64,000 bases of DNA from the NCBI GenBank assembly GCA_965644295.1, contig CBFFRP010000358.1, positions 170,064 through 234,063 of the forward strand, read 5' to 3'. This document shows positions 1-64,000 of this stretch, piece after piece. Position numbers and translations under genes: made by a program. Under the pieces are notes generated by a model. The model saw only the letters and a list, made by a program, of their open reading frames with translations, did no database searches and was not told the origin of the DNA. This DNA comes from Paraphysomonas bandaiensis (lineage: Eukaryota > Protista > Chrysophyceae). Every line of letters starts with the position of its first letter. Within the stretch, counting starts at the first letter, position 1.

Positions 1-2616
1 ATATAATATTATGACGTTTTGAATTTGCCTATTATTACGTTATCATGCCATCATGTAATGGAGGAAAATGCCAAGGAGGACAGTAAAGTTAGTGGATGTT
101 GCCTTATGAGTGTGTTCCTGGGAGGAAAGGTGCCCGAGTTATCCTGGTTGAGAGGAAATGGGGGTGCAAGGCGTATGTATTAGTCCCGAAGGCCGATAGA
201 CGGAAAGACTGGGAGGAAAAGGCACAAACAGGATATTTTGTGGGTTTCACAACGAGCAGATGGGGTATCAAGTGTTGATAGTAGGAGATACAATAGTCAC
301 GTCTGTTCATGTCCTGTTTGATGTATCAGTGCCCTAGAGATCGGCTGATTACTACCGAGAAATGGACTAAGCCACGGTGGCAGTGGTTCCTCAGGGAGGA
401 GTGTTATCGACAAAACCCATGTGAAGATGGCGGCCAACTGTACAACAAGACCACGCGAATATAGATTCGGAAAGAGGTCTAACTGTGGGATATAGATCCC
501 TGATGTCAGGTGGTGAGGAGCAACTGGAAGTTAAGACTCCTATTCACATCATCGCGGATGAGTGAAGACCTTGTGACAAGAGTATCTGCTAGTTCTGGAT
601 CTCGTGACGACGGGACCAGCGGACATTTATTACAGCAGTTGACTGGGACGGTTCCATCCCCTTCTGACTTCGTAAGTGCTCCGGGAGAGGAAGCTCCATC
701 AGATCGCTCAACTAGGGGCAGGCGCACAAGGGCTCCAAGGGTGGTGACGAATGTGTCAGTAGTAGGGGAGAAGCACGTATTACCTTCGTGTGACGAAGTG
801 GAGTGCAGCCTACTAGAGGAGGCAGATTCCATCTGGTGCTCGTCAGCGGGACCTAAGGTGCCTCAGACATATTCCGAATCCTTGGAGTTGCCGGAACGGA
901 AGCAATGGAGTTCAGCCAGGCTGAATGTGACGAACTGGAACGAAGGGAAGTAATGGAAGTTAAGCCCATACCTACCCCAGTGTCACTCCATTGACAGCAA
1001 GACAGGCTGAGCGTGACAGACTGGAACGAAGGGAAGTAATGGAAGTTAAGCCCATCATCCCTACCCCAGTGTCACTGCAATTTGAATCCTGAGTATGTCT
1101 TTGCTTTGAAACGCAACAAGGAGGGTGCGATTCCACGATAGAAAGCAAGACTTGTGGTACTTGGATGCGGAGGCCATGAGGTTGGTAGAGCCAACAATTA
1201 TACTCCAGTGGTAAAAGCGGTAACAGTAAGATTGCTATTAGCTATCGCGTTTGTTATGAATATGGTGGTGCATCAACTCGACGTATCTAATGCATTCTTG
1301 TATATGCAGATATAAAAGGAGATGTGTGTATAAGTATGCAACACCAGCAGATTTCAAATTGCCACCAGGATATTGCTTTAAACTGAAGAAAAGTTTATAT
1401 GGTCTTCGAAGCTCACCACGGTCATGATGATAATATGCTGAGAGCATGTCGAGATACGAATATTATTTTGGAAATTAAGCGACGAGTATGTGAAAGGTTC
1501 GATATTACAGATATGAATGAGATTGGCTAGTTTTTGAACGTGAGAGTGACGAGAACTCCGAATTGTCTCAAACTTGACATGACAGTGTTCATCAAAAAGA
1601 TATTGGTGAAGTATGTGGATTTTCTGGGTGTCCAAGGGACAAGACGCGGCGATACCCACTACATAGTGATGTCATGGATAGGATCAAAGTGGGAGTGGAA
1701 CATGTGCATTCGACTGAAGAGCAGGAATTAGTTGATAATTTTCCCTATCGTCCACTAATAGGAGCGTTACTTTATTTATCTATGAATACAAGGCCGGATA
1801 TCTCATATGCAGTTGGAGTATTGTCACGATTCTCAACGAAAGTTAATATCACTGTATGTAAGCTCATGATGTATTTAATGCAGTATGTACGAGGTACTAC
1901 AGATAAAGGCATTCATTATAGAGGGAGAGATTTTGATCTTCATATGTTCACTGATGCCGACTGGGCAGGCGATCCGTTGACGAGGAGGTCGACTTCAGGA
2001 TATAATATGTTGAGCTGGTGTACCACTATCGTGGGGTTCTAAACTTCAGTCTACTGTAGCTACATCGACTATGAAAGCAGAGTATCAATGCTTATATAAC
2101 GGATTACAGGAAATGATATGGTCTCGGGGGGTGACTAGAGAAGTAGGGTTGAAAATTGACGAGCCCACACCATTATTCCTGGATAGTCAACAAAGTGCTC
2201 AGGATATATCGGAAAATCCAGTGCAACATCAACGATCGAAACATATTGAGATTAAGTATCATATGATTAGAGAGAATGTGGATCCCGAACAGTTTAATAC
2301 AGCGAAATTAATTCATGTGAGCAGTCGACAACAGATGGCTGATATATATACCAAGGCTTTGAGAGGTCCAATATTCATTGAACAGAGGGAGCGAAATCTT
2401 GGGGAAAAATTTAAGACTACTGAACAAATTATCGCAGAGGTACCCAAGGTAAAGAGAGCTCGTCGTACCTAGTTAGGTGTTACTGAATGGTGGGAGCTAG
2501 CTATACCAGCGGAGTCATACGTCCACCAGTGTCCTATGAGGTTCGGTGGTTGCGTATCCGATAGCAATGTTCTTCACATATTTTAGAATGGTTAACTACA
2601 TCCAATTGAGTGGGAG
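1..2616 (+). mobile_element. Degenerate Ty1/copia LTR retrotransposon, internal pol region (integrase C-terminus, RT, RNase H), frameshifted
   Basis: GCKAYVLVPK..WEEKAQTGYFVGF (post-integrase motif); RT remnants YKARLVVLG-like, HQLDVSNAFL, LKKSLYGLR; PYRPLIGALLYLSMNTRPDISYAV; RNase H FTDADWAGD..RRSTSGY, SKHIEIKYH, ADIYTKAL. Copia domain order. Many stops and frameshifts. Polypurine tract GAGTGGGAG at 2608-2616. Confidence 0.95.
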
Positions 2617-2900
2617 TGTTGAGTTCTGCAATATGATGTGATATATATTGTGCAATTGAAGTGAGTTAACAGTGTGCAATAGGTAAAGTCAACTCATAGG
2701 TGTAACGGGTGATTATAGTTACAAAGGAATTAAATTCAGTTACTGATGTGTGACTATACAAGATATAGAACTGACTGATGAACATATGATAAACAGGTGT
2801 TGCTGGGAACAGATGTTTCAACATATGTTACACGAATATGTAGTGAAGTGTTCAGAATAATAATTATAATTTCTTACTTGAAAGTGCATTGTGTTCAACA
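2617..2900 (+). repeat. 3' LTR of the copia element (284 bp)
   Basis: Starts TGTTGAG directly after the PPT and ends TTCAACA (TGTTGA..TCAACA inverted termini). Confidence 0.8.
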
Positions 2901-3464
2901 GCAAGGTTACGGTTTACGTGTAGAGCAAAGTTAACTTCAGTGAAATGTCCATTGTTAATATCCTTTGTAACTATATTTACCCGTTATACATATCATACTG
3001 CAGAACTAAACAGTCAATACATTCAGTTTGCCTAAACTCTCAGCTATCAAAATACATAACATTAAAGCTGCCAAAATAAGAAGCAATGACAGTGTGAAAG
3101 CAAACAATTGACTACTGCTGAAATACACCATACACCTGAGCACGTCGATTGTGAATCCAGTTTGCTCTGACGGATATGAGGTAGAAAGTGATAGTGTTGT
3201 GTATTGTGTATATGTAATATATAACAGTATCTACAAAGTATAAATAGTATTCGAGACTCCTGCAAACAGCATAAACCATTCGAAGTGGTATAACATGAGA
3301 TTTCATGTGTCGTATTATACTGTAGTACTGATGCCACAATGCAAGACAACCCCACGATGTGTACCAATATTGGCTACTTAAAATTAATACACTAACGAAA
3401 GAATACTACAGCCAAGGCGAAATTTATACCATCTACGTACTATTGATTTTGGATGCGGGCTCGA

Positions 3465-6400
3465 TTAGAACTGAAGCGATGCTGCTGAGCGCACAGAATA
3501 AAGCTACAAACAACAGATATTACAAATTGTAGATACATAAATAGATAGCCCAATCAATCACTCAATATATATTACTTACATCCTTAGTGAGCTTGGCGTT
3601 TTCACTTTGCAACGACTTCGCCGCTGCTGAAGTATCCCGATAAGCAGACACTAACACCGCTGCGTCAGCACACCTACAAATTGATAGTTGTCAAGAATAT
3701 ATTCACAGCATGGGTATAGCAAGCGGAAAGTTCACACATGAGTCCTAATAAGTGTAAAAATACCCAGTTAGGTGGTGTTGTCACTTCTCCACAAAAATAT
3801 ACTGTTCAAGATACTATCAAGTATTCTTCTAGTATACCTTAAAATTTCAAAAGCAGAGTTTCGCAGCTCGTTGCTTGGGCTATACACAAGTCTACACGCA
3901 GAAAGTCAAAAATAGTCCACTTAACCGTCTAAAAATAATAGGACCAATTCCCATAGCATTCGATATAGGGTACAAGTATAAGTGGTTACCTTAAAGCTAT
4001 ATTGCTGCACAAAAATAAATGCCCAGTAGTTTCAAGCGCTGCACTGTCTTCATATATGGAATGGTCTACCGTATCTGCTTTGTCTAAAGCACTGGACATT
4101 TTGTCCGCGTCCTTCTCAGGACTGCCCGCTTTAGGATGCATTACAACCAATAATTCCTCAAGAACACAACACCAGCGCTGTAACGCCAAGAGCGAAGGCG
4201 ATCGGTCACTTTCAGACCATCGTAACTCACATAAATCGGATAGCGACGGCAGCATGTCGATAGAAGTTCGTACAGAAAGCATAGAGTTTAAAAACTCCGC
4301 GCATCTACAGTAAAACACACACTTACATATAAGTATATCTACATTGGCGAATTTATACTTGATAGTACTTACATATTGTGCAGCTCAGACGAGCTCACGA
4401 AGATAGAGCCCTGGTTTTCACACACTGAGCTGGATCTAGTCATACTCGTGAATACTGACTCCATTGGCACTGCACACAACTCAGAAAGATCCTCAGTGAT
4501 AATAAGCGAGCCAATCAAAGCCCTACAAACCAATTAATTGTCATACTCCAATAGCAACAAATGGTTTAAAACCTCTTCTGAATTTCTAATAGCGAATTAT
4601 CGTTATCAGGTGGAGCGATAACAGAAAATAAATGTTTTTTGCATGATTTTAGCATCCGCAAATGAAACCACAACGGGTGGTGGCTTTCGATGCAGTCTTT
4701 ATCGTTCTGAGCAATCGCAGAACAAGAAGACAGGGCTGCGGTAATCATGCGACAAGATGACACTAAAACATCTACAAAGCTCCGCAGTGAATGAACGTGT
4801 GATCTACTGAATACAAGACATGACCTGAATTTCAATAGGATCGGCAACATTATATTACCTGCTAACTGATACAATGTGATGGGACACCGCATCCAGGACT
4901 CGTGACGTGCAGTTTGCTGATACTTCTATCATACTCCGAAACTGCCCTTCGTCAGCTTGCCGATGCTCCTGACGCCACTGAGGGTGATGAGTGTGGTCTT
5001 TGACGCAGAGCACATCATATGGCCCAGAAATATCACTGCTGGCTACACAATTCAGTAATTCTTCATAAGTCAACCAGGGAGACAATAAGCAGGCCAGAAC
5101 TGATAGTAACTGATTTAGGGTACTACTAAATTGCACAGCGCGTGGGCTTGAATTCATCGTTCGTAATGCAGGTAATCCCACCTCAAAAACGACGGCAAGA
5201 ACGTCATATGTAGTTGAAGTCAGTGGGAAAACACTCCACATATCACAAGATGGATTTTCGGGGACAGCCCCAGAGGGTGATTTCACAAGAATTCTAGTTA
5301 GTTTTAAGCATTCTATATTCTGTTGTGAATGCTGACAGGGTGTAGGTTTTCCAGATGAGCTATTGTTGGTCTGTTCTTCTTCATCTTCACTATCGCTATC
5401 AATAGTTAAAAGCTTTGCCAAAGAAGTAAAGATTCCAGATTTCTTGCTAGAATAGCTCTCAGCGGTTGCTACTTTCCTGTGACTTCTTTCGGAATTGATG
5501 GTCCCAGTGGGTGGGTTATCAAAGCACCTCTGAATACGGGTACAGAGCAGCGGAGAACACAAGTCGTCAACAAATCTTCGAGATACGACATCAACAGCAC
5601 TTGCTAGCCACTCAGCAGATGTTGAGGGTACTGAAAATGTCTTTCCTGAATGCTCACCCGACGATACGTTTTCTCCACCAGCACTGGGGCTCAGAATACT
5701 AATCAAATACTTGCATACTTCAGTGCGCAACGTGACATCAACAGGAGCAAATATCACACGCCGCGAGTCATCTCCCACTTGTGATGTGGTGATATCCTGG
5801 GCTTTCGGTGAACTTAACTGGGCGTAATGACACCCGGAGAATGCCAAGTCCGTCATGCACGACACAAGGCAAGAAAATGTCATAACGTCAGTGGGACGGA
5901 CAGCCTGTAGTAATGACATTATTCCCCTGTGCAGCTGAGACTCGGCTACTTTGCCCAAACGCTTCGAGGTTGGGCGAGATTCATCAGTGCTACTCTCTGC
6001 CACAAACTCAAGTACACAACTTGAACTGGCAGAGTCAGGATTTGTAACTGAAACCGACACCCGTGGACGCGACAGCACAGCCAGCATCTCTAACAAACCT
6101 TTTATATTTTGACTATACCGAAATTCAGCTTCAGTGCCACCAGTGTATAGTTCCTGTAAATGTTTACATAAGTGAAGTGGAAGGTCGCATCCAACGGATG
6201 TAAAGCACACAGACAATCGTATGGTTGACCACGCCATAGACCATAGCATCTGGCGAGCAACTTCTTGATGGCCGTCACTAGCCACATCATGATCTCCATC
6301 CGAAGTTATTGACTTAGTATTCGAAGGAGTTTCGTTAACCAAAGCACCACCAACCACACGCATACCCTGTGCAGCTCTAGTTTTCGTTCTATGAAAAGAA

Positions 6401-9400
6401 ATTAAAATGCAAGTAAAGCAAGTTCATCGCTTCAGAAAGTACCATAGTACAGGGCGTCGAACACTATAATGAACAATACAACAAATATACACGAAACCTA
6501 CACAAAACATACTTGTATGACTTCGACGAAACTATTTTAATCATGTCAAATAGACTGTCAACACCAGCTAGAGCAACTTCTAAATCCAATTCTGCAGCCT
6601 GAGTTGCTCGCACACATATCTGACAACATGAAATTACTCAAACAGACACAACTGGAACATAGTTGACCGGCATCCATACAGTCACAGATACAAAATAGAA
6701 ACATTCGTAGAATACCACGCGCACAGACAGTAAATACAGCTCAAAGGATAACCTGTAACGCCTGTGTCCATGTGTCTTGAAACCACTCCTCAGTCAGCAA
6801 ATGCTTCACGCATATACGCATCACACGTGATAACCCCCGCAAAGCCAGCACTCGTGTTTCAGACCACTAACAACAGTGAGATATAAGTGAAAAGTACAAA
6901 CGAATATAATTTCGGAGTCAAATGGCATAGCATGCAATCAATGCAGCGAGCAGCATGCTGTTGTCCAAGGTTCTAAGCAACCATGCGCCTACCTGTTTGT
7001 GGGCATTGTCACGGGAATGATGCAAAGTCATCTTCACGCCCCTCTTGATCTCAGGAGCCTTAGCTTCTTCGTTGCTCCTACTCATTACAGTTAGAGCATG
7101 CATACTATACAAGTCGAATACATGAATTCAGTATAGAGTTACGCGTAAATGCTACAACCAACAAAAAATCATACCGCATTGCAACGCCAGATCTTGTCTC
7201 AACTCTTAAAAACAATGGGAAAACGACGTCGTCAAAAGCTTGCATCCACTGGTGATTGGATAACATTGGCGCGTTGGTAACAACAGCAGAGAAAAGGGTA
7301 TTCGTTGCACAATTGCGAATCTAAAATAAGCGTTGATATTTTGGAAAGCATTAAGTACACAAGAATGAGTAGACTATATATAAATGCAACATCACATAGA
7401 AAACATCATTTCATTGTGTGCACACCGCATATATACACTATACTATGGCATCCATATACAATGCGATATCTGAAGAAATACATCGAATATGCTGTATGTA
7501 AATTCATAACGCAACTGTAAATACAGAACTAATACATGTTGTACCTCTGGCCGTTGGTCCATGGAAAGCAAGAGCAAATGCCTAAGCATGACTTCCAAAA
7601 CAGCACTAGTTGTTTTCTCGTCTCCTTTCTCTCTGGATGTGGTCATTATAAAATCTGTTACCTTCCAAAGCATCTCTACAGAAGTTAACGATATATTCAC
7701 GTCACACTGCTGTGCACTAAACATCGACAGACATGTGATGACATCCTTTATTACATCCTTCTGCTCGCTAATCACATCCAAGAAATCATCTACAATGAGC
7801 TTGATACACGAAAATGATGTCTGTAATGCAGCATCGGGCCAGGCCTTTATAGTGCTGGCATCATCACTATAGGATTCCGGTCTAGTTTCTCCATTTCCTG
7901 AAGTGGTATCCTGCTCAATGGGTGCCATTGAAGATGGTACAGCTGTTAAAAGCTCGATAATGATGCCCCATCCCCCAGACACAGCCTGACCGCCACCTTG
8001 AAGGAGCTCTAAAAGTCCCTGCATGACATCCACTCTCACATCGGCGAATTTTGAATGTGAAGCCAGCCCCTTCAGTGCCGATAAAAGATCTGTTTGTGTA
8101 AGTTGGGGTGGGCCTTCTTTAACATGTACAGTGCTGCCACGCGACTGAATTGAATTTCGATCGAGCAAAAGTTCCCTGAATGTGAAGCATACGCATTAAC
8201 ACACAGGATAATGTGCCAGTACAAGCATACATTGCACCAGAACTATGAACACACACACATTATCTAAGATGATACACTTGCCTTTGATATTGTCGACCAG
8301 CAAACACAGTCTCGAAAGATGGCATGATGTAATCGTAGAGAACATCATCCGATAAATGAACCTGATTAGACCACCCGCTTTTCTTTTCTCCAATGTGCGC
8401 ATTCAACCCAGCTTCAGTATCATCTTCTACGAACGACACCGCCGCTGGAATTTCGAATGTGGAATTTCGCATGTAGTTTAGTGTGGTGTTGATGACGTCA
8501 TGCGTAGCAGCGACTGATACATGGCGGGTTTGTGCCACCTACAATCACACAGCAGCATGGCATCATTCATCACGAAGCATTGAAATGCATTAATAGCCAT
8601 TTTATAGCACAGTAAACATGAAACGGGTACCATACCTTATGAGCAGACATCATACGCAAGTGCGACGTGACCATTTGCCACACACATGACATTCGAAATG
8701 CATTCAATTTTGCCACCTCTACCGCTGCATGTAAGGAGTAGCTCAACGCCCCGCTCGAGAGAGCTTCAAGCATATAAATTGGACCCGATATTGTACCAAC
8801 AACGGACGAGTGATTGATACGAGAAGGGTCACTACTCGTATAATTCGAGCTGGGCGTTGTATCTCGGCCGACCGTGGCAGCATCTCTGGGAGTGGGTGTT
8901 GGGGAGGGATTACCAGAGGTAACACGTTTCGGGGCAGGGGAAGTAGGGACTGCAGACGACTGTCCCATGGAGGTTGCAGTGACTGCTAGGCCGTTCAGAG
9001 ACAATGCTACTAGAGATGTCATTAAACGTATCAAGGCTTCGTCAGAAATGAAGACCGTGAAGCCCTTAAAGCGCTCAATACATTGAAATATGCGGTCAAT
9101 ATCCAGTGGCGTCAGCTCTTCGTGAATCGTAGGAGCAGTGGATGCAGGTGTGCCCCCGGATGTTGTATTCTGCACTGATCCAGTATGGTGAGGGCCACAC
9201 ATCAGGAGCAACTCAATTAATTGTTCAAAACTGTCCATAATGGTTTCCCAGTCCGTTATGACGTCACCTAGAACGTGAACAACTTGGGTCAATCGAACCA
9301 AAGATTGTACATGCCTCCACCGAAATGATAAACCTTCAACTGGTAAATTCAAGGGCGGATTTAAGCCAGGCACAGGACACTTTTCCTGCTCCTGTAGCAG

Positions 9401-12400
9401 ATGAAGTAGTTCTTGTCCATGCCATTGCGGTACGGTGAGTCGACAAAGAGTGGATATCAGGGTATCACAAGTACGTTGTAGTCCCAGCAAACCAGCGGTT
9501 AGGGCAAGCTGCATAATATATTAAATGAATGTAAATAAACAGTAGAAGTCATTTCAATATCGAAACAAGAAATACCTCAGAGAGTATGCCCAACGACCTT
9601 CTGATCACACCAGTATCGCTAACTTTCGACAACATCCCCAAGCAGGCTTCTTGTACCTTTTCGAATGTTCTTTCACATACTGTGGCCGATGAGGTTCGCA
9701 GGACTTCAGCTAAGTCCACAGGATGTATTGCTCGCTCTGAATCTGACGAGCTAACTGGCGTCACAGACTGAGGCGAGTCGCTATATAGATAGGATGCAGC
9801 GATATGAACTGGTAGCAAGAGGCCATCCGAAGAAGATGGAAAGAACCGTCCACGAACATTTTGACACGACAGGGTTTTCCGGGAAGAAGAATCAATAGGA
9901 GATGTGGTTGGATCTGATTCAGTCATCTGGTGTGACGCTTCAGATATTGCACCAGGCGTTGAAGTAGCTAAGGCTCCACGCACCAGCAATCTTGAGGCAA
10001 TCTATATTCGTATGTCATGAGTAATGTATTGCGTTGACTTCTTAAAAAATTGATAAAGCATTGCCACTGACACGAAATTTATACATTTCTCACTCACAAC
10101 ACATATATACTGAATACCATGTACACAACTGAAGATACTACAATATGCAGTAGAGACATGCGCATACTATACCTGTAGTACCAAGAAAGCCAGCATCATC
10201 ACATCCACTGACCCTATCGAGGATGGTCCATTGAAGAGCAAGTCGTGTATAGCTCTGACTACGTAAGGTCGGTCCATTTCAGATGATCCTGTAAGAACCC
10301 CCTCCATCATTGTTACAAGTTGAGATCCTCGAGAGAAGGCCTCTAAATCCCTACGAAAGAAATCAGACAGATGCATACATAAGGGTTATGACGGTGCAGT
10401 GAGAACTCAAAAATAGGGAAATAAAATATTATCAAGGCTACCCAAGGGGCTGAGCGCAGTTATACACACATAATATTCTACACCAGATAGCACGTCATCT
10501 CTTTACAATAATAACGACAACCGATGTCCATATATCCAATAATCGAACTACACATTGACATCGCCAAAACACTATAAGCACCGCCATGCTATATATGAAA
10601 AGTTCATTCATATCATCAAACAAGCAGGACATGAATTACACCAATAGAGCAACAGAATAATAAAAACAGACGTCACATCATTCGATGAATGATTCGAAGT
10701 TCAAACCGACTTACTTGACGTTGCTTTCCACGGCTAATGCCTCTGCCAACATAGAAGCGGCTGTTAATATCACGGAAGTCAAAATTGTTGGAAGAGCATC
10801 TTTCCCATTCTCTCCTCTTCCAATGATGCAGCAAATATCGTCATTCAAAAGCATTGCCAACACTGCTTCGAGACATGCCCCCGCAGGGTGTGAAGGTATA
10901 TATATCGTACCACTTGCTGATGCAGATTGAGGACTGCTTTGAGGTTGTAACATGGGCCCCAAAATAGCCAATGGCAGCAACACAGAGCCCTTACAAGGTC
11001 CAACGCTGGTTCCTGTGCTCGCACTGGACGCTGGTTTGCTGATCGCTAGTCGAGACATCAACCCAGTCGCTGTTTGGTCATCATACCTTTGAGAGGCTCC
11101 GGTCGTCATATTGGAGGGGCTCACGACTGTGCCATCGGCATGCAGCATTCCGGCAGACACAGGCAGCTGCCGAACCATAGCATCCACGCCTCTCTCTGGC
11201 TGCAGGGTATGAACTAAGCATGTGGTAATCGTCTCAATTTCAAGCATAAGTTCAGGGCACTGCTGAAAATCTAACAGAATGCATCTCGCTAAACGAACAA
11301 CTTTAGATGTCATCATAGCCGGAGATACGGCTGAGCTCCCACCAGTAGATTTCGCACGAACACCACTAACATAATCTTCCTGCAATGTCCTCAACAATGG
11401 TACAATGGCAGTACAAATGGGCTGCTTAAGTAAACAGTTAAAAGGAGTATTGTTTATAAACAGATGGGGCCAGCCACTCAGCACGGCATACATTAGGTCA
11501 AGGGCAGAGCTCAGAGGAACAGATACACCTGTGTTACAAATGAACACAGTCGAAAACGGCTGAGAAAATTCACAACAAAATCATGTCACATCGTAATATG
11601 TATAGTGCATTTAGAGGTGTTCGCACCTTTTATCCACTCTCCCATCTTCCCTCTCAGAAACAGAGCAAGATCAGTGACCAGCAGTTCCGCACAACTGGGA
11701 AGACTATCTTGAGATGTGCGAGTCGAGGCTGGTGATGTCGTACGGGATGCATGAGACCCAACTTGTTTCATCTGGTCTACACTAACTGACTCACTGGTGG
11801 CATCCATTATCAAGGCTACCAACTGGCGAACTGTGGCAAATGCAGTTGATGAGACAGAAACACTTGTCATGTCGTTGCCGCATAATTGCAAGGCCAGAGT
11901 AATCATTCCACAGACATTCTCCACAGTAAGGTACTGGGAAGCAAATATGTCAACCGAAAGAGAGTTCGCCAATTGCAAGACAATTTGCAAAACTTTTAAC
12001 TGGATTTCTGTGTTACCAGACTTCGCCTGTAGTTTACGACATTATATATGTATGTATATATCATGTGCGTTGTTGATAGAGATTGCATTAGCAACCGTTG
12101 CCAATAACACCAAGAGGCAAAACTAATTACTAGGTGAAATCAATAAACAGCAAATACACTATAACTTATTTACAACACACATGAGATACTTCAATAAGTC
12201 GTAATTGTGCTATATATACAGGGCATCAGGGCTAACGTTGAGATACCTGTACACCCAATACACGGAGAATATTTTTGGCTTCAGAAGGAGGAACAACTTC
12301 GTAATTTAGGAGCATTTGCAAGCCATTCAAAGATAATTTCACCTTTCAAAATAACCGTCCATAAGAAAAGAAACGCACGTATTCAGATTGCCCTATACAT

Positions 12401-12768
12401 AATACAACATGCGTGCATACCAATTTTGCGTTTGCATCTGGCTTGTCGCAAGCTAAAATATAGGCAGCCGAGACCTCAGACGAGCGAAATTTTGCTATTT
12501 TGGGTGTACTTCCATTTCCGCGCATCACTTCTGACACGTATGATTCTGTGGGCCACAAGAACATTAATAAAGAATCACGAAGATATAACGTGAGCACCTC
12601 GCATTGTGCGGAGAGTCATCAGCCCCCTCTCTGCGGCTTCTCTCACCTCAGGATTTTTCCTATAACACACAGAAGGATTACAAACATGCAGGTGGATGTC
12701 GTTCCTCACCTCTTAGCTTCCACGCCGAGGTTGCGCACATCGTCTTCGATTCGACGCAAGAAATCCAT
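3465..12768 (-). CDS. MON2: MON2 homolog (ARF-GEF-like HEAT-repeat endosome/Golgi trafficking protein), multi-exon
   Basis: Spliced N-terminus MDFLRRIEDDVRNLGVEAKR-KNPEVREAAERG resembles MON2 starts. Motifs NAFRMSCVWQMVTSHL, GWGIIIELL, FSCIKLIVDDFLD, DVNISLTSVEMLWKVTD, DQRPE-IRNCATNTLF, HHSRDNAHKQ-WSETRVLAL. GT-AG introns; stop TAA at 3465-3467. Internal exon boundaries only partly traced. Confidence 0.9.
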
Positions 12769-13321
12769 TCAAAATACTGAACGGGATCTAAGTATGCTGA
12801 TAGGATATCCAGCACGTCCAATGCGTAACTAGACAACAAAATCAATTAGCAGCAGTGTGCTAGATACCCACCGACCGTATCTGTCAAGTTGCCTAATCTT
12901 TAGTAGGTAACCATCACATATACATGTATGTATCATACATGCTGCTCTGAGAATGGCAACATCACCAAGATGCCCTACAGAATACATGCTATACAGCAGT
13001 AGTTTGCTACTGTATTCGATATTGGTATACATATGCAACAACACTTGTGATATATAAATACAGTGGTATACTCTGCTGTATAGCACTGGTGTACTGATGG
13101 ATGGTACTATCATACACAGCGCAGCACACCTATACGAGTATAGGGTACAGCAGACAGCAGTATAGGAGAGAACTCTCGTAATACAGTCGCAGTATTCCTT
13201 GCTTGTTGTGTGCCTGCTCTCAAGTCGACTCTCTTCTCTGGTTCATCAGTCTTGGCTGGGTGAATTGTGACTACCTGCCAATATGTCGGAGTTTGAATCA
13301 GCATCTGGTGAATCATCGCCT
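12769..13321. promoter_or_regulatory. Bidirectional promoter MON2/GPN1 with two TATACAGCAG motifs (12990-12999 +, 13073-13082 -)
   Basis: 553 bp between divergent ATGs; the same 10-mer recurs in other promoters of this window. Confidence 0.6.
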
Positions 13322-14918
13322 ATGAGGTCGTCGCCTGTGGTGGTTATTGTGATAGGGATGGCGGGGTCAGGGTGCGTTCCATGAGCCTCACTGTCGATCG
13401 TCTTATATTCTCGTGCAGGAAGTCAACTCTCATGCACCGCATTAATCTGTCAATGAACGACAGCAACAAGAGGGGTTATTACGTTAATCTTGATCCTGCT
13501 GTGAAGAGCGTCCCTTTTGCGGCGAACATCGACATCAGAGACACGGTCAACTACAAGGAAGTTATGGAGCAGTATAATTTGGGGCCTAACGGGGCCATTC
13601 TGACATCATTAAACCTATTCGCCACTCGGTTTGATCAAGTTATAGGTGTGTTAACGTATTTTATTAGTGTGATTCATCCGTACAGTGTACAGCACATATG
13701 GCTTTACATGTATTATAATAACACTTATTGATCACAGAGATATTAGAGAAAAGGGCTGAGGAGACAGATTTCGTGTTTGTAGATACTCCAGGGCAAATTG
13801 AGGTAATGTTGACAGAGTAGGGCAATGTAGCATATATACCATTGTCGTCTACGATAATTTGGGTTAATGGGAATATTAGGCATTCACATGGTCAGCCGGC
13901 GGTCAGATTATTTTGGAGCTGTTGGCGTCGACGTTCCCTACATGTCTTCTTTATGTGTCCGACTCCGCCAGATGCACAAGCCCGACTACTTTCATGTCGA
14001 ACATGCTGTACTGTTGCTCGGTGCTCTATAAATCGAACTTGCCAGTTATCACTGTATTCAACAAAATAGATGCCGTCTCTTGTGCATACGCGCTGGAGTG
14101 GATGACAGATTTTGAGTCATATTTAGATGCATCAGAAAACACATCCACTAGAGATGGAGAGTATATGAGCTCTCTCAATCGGTCATTGGCTCTCGTCATG
14201 GATGAATTTTATAGGTATCTTTCGTCCAGTCGTGGTGACTGCACAATAATCAGGAGGCTTAGTACTGATGGTGTTTTTACAGCAACATAAGTGCTATTGG
14301 TGTTTCGGCTGCAACGGGTGAGGGGATTCCAGATCTCTTTCTCAAGGTGTGCACATAGTTTTTGTAATATGTGACCATGAAGCGGCGTTTTGTCATTATG
14401 AGGGTGCATTAATGTTGTGTCTGTATGGCGAATAGTGGTGAATATGTTTAATTGTGATTCACTAGGTTGAAGCTGCCGCTATAGAGTTCCGTGAAAGTTA
14501 TTTGCCTGAACTCCAGAGGTACATAATTCACTTATTCACTGTATGGTTGTGTACATATGTATCTATAATTTTTTCAGTTGTGGTGTGTATTATTTATTAC
14601 AATCATTTTATATTCATTATGCACACATTGTGATCATACGCTAAGGCAATCTAATCAGATGCAGTATGACGTGTATGATGTGACTGTATAATGCCGCCAT
14701 CGATACTATTTGACGTCACAGTATTGTGTTGTATAGGAGAATACGGTTGAGGGAGCAATCGGAGGTAGTTAGACAGCAAAGAGACCTGGAGGCTTTGCGA
14801 GGGGTCGGTACATACGTATGTACTTTTGTCTGGTGTGTGATTGTATGTTTAGGACATGGCTGAAGAGCGTGGAGATAAAGTTATTGCTGATGGCTCCAAG
14901 AAGGCTGGACACGTATAA
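13322..14918 (+). CDS. GPN1: GPN-loop GTPase 1 (XAB1/Npa3), multi-exon
   Basis: [17 protein letters not shown]|KSTLMHR (P-loop split by an intron), [35 protein letters not shown] (GPN loop), DTPGQIE|[13 protein letters not shown]; stop TAA 14916-14918. Confidence 0.95.
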
Positions 14919-16701
14919 AGACTTGCGTGTGTTAGAACGTTCGTACAACTGCGAAGTGAAGATTGACCATGAAGAATTCGTGGTGTTATAGAGCACTGTC
15001 TTGCGCGGGCACCGAACTGTAGTGATAATATATAAACAGAAATATATTTTATCAGTCATTATCTGGCAGTGTTATGTAAGTACTTTGTGGTCCGTATGCA
15101 AAGATTGTCAGTACTATTCACTGTAAAATTAGATTGATTCTTATATGTGAAGACAATGCTTCGGTCAGGAATGCAAAGCGCGTAACGATATACTTTATAA
15201 TACCCAGCTATCGGGTTTGTTTATTCTCGTACATATGAACCAGATGAGACAGGACAAGATGCCTTGAAATCAAATTGCAAAACTACATAGTGTAGTACAC
15301 CAGAAATAGTTTACAATTTTTGTACGGCACGCACATCTTCGCGTTTAGGGTCAGATAAAACAATTTTATATATTTCTTCATATTGTTATTGTGCGAAGTT
15401 TTTAATTACTTTATGGCCTTCATCAGGATTCCACATGCATGTTTCACTTAGAAGTAAAAAACTCTGAAATGACACAACATTCAATTAATCACAATAGTGG
15501 AAATCAATTCTTATCATTCATTGCAACTTGCTGTATATGTTCAATTATACTTGTAGTAGCGCAATACTGACTGAATTATGTGAACTTTAATAGCAAAGTA
15601 ATGACGACAATATGAGCAAAGTCAGCAGATACTTCATTCTATATACAGCGGCTTTTATGCTATCAAAAATAAGAACTAAAAGAAACGTGCTGGAGTTGCA
15701 TAATATTATTTACTAATCCCCATTTTGTCTAAGAGTGATATTATAGTAAAATGCGATGTTGTAGCACTGTGAGACACAACACCAATATTCTATTCTACAA
15801 ATCGTATCTTTAACCGCTACTACGTTTTCAGCTTTTTTGTATACTTTTCATAGGTACTTCTATATTGTAGTCCTGTATATTATGTAATTCCTTGCAACGT
15901 AGAATACAGATGGCTACTAGTCATAGGCTTCAAAAGTCTTCAAGCTTCAAGTACGCACATTGGAGTTGGTTGTAATTCAATATATAGTAAATCGGAAAGT
16001 TATATGATACAACGTATATTGATGGTCGTACTTAAATCATGTATTTAAGAGCACAAGTGGTTGGAAACAAAGTAGTTATGAGTAGGGCAATGGCTGCTGG
16101 CAGCTACACTTATATTGCTCATCATGATGATCAATAGGTTGACAGTGGTAGTATGAGACAGAGCAGATAATGTGGCTGCTGGTAGGCATAAACGTGCTTC
16201 TGTTACATCTTTTTGTTTAATACACTACAGACAGAGTAGCTTTTTCAACTTTTTCACTTAAATACTGTATTTTTCCCAAAATATCGTAAAATTCCTACGT
16301 TTGCATAATGTTAACTTATTCTATATTGATTGGCTCAATAATTTACAATATTAGACAGTCACGATCTTATGTAGTCAGTGCTTCTGTCTATCTTGAGTTT
16401 TTATAATTAACCTAATTAGCCATTCAGGTGGCGCCACACTATTTATTATGAACGATAGTATCATTTACGCTACGATTAATAGTCATTATAATTTCGGGAA
16501 AACATTTTATTAATGGCATTATGATTGCGGGGAATTCGGCACCGATTATGGGCCGTTAATAGATAAACAATTCTTCTCAATGAAATAACAGAGACAAAAA
16601 AGTAAACTCTAGTATCTTTCGAAAGCTGTCACCAATAATTAAAAATTAATACTGACCTCGCGGCACAGAATTCCTGTGACTTTTGATTAGATATGATATA
16701 T

Positions 16702-16830
16702 CAGGGCCAGGGAACAACATATTGAATTGCAATGAATTGCAATAGTATTGTTGGGTCGATTTAAAAACTCCATCAATAGTCGTATAGGAGAGACGCTACG
16801 TAGTAATAGTATTGCACTATATTGTGCCCT
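16702..16830. mobile_element. Degenerate short non-autonomous DNA element (CAGG-terminus family)
   Basis: Begins CAGGGCCAGGGAACAACATATTG; shares TTGCAAT/ATTGTTGG blocks with 28305-28487 and 34012-34142. Confidence 0.4.
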
Positions 16831-17178
16831 TGGATATATATATCGTTTATCGTCGTGAATTCAATTGCATCATTTCTACACTATTTTTCCCCGTTTGAAT
16901 TAGTTTCATGCACGGCACCTACTTCAATATATGTATCTATTCAGTGAACTCAAATGCTACATGTGCAGTTTGCCCATTAGGGATATGAGAGCTCAAATTC
17001 GAAACAATCACCTCGATTATTATTTTTTAGATCAATGAAAACATATTCAAACCGGCATTGAGTAACAGTACCACAAAATGAATGGCTTGTAACTACAACC
17101 ACTTGGACAGTCAGCCGTAGCTCTTAATGGTGCAAATTCATTCCATGACAGTGTAGGCGCTAAGGTATCAGCCCTTGT

Positions 17179-20100
17179 CTAGAGAGACTTCAAGCGAGCA
17201 AGCTCCTTCTCGTAGTTGATTTTGTAGTCCTCTCCAAGGTCAACATTCGCACCGCGGTCGGTATAGTCCTTAAGAGTTAAGAGTGATGAGAGCAATATAT
17301 GTGATAAGTTATTCAGGTCCACAAATTTAGTATTCTATTCTCATCATTGGGCCATCATACTGCAGAGGCACAACAAACGTACCTTCATTTGGTCAAAGTT
17401 CATGTATCTGAATGTATCTTTCGCCGTGGCCTCAATTTTACTGGCATATTTCATGTACTCTTCCACAGACGGCAGCTTGCCTTCGATGGAGGCCACCGCA
17501 GCCAGTTCCGCGGAAGCTAGGAAAACATTAGCTCCCTTGCCCAACCTGTTAGGGAAGTTGCGGGTCGACGTCGACACGACGCTAGACTTATCCTTGACTC
17601 TTGCCTGGTTGCCCATACACAGGGAGCATCCAGGCATTTCCGTGCGGGCACCAACCTTCCCGTAGATGGAGTAGTAGCCCTCGTCAATAAGCTGCGTCTC
17701 ATCCATCCTGGTGGGGGGAGCAATCCAAAGACGAGTAGGAAGCTGACCTTCGTACTTGTCCAACAATTTTCCGGCAGCTCTGAAATGTCCTGATAAAATG
17801 CAACAGAAGTGTTAATGCGCACTACACCCAATACTGTATATACGCATCCACTTTCTACAGGAACTTGTAGCATAATCAATAAACGCACGTACCGATGTTT
17901 GTCATACAAGAACCAATGAAGACCTCGTCAATAGGAGTTCCCGCCACACTAGAGAGAAGACGAGCATCATCCGGGTCATTGGGAGCACACAAGATAGGCT
18001 CCTTGATCTCATCCAACTGTGATATGAATACTCATAAATGACATGTTTCTAGTTCAGTAACAAACTCACGTTGATATGGATCTCAGCGGTATAAGTGGCT
18101 TCTTTGTCAGCCTCTAGTAGCTTTGGAGATGCCATGAATGCTGCCCAAACAAAGGAAACACACATTACAATAAAATCAATTCCATATAAAGCAAATAGCC
18201 CACACATATAGCCGGCCTTACCTTCCATTTTGGCAATGCGTCTTGCCAACGTACGGGCATCACCATACCCCTCTGCGATCATCCACTTGAGAAGGGCCAC
18301 GTTTGAATGTAGGTATTCCAGTATGGGCTCTTGGTCAAGCTTAATCGTGCACCCAGCTGCAACGGAAACAACGATTTAAGCGAAAGATAAAAAAGACAGA
18401 ACAGTATAGTACACATTTGATATGGCAACACCAACACATGACAAAGTCAACACTAAGTATCTACCTGCAGAACGCTCCGCAGAAGCGTCGGAAAGCTCAA
18501 ATGCCTGCTCGCAAGTGAGTTGCGGCAAGCCCTCAATCTCAAGAATTCTCCCACTGAATATGTTCTTTTTTCCTCTCTTCTCCACAGTTAGGAGACCTTC
18601 CTGAATTGCGTAATATGGAATGGCGTGAACGAGATCTCGCAGGGTAATGCCTGGTTGCATGGTACCACTGAATCGAACCAACACACTTTCAGGCATGTCT
18701 AAAGGCATAACCCCTATATGACAGTTAGATCTGGCAGTAGCACGCCACAAAAATAATTTTACAGGAACAGCATTATGCAGCACTATTGATTTTTGTCACC
18801 CCTGCTACGTCATATGTGTAATACATGGAGCACCGTCTTACCTGTTGCTGCAGCAAATGCTACAAGACCAGAACCTGCTGGAAACGACATACCGATGGGA
18901 AACCTCGTGTGACTGTCGCCCCCAGTACCAAGGGTGTCGGGAAGCAGCATTCTATTCAACCACGAGTGAATAATCCCGTCACCAGGTCTCAGGGAAACTC
19001 CTCCACGTGTGCGAATAAAGTCTGGAAGAGTGTGATGAGTTACTACATCCACTGGTTTGGGATATGCTGCTGTGTGGCAAAATGACTGCATGACAAGATC
19101 CGCAGAGAAGCCTAGACATGCAAGATCCTTCAGCTCGTCACGAGTCATGGGGCCGGTAGTGTCCTGAGATCCAACAGTAGTCATCTCAGGTTCACAGTAC
19201 ATATTGGGGAGAACGCCTTTTCCTATTAGCGAATCACATTGTTAGCATGAACTCGTTTAAATGTGTAGTGCAAATACGACAACATAGCACAAATAATAGA
19301 GGTGGATGTGCCGGACACCTTCAGGTAGCCCACAAGCTCTGCCGACTATCTTCTGGGCGAGAGTATATCCCTTGGCTTCGGGAACTTCACCCACGGGATT
19401 GCGGAACACAGTACTGGGTTTCATACCAAGGGAGTGTCTCGCCTTTGCAGTCAGCCCTTTCCCTGTTAATCACAATGTTACAAAATGTATATATAGCATG
19501 GCCTTCGTCAAAAAGACCCACGATAATATAGCGTCATGAATTGGCACTCAGCAAGCATGATGTTCTAGCTTTGATGCAACGCCTCAATGATGATGTGATC
19601 AGCGCTCACTACATAAGGTGATACCATACCGATAATTAGAGGAATTCTGCCTCCTGCCCTCACTTCATCAAGAAGGACCTCCGTCTTCAGGGAGAATTTG
19701 CATATTACTTCATCTGCGATACAGTCACATACACTATAGAAAAAGTATACAGAATACACTTTCATTATCATACACAGACCAATACTTGGGAGATCTCATT
19801 GCAACATCACACGCAAAACTTAAATCGTCGTATGTATATTAAACAGAACAGCAACAAACAGAAATGCTGTGGCATAACATGCTCCGTAACACACAATGCC
19901 GTCACTGTCATGTTATACCTGTGTCATGTCTCTTCGTGACCCCCTCGTAAGGGTAGATATCAATGACATCGCCCATGTTAAGATCGTCGACAGGCATCTC
20001 TATAGGCAGAGCTCCACTATCCTCCATGGTGTTATAGAATATCGGGGCAATCTTGCTTCCAATGCAGACACCTGCGACATACACCATAATAAGTGAGAAT

Positions 20101-21318
20101 ATAGTCACCATACTCTAAAATTATTATACGAGAGATACGGCTAATATTCACCTCCATTGCGCTTGTTGGGGACATTGGGAATGTCTTCACCAAAAAACCA
20201 AAGGATCGAGTTGGTAGCCGACTTTCTTGACGACCCAGTGCCAACCACATCGCCCACATAAGCCAGAGGGAACCCTTTCTTGGAAAGCTCTTGGTAAGTA
20301 GAGATCGGTCCAATAGAGCCGTCCTCATCGGGGGTGATACCTTCTCTTGCGTTTTTGAGCATCGCAACGGCGTGGAGAGGGATGTCTGGACGGCTCCAGG
20401 CATCAGGGGCAGGAGAGAGGTCGTCTGTGTTTGTCTCTCCAGGGACCTGTATGATTTGTATCAGACATAAACCCTCATACCGTGAATAGACCAATAGATA
20501 TATTGCAATAACAACTAAACACAAAGACTTTGAAGTCTACGAATGTTGTGCTAATCGATACCTTGAACACGGTCACAGTGATCTTCTTAGGCACTTCAGG
20601 CTTGTTAAGGAACCACTCGGCTTCTGCCCAACTCTTCATGATTTCCTTGGCATATTGGTTACCATCTTGTGCCTTCTTTTCGACGTCATAGAATGCTTCA
20701 AACATAAGAAGGGTCTTCTTAAGACCACTAGCAGCAATGGGGGCAAGAGTGGGATTATCCAAGAGCTCTATCATGGTGGCGATGTTGTAGCCACCCTACG
20801 AAAATATGAGGATTAGTATATGAGTAATATAACAGTGCACGCATGATAGTCCGAGATATGTATGTACACACCTGCATGGTGCCCAAAAGCTCTGTCGCAT
20901 ACTCGGGGCTCACCAAATCACACTTCGTTTCTCCTTTTGCGACAGCAGATAAAAATGCTGCCTTAACATAGGCCGCTTCATCCACTCCAGGGGGAACTCT
21001 GTTAGCCAACAGATTTACAAGGAACTCCTCTTCTCCTTTAGGAGGGTTTTTCAGGAGTTCCACGAGCTCTTGGCACGCAGCGGCGTCTAGAGCCTTTGGC
21101 ACAATCCCCAATCGAATCCTCTCACCAGCTTGCGCATCATACGAGTCCTTAAAGGAAGACAGTCCACGAGAATAAGACGCGCCGAAATATTGAACGGGGC
21201 GCAGTTTGTGAGACACGTGCACGGCTCGTCGAGAGGAACTGAGATTCGCCACTGATATCGTGCGCTTGATAAACGCCGATGCGCGGAGAGTTTTCTGAAG
21301 AGATCTCGCTCTCAACAT
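17179..21318 (-). CDS. acnB: Aconitate hydratase B (bacterial AcnB type) with N-terminal mitochondrial-type presequence, multi-exon
   Basis: AcnB signatures [124 protein letters not shown]. About 55-aa Arg/Ser-rich, acid-free leader ([19 protein letters not shown]...). Stop TAG at 17179-17181. Confidence 0.95.
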
Positions 21319-21877
21319 ATTATTAAATTTCACAATGAAATGGTATCAGCCAATCGTGGATATTGCCTGTATACGGGCGTAGCAATTAATGAAATGGAAA
21401 ATATGCGCTAGCCACAGACACAAATACACCATAAGAGAACCATGCACCATGTATACAGCAGTACATGAATCTACAGACTGTATATGTATATTGTATCTTC
21501 TGTGCACACACACACCATCGTAATGAGGGCTCATGTACGTACAGACCGGCAAGAATACGTGGAGCTTGTTCGTCCCAATAATATTATTAGAATACAGTGC
21601 ACTGTATTCCCAGCTAGATACGGAGCAAAGTATGAAACGGAATTATAAACTCAGCCTGTAGTTCGTTAATATATATGGAATACAGTGCTGTATAAAGTCA
21701 TGTACTTAACTGATATACACTGCAGCACCTAACTTCCATACATACACATACACTTCTCTGCCTATCTGCAGCTGTCTAGAAGAGACCGCAGTCGAGTAAT
21801 GAAGAGCTCTTCGAGGTAGTTCTCATTGGGCGTCACTGTATTCGATAACTAGCCCGTCGCTGATACAGCGCATAGAA

Positions 21878-24800
21878 ATGAATATCTTAACAGCCCTGAT
21901 TAGTTCCCTACTTGTTCTTCCATATGCTGTAAACGGTGACTGTTCAGCTGGTTCTTATCGGCACGACAAGGCTCCATGGCGCCCTGGATGTCCGGGGTTT
22001 CGTATTTGCGAAGAGGGCCATCATTGTGACGGTATCGATAAATTTGCGTGTCCCGCAGGTGTGTATGGGAATCAGAGAGGACTGCAGTCTTCAGATTGTA
22101 GTGGACTTTGTCCTGGTGGTCATTTCTGTCCTGTACAGTCTATCTCTGGTACTTCTAATAAGTGCGGTAATTCGAGTTTTTACTGTCCTGTGGGCTCAAA
22201 ACACCCGAAGCCAATTCCTGACGGATACTTTGGTATTGGAGAAACTTCCGAGGTGTTCCACGATATTGAAATTTGCCCAAAAGGATTCTATTGTAAAGAT
22301 GGGCTTAAGTATGCTTGTCCTGCTGGTTATTATGGTGATTCCGAGGGATTACATACATCCACATGTTCTGGCATATGCAAAGCGGGATTCTTCTGTCCCA
22401 CTGCAACTACAAATTCTTACTCCCATGCATGCACCAAATCACCCCTTACTTACTGTCCAGCTGGCTCAAGCCACCCAATACCTACAACTATTGGACATTA
22501 TGTAGTGAACCTCCAGTCAGATTTGGCTGGAGGTTTTACATCGGAAAAGCCCTGCCCGCGAGGAAGTTTCTGTATTGATGGTGTAAGACACCTATGTCCT
22601 GGAGGCAGGTTCGGGAGCTCAATGGAGAGTATTAATAAGTCATGTGATGGAGAGTGTTTAGCGGGGTGGTGAGTGTGTTATATGTGTAGCACATATACAT
22701 ACGTGGACGCATTAGTGCCCGTTTGCCTGACTGTGTTGTTTATGCGTGCATCTCGCTCTGCATTAACTGTATTATTTACTCAGGTACTGCCCAGAAGGGT
22801 CAATAGCGAGAAATCAAGTTGCCTGTGGGAACACCAGCGTATTCTGTCCACCAGGAAGTAGTGCTCCTACCCACGTATCGACGGGATTTTATACTGTTGG
22901 AAGCAATGAGGACTATAGCACGACGAACCGCTCTGAGAACTACCTTACCAGTACGAGGACTGCACAGAAAGAGTGTGATGTGGGGCACTACTGTTTGGCA
23001 GATGGTATGTGATAAGTCATGTAGTTCGCTTCAAGTAGTTGTGTTTCCATGGAACAGTTGAAATACATGATTCTCTGTATCTGGAAGAAATCATTTCATG
23101 GTAATGACACATTGATATTGATTTACCTATATAGGTGTAAGGAGAGTATGTCCCGCTGGTCGTTATGGGAGTAGTATAGGGCTAAGCTCTCCTGAATGCT
23201 CAGGTATTTAAGTGCAGAAGAAATTGATGTATTTTCTAATTTTTAGTCATGTTTTGCATGTAGTCCGCTATGCATATTCATTATTTAACTATAGATATAC
23301 GTATCCTCTGTGTGTTAACAAAGATGACTCATTGCTGTGTATTGTCATCGATTTATTGCTGTGTGTTAGGTGTGTGTGAGCAAGGCTACTACTGCCCAGA
23401 AGCTTCAACATCTCCTCGTCAGTACCAATGTGGGGCAGACTCTGTATATTGTCCGTTGGGCTCCAGAGAACCACAGCCTGTGGCAATAGGATATTATACG
23501 GGTATGCCTATTGTATGCTGCAGATTGTGTGGAGTGTATTGTGTATTGAAGATTCATATGAGGCACATAGATTTCTGATGATGCGCATGTCATGTGCGTC
23601 TTCATTCTGCGTTTTCTTAAATGTAGAATACGCATAATCGCTGTGCATTAATTGTACTGACAAATATGTAGTTGGTGGTGGTATTGCCACTCATTTCGCG
23701 GAAAGAAGGTATTTACTGCACTGAGTGTCGCCTGAAACGCATTGAACATGTTGACACATATTGATAGAAAATGCTCAGCACTAGATCGAAATGTTGAGTT
23801 TTAGTTAGTTTATGAGTGTATTGAAAGTAGATACTGATTCTGCTGCAATATCCTATCACTCATTTTTGTCTATAGATGTGAACCGGGACACTACTGTCAA
23901 AACGGCAAGAAGTACTTTTGTACGGCTGGGCGTTACGGCGATCAATTCGGTCAGGTCAGTTTCAGATAGGTATAGCGTACCTGTTTCATTCGAAAACGTG
24001 AATACGTATATATTATATTCCAGCTCTTGTGTCTGCTTGACTCTAACACCACTTTAGGTTCATGAGAACTGCACTGATATGTGTGCTGCTGGGTACTATT
24101 GCCCTGAAGGCAGCACATCTCCTTACGAGGTTCAATGCGGCGAACCATCAAGATACTGTCCCACTGGTAGCAAGCGCCCCATCCAAGTGGATGAAGGATA
24201 CTATACCGTAGGTATATATTTTGGTACCACTTCTTTTTGTATCTATCCTAAATGGTGCTACCACTTTTGATGTATAGGTGGAAATCTGTCCACTCGGGTC
24301 AGTCAGGTACGTTCTACGAGAGGACATTTTGCTATCGGGGGTCTAGATTACATCTGCCCGGCTGGAAGGTATGGGATACGAAATGGAGAGTCTGACCCAC
24401 TCTGTACTGGTATATGCTCGAAAGGGTTCTATTGTCCAGGTGAGATGAAGTGTATATGAATATATTCATACATAAATATGGCTTTAACTATTCTTGCAGC
24501 TGGAAGTGTGTCGCCAATCATGTACCCTTGTGGGGGAGATGACAGGATATGCCCTACAGGATCGGTAAGCCCCATTAAAGTGCAAGAGGGATTCTATACA
24601 ACGAATCAATGGGAGGAGGGATGCAAGCCTGGTATGTGTTGAAACTGAAATTCTAGTCTTAAGCCTGTCAGCGCTATGGACATACAGTGACTGTTAATGA
24701 TCATGTAGGAACCTGGAGAAACTTTTCTATATCCGTAGATCCATTTGTTCCCGGAAATTCTTTTATTCCTACAGAAAAGCTGGATCCCCCGTGTGAACTT

Positions 24801-27466
24801 TGTCCAGATGGGACGTATAAGAGTACCAGGTATATATATAATTGGTATATTTCACACTGCCATTTGCGGACTCATTATATGATGTTGTGACAACTTCTAC
24901 TATCGTAAATATATCTGCATACACTCTCTCAGCTTATGCATACACATCCTTTCTCCTGTAATATTATTTTTTGAAGAGGGGACGATTTTGGACAATGTTT
25001 ACCTTGTCCTTTGGCGGACTCAGTATCGGCCGACGATCGCACTGTCTGTGTATGTACGCGGGCTCCAAGTGGACTTCCACTTCTGGATAGCGAAGTACTC
25101 CACTTCAATTTAACGACTGGGGAGTGTCAAGTGGTGGTGGTTGACGAACTTCCGTATATAGTGAGGGGAATTGGCTGGAGTTTGAATACATCTGTCACAA
25201 GGTATCCTCTTATTGTGATTTCCGATGCCTGTGTTGTGTGCTGAGTTGCTTTGCTCGTTGGAGTGTTTCGTGTTCGACGTCGTGCTTTTCTATTGAGCTG
25301 ATATTTCCATGTACAACTTTGTAGATACGAAGAATTCGAGTGTAAGGCAGGACACTACTGCCTTGATGGAGTACAATACCCCTGCCCAGATGGAAGGTGT
25401 CATTCAGTGGAGTTGATATTTCTTTATTGAAATATATGTTTTCAGATATGGCGAGTTGACAAGAGAAACTAATCCACAGTGTACTGGAGTTTGTCCGGAG
25501 GGTTACTACTGTCCCAGGGGAACCTCATACAGAAGAACGAATATATGTGGACGGTAAATATTGTCTACTTCTTTTGATGCAGTGGACAATATAAATCGAA
25601 ATGCTAAATAGAATGATATGCAGTGTTACGTATTATACATTACGTCTGCATCAAGCCCATAAGTTTAAAATATTAGCTGAGATGTGTACTTATTTTAGGT
25701 CGGATTTGTATTGCCCAGTGGGGTCTGTACAACCTACTTTCGTCCCAAAGGGATACTATAGCACTGGAAGTGACTCGGAATTGACTCGGTAAATCTCACT
25801 ACACTTCTTTCTGAGATACACATGTTCGTATATTTTGAATGATATATTGTTTATTGTGACATATAAGTCTGACAATAATTCAAATTCCATTGTAGAATTC
25901 GAGTACAATTTGTGCATCTTGTTAACTAATATAAACTGCCTACCTCAAATATAGGTTTGGTATCACAATATGCCCACCAGGCATGTACTGCCAACAAGGG
26001 AAGACGTTTAGCTGTCCCAGGGGAAGGTATTCTGATGATGAGGGCACTACTGACCCGTTGTGCAAGGGAGAGTGTGATCCAGGTATAGCAATATGCGCAC
26101 CCATAGTGCATGCTTCATACGTACTGACACGTACCATTTCATCAACTCGCTAATTTTTTCTGTACTACACACTTTAGGCTATTATTGTCTCGAAGGCTCC
26201 TCCACGGCTAGGCAATATGAATGTGGAAATGCAACTGTGTACTGTCCAAGAGGCAGCTTTGAGCCAAGGAGTGTACACAATGGCTTTTACTGTGACCTTA
26301 CTGGAGATTCCAAAGGAGCAGATAGATACTGGGGAGGACAGGACCTCACGGTACGTGTTCATAGTTTGATGTATATAGAAAACATGATGTAATGTATCAT
26401 TACTATACCGGCATCGATACGCGATACTATTTACCTTTAAACTACAACGTGGTGTTGAAATATATTGGAAGAGATGTTCATATGTCATGAGTTCAGATAT
26501 CATGCTACACCTTTAATGCCTTCAGTTTTCTGAGTTTCGGTATCATGATTGAAGCCCTGTACAGCTACACCATGCAAGTATGATGCTTGTAACTATGTAC
26601 AGACTTGTAGCGTAGAACTTCCCTGTGAGCCGGGTTCGTATTGTTCAAACGGCGATCGCCGTTTGTGCCCACCTGGGCGATTCGGATGGAGATATGGACT
26701 GAATACATCTGAATGTTCTGGTCTTTGTGCAGCCGGTTATTATTGCCCATCCTACTTAGAACCTCAACCAGAGGCCCCAGAGTGGACTGTTTGGCCGAGA
26801 ACCCCGCAACTTACTGCATTTCCGTATAAATGTGGACATGTCGGGTGGTTTTGTCCTGCTGGTTCGTGGTATCCCCAAAAAGTGCAGGGAGGATACTACT
26901 CTATAGGTATGCAAGAACGTCGTCCTATATGATTGTAGCTGTGGTGTTGCAATGAAGTACTGTACGTGATGCAGTACATGTCCTGAATGTAGTAGTATAT
27001 ACGCTGTGGGTATAGAATGGACATAAACTGCTACCGTCATTTTTTTCTATCTGCTTAACCTGTACTAAACTTAGGTGGGGACTTGGACAACACCACTAGG
27101 AAGGGCGAAGAGAAGTGCTTACCTGGAAATTACTGCTTGGACGGAATTATTCAGCCCTGCCCAAAAGGAAGGTACGGTCTCTAGCGCTGAACATGCCATT
27201 TGCCTATACACTATATATATGCGTAGGATCAACTCTTGTTGTGTTAATGTAGATATGGAAACGAGTATGGCTTGTCTGACGCAGCCTGTTCTGGTTATTG
27301 CCCACCTGGATTTTATTGTCCGCAAGGTACAAGTGACCCAATACCTTGCCCGGCATTTACATACTCATCGGGTGGTTCTTGGACGTGCAACATATGTCCT
27401 GGATCACATGATGAGAACAGGCCGCTTCCTTGTCAAGACTCACGAACCTGCTGCTTTAGAGGATAG
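21878..27466 (+). CDS. Secreted cysteine-rich repeat protein (CPAGxYG..CSGxCxAGYYCP repeats; GCC2/GCC3/ephrin-receptor-like), many exons
   Basis: Signal peptide MNILTALISSLLVLPYAVNG; numerous repeats such as CPAGVYGNQRGLQSSDCSGLCPGGHFCP and CPPGRFGWRYGLNTSECSGLCAAGYYCP across GT-AG-bounded exons; ends CQDSRTCCFRG*. Confidence 0.85.
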
Positions 27467-28304
27467 TTTCTTAGATGTGTGATGCCTGTTGTGGACTGTG
27501 TATAGTACATAAAGGGATGTATTGTAGTTGATGTGTATGAAATCGACCACTGGATAGTTCTAATCATGGTCTGCTGCTATTGCGTTTATTGTGATACGGT
27601 TCAGTGATTATACTAATTTTTTTAACTTTTGTTAATGTTGTGAACTATTCGTACGCATTTTTTATGGTAACGGGCTATCGGACTATTAAAGTGCGAGTTT
27701 CGCAATGAGATCTTGATGTGGCCAAGGATGCGTGGTATATATAGGAGTATTGCTACAGCATGTATGTGTTCTCTGGTTAAATCATGACAAACACAGAACG
27801 ACGACGAAAAAAATGGGCAGTGGTAGTTATTAAAATGTATAGACATCTGCTAGCCATTTGATCATACGCCATACTAGCACTATAATATAAGTAGGCGAAA
27901 CTCTGTGATGGTCTCTAATCCTAAAATGTGTGCCATATTTTAAGGAATACATCATAGTACTACTTCTTGACTGAAGGGCGCACGAGGTGGGGGAGAATAC
28001 GTGTTGATTTAAAGAGTTCAGTTTTTATAGCCGTTGGGGATATATACAATATGCAATGTACATACGGCTACTATGGAAGATCGTGACTGCTTAGAAGTTA
28101 AATTATTGAAATGCGTCTAACCAATGAATGTAGAAAAGTTGAAAGGAAATATTATTATGTTGAACATTTCAATTAATTGAGTGTTTTGCTTCCAAATTTA
28201 GTTATCTTATGAAGAAAGTATGAAAAGCTTATGAAAATAATAGAAGTAAATATCTTGCATTCGTGGGAAAAAATGTTTACTTAAGATAATATAATCATGT
28301 ATAG

Positions 28305-28487
28305 CAGGACTAAAGAAAATAATTTCCCATTCGTATTATTGCAATAATTTTCAAACCAGTCCAACAATACTGTTGCAATGTATTGTAAGCTAGCTTCACA
28401 CAATAACAATAATATGGAGTACAGAGGTATATATAACGGTCGGGCTATAACTATTTTAATAGTACAATATATTGACCCCTAGTCCTG
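28305..28487. mobile_element. MITE-like element with CAGGACTA..TAGTCCTG termini
   Basis: 8-bp perfect terminal inverted repeat; flanks ATGTATAG / CTGTATAA may be a decayed 8-bp TSD; internal blocks shared with 16702 and 34012. Confidence 0.5.
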
Positions 28488-28889
28488 CTGTATAATAGAT
28501 CCAGGTCGCAACTTCGATGATTTCCATGAATAAAAGTATAGGTAACTTTTCAGAACAGGGGACGTAAAAATAAACTACAATATATATATTGCAATTTGAC
28601 AAGATATTATATTGTCATACACCACTCTGAAACACTATATATCGAAATGCCACCCCAACCATGACTTTTACCGCAAAAAACGATATTCCTGATCAGTAGA
28701 TCAGTAGTGGTAATAACAGTGCAGTATTATAACCTACTGCTAAGTTATAATCCATATTATTATATTCAACAACAATGAAGTCATAAGCCATTTGAGAAAC
28801 GCTAACACCTTATAAACAATAAATTAGATTCTAACAAGCAGCTTTATTGTATTTTATGTGCTGTCAATAAGATACAAGGATCACGTATA

Positions 28890-29380
28890 GCTAGTAATAT
28901 GGGAACACCCCATACTCCTCGATCTCCACACCCTGTGCGTCCAGCTTACACTCGTCACATACATCGACTCTATATATGGGCACAATAGAGACAAAAAGCG
29001 CCTGGTTACTGGGCAGAGCTCTTAAACGCCTATTGCTAATAAAAAGACATTCGTTCCTGATCAACTCGCATCGACATGATGTGGCACCCAGATACAACAT
29101 ATCATGAACTGCACAGACTTGAAACTGCCGAGTTGTCACAACTCTCCAACCCTTCTTTGCAATGAAGTATATCCACTGGTGAACGACATCCACCTGTTCT
29201 GCGACTCCTCGGCTTGGAGTGACAAGGCGGTCCGCTGACTACCATTCGTCTTACTCTCCTTATTATATCTTCTAATCACAGAACATTTCTGCCCTCTAAT
29301 AGTCGATGATAGGTGTGTGACCAACAAATCTGGGAATGTGATTTTACCAGATTTTGACTTTTTGCAGTAGGCATTATTTG
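28890..29380 (-). mobile_element. Probable decayed copia 3' region fragment
   Basis: Contains CTCTTAAACGCCTATTGCTAATAA (~29019), also found at the end of the copia RNase H ORF (~35106) and at ~40452. Confidence 0.4.
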
Positions 29381-30155
29381 TCTACCGGTAACGGACATTA
29401 ATGGTAGCAATAAAAACAGAGAACAAGTTATTGTGGCTAATTATGACTACACGGATATGAAGTTTTAGATATAGCAGATTTCAGGAGTAATAAGTTGCAG
29501 TGAAGTTTTAAGCACTGCGAGAAGGCTTAAGTGCTATTGCCTATCCATTATCACCACTTGTACACACATGGAAAAGAACTATTCGACAATGGTGATTCTC
29601 AAACACCCGTACGTAGTCGCATCAACTAACTTAATTCATATATATATATATATTATTAGTGACTGTATTCTTCAAGTAATTGTCATTATAATTGAATACC
29701 TAAAAATACAGCATTTAATTGCCTACAAACAAGCCAAAATCAACGTATTCCTTTCCCCCTGATTTAGAATAAGAAAGCTGGAATAGAATTACAAGTTATC
29801 TCTATCACTATATATAGCAGAGACGAAGGATATAGTGTTGTTCACTTCAAAAATCATTGTGTGGTGATTAGCTAAGTATAAATAGTAAATAAGCGTTTGG
29901 CTAGAGATTAAAACACAAAAATTACCTGTAGGTGTATATATTATGCAGAGGGGTTGTTTATAAAACGAGAGGCTGATGTAGGCAAAAAATTGGAAGGAAC
30001 ATATTCCAACAAAATGTGAGCACTTTGTCGCATACATCTGTTCTGTGAAAAAGCACTGTATGTATTCATAATTTATAATTTATATATACACGATCAATAT
30101 AATTCGCTTAAAATCTATTCCTAGCAAACATCAAATTTCTAAAATCCAGACCGGT

Positions 30156-32889
30156 CTACCTTTTCAATGGCTTACTAGGAACTATTTCGGGCTCCCAGTG
30201 CGCCATTTCGTTCATTCGGTGAAGCAGGTCCTCATTTTGCTGAGTCAAGAATATTATATCCTGTGATACGCGTATCTTAGTAGAGTGTGAAGGGACTTTA
30301 CTAGCCTTACCTTTGTTGCCGAATTTAGCAGCTGTTGTAAGTCTCTGCACTTTGCTTCCATCACAGCCCTCTCTTCATTAAAACTATCCATTAGTGATTT
30401 AAACATTAAATATTTTTGCTCCTCTAACTCCTTCGCTGATTCTATTTTCGCATTTTCAATCCTTTCCCCTGACGCTTGTTCAAATCTCATCCGCTCTTCG
30501 TTGAACTGATTTTTCATAGATTCCATTTGTAGCTCTAGAGCTTCGTATTTGTCCTTCCACACACTATTGTCCTTGACTTCTTGCTGTAACGATGCAATTG
30601 TCGTCTCAGCTGCTTCATGAAGAGCTTCTGCATCCGCCAGTCTGCTTTCGAGGCGTTCAGAGTAATCTCTCATTTCCTGATTCTCTTCACCAAGAACTCG
30701 CTTCTCTTCCTCCGCATTAGTTAGTGCCTGTCGACATTCATCCCACTCTCTCTTGAGTTGTGCCATCTCATCAGCAACCTGCGCTTCAATGGTGTCCCGT
30801 ACTGCCTCCCTTTCTTTGTCCAACTTTGCACGTGCGTCATTAATCTCTTTCGCAATTTGTTCTTTAGCTTTCTGTCGTTCTTCGTCATGAATTTTTTGTC
30901 GCAGTTTGTCATTCTGATCCAGTAGACCATGGGCTACCACCAGATCTGCTTTCGCACTGTCAATACTCTCTTCAGTGTGGGATATCTTTGCGCGAATTAC
31001 TTTGAGAGCATCTTTCTTTTCCATCCACTTTGTCTTTGTGTTTTCTATATCGTTCAACAGAGCCTGCATTTCATGAGCTAAATTAGTTTTGGTTTCTTTC
31101 TTCTCAGCTTTAACTTCTTCACTGTCATCCTCAGAAGGTTTACACTCTTCGTACTTCCCTTTTAGAGAGTTATAAGCCACCATTTTCTTGTCAAGCTCAG
31201 ATTTTACTACGTCGCATTTCTCCTTCAAGCCTTTTTGAGACTTCACCAGATCTGATTTCTCAATTGTCAACAATTTAATTTTCTTCATATGATCTATTTT
31301 CTGTTCTTTGATTCCTCTCATCATAGTTGATATCACGCTATTCATATTCGCCTGTCGCTCTGCTGCCAAAGCCTGTGAAAGCCTCTCCTTTTCCTCCCAA
31401 GCATTTCGCTGTTCCTCCTCCATCTGCCTGAGCTTTTTCTCTACCTCAGGGTCTGCCGCCCCACCAGGACCGCCCCCATTCATCAGCTCTGCCTTGAGCT
31501 TCTCGATCTGTTCTTTTAGTTCTCGGATCATTCGCTCATTGACATCCTCATTCCTACTAACTACGTTCTCTATACTCTTCGCGCGGTTTGCATATTTGAG
31601 GGTACCTAAAGTCTCATCGTAATTGTAGTCAGCAGGAGATATCGCAGCAATCATCACGGTTGCAGCATTTCCACCAAGAGATTCCTATGGGAGAAAAAAC
31701 TGAAATTAGTAATTACAGGTGAAGGGTCAGAGCTACTCTCCACCTGCAACAACCTCGTCAGCTGGGAGTCCCTATAGGGTATGTGCCCCTTGGAACCACC
31801 GGCAGCCAGAGTGTTTATCACTGTACCCAGCGTCATCAAAGACAAGTTTATCTTTGCCCCTTCTTTAAGAGTCGCCCCTGATGCACCGGTCTTTGATGCT
31901 CGCTCCGACCCAGCGAGATCCACTAGATTCAGTTTGGCTTTCACAACTTGTTCGCGGGTGACTCCACCTGAGAGCTCAGTAATCAGTTTTTGTTCTATCT
32001 TAACCGTGAAACAGGAGTGAGATCTGAAAAGGATTATAAGAAAAGTAGTAAAACACTGACAGTTCCACCTGCTGGACTGGTCATTCATATTAGTTGCAGC
32101 TACTCGACGCACGGTGTTTCCTTGCTCAATGAGACGCATTATGTCTGAAGAGTCCTTAACAATCTGGGCATCTACAATCAACCCCAGCAGAAAAAATAGA
32201 TGCTGAGACTCACCAACTCGCAGAGGTCTTTCACATATATTCCAGTCTTGGGGCTTTCGTGTATCTTAAGCACCTTGTCCGAGGGGTTCAAAAGATCCTG
32301 TATTGTATTAAGAATAATGATATCGGCATATGTCCGACTGACCTTAATGGTCTCGTTGTAAATTTCCAAGTAAGATACCTATTACATTTTATAATCAACT
32401 ACTGAGTACACGAAAAATGAAAATATGGCACCGTTATCATGCACTTAGTGTCCTCTTTCTCTGTGCCCCTGTACCCTGCCAGCCTTTCGTCAACAGTATG
32501 GAAAAGATCAGCACTAATCCTAGGAATCAAGCCCACAGCTTCGTCGTTGCCCATCATGGTATGAGTCTTACCTGTACACATGCAATGGTGAAAACAATTA
32601 GACACATTACGACTCATTTACCACTGCCGGTTTGCCCATATGCAAATATGGTTCCGTTATAACCCTCCAAACCCTGCGACACTATGCCTTTACCTAGATC
32701 ATGATACACCTGCTCCTGTGTTGATTCCGTGAAGTAACAATGATCGTAGGTAAACGTCTTGGGCTCTCCGCTCTCATGTGAGACTGTCACTGTCTTATCA
32801 GATATGCGCACCACACTCTGACAGCCTCTCGCTATCTCTTTGCCGCTGAGGGGGCGACATCTCACGGCCACTTTAATATTCACATCCAT
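30156..32889 (-). CDS. Kinesin motor protein (N-terminal motor plus long coiled coil), short introns
   Basis: [20 protein letters not shown]|KTHTM, YLEIYNE, NDQSSR|[47 protein letters not shown], then ~400 aa of E/K-rich coiled coil; last exon ends ..KPLKR*. Confidence 0.95.
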
Positions 32890-33400
32890 TAGAAATAATC
32901 TTCTGAGTCTCAGCGACGGCTGTCGAGTGACGGGGACAAACTCAAGAGATCCACAGACACTTATGTACCGCTACACACCGACCCCTCTCTTCAGACCATT
33001 GCAAGCATGACTGCGATACGAAAGATAGTGCGATGGGAAAGATTCGATGCGAAGGATTGTGTATTATCGTGTCGTGATATGCAGCTGACGACAGCAAGCG
33101 GGCTGCTCTGCTCTGCTATGCAGACACTGAGACTGCATTACGTTATACTCCAACAGCCTACAGCAGTAGTTTCACTATACATGTATATGTATGCTATGAC
33201 TGCTGCAGATTGTCGTACAGTAGTGTGATGCAGTGTATTTCCTGCATGTGTGTACTTTCACAGCTACGATTGTCGTATTGTACACATACATTTACATATC
33301 CATATTTTACGTATTCCGTACTCCCCTACGTACTGTTGTGCATTTTGACACAAAGCACGGACAGTATATACAGCAGTGTATACCGTGTGCTCTATATCTA

Positions 33401-33578
33401 GGAGACGTTTTTTGACAAACTCCACTTGTCGGACTGTATTTGGTCCCACTCGAAATAAAAAAATTGTACTCATTTTGACTACAATTTCAAAGCTCTACAC
33501 TCATATTCCATACGAAAAAACACAATACAAAAAAATAAAGTGGGACCAGACTGGTCCGCTCTGTCGAAAAAAGTCTCC
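33401..33578. mobile_element. MITE with bipartite terminal inverted repeats
   Basis: Left CTAGGAGACGTTTTTTGACA..TGGTCCCACT versus right AGTGGGACCA..TGTCGAAAAAAGTCTCCTAG; flanks fit a TA or CTAG target duplication. Confidence 0.7.
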
Positions 33579-34011
33579 TAGGCAGATATCAGATATCTAT
33601 CTGTATGTGTATCTGTCTATGCACGTACTGCTGCATATCTGAGCATCGGAAATCTAACTATGCCGTTGCCAGTTACAGTCAATCGTAGTTCGATGGTCAT
33701 TGAAGGGTAATGGTTACTTGTACCTGCCCTTGTGAAACCTCAACTGTCTATGGTAGCTGCTCGAAGCAGTGTATGCAGTGGAGTGTCTTGCGCGAGCTCC
33801 TAATCGCAGTGCTCTATTCTGATGCAGGGCTCGTGATTGTGAAGACATGCTGCTCTTGCCATCTGCTTTCGTCTGTCGTCTACTTCCTCCACAGAAATGT
33901 TTCATACTTCTGAACTGTTGCAAGGGCGTCGTAGAGGAGAAGGTGAAGACTCACAACCTCACGAAATGTGGACACTACTATATCACTCTTAGCCGCATAA
34001 ACGAGGATGTT

Positions 34012-34142
34012 CAAGACTGGGGAAGGGAACTATATATTGCAATAGCACTATAAGCCATCTTCCGGCAATGTTATTGCAATGCTTTTTCTAACCGGTCCAA
34101 CAATAACTTTGAAATATGTTGCAGTATATTATTCATCACCTG
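34012..34142. mobile_element. Degenerate copy of the CAGG-terminus short element
   Basis: TTATTGCAAT..CCGGTCCAACAATA matches 28335-28370 (TTATTGCAAT..CCAGTCCAACAATA); ends CACCTG. Confidence 0.4.
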
Positions 34143-35059
34143 CTATGTACATGCGTATATCCATTGTTAGTTTTAAACATTGAGATAAAATGAGCACCAA
34201 ACCCACTGCGCTGCCAAACAATGACTATTTACTGCCATTTTATAAAATATATCCAGACTGTATTATAATGAGTGACTTCTCACTTACCATACCAGTGTTT
34301 GCGTTCATATCAATGCAATGATGAAATCCATAACTCATAATTAATATATATATTAAGTGAAAAACTTTGTTGTGACTAGCAGTAGATGCTAATATGTCAG
34401 TCATGAAATGTCAAGGTGCGTGGAGGTTGGTGGAGGGAGTGAGATTGGGCGGTAGGGGGCAGATGTAGGAAGGTTGTGCAGATGACCTTGTGAACAGCAA
34501 TCTGCGTACCTGACGGAGGAGATACGGTTTGCCCTTTCTTGCGCTTCACTCATAGTAGAGGCTATTATGGTGAGGTCGCCAGCAGAGGCGAGTTGTCTGT
34601 GTCGTCCGGGCCGGGGGTGACACTGTGGGAGGTGGCGTCTGTCCTCAGTCCTCATCCACCTTGTCAGAGTAGATGTTATCCTCAGTCCTCAGGAGTTGCC
34701 GGGTAGGGAGCATGATGGCGTTTATAATATGCTCAGGAGAAGGTGATGTGCAAGTAGTCTCTACGTCTAAATCTAACCGAGAGACGGGGATGTCGTAGAG
34801 GGTAGAGGGTTACCCATGCGCATATAGACTCTGTGCCGTGTTGCGTGACGCCTCTGGCCGCTTCGTAGCCCAGATTGATATTATTAGTGAAGTGTCTGTC
34901 TTGTTCGAGAATACTACTTAGTAGTATGGGTTCAATATTATTCACCACAATGGGAGTTCACGAAAAGGGTAGCCCCCCGGCGTACAAGATTTCCAAACCA
35001 GTTAACGACAGCAAACCAAGCAAGTCAGCAGATGTCAGGTATATCAACATTCTGCTTGA

Positions 35060-35465
35060 TCTCTGCGGTTGCATTTGTTAGTAGGATATCAGAGTTAATC
35101 ATTGACTCTTACACGCCTATTGCTAATAATAAGATAGTAAGACATTCGCTACTGTGCATGGTAGCGAGTCCTGTTGAGTTTTGCTGTTTCGTTTGTATGA
35201 ATTCTCTCTGATGACGTCCACAGATGACTTCTGACCTTCTCCTAGACATCTCTTTCTATGCTTCTCATAAATAACGCCACACAAAGATTTCGTAAATATG
35301 TCTGCAGTCTGATTATCAGTTCCAACGTGATACAATATCGCAGTGTTAAAACGTCCTTCTGGATCTACATGTTCACGCCCCCAGTGGTATTTGATTTCAA
35401 TGTGTTTTGATCTTTTGTGGAACACTGGATTTAATGCTAGATCACGAGCACTCTGGCTATCAGGA
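35060..35465 (-). mobile_element. Copia RNase H fragment plus 3' region
   Basis: DSQSARDLALNPVFHKRSKHIEIKYHWGREHVDPE..NQTADIFTKSL, homologous to the 2071-2472 ORF. Confidence 0.9.
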
Positions 35466-35604
35466 AGAATGGAGTGGGTTCGTACAATCGAAGTCCCTGT
35501 TCGATCAACACCCCCCGAAGCCACACCAGTTCCTGCATGCCAGCAGACATAGCTTGATACTTACACACTGAAGCAAATCAAGGCATGTTGTGAATAAATA
35601 TGCA

Positions 35605-36051
35605 AAGTACAGCTGATGAGGTTTTGGTGGTTGCGTATCCGTCAGTTATGTCTCGTGATGTTGTGAAGATTCAATGTACAGCTGATGAGGTTTTTGATGG
35701 TTGCGTATCTGTCAGTTATGTCTTGTGATGTAAGGATTCAATCTGCAGCGTATCCGTCAGTTATGTCTCGTGATATGAAGAGTCTATCTACAGCTTTGAA
35801 TTGAGAGGGAGTGTTGAAATTTGCTGTTTGAGCAATTAAAAGCTGTAATTCTAAGGTGTTGGAATTATGACCGTTAGTCGAAGAATACAGTAGTGATGAG
35901 CTGTATTATGAGAAGTGATATCATGACGATGTAAGATCGTACTAGAAATGAGTGGTAGTAGAGATAACGTGATATATTGCTTATTATATTTATTATAATC
36001 TTCTCTTATCTTAACTTGATTAATGAGTGAATACACGTCCAGTTAACTTAA
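35605..36051 (+). mobile_element. Copia 3' UTR with short tandem duplications, PPT and start of an LTR (35812), cut off by the TIR element
   Basis: Repeated GCGTATC(C/T)GTCAGTTATGTCT x3; GGTGGTTGCGTATCCG as at ~2546; PPT GAGAGGGAG then TGTTGAAATTTGCTGTTTGAGCAATTAAAAGCTG, which matches LTR ends at 40727(-) and 47601(-) and a decayed copy at ~39292. Confidence 0.75.
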
Positions 36052-36277
36052 AGTCGAGGTAATACCAAAACCTGGGTTTTGATGTAAAACCTGGTGAAAT
36101 TTTTGATGATGGTTGGAAAAGGGTATAACTATGCACAATAAGTAACTATGAAGATAATAACAGTATGAAAAGTATTATTTATAATATTTTTTACTAATTT
36201 CTTCCATATTACTTCAGTTTTACAGCAATAAAAGTCACCGACTACACATATATATTACATACAGTTCACAAGTATGA

Positions 36278-36640
36278 ACTATAACCATCTCACTATACAC
36301 CACTTTACCATCTCACTAAACATCACTATACCATCTCAGAATACACCCACATACCATCTCACTATACACCCATATACCATCTCACACCCATATACCATCT
36401 CACTATACACCCATACCATATTACTATGCATCACTATACCATCCCACTATATTATACCACTATACCATCTACTGTATACCACTATACCACCTAACTATAC
36501 ATCACTACACTATCTCACTATACACCCATATACCATCTCACACCCATATACCATCTCACTATACACCCATACCATATTACTATGCATCACTATACCATCC
36601 CACTATATTATACCACTATACCATCACTATCACTATATTA
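36278..36640. repeat. C/A/T-only minisatellite (CACTATACCATCT / CACTATACACCCATATACCATCT units)
   Basis: Almost G-free degenerate repeats with a ~165-bp higher-order duplication; second array at ~41422-41808. Confidence 0.9.
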
Positions 36641-36641
36641 T

Positions 36642-37190
36642 ATTCGGACGCCACATATCCAGCTCACTGCTCGAACATCAGTTCCACGTTCTCGAAAAAT
36701 CCGTAACCTCTATCCTCCTTCCCCTATATGGTGGAGGGCTCCGCATGCTTCGAAACAGAGGTCTCAGACATCACAACACAGACACGGCATCAGTAACACC
36801 GATTACGACCCCACCACACTCACAGCAACGCCCGTCGCAGGATACTCACCCGACACCAAAAATACTCCAACTACTCCTAGCGACATCCACCCCAAGAATT
36901 CTATCCGCTGCAAGAGTCCGAACCCGACAGAGACAAGCACCACCACTCCGGAAACAACTCCTCCTTACTTGTGGTCGAAATCCCAACTCGACAACCAGCA
37001 CCATCTACACCACCGACTTACACTCTCATATACATCTAGCCCCAACCATCCCCCGTAAAACTCACGATACAGGCCCGGCAGACACACTGCCCAAAGGCAG
37101 ACCCCCCGATTAACCTCACTGCAAGGGACGGTTGAACCATGGTGCTCGCAGCGATGCACAAGCAGTCCCGAGACGGTAGCTGATACCACT
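36642..37190 (+). mobile_element. 3' end fragment of a non-LTR (LINE-like) retrotransposon
   Basis: Continues the CCHC-bearing reading frame seen at 41810-42181 (shared 36642-36744 = 42079-42181); ORF ends KGRPPD* at 37113, followed by a short structured 3' UTR. Confidence 0.65.
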
Positions 37191-37201
37191 CTCAGACGAC
37201 A

Positions 37202-37820
37202 TGGCGACATATCCAACGACGACCCGGAGGCGGAGGAAGAGATACCACGAAAGTGCACGAGCAGGGTAAGTAATACTGTTCATAAAGATGGTGACGGGGC
37301 CGTATGTCGTATATATGCGGTATTGTTCTGATTATTGTTGTGCGTTGTTACTATACACTGCACTAACTGTGTATATATGATGGTGTAGGAGAAGTGCAAC
37401 GGGAAGAAGAATGTTGTCAACATTCGTGGCGACATATCCAACGACGACCCGGAGGCGGAGGAAGAGATACCACGAAAGCGCACGAGCAGGGTAAGTAATA
37501 CTGTTCATAAAGATGGTGACGGGGTCGTATGTCGTATATATGCGGTATTGTTCTGATTATTGTTGTGCGTTGTTACTATACACTGCACTAACTGTGTATA
37601 TATGATGGTGTAGGAGAAGTGCAACGGGAAGAAGAATGTTGTCAACATTCGTGGCGACATATCCAACGACGACCCGGAGGCGGAGGTAGAGTTACCACGA
37701 AAGCGCACGAGCAGGGTAAGTAATACTGTTCATAAAGATGGTGACGGGGTCGTATGTCGTATATATGCGGTATTGTTCTGATTATTGTTGTGCGTTGTTA
37801 CTATACACTGTACTAACTGC
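37202..37820 (+). repeat. 225-bp tandem repeat (~2.7 units); each unit is a 102-nt exon-like segment plus a 123-nt GT-AG intron-like segment
   Basis: TAG|GAGAAG..AGCAGG|GTAAGT (exon 37389-37490), intron 37491-37613 with CACTAAC branch point; same array at 42182-42770. Confidence 0.85.
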
Positions 37821-39291
37821 TTATGATCCTTCACCTGCTTATGATCCTCCACCTACTAGCAATGTGCCCCCAGCGGCTGTTGCCGCGTCGTTTCCGAGCA
37901 TAGGTACTAATACTACTGTAAGTAGTAGTGGTAAAGATAGCTATATGCGTATGCAATGTATCCGAAATCAGGCTATTCGGTTGGAGCGTTTGCAGTCTCA
38001 AGCGAAGCAGATGTAGCTATATGAGAATATGATATTACAAAACACAAGTAATAATAGCAGGGCCAACTTGTAACGCAATAAATACTGCTAATAACAACTA
38101 TACTTGCGACTTTTTCTTTACCTTTAACCTCTCAGATACAAATTACAGTAAAATAATAACTCAATACTTAGATATGAAACCTGGTGAAATTGCTTTACCA
38201 GTGTTTTTAGTTTGAATGTATAAAAGGAATATGGCTGAGTGTGCTTGGCTTGTATGGCCTCAGAAGAATTTGTGCCCGTTGTTGATGCAAACCTTGCACG
38301 GAATCTGCTGGATAATTTACAGCAACAGCATCTTCTAGAGGTACGAAAATGCTTGTGCTTACGTCGGTGATATGTAGTAGTTGAACTGGGATTCCAGTTG
38401 CATTATTATCTTTTAATATCAATGTATGCCATAGACATGTCTTAATGATAAACTCCTACAAGATACCAGTGATAGTGATCTGACCACTACAATTGCTGCT
38501 TGTTATGACCACTCGCCGTATTTGAATAAAAAAGAGATAAACGATATCATTGAACTCCTATAGGTACAACAGTGTTTAAAATTTCCCACGCTGTGCAGAG
38601 TATAATGTATGCTTGTAGTACTAGAAAGTGGAATGTATATACGAGAATAACAATAAGAGTACACTTTGAATTTTGTCAGGCAGAGTTGAAAACCTCTGAA
38701 GTCTAATTATGATTAAATATATAGCCCTGTCAGTGAGGGAAGATAGGATGACCATCTTAAATATAGCGCTTGTCAAGAATGCCGGATTATATATAGCCGT
38801 CCGTTTAGTTTGCCATGAGTATAAAATTATTAATAGTGGAGAAAACAGTACAATATGCCTAGTATGCCTGTTTCCCGGTACTGCAGTACATGTTCTTAGT
38901 CGTGGTGGTGTGCATGCAGTAGTTTGTAGTTTACAATCTCCTTTTCCAATTTCGTAGTTGCAATGTTGAATTCTGCTGGTTGATGTGTTGGTATGGTGTA
39001 TGGTATATATTGTGCAGTTTTCAATGAGAACAGATGTTACATGAATATGCTGTGAAGTCTATGTCCAATTCTAGCATCAGAAGACGAAGGAGGACAGTGA
39101 GATGTTGAAGATTGACAAGTATCAGGCGGAGATCTTAGCTAAGAAGGTCAAAATTTATATGAAGAATGGAAACTACCTGGGCTAGTACCGAAGCCTGCTG
39201 GATGAGGTAGAGCTCGAGTGTTGTGGGATGAAGAAAAGTGTTGAGGAGCTTCAAACACTGGTGGATAGGTTTCGGGGTGAGTTGGGAATTA

Positions 39292-39420
39292 TGAGTTTTG
39301 CTTATTTTTAAGCAATTAAAAATAGCATTTAAAGTTTTAAATTATATCCGTTAGTCGAAGAATATAGTAGTTGAAAACAATATTATATGTGAAAACAATA
39401 TTATATGAGCTGCATGCAAT
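39292..39420 (+). repeat. Decayed LTR fragment (35812/47601 family)
   Basis: AGCAATTAAAA..CCGTTAGTCGAAGAATA(T/C)AGTAGT shared with 35830-35895. Confidence 0.55.
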
Positions 39421-40399
39421 GATATGAATTAGTTTTTAGTGAAACGGAAATAATATATTGAATGAAAAGATCTTGTCTATCTAAGATCATTAAATCTTGA
39501 TTGGTAGAAGTGACAATGACTCTATCATAAACCACAATGAGTAATGAGAGAGAAATATCAAAATTTTAATCAATGAGAGAGTCGTGTATATTACAAGTTC
39601 AGTTTATTACTTTTAGTGCAAAAAGTGGCGATACTAAATTAGTAAATCGAATAACTACTATTACTACTACTCACTCTCGCTTAAAGGTAAGGGCATGCTC
39701 TGATACGTTGATTCTGCGGAAGAGCTATTAGCCAGTGACTTAGTAGCCAAAATAATCGAAAGTTTTATGGGTGAAATACAGTATTAATTATTAATTGGTG
39801 GAACTCAGCGAACAATTTACAAACTTCAAAATTTGAGAGTTTTGATGTGTGGAGATATTGACCGTCTAAACGGTATACTCTAAGAATAATCGAATTAGAA
39901 GAACTCCCTACCGATGGAGTAAAAATTTACACTACAAATGGCACAGGAATCACGATTGGATTTAAAGCAACTGTACACTAATCGCTATTTAAAATATAAC
40001 CCTTCTTACAATATGAGATGCCTCAACAAAGTTGGACTCGCACCTTTTTTTGGTGTTCTGGGGGATAAGTACCGGGTATACTTCTCCGGGAAACTGACGT
40101 GAGCCGCATATATAGTCAGCAAATATAGTTCTGTCCACTCATAGCCAAAATGCTTGTGTGTGGTACAAAGGACACTAAGAAGTGTCACTTGTGTAGACAT
40201 CTTTCGACTGAACCCACCTCCGGGGTATTGGGCTGCTTGCTGTAGTCAAGCATCCGGGAATGGGCCCACCTCAAGGGCATCCTGGATATTGTGCTACCTG
40301 CTGAAGTCGAGTTCGGCTAGTTCACCTTAAGGACAGAGAGTGAAAGTAGTTTCACCTTGGTACTTGCGGTGACGCACACGAAGCATTCGTAGCGCTAAA

Positions 40400-40727
40400 T
40401 TGTAGGATATCAGAGGTAAGCAATATATATATATGCTAAAGTAGTTCTTACTCTTAAACGCCTATTGCTAATAATCAGACATTCACTACTTACAATGAGA
40501 TGGTAACTGCTAGAAAATGACATATCTGAACAATAATGCTTCTACTCTATGCTTAGATTATAACTTAGAAACATATAGTAACAGATAATCAATATCACTT
40601 GTCATTCACTGTCAATCGCCAAATTCTCGTAATACAGTTCATCACTTCTGTATTCTTCCATTACCAGTTATGATTCAAGTACTGTTGAACTATAGCTTTT
40701 AATTGCTCTCAACTAGCAAACTCAACA
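40400..40727 (-). mobile_element. Copia-derived fragment: LTR start at 40727 and family 3'-region motif at ~40452
   Basis: Reverse complement TGTTGAGTTTGCTAGTTGAGAGCAATTAAAAGCTATAGTTC; GTAGGATATCAGAG and CTCTTAAACGCCTATTGCTAATAAT shared with 35080-35130. Confidence 0.55.
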
Positions 40728-40871
40728 GTAATTATTACCCGACAACGGGTAAGTCTAAAGAACCACACAATATATCTATATAGGAAAGTCTAATTATTAC
40801 ATGAGAACGGTTGTGTACAGAAACTAGTTTATATCTATAGATTAACTACAGTAATAACTAGATTTGCTAAA

Positions 40872-41190
40872 TACTACTAGTGGCGGGCAACCGTCTCGGG
40901 ACTGCTTGTGCATCGCTGCGAGCACCATGGTGCAACCGTCCCTTGTATTGAGGTTAGTCGGGGGGGGGTCTACCTTTGGGCAATGTGTCTGGCTGGCCTG
41001 TGCCATGGGTTATGTGAGGGGTGGATGAGGCGAGATGTATATGAGAGTGTAAGTCGGTGGTGGAGATGGTGCTGGTTGTTGAGGTGGGGTTTCGGCCACA
41101 AGTAAGGAGGAGTTGTTTCCGGAGTGGTTGCGCTTGCCTCTGTCGGGTCTGGACTCTTGCAGAGAGTGTAGTTCTTGGGGTGGATGTCGC
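40872..41190 (-). mobile_element. Inverted, diverged copy of the LINE-like 3' end
   Basis: Reverse complement aligns with 36880-37176 (..KQLLLTCGRNP..KGRPPPD* plus 3' UTR); ends CCAC-TAGTAGTA, a possible (TAG)n tail. Confidence 0.75.
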
Positions 41191-41195
41191 CTGGA

Positions 41196-43172
41196 AGTCG
41201 AGGTAATACCAAAACCTGGGTTTTGATGTAAAACCTGGTGAAATTTTTGGTGATGGTCGGAAAAGGGTATAACTATGCACAATAAGTAACTATGAAGTTA
41301 ATAACAGTGTGAAGAGTATTATTTATAATATTTTTTACTAATTTCTTCCATATTACTTCAGTTTTACAGCAATAAAAGTCACCGACTACACATATATATT
41401 ACATACAGTTCACAAGTATGAACTATAACCATCTCACTAAACACCACTATACCATCTCAGAATACACCCACATACCATCTCACTATACACCCATATACCA
41501 TCTCACTATACACCCATACCATATTACTATGCATCACTATACCATCCCACTATATTATACCACTATACCATCTACTGTATGCCACTATACCACCTAACTA
41601 TACATCACTACACTATCTCACTATACACCCATATACCATCTCACACCCATATACCATCTCACTATACACCCATACCATATTACTATGCATCACTATACCA
41701 TCCCACTATATTATACCACTATACCATCTACTGTATACCACTATACCACCTAACTATACATCACTACACTATCTCACTATACACCCATATACCATTTCAC
41801 TATACACCTACGTATGGGACAAATCATACGCGATGGGCAGAAACCAAGCCAAAGGAAAAACCGGGCCTGATCACATAACAACGGCCTCAGCATGCGCAGA
41901 CTGTGCACTCCCAATCGACAACATGGCACACATGCTTCTCACCTGCACACACCTGCTCCCCCATCCCTGGTTTCACACCGCCATAATCAAACTAGCAAAA
42001 GCCGCATGGAATCCACACACACCCCAGGCTGAGCGCTACTGGACCGGCCACATTACTGCCACACAATTGACCGACGCATTCGGACGCCACATATCCAGCT
42101 CACTGCTCGAACATCAGTTCCACGTTCTCGAAAAATCCGTAACCTCTATCCTCCTTCCCCTATATGGTGGAGGGCTCCGCACGGAGGAAGAGATACCACG
42201 AAAGTGCACGAGCAGGGTAAGTAATACTGTTCATAAAGATGGTGACGGGGTCGTATGTCGTATATATGCGGTATTGTTCTGATTATTGTTGTGCGTTGTT
42301 ACTATACACTGCACTAACTGTGTATATATGATGGTGTAGGAGAAGTGCAACGGGAAGAAGAATGTTGTCAACATTCGTGGCGACATATCCAACGACGACC
42401 CGGAGGCGGAGGAAGAGATACCACGAAAGCGCACGAGCAGGGTAAGTAATACTGTTCATAAAGATGGTGACGGGGTCGTATGTCGTATATATGCGGTATT
42501 GTTCTGATTATTGTTGTGCGTTGTTACTATACACTGCACTAACTGTGTATATATGATGGTGTAGGAGAAGTGCAACGGGAAGAAGAATGTTGTCAACATT
42601 CGTGGCGACATATCCAACGACGACCCGGAGGCGGAGGTAGAGTTACCACGAAAGCGCACGAGCAGGGTAAGTAATACTGTTCATAAAGATGGTGACGGGG
42701 TCGTATGTCGTATATATGCGGTATTGTTCTGATTATTGTTGTGCGTTGTTACTATACACTGTACTAACTGCTTATGATCCTTCACCTGCTTATGATCCTC
42801 CACCTACTAGCAATGTGCCCCCAGCGGCTGTTGCCGCGTCGTTTCCGAGCATAGGTACTAATACTACTGTAAGTAGTAGTGGTAAAGATAGCTATATGCG
42901 TATGCAATGTATCCGAAATCAGGCTATTCGGTTGGAGCGTTTGCAGTCTCAAGCGAAGCAGATGTAGCTATATGAGAATATGATATTACAAAACACAAGT
43001 AATAATAGCAGGGCCAACTTGTAACGCAATAAATACTGCTAATAACAACTATACTTGCGACTTTTTCTTTACCTTTAACCTCTCAGATACAAATTACAGT
43101 AAAATAATAACTCAATACTTAGATATGAAACCTGGTGAAATTGCTTTACCAGGTTTTGGTATTACCTCGACT
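41196..43172 (+). mobile_element. Composite non-autonomous TIR element, copy B (both 24-bp TIRs intact; Kolobok-like AG..CT ends)
   Basis: AGTCGAGGTAATACCAAAACCTGG (41196-41219) and its exact reverse complement (43149-43172), followed by TTTA; subterminal AAACCTGGTGAAAT repeats at both ends. Confidence 0.85.
41810..42181 (+). mobile_element. LINE ORF2 C-terminal fragment with CCHC zinc knuckle
   Basis: CADCALPIDNMAHMLLTC = Cx2Cx8Hx4C, typical of the post-RT zinc knuckle of non-LTR retrotransposon ORF2 proteins. Confidence 0.7.
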
Positions 43173-44137
43173 TTTAGTAAATCATCCAATTGTGTCATAT
43201 CTTGACAGGTCCGAGCATGGTTTTAACTAGTAGATTGTACTTTAGCTTCTGTTTAGCTCTGTGTGTGTTATGCAATGAATATTATACAAAGTTATATGTT
43301 GGAATTCAATTGACTAGATTGTTTACTGTTTTGGCTTATCTTACTGTCTATATTGGTCTGAAAGCCGACTGAAGACCATTACCAATTACCACAACGCTGG
43401 AATTGAAGTAACCTCAAACTTATTACTTTTATCGCTACGAACTGGGCAAAGAGTAGCAAATAGAGTAAAAATATTATTCAACCTATCCAATTTCGTTAAA
43501 AAATCTAGTCATATCAAACTTGACGGAATAACCTAGTCAAAGTAAGAAATGACTCAACCTTGTCAATTTTGGTATTAAGCCTAGTCGTTCTTATATCTAT
43601 TGATTATTGATTACACGTTGTGACTGTCTAAGATAACAGCTCACACCACAAAACATATATTCAAACATAACAATTAATGCATATACATATCTACTTAACA
43701 CAGTGTATGTGTATGTCTATCCAGTCTATTTATATAGCTTATAACTGTACATAGCGATGGGACCCTTGTGAGTGTTATGGGGAAGAGGGGTAAATGAAGC
43801 TCTCCATATAACTCACTCTATGATCTGCAGGACATCTCTAGATCTTCATATGCTCGGAGTGATAGCGCTTATCTTCCTTCAATTCTCCACTAAATGACTT
43901 CGATAGCTACATTGGCTTTCAGGAGCGCATCAATCCTCCTGTTCTTAGACCAATTACGAAAAGAGGAGCTTTTCATGACACAAAGTTGATATTTTCGTGA
44001 AAACAGCAACAACAGCTGTTGATTTGCAGCAGAACATCTGTAGCATGAGGTGTCTGTCGTGCAGTGTGAAGTCATTAATCATACAGTAACATGAGGTGTA
44101 TGTTGTGCAGTGGAGCCCATTTCTACTCAGAGGATCT

Positions 44138-46261
44138 TCAGTATGTTATTTCCCTTTCGACACTGGACCTCATATGATTTACTCGAGAGACGACGTCATT
44201 CCAATCATGAAATGCAAGTTGCTTTCTCGCCTTCAATATTCTTTTAATCAAAGAATCTCCTAAACCAGGAACAGTTTTTAATTCTCCATAGCTTGCAGAG
44301 TTCACATTGACCTTGTACGATTCGGCTTGTAGGTGAATTCGTCCACTGAAAACTGGACCAAAAAATTGTTCAAGACTTTTTCCAGTAACAATAACACAAT
44401 TTTCGGGAATATTTTCGCTCACATCAGCATTAACACATATTGCAATAATAACCAGAATAAAATTGCTACGCACACTCTCTGTTACTTTTATGACCTCGTC
44501 TTTTATCATGTCAATTCCAACAGTAGAACCAGTGTACATTTTATGCTGTCCACAACACAGCACAACATTATTTCTGTCGTCGCAACGAGTAGTAAATGAG
44601 TCAAACAACGCGCCTGGCGAATTCTTAAAAATTGTGCAACTTGTATTGGCATCAATACCATTAGCTTGACGAACCATATGGTGGTGGTGGGGATCGCCAC
44701 CAGAAAATCTTGCTAACGAAGTTCCAACAGAACACGTTTCTCTTACTGTGAATTCCTGTAAAGCATCCAGCGAAGACATGGACGTCGAGGTAGAATTAGA
44801 GGATATACAATAAAAATCATTCACTGACACCAACTTATCCTCTCCAAGATATCTTGCAAGTAACATTTCACGAACAGCTTCCATGTATACACATAAATCT
44901 TCAAAACTCTGCCAAGATAAACTTCCTGATTCATTGGACCCACTCACAAGAGCACACATTTTGTGTAAACAACCAACTAACATGTCTTTGCCAGAATGTC
45001 CATGAAGCAAATTTCTAAACATACAGTATGATAGTTCCACACCACATTGTCCATTATTTAGAGTTTTCAAAACAATTTTTCCTTCTTGTTCGAGCTGTCC
45101 GTAGGTAATTTTGTCAGAAACATCCGGACAAACAAGGTCCCTTCGGCTTACGCAATGTGAGAGGATCACTTTCGATATCAGAATGTCGATAATAATATTA
45201 TGATGAGCCCTCACATAGGGCAATTTTGACAGCAGCATAGATTCTATAGTGATGTAATCAATTTCTACCAATCTTTCGCCCATCTCGAATCTTTTCTCAA
45301 TTGCATTTAGAAAAAACTCACCCATTCGGGGCAATGGTGAATAATCCGTTAACAGAGTTCGAAATTGTCGACACAGCCTCCAATCTTCCCACAACGCAGG
45401 GTTTGCACAATCACTTGTATATGCTTGTACAATAGCTTCACAATGATCATAATGCAAAAGACCAATAGGTAGGCTGTGCGTAGGATGTCCAGATTCTGCA
45501 AACACTTCATCCAATGGAAGCACAGTCGTTCCAGCAACGACTCCAAAAACAAAAGATGTACTTGATGAAATCATCGCACCTCCGAAAGCAACCATAGTTG
45601 CTTTTAAAAAACTTCTTTTAGCTGGTTCGTCGCCTCGACTGTCAAGAAGAAAATTAATTTCGTCAACACCAATATAGAGTATTCCATCTGCTTTACCAGA
45701 CTTCTTACTACAATATTGAGATATTGCAGACACCGCAATGTCTGTGCTTAAATCATCTAAAAGAGTTGGCGGAATTTTTCTTGTGAAAGCTTCAAACGAC
45801 ATTATTGGCACAGTGCCGTAAATGAATGCAAAGTACAGCAATCTTAGTGCAAATGCTTTATCGGCTGTGACCAATTCTGAGGCATTTAATCCTAAAAGTG
45901 TACGATCACAGATTGGCGGATTACCATTGTTGTATGTTATAATAACAGATGCCGTCCATTGTGAGTCATTTGAAATCCAATCTGGAAGTGACTCAGCAAT
46001 AGATACAAGGGCTCTCGTTTTTCCTATTCCACTACAGCCGCCAACTACTGCAACTGGGTGTGAATGCCGCTCGAATTCTGTGCGCTTTTCAAGTCTTTCA
46101 AGGAACAATTCTTTGGCCGATTTCATCAGATCTGCTCTGCCCATAAATGGTAACTTTCTGCCAAACTCAGTGACCAGGCGATCGCATTGAACCATCTCGA
46201 GAGGGGAGCGACATGCGCTCACGAGCTCAAGAAGACAATCCTCAGGTGTGTTTTCGTTCAT
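44138..46261 (-). CDS. Crinkler (CRN)-type P-loop NTPase + PD-(D/E)xK-like nuclease + C-terminal ComEA-like helix-hairpin-helix protein, intronless, 707 aa
   Basis: Walker A GGCSGIGKT, IITYNNG, ALRLLYFAF, Walker B LYIGVDE; nuclease-like KNSPGALFDSF..CGQHK; HhH VNVNSASYGELKTVPGLGDSLIKRILKARKQLAFHDWNDV. Confidence 0.75.
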   Translation of the reverse strand: MNENTPEDCLLELVSACRSPLEMVQCDRLVTEFGRKLPFMGRADLMKSAKELFLERLEKRTEFERHSHPVAVVGGCSGIGKTRALVSIAESLPDWISNDSQWTASVIITYNNGNPPICDRTLLGLNASELVTADKAFALRLLYFAFIYGTVPIMSFEAFTRKIPPTLLDDLSTDIAVSAISQYCSKKSGKADGILYIGVDEINFLLDSRGDEPAKRSFLKATMVAFGGAMISSSTSFVFGVVAGTTVLPLDEVFAESGHPTHSLPIGLLHYDHCEAIVQAYTSDCANPALWEDWRLCRQFRTLLTDYSPLPRMGEFFLNAIEKRFEMGERLVEIDYITIESMLLSKLPYVRAHHNIIIDILISKVILSHCVSRRDLVCPDVSDKITYGQLEQEGKIVLKTLNNGQCGVELSYCMFRNLLHGHSGKDMLVGCLHKMCALVSGSNESGSLSWQSFEDLCVYMEAVREMLLARYLGEDKLVSVNDFYCISSNSTSTSMSSLDALQEFTVRETCSVGTSLARFSGGDPHHHHMVRQANGIDANTSCTIFKNSPGALFDSFTTRCDDRNNVVLCCGQHKMYTGSTVGIDMIKDEVIKVTESVRSNFILVIIAICVNADVSENIPENCVIVTGKSLEQFFGPVFSGRIHLQAESYKVNVNSASYGELKTVPGLGDSLIKRILKARKQLAFHDWNDVVSRVNHMRSSVEREITY

Positions 46262-47228
46262 TTAAAGAACCCTCAATAACACTCAGCAATCACCATTATC
46301 AGGACAAGGTGCTACAGGAGCTCTGGGACTGTGTGTTGTCTGTCAGTGCGTACAGGTGCATCTTAACTTCACCGTATTGGCATCCGTCGTATATTTTTGT
46401 TCAAAGATGCCTCTAATATTGAGACAACAATTATCTGTATTTTAGCCGTAGTTGTATTGCAGTAATATAGAGAACATTTACCTCAAATTATTTCCGAAAA
46501 ATAATATGCCGACTGCTGATATGACTTCTCTCTGCTGTTGGGTGCGTCTGTGTACGAGTTGTATAGGACTGTATATTAGTACTAAAATTCCAAGGAATTC
46601 AAACAAAAATCCGGAAATCCAGTGAGGACAAGAAAAATTAGAGTCATCCACTCTGATGCATATCCTACATATCTATATATATATATATGGATATTTCTGT
46701 GCTGGTGCCTTCATTCATTCGAGATCACAACCTACAAACACACTGACGAACTTATATACTTGTCTCTTGCCTCTGCTCAGACGGATAACAATGATACGAA
46801 CTCCAACTATTACAGTGCCAAAGAAGGTCAGCCTGTTGATTTTATACGTTTAGATACGAAAGGCTTGAGCAAAGGACACCACAATGAAGGATTAACTGAT
46901 AACATCAAAATCGCAGCAAGGCTGACTGTGGAAGAACAAAGACCTCCGGGCACCAATGTGTATGCAATAATGACGAGAAAACATTAAAAGCATAGTTGTT
47001 GTGGTATGCTTTGATACAAGAGGTAAAAAGACGTCATTTATGATTGTTATGAGAACAAGTGCTCCAGGAGTAGGCAAATCTTCCAGTCCGTATAAGGTGA
47101 TTTTCTCGAATATTTGGACGCTCGGCCTTATTGCTTTTACTAGAAGAGTTCCGTAGAAGGTGTACCCTCTTATAGAGCTCCATATGAATATACAGAAGTT
47201 AGATACCTCCACAAAATTGGCGCAATAT

Positions 47229-47601
47229 TGTTGAATTTTCTGGAGAATGTTGTCCTGAGTTCTCTGCTGTGTTTCTAGATAGTTTGTAGAATGTAAGGGG
47301 CTCTTAGTAAGTTGATTTTTTGTTCTGTATTCTGCATGTTATCCCTCTTTGTTACATGGCTTTGCATGATAACACACGTAGGGAGGTGTCCTTATATAAG
47401 AGTTCAAGGGTGCTTGGACTTTCTTCTTTACTATTATCTATTATTACCTTACTTTGTTATTGTTATATACATACACATCAGTAGCTGCACCCGGAGTTTA
47501 TACCTCGGGTCAGGTTACAACTATTATTTTCATATAACGGTCATAATTCAAATACCTTAGAACTACAGCTTTTAATTGCTCTCAAACAGCAAAACGCAAC
47601 A
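47229..47601 (-). repeat. Solo LTR (373 bp), copia family
   Basis: On the minus strand begins TGTTGCGTTTTGCTGTTTGAGAGCAATTAAAAGCTG (as at 35812) and ends TTCAACA; flanks AATAT / TATAT fit a 5-bp TSD with one mismatch. Confidence 0.75.
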
Positions 47602-48166
47602 TATATAAGATACGCTAATGAATGATTGGTTCCAATGCTCTATTCAACCGTGTCTTGCTATTATACTATTAGGCTTTAGTCCTAATGTGAAGTATACTGT
47701 AATTAATCTTTACCTTCTAACTAATACGAAGTATAACTTTCATTGTGCACTAAGACAGTAAGACTAGCTATAAATCTTATATTAATTGCACAATGTAAAA
47801 CCTATCTATATACAACAGAAGTAAACATTATATGTGAAAATTGTGAAGCAGATTCAGCTGTATTCAGTGATTCAACATACCAAAATTATGGAATAATAGT
47901 TCATTACAAAACGACTTAAAACTCGCTAAGTAACGAACTAAATCCGTTATTTACGATACACACACTGCTTACAACTACCCAGGGAAGAATATGACCTGAC
48001 AAAAACTGTTCAGTACTTACCATTCAATCGAAAGGTCGACAGATATACTTCTGACGCATTCAAATAGCACTACAAGGGTCACAGAGCACTTCAATGCATT
48101 CGACACCAGCAACGTAGTTCGAATCATTACACAATCTTGAGAGCTACAACGTATTATCTTGGACGA

Positions 48167-49640
48167 TTAGGCCCACACCTATGCACAGTGTGTATAAAAT
48201 TAAAATACAATGAAATGGAGTTATATATCACACAAACCCGCAGTGTTGTATCCCATGATCCTGAAAGCAGGGCATCGCCAGCAGGATTCACAGATATTGT
48301 TGAGACTCTATTTTCATGACCAGATAGGCTCTGATGGCATGTCGACTCTGCACTCACTACATCCCAACATCTAACCATGAAATCTTCATACCCGGCGAAC
48401 AGAAATCTTCCAGAGCGTGAGAACGCAACTGAAAAATAACATAAGATAGAGATAATTGCTATCACATGATATCGCACCACTTGTAATTCCTGATATTATT
48501 TTATCATTGCCAAAGGTATTCAACGCATTCACGCAGCGCATATCAAAGAGTTTGCAAGTATGGTCATCAGACCCAGTACCGACTGCTTGGCCGTCAGGGA
48601 AAAAGTGAACAGAATTGACGTCAGAGGCATGGCCTCTAAATGTGACAACACTTTTATTGGTTCGCACATCCCATACCTGTAGATACAAATCTTATCAATT
48701 CGTCACTAGAACTAGGACGTACCTTGGATGTCGCATCGCAAGATCCCGAAGCGAATATATTAGGGTTGGTTGGGCAAAGAGCAACACTCATAGCATCGGC
48801 GCCGTGATCACTAAACACTCTGTCGGCCCTCCCTCTTTCAACATCCCAGACTCTGCACGTAGAGTCACCTGGTAATAATTAGGATACAAACGTCTAATTA
48901 CAAGCAATACCGTGGCTTGAAAACAAGTCACGACACGTATATATGATACCATAAACGAGAGTAATACCATATAACAATAGCACTACAAGACGTGAAAAAT
49001 ATATACAACCACACAGTCTTCAGGAATACGATACCAACAATACTGTATAATATCGTCAGGAAAAGATGTTGCTTTCTGACCTGACGCTGTCAATAATCTA
49101 CTCTCATCCATAAACCTACAGCACGACAGATAGCCGTGGTGACCACTTAATTCCTATATAACATACTTACATATCAGAAGACATTGTTTCTCGTTGTCTT
49201 ACCTGTGATACCCGCACAACTCTGTTGCTACCAACTCTATCTAACTTGTATAGGGAGCACACATTATCCATTCCCCCACAGGCTACAAACCGGTTCACTT
49301 TTTGTTCAAAGGCACAAGCAATGACCCAGGACGACGCCAACGGAATCGATTGAACCTTATTCGTCGTCAATCCGTTCCACACCATAAGCTTACCATCTTG
49401 AGAGGCGCTCACGAGGTGCACGCTGTCTCCAGACCAGTGAGTTGAGTACACTTTACCAAAATGCCCTCGCAATATTCTTCTAGCCCTCATGTGGCATATC
49501 GACGACTTATTCAGTACGTCACCTTGACATGTTTGAGGTAGCGATCGATCTTGTTTCGACGCTTGGATTCCTTCAATTGATTTTTTTATTCCTTCCAGCC
49601 GCTTTCTGGCGGCAATTATGCTCTCCTGGATGTCAGTCAT
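48167..49640 (-). CDS. GNB: Heterotrimeric G-protein beta subunit (WD40), multi-exon
   Basis: N-terminal helix, then [111 protein letters not shown]|VWA*. Confidence 0.95.
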
Positions 49641-50105
49641 TCGACACAACGATGCTCCAAGATATCTGACTCCTGAGCATACAAATTGAAGCTAACTATC
49701 GGTTTGAATATTTATATCTATACGATTTGCTTATCTGCCTGTTGATGTTACACTCTATGTACAGATATATGTATGTGTGTGTGTATGTATATTTAGGGAG
49801 CGTCGTAGTATTGTACAGCCAAAAGTACTTCGACGTACAATGGAGAGAAAGGATACATCAACAGATCAACAGGCTACACCTCGCACAAAAGTACGAGCGA
49901 TTCGAAGAGTTTTCCCATCACAAAATTAGACAGAAAATCAAAAACTCCACTTTTATGGCTATATATGTACAGTATACAGCAGGAGTAGCAGTATATGGTT
50001 ATGTTATGCTGTTGGTGTATGCTGGATATACAGAGTGACCGTGTGTATATGACACCCGTGAGTATGCACCAGCGAGAAGCTCACAAGTCTACTACTAATT
50101 GCATA

Positions 50106-50689
50106 ATGGGTCAGGCTGAATCTAAACAGACTGTCCCAGCAGTTCCTATCACATCAAATGTCGGTACAACGGCAGGAGCATTTGGTGGAGTGGGAGCCAG
50201 TACTGAACGTTCGTTGGAGCCTCAAGACATCGATGCAGATAGAGAGAAAAGGGCCTACGAGCGTGGAAAGCAAGAATCATATGCGCAAATACACAAACAA
50301 CTGGCGATTGTTGCCAATGAAGTCTACAGTAACGTGAGTGAGCAATTGGAGTCAATTGAGAGACAGCAAAGTAGCAGTTCCAAGCGGACGGTGGGTGGAG
50401 TTGATTGTGTCTGTATTCATGACTTATTTTTTCAATTCCTGCGCGTAGATTGATGACTTAGCAGAGAAGTTGATAAGGCGTGAAGCTCGGACTGACTCAT
50501 GCACATCTGAGCGTGAAAATATCATAAAGTGTTTCAAAGCTAACTCATCTCAACCACTGGAATGCAAAGCAGTGGTTGATGCACTTTCGGCTTGTGCTGT
50601 GGCAACGCTGCATGTAAGTATATGTTCAGTTATTTCTTTCTCTTACTTTGTGGCAGGTAGCTACAGTTGACGATATACAAGTTGAGTAG
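50106..50689 (+). CDS. MIC19/CHCHD3-like mitochondrial twin-CX9C protein (3 exons; last exon uncertain)
   Basis: MGQAESK N-myristoylation-type start, coiled-coil middle, C-TSERENIIK-C-x10-C-KAVVDALSA-C; introns 50391-50448 and 50614-50656. Confidence 0.7.
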
Positions 50690-52692
50690 AGTCATATGCT
50701 TGGATATGATATGTATATCTTATGTTATAACAAGATTGGCATTTTTTTGCAACAGTTGGAGCCCACCCTATTGTAATTATTACTAATGCAATGCATGTAT
50801 TAGTTGTACTTTTTTATAGCAAGTATGTTATATATTGCTATTTCAAAGACACTCAGTTTGCACTCTTGAGGAAATAGAATAGTTCAGTGCAATCACTTAT
50901 TTTCAGTTATTAGTTCTAATATAGAAAATCAACTAAGTATACGATATAGAGAAACACTGTATTACCCTTAACTCGATATACTGTTATCCCGAGAATGTGT
51001 TTGAATGTGCGAATATTGAATAAGTGTGTTCAAGCCTTCACTAAACACTTATACAAAACAAAGAATTTTATCCCGCTGGATAACTCTCCCACATCCCACA
51101 TGTGCTGAATGAATTATTAATTATTAGTACATCATTATTTTGTTTCTTGGTCGATAAAGTAAATTGGTCATCTTTTTCGTGTCAATTTTATCGGTATTCT
51201 TCTTGTTATAATCATTAAATAAAAAATAAATATATAGCTTTAACTAGTCACTAGTCTACACTGTGCATTGTAGATTCTAGCAGAGAGCTGCTGAAAGCAA
51301 CTTAGAATCCTTTATACTCAGGGGAATGTGATTTCGATAAAATTTGATGCTAAACGTAGTCTACGTGATCAGAATACAAGTAATGAATGTACGACAAATT
51401 CTTCTTCCTCCATGAACACAAAGAGTTGTTTAAGGTTTAAGCTGCGTTAAGTTAAATGTCCTAGTGATTGCATTTTGTGGGGGTAAAAAGTAGCAGTCGC
51501 AAACTATATTGTTGAAAACATAAGCTTTATTAATAGTTCCGGACACAATTCACACTAAACAAGTCTACTGTATTATATTGTTCCCTATTACTAAATGTAT
51601 GTACAAAGTAGGGTTATCTATATCTAACTGTCTGTAGCATTCAGTGAAAGTAGTTCTGGTTTCGTAAACCTAGAATTATAACAAGAGTAGTAGTGAGTAA
51701 TTTGATCTGAAATCACAATTGGCGTTCTTAAAATGCCCGACACCAAGAGGTTGATTCTATGGTATCAGTTACAAATCAAATATCACTGTTTTGGACTCTA
51801 TTGATTCCCTTAGTGATAGCTAAAACTTGCCATTATGTAAGCTGTTCTGTATTGCTGCAAGCACTATTGTTTCTATTAATGTTGGATTATTGATGTGAAG
51901 GTATACTCATTAACGGCCTGTCAGTGACATGATTTTAGTTTTACGGCTATATAAACTGAATGCGCTTTTCTCTTGTCCCGGCTTTATTTTACTAGAGGCT
52001 TTCTACATCCCACACCCTCTTTATAGGTTGCACTGGAAGCACATGAATGGTGCACTTTAATATGCTTGAGCACTTATGTCGTAACTATCTCACCTCCGGA
52101 TTCATATCCTGTTGATTATCCACTTCAAAGTGAGCACTGCTGGCTGTCTCAGCTTCGTCGTCCATTGTCGTTTGTTCACATCTCTTCCTCTTCTTTTCCA
52201 TGTCTTCCACTTGTAGAATATGCTGGAGAGTAACTTCCACTTCGTGACATCTTATTTTCTGTCTGCCCATAATCAAATAAGACTACATCAAGCTCACTCC
52301 ATTATATTGCACTGTTACTATTTACCACTGTGCCATTGAATGTCCCTACTCACTAACGGTTTTGGTAACATGATCAAGATTCCGTGCTAGAAATTTGTTG
52401 TTTTAAGACATTTCTGGATTTCTAGAAAACCAAAAAGTGAGTACACAAAAAATTATTGGAATAGTCGACTTCGTAGAAGTACAGTACAGTATACGGTATA
52501 CCCTGCTGTGCTGCTGAGCTCCTCTGTGCAGTCACACATACAGAGTATGCCATTATGGTATGGTACAGATACAGTACATCCACATGTACATACTGGCTGT
52601 TGTATGTGTCACAGTTCATAGTATAATATATCTTGACCCACCCGCAAGCCAACACCTCTTGCGTGGACAGCTGGCTAGTCATCCATTCGTCA

Positions 52693-54045
52693 ATGATATA
52701 CACATTGATTGCACACTCCCTGGTATGGCCAATTCGTGCTGTAACGCCGTTGATGTTCATCATGTGTCCACTGCTGTCTGCGGAGGCGTTTGTTCGGTCT
52801 CGCTCCCGCTCATGGGGCCGTTACATACTCATTGGGTACAGTGCCCTGGAAATAATATTTTATATGTGGTTCCGTAGATCACTAAAGCGTGCGCAGAAAC
52901 GTCATCCGCCCCCTTATTCACTTCCTTCCAGGCGAGAGGAGCTGTGGGAATCAATGACCTCTGCGCCCCTGAACAACGAGAGCCCTCTAAATTTTTTAAG
53001 AACCTGGACTGCTCCACTTCCATTGGAGAGATGTGGAAAAGGTGCAATGAAGGAGATGCTTTCTGTTTGTTTTTTCAATCAGAAGTACGATGAGGTATCA
53101 GCGAGTGACTCAAAAGAGGTGGATGAATATATTCGTCGCATTGAGGCCATAGAAAATTTTAAGTTTCAGTCAAGTCATCCTTCCGATGCCCCTCCAATAC
53201 ACAACTTAATTGCTGATCCAGTAGTTGCGTATCATCGGCCCTTAGTTTACTATGCTACAACAAGTCTGACTGATTTTATGTCAGACATGTGTATTTACCT
53301 TCATGGCTTCAGACGACATAAAATTGGATGTATGAGCTACTGGGTCAAGCAATGTGATGTTCCTCCGAATGAACAACTTCCACCATATGTTTTTGTTCAT
53401 GGGGTTGGCATAGGTCTCGCTACGTACCTTCCTTTTCTCTTGCAGCTTGTACGGCAGAAGCAATCGTCGCATCGTACAATAATGTTGATAGAGCTTCCCC
53501 ATGTGTCGATGAAGTTAAATGTTGAAACTGTTCCGACAATGAAGCAAATCGCTGACTATACTGAAGAAGCCATGACTTTGTTCCGATTGAAACCAGCGGT
53601 TTGGGTTGCTCATTCTCTGGGTACGTTTGTTTTCGCAGCCGTAAATCGACTTAAAAGGCATCTAGTCAACAGTGTCGTACTACTAGATCCCGTTTGCTTT
53701 TTGCTTTATGAAGCAACTACTATGAATAACTTTTGTTATTGTACTCCAACCACACCCATTGAAATCATACAGCAGTATCACATCTGCAAAGAATTAACCA
53801 TCAGTCATTATTTCCACCGACACTTTTGGTGGCAAGAATGCGTTCTTTTTAGTAGAGATATACCACCAAATTGTGTAATTTTTATATCGGAGCTGGACAA
53901 TATATTCGACACAAGTCGTGTTATTGAGTACTTAAATATGGCTGGAAGTGATGTTAGAATATTGCCAGGACAGGGTCATGGTGAATGGCTAATCCATTGG
54001 AAATCAACTGCTCGAATACTTGAAGTGGTGACTTCGATCGCATAA
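52693..54045 (+). CDS. Alpha/beta-hydrolase fold protein with N-terminal hydrophobic segments, intronless
   Basis: PYVFVHGVGIGL (oxyanion region), VAHSLGT (nucleophile elbow), LLDPVCF, GQGHGEW (His); first ATG 52693 within ORF 52633-54045. Confidence 0.8.
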   Translation: MIYTLIAHSLVWPIRAVTPLMFIMCPLLSAEAFVRSRSRSWGRYILIGYSALEIIFYMWFRRSLKRAQKRHPPPYSLPSRREELWESMTSAPLNNESPLNFLRTWTAPLPLERCGKGAMKEMLSVCFFNQKYDEVSASDSKEVDEYIRRIEAIENFKFQSSHPSDAPPIHNLIADPVVAYHRPLVYYATTSLTDFMSDMCIYLHGFRRHKIGCMSYWVKQCDVPPNEQLPPYVFVHGVGIGLATYLPFLLQLVRQKQSSHRTIMLIELPHVSMKLNVETVPTMKQIADYTEEAMTLFRLKPAVWVAHSLGTFVFAAVNRLKRHLVNSVVLLDPVCFLLYEATTMNNFCYCTPTTPIEIIQQYHICKELTISHYFHRHFWWQECVLFSRDIPPNCVIFISELDNIFDTSRVIEYLNMAGSDVRILPGQGHGEWLIHWKSTARILEVVTSIA

Positions 54046-54922
54046 ATGAAGCGTACACATCTTTATACGACGTTTTTTCATCCCACTAATTTGCTTGGGT
54101 TTGGGTTGCATTGATGGTGTTGCATGAGAGAATTGTGTTATGATTTCAACCCTACTATAGATTAGATTAGCTGTAGACGTAGGATTGTCACGAAAGTAAA
54201 GTTGAAACTCAAAAACATAAAGTAGAATACACCACGTATATCATGCAACGTGTGCAGGAATATAAATAAAAAATATTCAGTACAATCGATTAGAATTTAA
54301 TTTATATATTATACTCAAAATTCATATTGTTACTTAGCCATTATATATTAATCTCACCCACATATAAAGTAGACACTTATTTAAGTATGCAGTTCAATAA
54401 ATACCTACGCCTTATATCATACTGGCTCAATAGCGTACCTATATATCCTATCAGAGATTTTACCCCAACACAGAACTTAACGAAATTTCAGTTGCACAGT
54501 ATAATTCAGTAATTTAGATTTTGTTCCTATCGTGACGGAGTATGACAACATTATTACACAACAGCATCTGATAACATAGTTCACATAGTGATTTGCTAGC
54601 AAAGTGTTAGTATTAAATAAAAATACTACAGTAAATCTCTACTAGAACTTGACTTGGTAATCAACGAAAACGTCACTCTATGATATATTACCAGGTCCTT
54701 AAAGGAACATATAAAGCGTATTGCCTTCCAATGATAAGTAGGACTCGATAAACGGCGAATCAAAAAGTTACAGTGATATAAGGTGAACAATTATTAAAAG
54801 TCAGTGCCGAAAACTCCTCCATATATGTGGAATAGAGGATGCAGTGTCAAACAATATTAATGGAAACTGTATATTTATTCCATTTGTACGTGTATATAAT
54901 CGTGATTATGATAATATGATTT

Positions 54923-55351
54923 TCAATTACTTACAACTTGCTGGAAGAGATGCAGATTCTTGCGTATATCTTCAGATGACAAGGGCTGCGTGAAAGATTC
55001 CTGATTGGGCAGGTTATTGTTACTAATATCGAGACTGCTGAGTTGTTCTAACCCTAATAAACTGCGTGGTAAGGTCACGAATTCATTGGCGCTGATATTC
55101 AATGACGTTAAATTTGCCATCGCCTCCACACTCGGAGGGAGACTGTTTAATTTGTTTTTAGATAAGTCCAGAGATTTTACTTTCGTCAAATCTAATGACG
55201 CCAGAGCGTGTTCCAGTCGGCAGATACACGGACCCAAGAGCTTCTCGCACATCATATTCTTACATATGAGATCAGGGCTGCCTGACAGCACTATGTGCTC
55301 AATATGAACACTCTTCTTAGCAACGATATCTCTAATCGACCTCGCGATCAT
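54923..55351 (-). CDS. Small leucine-rich repeat protein (142 aa)
   Basis: Three LxxLxLxxNxL repeats: VKSLDLSKNKLNSLP, LTSLNISANEFVTLP, LSSLDISNNNLP. Confidence 0.8.
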   Translation of the reverse strand: MIARSIRDIVAKKSVHIEHIVLSGSPDLICKNMMCEKLLGPCICRLEHALASLDLTKVKSLDLSKNKLNSLPPSVEAMANLTSLNISANEFVTLPRSLLGLEQLSSLDISNNNLPNQESFTQPLSSEDIRKNLHLFQQVVSN

Positions 55352-55687
55352 AGCCGCTAGCAGCTACTCGTTAAGAAGCTCTGAAGTGGTGCAGGGCAGG
55401 CAGGCTCGGCTCGATTGGAAGCACTGCACATGAGGCCACACAGTACTGCTGTATACACTGCCCATAATACATTCGTAGGTCAGCGCACTGCTGTACAGAG
55501 TACAGGTCGTAGTACAGCATGTACAGGTCGTAGTACAGCAGTGCAGAGGACTTGGAAGTGTGTCTGGATGAAGGCAATACATACTAATGTATGGCATCAC
55601 GTGTAGCAGTTGGGCTCTGCTAACTGTGATTATCTTAGCGTTCGATCTTATTAGTTTAGTATCATCCTCATCTCTGTTGCCACAGTA

Positions 55688-56585
55688 ATGAAAATAGCCA
55701 CCAACTTATCGGCTTCATTGTCGATGTGTTCACGAAAGTTTGGTTGGAATCGTGTTTTAGTGTCTCGCTTCTCGCAGTCGCCCAGCCATCAGCATCAGCC
55801 CTACACCACCACATGGGAAACCCTCCGAGAGATGTATAGAACCGACCCTGAAAGAATACTAACTTACAATGATCCCTTGACGCATCGTATAGACGGTCGA
55901 GTGTTTAAACCTGATCCTGGACTCCTTCCTGTGAATGATCCGCTCTTACTTCCTCAAATTGTTGGGTGGAATTTAGTGAAACCCGATCCTGTAACGGTTC
56001 CAGATTGTCTCGGTAATGGAATTCACTTGGTCGGTCTATCTTTGCGGGGTGGTTTCGACTATACAAAGTCTTGGATCGATCCATGGGAACAGCATTTCAA
56101 GAGTGAATCGCAGGTACATTTCGTGCTGTATATAACGTCAACTGTTTTATAGCACTTTAGCTCAACATTACAGAAATATTCCTTCATGAATACAGCTTTT
56201 TGAAATACTTGAAAGGGACGTTTATTCGAAAGCTTCAAAAAGAGATTCCGCCCCAACATTTCTCCAGAACTATTGTCAGCTTTGGCAATGCACATGTAAA
56301 CTACATTTTTGATATTTTCTGAAGTTGTATTTCATTTTTTGTTATACACTTTAATATTTTAAAGTTTGTGTGTATTATATTTGCCTTAACCACGTGCTAC
56401 TGTTGTAGGAAATTTCAGTTGCATTGCTGCTACCGAGTAAGTACACTGGGTATGTGTATCTCGTTGATAGCCAGAAGAGGGTCCGTTGGAGAGGATGTGG
56501 ACAGGCAAAAAGTGATGAAATTAAAACTCTCATTGAATGTACATCACAACTTCTTCGTGGAACGAGTCATAAGAAATCTAGATGA
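55688..56585 (+). CDS. ATP10: Mitochondrial ATP synthase assembly factor ATP10 (3 exons)
   Basis: Presequence-like N-terminus; KSWIDPW; final exon (from 56410) SKYTGYVYLVDSQKRVRWRGCGQAKSDEIKTL, the ATP10 C-terminal signature. Confidence 0.85.
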
Positions 56586-58010
56586 TATCGAAGTAACTAT
56601 AAAATGTTATTCTGATTTACAATATGGCTATGCGACACTTTAACACCGCATTGGTAACACTAGAGATATCAATGTAGTTAAATACCCTACAGTACAATAA
56701 TATGATTTACGTGCTACAATGAAGAGTAGAATCAAGTTTGACGGTTTAAGTCTAATCATGGCGTTTCTGTGATAATAGTGTTGGTGAACTACGTTATGTA
56801 CATTATATAAGTAGTTAGTAGTAGTTATTTTGTCTACAAAATTGTAACGACTACGGGTGATTGAGCCTCGCTATCATGACTAACATTGCTGGTCTTATCA
56901 TCCCTGTCCATGTGCACAGGTGATGTGGGTAGGATAGTCTTCTCACAACACTCTTCACTTAACTTCCTCTTCTTACTCTTTACTTCGCTACTTCTTAACT
57001 TTCAACTCAACTACGATATCAACTTTCACTATTATAATATCTAAAACTCCATATCCTTCTACCTATATCCCCATAGTTAATTCTAGAAGTGGTTTCCCAG
57101 CCATAAATAGCTAGTTTTCTACTTCCAGAAATAATCATATAGAAATCCCTTAACACCCTGCTAGATCTTTCTCTGCCCTACGATGGCAAATACCGTTCAA
57201 CACAAAGTTTCTCCTTATTAACCAGCTTTAAGCTCAATGTCCCTATTAAGGGTGTGGATGAGTCATGTCAGTGTGCCTAGGGCCTCTTCTCCCTCTCTTC
57301 GGCCACATTTTGCTGATCACCTCGTCTCCGACAAATCTCTTGTTTTACCACGTTGTACACGTTCCAAGCCTCACTGCCTGGCTTTGCGACTTCCACCCAA
57401 CCTAACGGCTTCGGCTAAACCACGTGCCTGCACTAATGCAGCGCTTACCGCATTCATATGCCATCACATCAGTAGACATCATAGTCTCACCTATCGAATT
57501 CTACGGTTACAACCACTCAAAACGTGGCTCGTGCGAGCAGGTCCACGCAAAAGATCCTCTGGTGCTCTCCATATGGTCACAGAATACTCTCGAACCCTCA
57601 CAACTGAGCTACAGGGCTGCCTCCTGATGTCCACACAAAACAACCCAACATGGTTTATCTGTGGTCTATGCATCCAGCAGGTTACCCCCTCATTCTGTTC
57701 ACCTATCACTCCCTCAGCCCATTCCTCTTATTGGACAGACACTGTATTCCGCATACGGTATATTCGGCTACTGTACTACAGTGCCCTACAGGATGTATAC
57801 CACACAAAAACGGTGCTAGCATGCGGAACACCACGTAGCCCCGGACCCCAACAATACCCTACCAACCCACACCCACTCAATCTTGCTGGTTATGAGTATA
57901 TCACCTATGCAAGGCCCCAAAGTTCACGCTTAAGTCTCTTGCGAAACAACACTCGGTTCACATACAGATATACACCAACACTCTTTAGAAGCAACTTCGA
58001 CACAATTTCA

Positions 58011-59781
58011 ATGAAACGTGAAACAAATTCCAACACTTCCAGAACCTTCACCCCGAAGTTTGTTCTTCCCCCCTCCTATCAACCAACCAACATTGATGCG
58101 CAGATCAATAATGCTATCAGAGAACAGAAGAAAGCCAAAGCTGACACTCCCCAGCTACAGCTCCCATCGGTACGCACCTTTCTGGGATGGGAAAATGACC
58201 TACCTGTGGGAGAGTACAAAACACTCGTCCTTACAAACATAAAAGCTGCTGATGATGCCACCTTCCTGGGGATAACACACTACCTTATCCATGAGTTGGG
58301 GTTTCCCATTCAACCCCCTACCCCCCAAGACATCGCTACTTTCAGGGCAGCCAAGGATGCACGAACGTGTTCAGACTTACCTGCTCCCACAGCGAGTAGG
58401 GTAGTCCGAGCGTTCAACCTAGGCAGACCTGGGTACGAAGTCCGACAGGGCATGGGAGCGAATGTTACCGCTGACTCATGTATGTACTCCTCCCCTCTAT
58501 GCTTTGACCTCCATGTAGAAACGGGCACATCAGTCGATGACAAAGGCCTCCTTCGGACCGAACGCCGACATGTTCAGATATCACTTTTCCGAACGCCACG
58601 AGAACTCTTCGTGGGTCGCACCAAGGATGAGCCCTCGCTGATACCAGTGGCGGCTATATATGGGCTACATGCAAACTCAGCGCACACCAGACCTGCACAT
58701 GCCTTTAGGTTACGAAACACGCTGGATATGCTTCTCCGAACGGGAGGTTTCCCCACGCCACCTCTATACGAAGTATTCTGGACTCTAACACACTATAAAA
58801 AGGCAAGACTCGAGCCACTGACAAAACATATAGGTTCTATCAGATTCTATTACTCCACGATCCCATTCACGATCAGGATCTAAGAGCTAAATTCTATAAA
58901 GCACTCTTCAATAATGAAATAGGAGGACATGTCGAAATCAACCTCGGCTCACTCTGTGTTGTAGAATGGTCAGCACTGAAACACCCACGCAAAAGCAGTC
59001 CAACTGGACACCGTCTCAAGAACTCTTCCACATCGCTGTCTGCTCTGAAACACTCCTATCTCCCATCCAAGTCTGGCAAGCCTGTGAGGCCATAGGTATC
59101 CCATCCACGGACATAGAGGACATCATTTGGACCGCCCGCAACCCACTCACAAGCGGGCGCAAAGAAAAAGAACGCTTAGTTGAACAAACCTACATTTACC
59201 TTGACGACAGGAATACCAAGATCAAACTCTGCTGGGAAATCTCACGCACAGGTATCGTGCCTTTACTGCGCAAAGCTCTGGGTGACGAAACTCTAAGGCT
59301 CCTCTATCACACCATAGCAGTCCCCCCTGGCCTCCCTACTCAGCGGTTTCTATACGGCCTCCATGAGGCCCCAGACACAGCAACAAACGCCCCTCCCATA
59401 ATACCGCCTCCAACGTCCCTTCAACCCTTCGGCCCAACTGTTGCTCCACAAATGCAGACCGATACACCGCGATCGTACACTCCCAAACGACAGCGACAGA
59501 TGGACACATCCCCATCAACAGAGCCAGCACCAGCTCCCACCTGCCCAGAGCTCTGCGAAATAGCTCTACACATCGCTTCAGATCTTGTACCTCTGTCAAA
59601 AATCCATGCCATCCTCGCGCAAATGGAAAACGCGGTTGCAGCTCTCTATGAGATCGATGCTGGGGCGACTCTCACGGTACTTGATTACTATAAAAACAAG
59701 GTAGATCACAGTATCCCAGAAAGGTCCTCAGAAGAACACTCTAGGGTGGACTCGGACATCTTTGGCTCCGACTCCAACTGA
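58011..59781 (+). pseudogene. ORF1-like protein of the element, broken by two frameshifts near 58860-58990 (frame open upstream to 57237)
   Basis: ORFs 57237-58883 and 58966-59781 are bridged by a third-frame stretch IHDQDLRAKFYKALFNNEIGGHVEINLGSLCVVEW; no recognisable domain; Pro-rich linker then helical C-terminus. Confidence 0.5.
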
Positions 59782-59928
59782 CGCCTACTGGACTGGGACA
59801 CAACGAACATCAAACGTACACTCATAGAAGTGTCCGCAGCTGCTCACACGTGGTTATCCCCCAGTCCACACTTACATATCCATAGTTGGCCCTCACCTGA
59901 CACAACGACCTTCGCCCGTAGCAACCAC

Positions 59929-62900
59929 ATGCGTCCACCACGTAAACCGCCAGACAAACAGTCGAGATCCACCAGCGTACATCCCACGAAAAGGCACCAA
60001 GGACCGCACTATTCCTGTGATAATAGTGGTGATGGACCACGAAAACGGCCGGCCTCGACACAACGTAAGCGAAACAACCTCCGGCGGCTCAGTCGCAAAC
60101 GAACTCTGCAACAATTTCGTGAAGGAACAATCCAGTCCCTCCCTCCACACATACAACGCCAACAGACACGAAACAAGCTCCGCATCCGTGCCCACAACAA
60201 GCAAGCATGGCGAGAGCATTTACAACACCTGGCACAACAGTGTGTAGACACACACAACATCGTGACCACTCCTATACCTGACACAGCACCCACAGCTGTT
60301 ACAGCACCCCCCCGTCCAGAAGACTCCACACATACTATTTGCCTCCCTCCGCCCACAGTGGAGGACGAACAAGAGAGAACAATCACTGACACAAGTGTAC
60401 TGCCTCAACTATTTGTGCCGCACCCTCTGCCAGCTGCCTTCACGGACCCCGGACTGCAGAATTGGTCCTTCTACTCGCCCAGCGGTCTGTTAGCCATTGC
60501 CATACACGAAGAGGTGGTTCACAGTGTCATGTCCATGCTACAATCGAGGCACGCTTTAGAACGCATAGAACAGCACCTCAGATGTTCGCTTGAGGAGGGG
60601 AAAATGCTGGTTGCACGTCACTACACACACACAGAATACAACAACACACCAATGGAGGGCTTCTGCGGACTAGCTGCTATTGCCGCAATATACCACAAAC
60701 AACCGGAGGAGGACCACTACCCGTATTTAAATCCCGATGATCCAGCCTCGAAAGCAAAACTGCTCCAAGTCATTCAGACAAGCAGGACGGTACTTAGTAC
60801 CTACACGCTCGCTGAAGCCAAGATGCTTAACTTTGCATGCATCCGGAAGAAGCTCCGACAGCAGCTAACAACGTACAACAAAGCACTACGCCGCAAACGA
60901 CCAACTGCTGTCGGAATACCCCCAGAGCAATGGGGCTACACAGACATCATAGCCCTCCTGGCAGAAACCCTGAGTATACGAATTCGTATCTGGCAAGATT
61001 CACCAGTGGACCTTGGCCACAACTGGGCGTACTGGTCTACCCACCATTCCTCCTTCCTTCCACAAACTCAATTCCTTCCATCCTATGATGTGTTTTGCTC
61101 CAACGACCACTTCTTCCTGGACACCAAATACCCGGTGGAGTTGGAACTACACGCGCTACTCGAGAGAATTCCTGACCTCGTCATCATGCGTCTCCAAAAT
61201 GTGTTGCAATATCATTCCAAGGGAATGCAAGGAGTCCATCGTGCCAGGTCCATCAACCATCCCTCCCACGCCCTTCAGGGGAAGGAATTCTCTTCCGATA
61301 ACAGCGGTGACGGACCCAGCAAATCCACCCACACATTACCCTTACCCACTAAGGATGCCACCACACCGTATGCAACTCTATTTGACTATTTCCCAGTCAA
61401 ACGGAGGCCACCTACCACCAACCCTACTCAACTGAACACCATGCGAACTCCAGCATTAGCCCCAGACGGCCCATCCTCACACTCCACTACCACTCTTGAC
61501 ATCAGGCCGGATGCACTGCCCAAGGATATTGCCACACACCCCCGACACTACACAGAGGGCTGGGGTCACACGCCCTTTCACTCCGATCTGCTGAACAACT
61601 GGGTTAGATATGATAAAACCCAAACCATTGCTGCCTCCCCACAGGGAAACCTTTTAAAAGAAATATATGCACACATGCTATCCCCTGCCTGTTCAGACAT
61701 ATGGGAAGGATTCATAGCCAAGGCTTCCAGGACGGACAACTATGATCTCATGATATCATTCACGCTACCAGAGCACAAATTGGACACCACGCACAGCGCC
61801 CTACTAGTTGCCCAGCATCTCGCGAATGGCAACAAACCCTGGGCAGACTCCACTCATGTTGTATCTAGGCATGTGCGGACCCTTTGCCTGACAAAGGGTA
61901 TTCCCTCAACAGCCACTGTTAGTCTCCGTAAGACACTCATGCAATATGAATCCTCGACTCCACACACAGGACTACATCTAGACACGGAGGACTTCCAACT
62001 GCTACTCGATCTTCTCTCCATACCATACAGACTATGGGACGCTGTTCAACCGCACCTGGCGCCTGGTTGGGCACAGCTGTCACCATTCTCCAGACAGGCA
62101 CTAACAGTGCACGCTTCTACCAACAATGTGGTAACCCATGACATCATACGCAGCCAGCATGGGTTTCACATACTCAATGCAACAAATATCCTCACCTGCA
62201 TCATGCACGCTCTAACACGGACTCAGGAGCGGCTATCCTGTTTTCTACAACACCAGACCTCCAGACAGAGCACCAACATCCTCTGGACTTCTGAGCCGTC
62301 AACTGTACCACCTATGCTACATGAGCACAGAGAGCAACAGGAACAGAGGGAAGTAATTGCAGTCTCCTTGTCACCGAGAGCTCGACGTCAACTACGACAG
62401 ATGAACCCCACGGACCGTCGACAACTCAGGCTCCATATGTGCGACATGAGCAGAGTCTATCGCCTCACCCTCAGACCCTCAGCCCTTCGCACACAACAAC
62501 ATATCCCTAGTGATGGGTACTGCGCATACAGCACACTCTATCATCTGCACATTCTTGCTTCAAGCAGGCGACACACTCGCTCCTGTCTGAAATTAGACCT
62601 CAAACAACGCAAGGACCGTCACACGCTAGCATCTTTCATAAATACATTAGGCACCCAAGCGTTCGACACAATGCAACGGGAGTGCATGGCCCATCACACA
62701 CTTCAGCCACTACGACATAAGTTAGATCACGCACAGGCCGCACATTTAATACCTACCAAAACAACATACACTACGGAGGACGACATAACTCACTGGCTCT
62801 CAGTGCGAGAGGTCCACCTTTTAGCCTCTACTATCAACCCCTGCACGACGTGGGCGCAAAATGGTAATTACCTCAGCATTGTAGGCATCCCTACAGACAA

Positions 62901-63558
62901 AGTAGCTTATAACATCGCATGGAAGGTGGACGAACTTAGGGACGCTATTCGTGATAACTACTACCATGTCATACTACAAGATGCTCACTACTTCCTCTTA
63001 GACCCTGCCGGTCTTTCTACTGCCCTAGACAACGCCCTACTATCTCTTGAAAACACCTTGGCCACCAGTATACTCTCAACGGCTGACCCCATCGCTCCAC
63101 CTACACTTCCCGCGGACTCAATCACGAACAACAATAGGACATCAAAGATGACCAGCACCAGAACAACCTCATCAAGCAGCACCAAGTTAGCACGAACAAA
63201 TCGACAGATTCTGCAGGCTTCAACCCCTGGAGCACTACCATCGCACAAGAAGATGCAGTTGAAACACGCCCAAACTGCGTTGACAAGTCGATGCCAGCCA
63301 ACCCGGAAAGCCAAAAAGGTCGTAAATTACGATGAAAGTGACCAACCAACGAACCTTCACAACTCACACCCAACCACGACCACACGAACGATCAGACCAA
63401 CTCCAGCACTAGATACCACCGGCTGGGACAGGACTGGTCAAGAAAGTTCTACATTGCGTACGCCGATAACACTGCCAAAGGACTATCCCTTTATGCGAAG
63501 AACACATTCCCAGCAGACGTCATCATTGCTGAGTACAAAGGCAAACGCTATCCACTAA
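59929..63558 (+). CDS. ORF2 polyprotein with three OTU-like cysteine protease repeats and two DNSGDGP motifs
   Basis: OTU1 TPMEGFCGLAAI..WGYTDIIALLAETLSIRIRIWQ..SNDHFFL; degenerate OTU2 ASPQGNLL..LDTEDFQLLLDLLSIPYRLWD..QHGFHIL; OTU3 IPSDGYCAYSTL..WLSVREVHLLA..QDAHYFLL. Confidence 0.7.
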   Translation: MRPPRKPPDKQSRSTSVHPTKRHQGPHYSCDNSGDGPRKRPASTQRKRNNLRRLSRKRTLQQFREGTIQSLPPHIQRQQTRNKLRIRAHNKQAWREHLQHLAQQCVDTHNIVTTPIPDTAPTAVTAPPRPEDSTHTICLPPPTVEDEQERTITDTSVLPQLFVPHPLPAAFTDPGLQNWSFYSPSGLLAIAIHEEVVHSVMSMLQSRHALERIEQHLRCSLEEGKMLVARHYTHTEYNNTPMEGFCGLAAIAAIYHKQPEEDHYPYLNPDDPASKAKLLQVIQTSRTVLSTYTLAEAKMLNFACIRKKLRQQLTTYNKALRRKRPTAVGIPPEQWGYTDIIALLAETLSIRIRIWQDSPVDLGHNWAYWSTHHSSFLPQTQFLPSYDVFCSNDHFFLDTKYPVELELHALLERIPDLVIMRLQNVLQYHSKGMQGVHRARSINHPSHALQGKEFSSDNSGDGPSKSTHTLPLPTKDATTPYATLFDYFPVKRRPPTTNPTQLNTMRTPALAPDGPSSHSTTTLDIRPDALPKDIATHPRHYTEGWGHTPFHSDLLNNWVRYDKTQTIAASPQGNLLKEIYAHMLSPACSDIWEGFIAKASRTDNYDLMISFTLPEHKLDTTHSALLVAQHLANGNKPWADSTHVVSRHVRTLCLTKGIPSTATVSLRKTLMQYESSTPHTGLHLDTEDFQLLLDLLSIPYRLWDAVQPHLAPGWAQLSPFSRQALTVHASTNNVVTHDIIRSQHGFHILNATNILTCIMHALTRTQERLSCFLQHQTSRQSTNILWTSEPSTVPPMLHEHREQQEQREVIAVSLSPRARRQLRQMNPTDRRQLRLHMCDMSRVYRLTLRPSALRTQQHIPSDGYCAYSTLYHLHILASSRRHTRSCLKLDLKQRKDRHTLASFINTLGTQAFDTMQRECMAHHTLQPLRHKLDHAQAAHLIPTKTTYTTEDDITHWLSVREVHLLASTINPCTTWAQNGNYLSIVGIPTDKVAYNIAWKVDELRDAIRDNYYHVILQDAHYFLLDPAGLSTALDNALLSLENTLATSILSTADPIAPPTLPADSITNNNRTSKMTSTRTTSSSSTKLARTNRQILQASTPGALPSHKKMQLKHAQTALTSRCQPTRKAKKVVNYDESDQPTNLHNSHPTTTTRTIRPTPALDTTGWDRTGQESSTLRTPITLPKDYPFMRRTHSQQTSSLLSTKANAIH

Positions 63559-63869
63559 CAAAGCTGAGTCAGTCTACAAGGCGTTCTGATTACATAGTTC
63601 AAGACAGTACTGGTACCTTCGCAATAGATGGCCTTGACCAAGTCCGACAATGTGTAACATGCGAAGCTGGGTATATTAATGACCCCCTAGCCACAAACAT
63701 GGCTAATGTCAAGTTTGTCACGAAAAATAAACGCCTCTATATCCGTACAATACGTTCCATTGCTAAGGATGAAGAACTTCTCATCAACTACGGGCATCAT
63801 TATTGGTGTGATCAACGCTGGCCACTTGAGATATTAACCAGCCAGGGCTGGCATACGACAGCGACATAG
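63342..63869 (+). CDS. SET-domain lysine methyltransferase, in the -1 frame relative to ORF2 (not in the ORF track)
   Basis: Manual translation of frame 3: KGLSLYAKNTFPADVIIAEYKG..SDYIV..AIDG..AGYINDP..ANVKFV..LYIRTIRSIAKDEELLINYGHHYW, matching SET motifs GxGLFA..I.EY.G, ARFINH, N, EELxxxYG..YW. Confidence 0.85.
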   Translation, partial: PTNEPSQLTPNHDHTNDQTNSSTRYHRLGQDWSRKFYIAYADNTAKGLSLYAKNTFPADVIIAEYKGKRYPLTKLSQSTRRSDYIVQDSTGTFAIDGLDQVRQCVTCEAGYINDPLATNMANVKFVTKNKRLYIRTIRSIAKDEELLINYGHHYWCDQRWPLEILTSQGWHTTAT

Positions 63870-64000
63870 GCGGTGCCAATATCGCAGTATGGGACAGACT
63901 CCTCTGCAGACAAGAGTGGAACTCCCACAGAGACCTCCAGCAGCATCCCCAAGGATCCCTCGGGAGCAGCCATGGACCTGACTCTCCACATGGAACACAA

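What the first reader, a model, noticed from the sequence alone, without database searches (positions are those of the whole stretch)
56940..64000. Retroelement-like unit encoding a chromatin/ubiquitin-editing polyprotein (OTU x3 + SET) with internal processing motifs
Seen: an intronless ORF1/ORF2 layout. ORF2 reads [GP motif]-basic NLS-like stretch-OTU-[GP motif]-dead OTU-OTU-(frameshift)-SET, and another frame stays open to the window end. Established: OTU domains are deubiquitinases, SET domains methylate lysines (histones), and some transposons carry single accessory protease or chromatin domains. Inference: a mobile element, most likely a giant non-LTR retrotransposon whose endonuclease/RT lie beyond 64000, that releases separate deubiquitinase and methyltransferase products to remodel chromatin or evade silencing. 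I do not know of a described element combining multiple OTUs, SET and this motif, but I could not search.
Basis: partly seen in the sequence, partly recalled or inferred. Interest (0 to 1): 0.9.

Follow-up and report, generated by a model that had tools for sequence, protein, structure and literature searches.

The report
Giant protist LINE carrying OTU and SET domains
The region is the first 6.8 kb of a slightly decayed copy of a 12.6 kb jumping gene (a LINE) from a marine protist. Intact copies fuse three ubiquitin-protease-like (OTU-fold) domains and a histone-methyltransferase-like (SET) domain to the usual endonuclease and reverse transcriptase.

Summary

- **Identity.** Window 57168-64000 is 98.7% identical to a 13 kb metagenome contig (L012). 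L012 carries ORF1 (846 aa), one in-frame UGA, and ORF2 (3114 aa).
- **ORF2 order.** Motif, OTU-like D1, motif, Cys-less D2, OTU-like D3, SET, APE, RT, an RNase-H-like region, and a CCHC finger.
- **SET** passes Pfam.
- **OTU** fails every sequence-profile search. Two AlphaFold models nevertheless match only OTU proteases in the top 50 PDB hits.
- **Decay.** The "frameshift" before SET is a 1-nt deletion private to this copy. Six more indel sites break ORF1 and the 3' part.
- **Left boundary.** Homology starts at 57168, not 56940.
- **Motif.** [FY][ST][SC]Dx[ST]GDGP is conserved in relatives down to about 30% identity, always upstream of an OTU-like domain. It is not a canonical 2A, and its function is unknown.
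- **SET release.** SET is fused in frame to APE-RT, so a separately released methyltransferase is not supported.

Precedents exist: cryptophyte Dualen LINEs with SET plus a C48 peptidase, and algal ORF2p proteins with 2A-like peptides or N-terminal DUB domains. This is a new variant of a known kind. The contig is not human.

The parts
57168..64000 (+). The 5' 6.8 kb of one copy of the LINE (about 54% of a ~12.6 kb element). It runs off the window end.
   Evidence: 98.7% identical to L012:419-7250, with 78 substitutions and 11 indel columns. The same region is 97% identical to L001.
56940..57167 (+). It is not shared with the full-length copy L012, so its membership in the element is unproven.
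   Evidence: No BLAST match to L012 or L013.
57237..59778 (+). ORF1 (846 aa in the intact copy L012:488-3025). In the window it is split by 2-bp insertions at 58797-58798 and 58955-58956. No known domain was found.
   Evidence: Indels are listed. The last 508 codons are under purifying selection between L012 and L013 (pN 0.18 vs pS 0.70). Pfam and PDB searches found nothing.
59779..59781 (+). Single in-frame UGA separating ORF1 from ORF2.
   Evidence: The same layout and context (..GSDSN UGA CUN CUA CUG GAC UGG GAC) is seen in L012 and in L013, which shares about 70% nt identity.
59789..59868 (+). Candidate readthrough stem. UGGACUGGG, starting 8 nt after the UGA, pairs with CCCAGUCCA.
   Evidence: The same 9-bp stem appears in the MFE folds of L012, L013 and the window. 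The arms are identical in L012 and L013, while the interior is 61% identical. The z-scores are weak.
59782..63555 (+). N-terminal 1258 codons of ORF2. The intact ORF2 is 3114 aa from its first AUG, which lies at window 59929.
60007..60039 (+). Conserved motif 1 (HYSCDNSGDGP), followed by a basic stretch at 60040-60102.
   Evidence: The motif is conserved in L005, L007, L008, P0063 and P0090.
60415..61269 (+). OTU-fold domain D1. The putative catalytic Cys is at 60664-60666 and the His at 61108-61110.
   Evidence: AF2 model with pLDDT 79. Foldseek PDB top 50 are all OTU, with best E=1e-3. BFVD matches include named viral OTU-bearing proteins. In the model the Cys starts a helix and the His starts a strand.
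61285..61317 (+). Conserved motif 2 (EFSSDNSGDGP).
61570..62379 (+). D2, a paralogue of D1 and D3 without the catalytic Cys. The aligned His column is Gly.
   Evidence: It is still constrained (pN 0.33 vs pS 0.69).
62353..63054 (+). OTU-fold domain D3. The Cys is at 62521-62523 and the His at 62986-62988.
   Evidence: AF2 model with pLDDT 79. Foldseek PDB top 50 are all OTU, with best E=0.027 and prob 0.97.
63430..63431 (+). Site of a 1-nt deletion relative to L001 and L012.
63480..63794 (+). SET domain.
   Evidence: Pfam PF00856 at E=6e-10, above the cutoff. A family profile hits SET1/MLL, EZH2, SETD8 and vSET chains in the PDB. AGYIN[DE] and EELLxxYG are conserved.
63838..63980 (+). Four further indel sites (63838, 63850, 63904, 63980) that scramble the frame. 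The APE domain would begin at about 63988.
36232..37165 (+). Short, internally deleted copy of a sister subfamily. It has 23-bp G-free tandem repeats, then an ORF2 C-terminus ending ..KGRPPD*, then the 3'UTR box.
41422..42181 (+). Second sister-subfamily fragment: the same 23-bp repeats followed by the CCHC region (41% identical to L006 ORF aa 881-1019).
40860..40990 (-). 3' end fragment (..KGRPPPPD* plus the 3'UTR box).
40337..40415 (+). 3'UTR box fragment of the main subfamily.
   Evidence: 82% identical to the L002 3'UTR, which is 96% identical to L012:12406-12705.
34796..35039 (-). RT fragment of the family.
   Evidence: tblastn with P0081 aa 2140-2226 gives 56% identity.

Best explanation
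SHOWN.
- Window 57168-64000 is the 5' half of a slightly decayed copy of a ~12.6 kb APE-type LINE (non-LTR retrotransposon).
- The host is an unidentified marine protist, not human.
- Intact, near-identical copies encode ORF1 (846 aa, no recognisable domain, under purifying selection). A single in-frame UGA follows, then a 3114-aa ORF2.
- ORF2 is ordered: conserved ..SDxSGDGP motif, basic stretch, OTU-fold D1 (Cys/His intact), second motif, D2 (OTU paralogue without the Cys), OTU-fold D3 (Cys/His intact), SET, APE endonuclease, RT, a region with D-E-D-H-D spacing like RNase H, a CCHC finger, and a Pro-rich tail.
- The window copy carries seven frame-breaking indel sites.
- The family is transcribed, recently active and multi-copy. 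It comprises subfamilies down to about 30% protein identity that keep the motif-OTU-SET-APE-RT order.

INFERRED.
- The element moves by target-primed reverse transcription, using APE and RT.
- ORF2 is probably made by readthrough of the UGA (UGA-C context, then an 8-nt spacer and a conserved 9-bp stem). Unconventional reinitiation is the alternative, because no AUG is conserved.
- D1 and D3 most likely act as cysteine isopeptidases or proteases. One role would be removing ubiquitin-like marks that restrict the RNP, or that follow translation of a roughly 4000-aa product. The other would be cutting the polyprotein at the GDGP motifs.
- D2 would be a non-catalytic binding module.
- SET is covalently joined to APE-RT, so it most likely acts at the integration site, by methylating or docking onto nucleosomal lysines, and not as a free enzyme.
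For: Element identity:
- Extension into APE and RT.
- Two independent intact ORF2s from different contigs are 99.3% identical without gaps.
- No terminal repeats were found.
- The window holds 5'-truncated or internally deleted relatives.
- Related contigs come from JGI samples that I take, from memory, to be metatranscriptomes (L002, L003).
- Among solved structures the RT is nearest human L1 ORF2p (E=2e-7) and further from R2 (E=9e-3).

OTU fold:
-.
- Cys and His positions match the predicted helix start and strand start.
- The Cys and His boxes are conserved in L007, L008 and P0063.

SET.

Selection, L012 vs L013:
- pN/pS is 0.24/0.74 for D1, 0.33/0.69 for D2, 0.21/0.77 for D3 and 0.17/0.69 for SET.
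- Linkers are relaxed.

Motif conservation.
UGA and stem.
Host: the flanking gene at 52633-54042 is 99% identical to a protein from JGI sample 3300017004. Its named relatives are algae at 36-46% identity.
Against: - No sequence profile (Pfam, PDB) recognises OTU. Foldseek E-values are weak (1e-3 to 3e-2) and TM-scores are 0.27-0.50, so OTU rests on two predicted models built from one shallow 11-row alignment.
- The SET NH(S/C) box reads N-D/E in this family, so activity is uncertain.
- RNase H rests on motif order only. Pfam and a PDB profile search found nothing.
- No target-site duplication could be defined. The L012 junctions were compared only with a 77% identical paralogous empty site.
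- The RT clade was not resolved.
- The readthrough stem has no covariation and z-scores of about -1.
- All biochemical roles are inference.
Confidence: 0.8

Rival explanations
1. The GDGP motif is a cleavage site used by the element's own OTU-fold protease (D1 and/or D3). Cutting would release ORF1 plus its short extension, a free basic-OTU protein (D1), and the D2-D3-SET-APE-RT body. Papain-like and OTU-like proteases of RNA-virus polyproteins work this way.
For: - The motif always lies about 70-220 residues upstream of an OTU-like domain.
- It was duplicated together with the domain. The flanks of the two motifs are similar to each other, and L007 has one motif with two OTU-like domains.
- It sits in relaxed linkers.
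- Motif 1 lies 76-86 codons after the in-frame UGA, where a readthrough fusion would need separating.
- Deletion derivatives (P0084, L002) keep exactly motif1-D1-motif2 and then jump to the ORF2 tail.
Against: - From general knowledge, OTU and other papain-like viral proteases prefer Gly-Gly or small residues at P2-P1, and DUBs cleave poorly before Pro. ..SGDG/P fits badly.
- No motif lies between D3, SET, APE and RT.
- No experiment was done.
Confidence: 0.3
2. The GDGP motif is a divergent 2A-like ribosome-skipping or stalling peptide. [quoted passage not shown] The downstream OTU domains would counteract ubiquitin-dependent ribosome quality control.
For: - The position matches: the N-terminal region of ORF2, ending in Gly-Pro (Odon et al. 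2013, PMC3708506).
- A 2026 preprint screening proteins with 2A-like peptides reports LINE ORF2p with N-terminal Josephin or OTU DUB domains, and raises this DUB-stalling link (10.64898/2026.06.17.732966).
Against: - The defining D[V/I]ExNPGP is not met. Pro at -2 and Asn at -3 are replaced by Asp and Gly, and Glu by Ser/Thr.
- PMC3708506 reports that such non-conservative changes ablate recoding.
- The upstream tract is polar and basic, not the Leu-rich helix described for active 2As.
Confidence: 0.12
3. The family is a branch of the cryptophyte-type Dualen/RandI LINEs (SET + peptidase + APE + RT + RNH + CCHC + RLE) that has lost the restriction-like endonuclease and carries OTU-fold domains where Dualen-1_GCr carries a C48 peptidase.
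For: - The unusual combination of SET, cysteine peptidase, APE, RT, RNH-like region and CCHC, and the giant size in marine protists, match the domains listed for Dualen-1_GCr (PMC5029228).
- Dualen LINEs are reported in all surveyed cryptophyte genomes except Guillardia theta (PMC12747079).
Against: - No PD-(D/E)xK-like conserved residues follow the CCHC. Only about 100 structured residues follow it.
- There is no Peptidase_C48 hit.
- Among solved structures the RT is nearer L1 ORF2p than R2.
- No Dualen sequence was available for comparison.
Confidence: 0.3
4. It is a host gene, or a domesticated remnant, and not a transposon.
For: The window holds only one long copy. ORF1, D1-D3 and SET are under purifying selection.
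Against: - Near-identical copies with different flanks exist in several independent assemblies.
- The window has fragments on both strands, plus deletion derivatives.
- L012 was assembled at 54x coverage.
- The window copy itself is broken by seven indel sites.
Confidence: 0.02

Closest known systems
Cryptophyte Dualen LINEs (Dualen-1_GCr of Geminigera cryophila; Lescot et al. 2016, PMC5029228)
   Same: A giant single-polyprotein LINE of marine protists. It combines a SET methyltransferase domain and a cysteine peptidase with APE, RT, RNase H and a CCHC finger. It was found in Tara Oceans and MMETSP data.
   Different: Dualen-1_GCr is 5287 aa, carries a C48 (Ulp1-type) peptidase and a C-terminal restriction-like endonuclease. 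Here the peptidase-like domains are OTU-fold and present in three copies (one without the Cys), no RLE was found, and an 846-aa ORF1 precedes an in-frame UGA. No sequence comparison was possible.
LINE ORF2p with N-terminal DUB domains, found in a screen for proteins with 2A-like peptides (Haematococcus Josephin-ORF2p; Symbiodinium necroappetens OTU-ORF2p; bioRxiv 10.64898/2026.06.17.732966)
   Same: A deubiquitinase-type domain sits N-terminal to APE-RT in algal LINEs, and in the proteins of that screen a short Gly-Pro-ending peptide generally precedes the endonuclease.
   Different: Those peptides end in NPGP, while here the conserved end is GDGP with a polar upstream tract. The preprint mentions no SET and no tandem OTU copies.
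2A-like sequences in APE-type LINEs (Ingi/L1Tc, CR1, L2, Rex1, Crack; Odon et al. 2013, PMC3708506)
   Same: A short conserved peptide ending in G-P lies in the N-terminal region of ORF2. It was proposed to separate upstream functions from the ORF2 enzyme.
   Different: The motif here does not fit GD[V/I]ExNPGP, and it occurs twice.
OTU domains in DNA transposons (Ginger1 transposases, animal Helitrons/Helentrons; Bao et al. 2010, PMC2836005)
   Same: A transposable element carries an OTU-type cysteine protease as an accessory domain, with a proposed link to the ubiquitin pathway.
   Different: Those are DNA transposons whose OTU is recognised by Pfam PF02338 and present once. Here the element is a LINE, the OTU is recognisable only by fold, and there are three copies.
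Nairovirus vOTU and other viral OTU proteases (PDB 6dx3, 7jms, 3phw and others)
   Same: These are the best structural matches of D1 and D3. They are also OTU domains embedded at the N-terminal end of a very large polymerase polyprotein.
   Different: Sequence identity is 12-16%, TM-scores are 0.27-0.50, and there is no evidence of common descent beyond the fold.

Membership tests
APE-type non-LTR retrotransposon (LINE) | Apurinic/apyrimidinic-type endonuclease N-terminal to the RT, in one ORF | tested here: met
   Exo_endo_phos (E about 1e-9) and RVT_1 (E about 1e-14) lie in one ORF in L001, L012/P0081 and L013/P0063. The window itself ends about 12 nt after the APE start.
APE-type non-LTR retrotransposon (LINE) | No long terminal or inverted repeats | tested here: met
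   BLAST of L012:1-2000 against L012:11001-13017 found nothing.
APE-type non-LTR retrotransposon (LINE) | Multi-copy, with 5'-truncated or deleted copies sharing the 3' end | tested here: met
   The window holds 3' fragments at 36.2-37.2, 40.3-41.0 and 41.4-42.2 kb and an RT fragment at 34.8-35.0 kb. The 90% cluster of P0011 has 22 members.
APE-type non-LTR retrotransposon (LINE) | Target-site duplication flanking full-length insertions | tested here: inconclusive
   The L012 flanks resemble a contiguous 'empty' paralogue at window 35812-36232. At 77% identity no duplication could be read.
APE-type non-LTR retrotransposon (LINE) | Placement of the RT in a named clade (L1, I, Tad1, CR1, Dualen and so on) | not testable with these tools
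   No Repbase reference set was available. The only pointer is that the PDB nearest neighbour is L1 ORF2p (E=2e-7), ahead of R2 (E=9e-3).
OTU cysteine proteases (Pfam PF02338, MEROPS C85-like) | Match to the family sequence profile | tested here: not met
   No Pfam hit at E<=10 for any piece, nor at E<=0.1 for the intact ORF2. A family profile found no OTU chain in PDB sequences.
OTU cysteine proteases (Pfam PF02338, MEROPS C85-like) | OTU fold | tested here: met
   Two AF2 models (pLDDT 79). The top 50 PDB matches are all OTU domains in both searches, with prob up to 1.00, but E is only 1e-3 to 3e-2 and TM 0.27-0.50. BFVD matches include named viral OTU-bearing proteins.
OTU cysteine proteases (Pfam PF02338, MEROPS C85-like) | Catalytic Cys at a helix N-terminus and His at the start of a beta-strand, both conserved | tested here: met
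   In D1, Cys is model residue 84 (helix 84-93) and His residue 232 (strand 232-236). In D3, Cys is residue 57 (helix 57-71) and His residue 212 (strand 212-216). Both are conserved in L007, L008 and P0063. D2 lacks them. Superposition on the catalytic residues of a solved OTU could not be inspected.
OTU cysteine proteases (Pfam PF02338, MEROPS C85-like) | Isopeptidase or protease activity | not testable with these tools
   This needs biochemistry.
SET-domain lysine methyltransferases (PF00856) | Profile match above the curated threshold | tested here: met
   39.9 bits against a cutoff of 22.4 in the window. The match recurs in L001, L007, L008, P0081 and P0063.
SET-domain lysine methyltransferases (PF00856) | Cofactor and catalytic boxes (NH[S/C]xxPN and ELxxxY) | tested here: inconclusive
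   EELLxxYG, with its Tyr, is invariant. The NH box reads AGYIN[D/E] in all members. The canonical boxes are quoted from general knowledge.
2A / 2A-like ribosome-skipping peptides | C-terminal D[V/I]ExNPG|P | tested here: not met
   The motif is [FY][ST][SC]Dx[ST]GDGP in all lineages. The 2A definition is from PMC3708506.
Dualen/RandI LINEs | Both APE and a C-terminal restriction-like (PD-(D/E)xK) endonuclease | tested here: not met
   APE is present. After the CCHC finger the family alignment shows no conserved acidic/Lys triad, and only about 100 structured residues precede a Pro-rich tail. This was a motif-level test only.
Dualen/RandI LINEs | RNase H and CCHC downstream of the RT | tested here: inconclusive
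   A CCHC (C-x2-C-x8-9-H-x4-C) is present. D, E, D, H and D are invariant in an RNase-H-like order, but there was no Pfam or PDB profile hit.

The most novel reading that the evidence does not exclude
ORF1 and the 3100-aa ORF2 are translated as one product of about 4000 aa by programmed UGA readthrough. The conserved ..SDxSGDGP peptide would then be a previously undescribed self-processing or recoding signal. It would work either as an OTU-dependent cis-cleavage site or as a non-NPGP skipping/stalling element. It would separate ORF1p, a free nuclear OTU deubiquitinase, and a chromatin-writing SET-APE-RT integration enzyme.
Probability: 0.2. Interest if true: 0.75.

Novelty: new variant of a known kind. 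Interest (0 to 1): 0.55.

Why it matters
LINEs are usually thought of as minimal: ORF1p plus an EN-RT protein. This family shows that a LINE can carry, under purifying selection, a whole set of host-manipulating modules in one 3100-aa protein: two apparently active OTU-fold domains, one pseudo-enzyme copy, and a SET domain welded to the endonuclease.

If the activities are real, three things follow:
- It would be a compact natural system for asking how a retrotransposon uses ubiquitin removal and histone methylation during integration or to escape silencing.
- It would provide a new short peptide signal and a candidate readthrough element for studying how giant polyproteins are expressed.
- It adds to scattered reports (SET plus C48 in cryptophyte Dualen; Josephin or OTU on algal ORF2p) suggesting that accessory DUB and chromatin domains are a recurrent theme in protist LINEs.

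Tried and rejected
Searches that found nothing:
- Pfam on every ORF piece found no OTU.
- The search for homologous proteins with the 1242-aa ORF found nothing, because full-length relatives of 3100 aa fall outside its length window.
- The exhaustive phmmer search found only five fragments. Full-length proteins surfaced only through the listing of cluster members.
- PDB sequence-profile searches found nothing useful for the OTU-like domains, ORF1 or the RNase-H-like region.
- Both metagenome-contig scans (ORF1 C-terminal part; ORF2 N-terminus plus D1) returned nothing.
- Full-text searches for 'GDGP' and for SET in non-LTR elements gave nothing specific.
- Kojima & Fujiwara 2005 and Kapitonov 2009 are not held.

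Ideas rejected:
- I eyeballed a resemblance between the L002 3'UTR end and window 56850-56930 that would have suggested terminal repeats or tandem copies. BLAST did not support it.
- A programmed frameshift before SET: it is a private 1-nt deletion.
- A Helentron or virus: no Rep, helicase or capsid was found, and APE-RT is present.
- LTR element: no terminal repeats.

Other points:
- The window and all fetched loci are not human (protist-like gene-dense context, algal relatives of the flanking gene).

Full report
**1. What is in the window**

The + strand from about 57.2 kb to the window end is G-poor and A-rich (GC skew about -0.23). It carries three long ORFs: 57237-58883, 58966-59781 and 59830-63558 (1242 aa). 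A SET-bearing frame follows at 63342-63866, and another frame stays open to 64000.

The rest of the window is gene-dense with long exons: Mon2/Sec7-like, kinesin, LRR and alpha/beta-hydrolase. The hydrolase gene at 52633-54042 is 99% identical to a protein from JGI sample 3300017004. Its named relatives are algae at 36-46% identity: Phaeothamnion, Mesostigma, Chrysoparadoxa and Tribonema. The host is therefore an unidentified marine protist. The contig is not human.

**2.

- The peptide ..[YF]S[CS]DNSGDGP occurs twice, at 60007-60039 and 61285-61317. The first is followed by a basic stretch.
- Three domains follow. A local iterative search shows that they are paralogues.
- D1 and D3 keep a P..G.C box and an H[YF]F box. 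D2 lacks the Cys, and its aligned His column is Gly.
- SET is solid: Pfam E=6e-10, above the gathering score.

OTU is not supported by sequence. There is no Pfam hit even at E<=10, and no PDB hit with a family profile. It is supported by structure:
- The AlphaFold models of D3 and D1 have pLDDT 79 and pTM 0.76-0.77.
- Each returns OTU proteases, and nothing else, as the top 50 Foldseek PDB hits: nairovirus vOTU, Wolbachia OTU, otubains, A20 and OTULIN.
- The statistics are modest: best E=0.027 with prob 0.97 for D3, and E=1e-3 with prob 1.00 for D1. TM-scores are 0.27-0.50.
- The viral library gives the same picture: its named matches include nairovirus L, a tenuivirus L protein, flexivirus replicases and giant-virus OTUs.
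- In both models the conserved Cys opens a helix and the conserved His opens a beta-strand. This is the papain/OTU arrangement.

**3. It is a LINE, and a very large one**

The exhaustive protein search found only five fragments, but their contigs were informative.
- L001 is 97% identical to window 62648-64000. It continues in one ORF through SET, Exo_endo_phos (APE) and RVT_1.
- A search with that ORF found relatives at 35-97% identity.
- L006 carries the rest of ORF2: RT, a region with invariant D, E, D, H and D in RNase-H order, a CCHC finger, and a Pro-rich tail ending ..KGRPPDQKRR*.
- Cluster look-up then revealed full-length proteins that the length-limited searches could not see. P0081 (3114 aa) and P0085 (3111 aa) are 99.3% identical to each other. 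P0063 (3175 aa) is 63% identical to P0081.
- The contig of P0081 (L012, 13,017 bp, 54x coverage) is 98.7% identical to window 57168-64000.

The layout of L012 is:
- ORF1 at 488-3025 (846 aa).
- One in-frame UGA.
- ORF2, 3114 aa from the called start at 3176 (open from 3029) to 12517, with SET at aa 1185-1289, APE at 1355-1592 and RT at 2049-2342.
- A 3'UTR follows, with no poly(A) seen.

The flanks of L012 resemble a contiguous stretch at window 35812-36232. This places the insertion at about L012:279-12850, or roughly 12.6 kb. There are no terminal repeats. Among solved structures the RT is nearest human L1 ORF2p (E=2e-7) and further from R2 (E=9e-3).

**4. The window copy is decayed**

Relative to L012 the window copy has 78 substitutions and these indels:
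- +2 at 58797-58798
- +2 at 58955-58956
- -1 at 63431
- -2 at 63838
- +1 at 63850
- +1 at 63904
- -2 at 63980

L001 agrees with L012 for the indels within its overlap, from 63431 onward, apart from alignment placement near 63974-63980. Three consequences follow:
- The 'frameshift' before SET is a private 1-nt deletion.
- The 'frame open to the window end' results from further indels.

Homology starts at 57168. The stretch at 56940-57167 is not shared with L012.

**5. The family**

- L007/P0007 (about 36-45% identity) has one motif, two Cys/His-intact OTU-like domains, then SET, APE and RT in one ORF.
- L008 (26-39% identity) has the motif plus an OTU-like domain, a weak second SET, and another OTU-like domain plus SET, then RT.
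- P0090 (32% identity) also keeps the motif.
- The motif consensus is G[PKA]x[FY][ST][SC]Dx[ST]GDGP. It always lies upstream of an OTU-like domain.
- The duplication that produced D1 and D2, together with a second motif, is specific to the window's lineage and L013.

Between L012 and L013, non-synonymous divergence is far below synonymous divergence. The pN/pS values are:

| Region | pN / pS |
|---|---|
| ORF1 C-terminal part | 0.18 / 0.70 |
| D1 | 0.24 / 0.74 |
| D2 | 0.33 / 0.69 |
| D3 | 0.21 / 0.77 |
| SET | 0.17 / 0.69 |

The same holds for the APE, RT, RNH-like and zinc-finger regions, while linkers are relaxed. The accessory domains are therefore functional parts of the element and not passengers. 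D2 is probably a constrained pseudo-enzyme.

The window also holds sister-subfamily debris:
- Short internally deleted copies with 23-bp G-free tandem repeats joined to the ORF2 C-terminus and 3'UTR box (36232-37165 and 41422-42181).
- 3' end pieces at 40337-40415 and 40860-40990(-).
- An RT fragment at 34796-35039(-).

L003, from the same sample as the host gene, carries the same repeats upstream of a D2 homologue.

**6. How it most likely works**

Mobility by target-primed reverse transcription follows from APE plus RT; this is established for LINEs.

Expression of ORF2:
- The ORF1 stop is a single in-frame UGA in a context conserved at synonymous positions only.
- No AUG is conserved for ORF2. 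L012 reads HMRPPR where L013 reads HLRPPR.
- A 9-bp stem starts 8 nt after the UGA. Its arms are identical in the two subfamilies, while the intervening 62-65 nt are 61% identical.
- From general knowledge, UGA-C followed by an 8-nt spacer and an extended stem is the classic readthrough arrangement. The fold z-scores are weak (-1.0 to -1.4) and no covariation is available, so this is a lead and not a result.

The motif:
- It is not a 2A. The defining GD[V/I]ExNPGP is not met, and PMC3708506 reports that such substitutions ablate recoding.
- The upstream tract is not Leu-rich.
- Its position, 76-86 codons into ORF2 and again before D2, and its linkage to OTU-like domains fit a processing or docking signal. 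I rank OTU-dependent cleavage above 2A-like skipping, but neither is shown.

SET: it is in frame with APE-RT with no motif between them. It should therefore act as part of the integration enzyme, either writing or reading lysine methylation at the target. A released enzyme is not indicated. Its NH box is N-D/E, so catalysis is uncertain.

**7. Comparison with what is known**

- OTU domains are known in Ginger1 and Helitron DNA transposons (PMC2836005).
- Lescot et al. 2016 (PMC5029228) describe cryptophyte Dualen-1_GCr. It is a 5287-aa LINE protein with SET, a C48 peptidase, APE, RT, RNH, CCHC and RLE.
[quoted passage not shown] It speculates on a link between DUBs and ribosome stalling.

The present family shares the theme but differs in several ways:
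- Three OTU-fold domains that are invisible to sequence profiles.
- A non-NPGP motif.
- SET immediately before APE.
- No detectable RLE.
- An ORF1-UGA-ORF2 layout.

I therefore class it as a new variant of a known kind. I could not place the RT in a named clade.

**8. Verdict**

The functional story is only partly supported. Interest is moderate: a well-preserved, recently active, transcribed giant LINE with ubiquitin- and chromatin-related accessory domains and two candidate translational or processing signals worth testing.

Noticed in passing
window 59779-59868; L012:3026-3115; L013:1615-1707: ORF1 and ORF2 are in the same frame, separated by one UGA in a conserved UGA-CUN context. A 9-bp stem (UGGACUGGG/CCCAGUCCA) starts 8 nt downstream, and its arms are invariant between subfamilies that share about 70% nt identity. 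No AUG is conserved for ORF2. This looks like a programmed readthrough signal.
   Followed up: partly
L002:783-1189 (P0002); P0084: Deletion derivatives from different samples share one junction. Three residues after motif 2 (GDGPSKS) they join the last ~30 residues of ORF2 and the 3'UTR. P0084 encodes exactly motif1-basic-D1-motif2 (aa 1-466, 100% identical to P0081). This may be a non-autonomous element that expresses only the first OTU module.
   Followed up: partly
window 36278-36625 and 41422-41808; L003:1-1000: G-free 23-bp tandem repeats (ACTATACCATCTCACTATACACC, 15-17 copies) form the 5' part of a sister subfamily. In the window they are joined directly to ORF2 C-terminal and 3'UTR pieces. 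L008 also has tandem repeats upstream of its motif. They resemble the 5'UTR monomer arrays of other LINEs.
   Followed up: partly
window 37202-37819 and 42182-42770: A 225-bp tandem repeat (2.6-2.7 copies, 98% matches) with GGTAAGTAAT-like splice-donor strings lies directly 3' of both sister-subfamily fragments. The 36.2-37.85 kb and 41.4-42.8 kb blocks look like a segmental duplication.
   Followed up: no
window 35812-36232 vs L012:5-278 and L012:12851-13006: The two flanks of the full-length insertion in L012 are similar (77% for the 5' flank) to one contiguous stretch of the window, as if this were a paralogous empty site. The flanking sequence is itself repeated (also at window 47535-47601, minus strand).
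   Followed up: partly
window 40337-40415, 37130-37165, 40902-40937(-); L012:12575-12650: A conserved 3'UTR box (..GGTTGCACCTTGGTGCTTGCGGCGACGCACAAGCAGC..) with hairpin potential is shared by both subfamilies. The sister subfamily ends at ..CCCGAGACGGT without poly(A).
   Followed up: no
P0008 and P0067 (NCBI MBQ27685.1): Proteins annotated in GenBank as 'MAG: hypothetical protein [Nitrospiraceae bacterium]' are fragments of this eukaryotic LINE family (APE/RT and an OTU-like/SET part). A 7.3 kb protist contig seems to have been binned into a bacterial MAG.
   Followed up: no
L008:2344-3576 and L008:3377-7438: A distant relative carries two OTU-like domains and two SET-like regions (the first weak, E=0.01). 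This suggests a duplicated OTU-SET module.
   Followed up: no
P0081 aa 1592-2049 (beyond the window): About 450 residues lie between APE and RT, which I judge long for a LINE. They have no Pfam match but are strongly constrained.
   Followed up: no

Follow-up and report, generated by a model that had tools for sequence, protein, structure and literature searches.

Short processing sites in linkers beside a Cys/His module are known from viral polyproteins. For arterivirus PLP2 and tymovirus PRO, the OTU-type sites have GG or G-[AS] as their last residues, after a Leu and a basic residue, and lie in an exposed linker at a domain boundary. Among cellular deubiquitinases, OTULIN has a PUB-interacting motif N-terminal to its OTU domain. 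SecM (...GIRAGP), a bacterial and regulatory arrest peptide, has conserved residues spaced over 17–20 aa, with the final Gly and Pro in the ribosomal P and A sites, respectively.

Other short signals have been described in APE-type LINEs (Ingi/L1Tc, CR1, L2, Crack and Rex1), whose ORF2p can carry 2A or 2A-like peptides. These peptides lie 40–80 aa from the ORF2 N-terminus (PMC3708506). They also occur in ORF2 proteins with Josephin or OTU domains, so that the combination of deubiquitinase domains with a separation signal is on record (PMC13405545). Saturation mutagenesis showed P2A and F2A to be intolerant of substitutions at D12, E14, N16, L6/L7 and the NPGP residues, and all functional ‘class X’ 2A variants and clusters keep NPGP (10.64898/2026.09.24.754024). 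The stall-helix model requires a hydrophobic, Leu-rich helical segment (PMC13405545). According to work cited in PMC13405545, the product loss that follows 2A-linked stalling is rescued by an OTU deubiquitinase. Yeast eIF5A-dependent pause motifs include D-x-x tripeptides with Pro or Gly, as well as G-P when Gly occupies the P site (PMC5499558).

Here we describe a motif that occurs twice in a LINE of Paraphysomonas bandaiensis, in a window of 64,000 nucleotides (the whole stretch of DNA that was analysed; all features below are on its + strand). Like the PLP2 and PRO sites, it is a short linker element, repeated, rich in Gly and small residues and placed by a Cys/His module of a multi-enzyme polyprotein, with one copy just behind such a module. 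It differs from those sites of 4–5 residues in reading S-G-D-G-P, in being conserved over ~22 aa and in belonging to an ORF without GG; the modules beside it have a putative protease activity and fold. It resembles OTULIN-type targeting motifs in being short and conserved and in preceding, within predicted disorder, a module of tentative OTU type, but it has no sequence similarity to them, is longer and was probably duplicated together with its module. With SecM it shares the spacing of conserved residues and the Gly-Pro end, but no sequence similarity. Slow translation has been described for G-P and D-[GP]-[GP] sequences (PMC5499558). It resembles the 2A-like peptides of LINEs in its length of ~20 aa, its Gly-Pro end and its occurrence in a LINE with deubiquitinase-like modules (PMC3708506, PMC13405545), but has no NPGP, D(V/I)Ex or Leu-rich helix, is present twice and conserves a Lys at +2.

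One peptide, twice in an open frame

The initial annotation reported a repeated 20-aa motif, and both copies are confirmed to the letter: copy 1 (HPTKRHQGPHYSCDNSGDGP) at 59980–60039 and copy 2 (HPSHALQGKEFSSDNSGDGP) at 61258–61317, both in-frame within one open frame (59782–63555). Twelve positions are identical, the 7-mer DNSGDGP included. The pair is the best ungapped 20-mer match inside the protein, with a BLOSUM62 score of 68 against 36.2 ± 3.3 (maximum 46) in shuffled controls (n = 200), and DNSGDGP is expected 6e-7 times in this ORF from composition. Chance origin of the pair is excluded. GDGP was found nowhere outside the two copies in the six frames of the window. What looks like a third copy of motif 1 in the DNA (56764–56793) lies in non-coding, stop-filled sequence and was judged a chance match.

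The flanks, described earlier as unrelated, indeed have no similarity at the BLAST level. Between the copies, the DNSGDGP codons differ at four of seven third positions and all four changes are synonymous, in agreement with the earlier claim of peptide-level conservation. A relative from a Tara Oceans metagenome (L001/P0005), ~45% identical, keeps SSDNSGDGP exactly while its flanks have diverged. Compared with copy 2, these nine codons carry 5 synonymous and 0 non-synonymous changes, against 23 synonymous and 49 non-synonymous differences in the flanks (about 45–46% identical). Because the codon differences in the core are all synonymous, both from copy to copy and from copy 2 to L001, these substitution patterns indicate that the motif is under selection as a peptide. 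The linker after motif 2 holds a second conserved island, DYFPVKRR (61384–61407), of which L001 has DYFPVK unchanged, encoded with synonymous differences.

Copy 2 is also kept in L002/P0002. All motif versions share H-20, Q-14, G-13, S-9, D-N-S-G-D-G-P and K at +2, about 22 aa in total, with the Lys past the terminal Pro common to all three. The Ser codon family is also fixed at each position in every version (TCN at -9, AGY at -5), which fits descent by duplication under continuous selection. Among the observations that would count against its reading, the initial annotation had listed a lack of conservation in related elements; the sole diverged relative covering site 2, L001, keeps the motif, so this objection does not hold.

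Relatives of the element are nearly absent among the 15 billion public proteins searched. A word-based homology search with the whole ORF had no match, an exhaustive HMMER search of 1.84 billion representatives returned five short fragments only, and a profile of the motif-2 region found P0005 again and nothing further. None of nine window ORFs was on record by exact look-up. The pattern QG-x3-S-x-DNSGDG matched 25 loci in JGI metagenomes, all of them chance matches in unrelated or non-coding contexts; this pattern, Gln-Gly included, missed L002, so that metatranscriptome is not part of the JGI collection. With the terminal Pro codon (CC) added, the pattern had 0 matches in IMG/VR, and an ORF search of IMG/VR and phage records found no match. 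Independent motif versions in all searched data number only three.

The host element and its Cys/His modules

The view of the host as a non-LTR retrotransposon was upheld: by its domains, the element is an APE-type LINE. A contig 97% identical to window positions 62648–64000 (L005) carries Exo_endo_phos and RVT_1, and its reverse transcriptase (RT) matches LINE-1 ORF2p structures (E = 2e-7). Both L005 and a further relative, L031, carry SET, Exo_endo_phos and RVT_1. The window itself stops short of the APE domain. Since the motif ORF continues in one frame into SET-APE-RT in the 97% identical contig, the sequence identifies the motif-bearing ORF2 as a polyprotein longer than 2,300 aa. From its N-terminus it comprises a leader, motif 1, the basic helices, module 1, motif 2, the probably dead module 2, the OTU-like module 3 and then SET, APE and RT. 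The window copy has frame-breaking indels. A one-base indel relative to L005 and L031 (63425–63437) shifts the frame and makes the ORF appear to end at 63558; the SET domain (63480–63794; Pfam PF00856, E = 5e-10), the N-terminal end of the SET-APE-RT part, is in frame 3 in the window copy. Rfam, a tRNA scan and a search for the dinoflagellate spliced leader yielded nothing informative about the organism.

Upstream, ORF1 of the element (57237–58883, 548 aa) belongs to no recognisable family, with 81% identity between its 5' part and L002:1-549. The initial annotation put motif 1 ~35 aa into ORF2. This is right when counted from the first ATG (59929), which places copy 1 at aa 18–37, but the open frame already starts at 59782, and only a single TGA at 59779–59781 (context AAC TGA CGC) separates it from a 271-aa ORF in the same frame (58966–59778, or 59781 with its stop). 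Either this TGA is read through or it is a nonsense mutation of the window copy, which is the only copy that spans the site.

Both motif copies lie in chain predicted as coil with low confidence (pLDDT below 50 in a low-quality model), and this predicted unstructured chain borders the modules. Between the end of copy 1 and a basic helix predicted with confidence are 5 aa; the helix is part of a very basic, NLS-like stretch directly after the motif (60037–60264, PRKRP..RKR..RKR). Two long helices are predicted for this stretch, and no other part was modelled with confidence (pLDDT 70–91 here). Copy 2 begins 10 aa past the last predicted helix of module 1. The junctions from module 2 to module 3 and from module 3 to SET carry no motif, either in the window or in the relatives L003 and L004.

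Each copy precedes one of two paralogous Cys/His modules. Module 1 (60454–61254) has a candidate catalytic Cys at 60664–60666 (EGFCGL) and His at 61108–61110 (NDHFF), and matches the first module of L004 (BLASTP E = 1e-7). Module 2 (61588–62274) has Leu (61651–61653, QGNLL) in place of the Cys and a changed His motif (QHGFHIL, within 62152–62175), and is therefore probably catalytically dead. As modules 1 and 2 are paralogous, the whole motif-linker-module unit was probably duplicated. Outside the motif core it has decayed to about 20–25% identity, and the motif is its best-conserved part. Module 3 (62437–63114) has Cys at 62521–62523 (DGYCAY) and His at 62986–62988 (DAHYF), both conserved in L003, L004 and P0001. 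In modules 1 and 3 the Cys precedes the His in the order and spacing of OTU enzymes, 148 and 155 aa apart.

Copy 2 was originally placed behind a first OTU domain. A Cys/His module does precede it, but the models and motifs support an OTU identity only tentatively. OTU deubiquitinases make up about 40 of the 50 best Foldseek matches of module 3, none of them significant (best E-value 0.12, TM about 0.2, from a pLDDT 56 model). Pfam had no OTU match for the ORFs or the single modules, nor did phmmer and profile searches of the PDB. One PDB match, the multi-blade lectin 6gxs, is probably spurious. Module 3 has no similarity to modules 1 and 2 by hhalign. The Foldseek output for a 520-aa model (pLDDT 46) was meaningless, and the module 1 model was too poor for use.

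Readings of the motif

Our preferred reading, to which we assign a probability of roughly 0.3, is that the motif copies are polyprotein processing junctions cut by the element's own Cys/His (OTU-like) protease. The initial annotation had offered self-cleavage by the element's OTU proteases as its alternative, and this is plausible. The motif would be a selected, exposed signal of ~22 aa heading each unit of linker and Cys/His module. We infer that the chain is cut, and would place the bond at or beside the small-residue stretch S-G-D-G-P and assign the cut most likely to one of the element's own Cys/His proteases, acting post-translationally. Cleavage would free the leader, and a piece with the basic helices and module 1, from an enzyme of module 2, module 3, SET, APE and RT. 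A polyprotein is available for such processing, since in intact relatives the frame continues unbroken into SET-APE-RT. Gly makes up only 2.8% of the ORF, which has no GG and a single G-[GAS], and its only Gly-rich, small-residue stretches are the two motif copies. Modules 1 and 3 retain Cys and His, the Foldseek list for module 3 consists mostly of OTU proteases at non-significant scores, and both copies lie in what the low-quality model predicts as exposed linker at a domain boundary. On the other side, the motif offers only S-G|D or D-G|P in place of the GG or G-[AS] end with upstream Leu and basic residue, and a bond preceding Pro is a poor protease substrate. Also against processing are conservation about 20 aa upstream, beyond the usual protease subsites, the motif-free junctions between modules 2 and 3 and between module 3 and SET, the weak OTU identity and the small number of motif versions.

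Conservation that runs past the Pro to Lys +2, in 3/3 versions, would be easier to place if the chain stays uncut and the motif is a docking site, a reading that we consider possible though doubtful. The motif would recruit a host protein or bind the neighbouring Cys/His module, standing ahead of each catalytic or pseudo-catalytic module like the targeting motifs of cellular deubiquitinases, as in the N-terminal motifs of OTU enzymes such as OTULIN. It is a sharply bounded conserved island, rich in Ser, Asp, Asn and Gly, in unstructured chain, with the second island DYFPVK nearby. Its retention ahead of module 2, which lacks the Cys, fits a binding or scaffolding role independent of catalysis. 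However, a full-text literature search for the peptide returned nothing relevant and matched it to no described motif, a simple docking motif would usually be shorter than ~22 aa with spaced invariant residues, and the peptide points to no particular partner.

The initial annotation favoured ribosome skipping, which the sequence does not support: every sequence determinant of 2A activity is absent. The motif agrees with 2A peptides in length and placement (18–23 aa, Gly-Pro end, at the ORF2 N-terminus or between domains). It ends in G-D-G-P, and [NH]PGP occurs in no frame of the window, of L001–L005 or of L031. A D(V/I)Ex or G-D-x-E core was likewise found in neither the window nor the relatives; the positions aligned to the (G/H)D(V/I)Ex core read S-[CS]-D-N-S. 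Where 2A has a Leu-rich helix (-19 to -10), the motif has 0–1 Leu, Pro or Gly at -19, -13 and -12, and predicted coil. Lacking NPGP, D(V/I)Ex and the Leu-rich helix, it is by sequence not a canonical 2A peptide.

A new class of nascent peptide acting on the ribosome is, in our judgement, unlikely. Some 20 aa would sit in the exit tunnel while Gly occupied the P site and Pro the A site, and peptide-bond formation would be slowed or blocked, so that translation would break in a StopGo-like manner, or undergo programmed pausing, at G|P. We know of no StopGo peptide without NPGP; those known all depend on it, which sets a low prior. The length, the G-P end and conservation almost wholly upstream of the Pro, spaced over the length of the tunnel, all suit such a peptide, whereas Lys +2 is conserved beyond the supposed break. 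Its position is like that of LINE 2A-like peptides, 40–80 aa from the ORF2 N-terminus (PMC3708506), which also accompany Josephin or OTU domains in ORF2 proteins (PMC13405545), and G-P and D-x-x with Pro or Gly are pause motifs in yeast (PMC5499558). The neighbouring modules would gain a role from the OTU rescue of stalling losses cited in PMC13405545. Against this, the missing determinants are those that the P2A and F2A scans found intolerant to change, and the scarcity of Leu together with helix-breaking Pro and Gly conflicts with the stall-helix model. Quite improbable is the fuller version, in which DNSGDGP and ~13 upstream residues define an NPGP-independent class, with StopGo or a pause at Gly|Pro, used by LINEs whose own OTU-like deubiquitinases spare the product from ribosome quality control.

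That the motif is a functionless relic, the slowest-decaying remnant of the internal duplication that modules 1 and 2 attest, is very improbable, given a core identical at 7/7 residues with synonymous changes only while the rest of the unit is ~20–25% identical, and no non-synonymous change at the L001 site between flanks so diverged. An explanation at the RNA level is rejected, given the synonymous codon differences and the lack of a common RNA structure (z = 0.8, 0.1, 1.6 and -2.6 at or after the two sites, with none shared). L001 retains just part of a hairpin at 61375–61407. Readings as an EF-hand, serine-protease GDSGGP, caspase, taspase or beta-TrCP degron motif were rejected because positions mismatch.

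Implications for LINEs with deubiquitinase-like modules

The element is unusual in having three Cys/His modules and a SET domain fused to APE-RT. If the motif were a second, unrelated solution to StopGo, it would change searches for recoding signals and give a new co-expression tool. A protease site or docking motif would still be informative about LINEs with deubiquitinase-like modules, for which we know of no earlier defined processing or targeting signal. The motif bears on the question of why algal and protist retrotransposons carry such modules.

The element that carries the motif

From about 56900 to the end of the window, the + strand is strikingly C- and A-rich and holds three reading frames. 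Across this element (56900–64000), GC skew is about −0.25 and AT skew about +0.2, and its protein is high in Thr, Pro, His and Gln and low in Gly (2.8%). ORF1 (57237–58883, + strand) is followed by a 271-aa ORF (58966–59778, +) and, in the same frame as the latter, by the open frame that bears the motif (59782–63555, +). The sole stop between these two is a TGA at 59779–59781 (+; context AAC TGA CGC CTA), which is either a programmed readthrough site or a nonsense mutation of this copy.

An exhaustive HMMER search returned only five short relatives, on contigs of marine metagenomic and metatranscriptomic origin (Tara Oceans PRJEB4352; JGI 3300018983 and 3300017004; three ENA assemblies). One contig, L005, is 97% identical to window 62648–64000 and extends the window's frame into a 1,072-aa stretch (L005:678–3893) with SET, Exo_endo_phos (APE) and RVT_1 domains; its RT matches LINE-1 ORF2p structures. 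The lysine methyltransferase-type SET domain (window 63480–63794; Pfam E = 5e-10; also in L005:678–3893 and L031:319–3192) lies directly upstream of APE-RT, and to our knowledge no LINE described so far has one. Comparison with L005, and with L031, which is 72% identical, shows that the window copy carries a one-base indel near 63430 (63425–63437) and more indels at ~63846–63870. These break the frame, so that ORF2 seems to end at 63558 and a separate ORF seems to start in the −1 frame; that apparent end is therefore the result of damage to the window copy. Slight damage is seen in every copy sampled, L005 bearing an in-frame TAA of its own at 675–677, upstream of the 1,072-aa stretch. Since the L005 frame continues into SET-APE-RT, the element is an APE-type LINE, with an ORF2 that encodes a polyprotein of >2,300 aa. 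Its family is unusual and almost unsampled.

The window is also dense in genes (kinesin, Mon2/Sec7, HhH, hydrolase) and is taken to come from a marine eukaryote rather than from human. It contains a large dispersed repeat (36050–37400 and 40887–42776) with arrays of ~150-nt tandem repeats (36278–36625, ~41400–41810), ~74% similar to the tandem array preceding the LINE fragment in another related contig (L003:1–990).

A repeated peptide and its conservation

Two 20-aa peptides ending in DNSGDGP, HPTKRHQGPHYSCDNSGDGP at 59980–60039 (copy 1) and HPSHALQGKEFSSDNSGDGP at 61258–61317 (copy 2), lie exactly where the initial annotation had placed them, in the same frame of a single open frame. They are identical at 12 of 20 residues, plus a Y/F pair, and form the top-scoring ungapped 20-mer pair of the whole protein (BLOSUM62 score 68; 36.2 ± 3.3 in 200 shuffles, maximum 46). 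By composition, 6e-7 occurrences of the 7-mer DNSGDGP are expected in this ORF, and six-frame translation of the 64 kb window gives no GDGP beyond the two copies. The identity had been claimed to be at the peptide level with unrelated flanks, and both points hold: four of the seven core codons differ at the third position, all synonymously, and BLAST detects no similarity between the flanks. The finding is genuine, and the motif is a new one. A look-alike of the copy-1 DNA at 56764–56793, in AT-rich non-coding sequence full of stops, is regarded as chance.

Site 1, like the TGA at 59779–59781, is known from the window copy alone, and site 2 is covered by only one diverged relative, contig L001 (protein P0005), reading HSSYTHQGKGISSDNSGDGPQK. 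Between window and L001, the nine core codons show five synonymous and no non-synonymous differences; in the flanks, 49 codons differ non-synonymously, 23 differ synonymously and 18 are identical. H-20, Q-14, G-13, S-9, DNSGDGP and K at +2 are invariant in the three independent versions, and the codon family of each of the two Ser positions is constant across them. The synonymous core changes, diverged flanks and retained Ser codon families together indicate that selection acts on the motif peptide, on an evidence base of three sequences. We found no RNA structure common to the motif sites, and no further instances in JGI metagenomes, IMG/VR or 5.8 billion proteins.

A second island, DYFPVK(R/W)R (61384–61407), lies 22 aa past copy 2; its L001 counterpart is identical, with synonymous codon changes. 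An RNA hairpin at 61375–61407 overlaps it (z = −2.6 for the 141-nt fold) and is only partly kept in L001. The tails of the short, copy-2-bearing contigs L001 (707–876) and L002 (1098–1311) have 70–170 nt of sequence in common, which recurs three times elsewhere in the window (40344–40415; 40902–40937, − strand; 37130–37165). This suggests that both contigs are derivatives, internally deleted or composite, that retain the end of module 1 and copy 2.

Cys/His modules and motif placement

The ORF contains three Cys/His modules: module 1 (60454–61254, +; EGFCGL, NDHFF), module 2 (61588–62274, +; Leu in the Cys position, QHGFHIL) and module 3 (62437–63114, +; DGYCAY, DAHYF). Both motifs of module 3 are retained in 41–72% identical relatives; module 2, lacking its Cys, is probably catalytically dead. 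Modules 1 and 2 are paralogous: module 1 matches the first module of contig L004, which occupies the position of module 2 (BLASTP E = 1e-7). hhalign gave no link from either to module 3. The initial annotation called module 1 'OTU1'. For modules 1 and 2, a tentative OTU label comes from motif resemblance, and Pfam and PDB sequence searches of the modules found no OTU domain. For module 3, Foldseek with an AlphaFold model (pLDDT 55.7, pTM 0.49) gave nothing significant (best E = 0.12, TM about 0.2); ~40 of the 50 top matches, all non-significant, are OTU deubiquitinases, making 'OTU-like' a reasonable but weak description. A module 3 insert, NGNYLSIVGIPTDKVAYNIAWK (~62860–62925), aligns with all seven blades of the propeller lectin 6gxs, taken one by one (phmmer, summed E = 5e-7), probably a spurious hit on a hairpin-like repeat.

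In a 520-aa model, usable for coarse features alone (pLDDT 46), both motif copies are coil (pLDDT <50). Two long, strongly basic helices (60052–60264) follow 5 aa after the end of copy 1; they are the model's sole confident portion (pLDDT 70–91) and might bind nucleic acid or serve in nuclear import. Copy 2 begins 10 aa past the last modelled helix of module 1. Copies 1 and 2 lie ~138 aa ahead of module 1 and ~90 aa ahead of module 2, and the simplest history is tandem duplication of one motif-linker-module unit. Neither the interval from module 2 to module 3 nor that from module 3 to SET contains a motif copy in the window, L003 or L004.

Possible roles of the motif

Three readings were ranked. 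The first, to which we give a probability of roughly 30%, is a polyprotein junction that would be cut by a putative Cys/His protease encoded in the same element. The ORF is poor in Gly and has no GG; the motifs are its sole stretches rich in Gly and small residues, and sit in linkers adjoining intact-Cys/His modules of a very long multi-enzyme protein. However, S-G-D-G-P differs from known OTU sites, and the motif, at ~22 aa, is longer than expected of a protease site. Second, and tentative, is a docking motif heading each module, which would account for its retention ahead of dead module 2 and for the conserved Lys at +2.

A new ribosome-acting peptide, ranked third, is unlikely. The motif resembles 2A peptides in its length (~20 aa), terminal G-P and upstream-weighted conservation. 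Its position is like that of LINE 2A-likes, 40–80 aa from the ORF2 N-terminus (PMC3708506), and its LINE, like some 2A-bearing LINEs, has deubiquitinase-like modules; canonical 2A-likes are reported in LINEs with Josephin (Haematococcus) and OTU (Symbiodinium) domains (PMC13405545). Formation of D-[PG]-[PG] and G-P peptide bonds is slow in yeast and depends on eIF5A (PMC5499558). The motif is nevertheless rejected as a 2A: as already noted initially, it has neither NPGP nor D(V/I)Ex, and it also lacks the third defining feature, a Leu-rich helix. In P2A/F2A saturation mutagenesis, D12, E14, N16, NPGP and L6/L7 were intolerant to change, and all functional single-deviation 'class X' clusters kept NPGP (10.64898/2026.09.24.754024). 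It may still work like a 2A, with a low prior. A duplication relic without function is very improbable, given selection on the peptide. We class the motif, which lies in the N-terminal portion of a LINE ORF2 polyprotein, as a candidate signal for separation or targeting.
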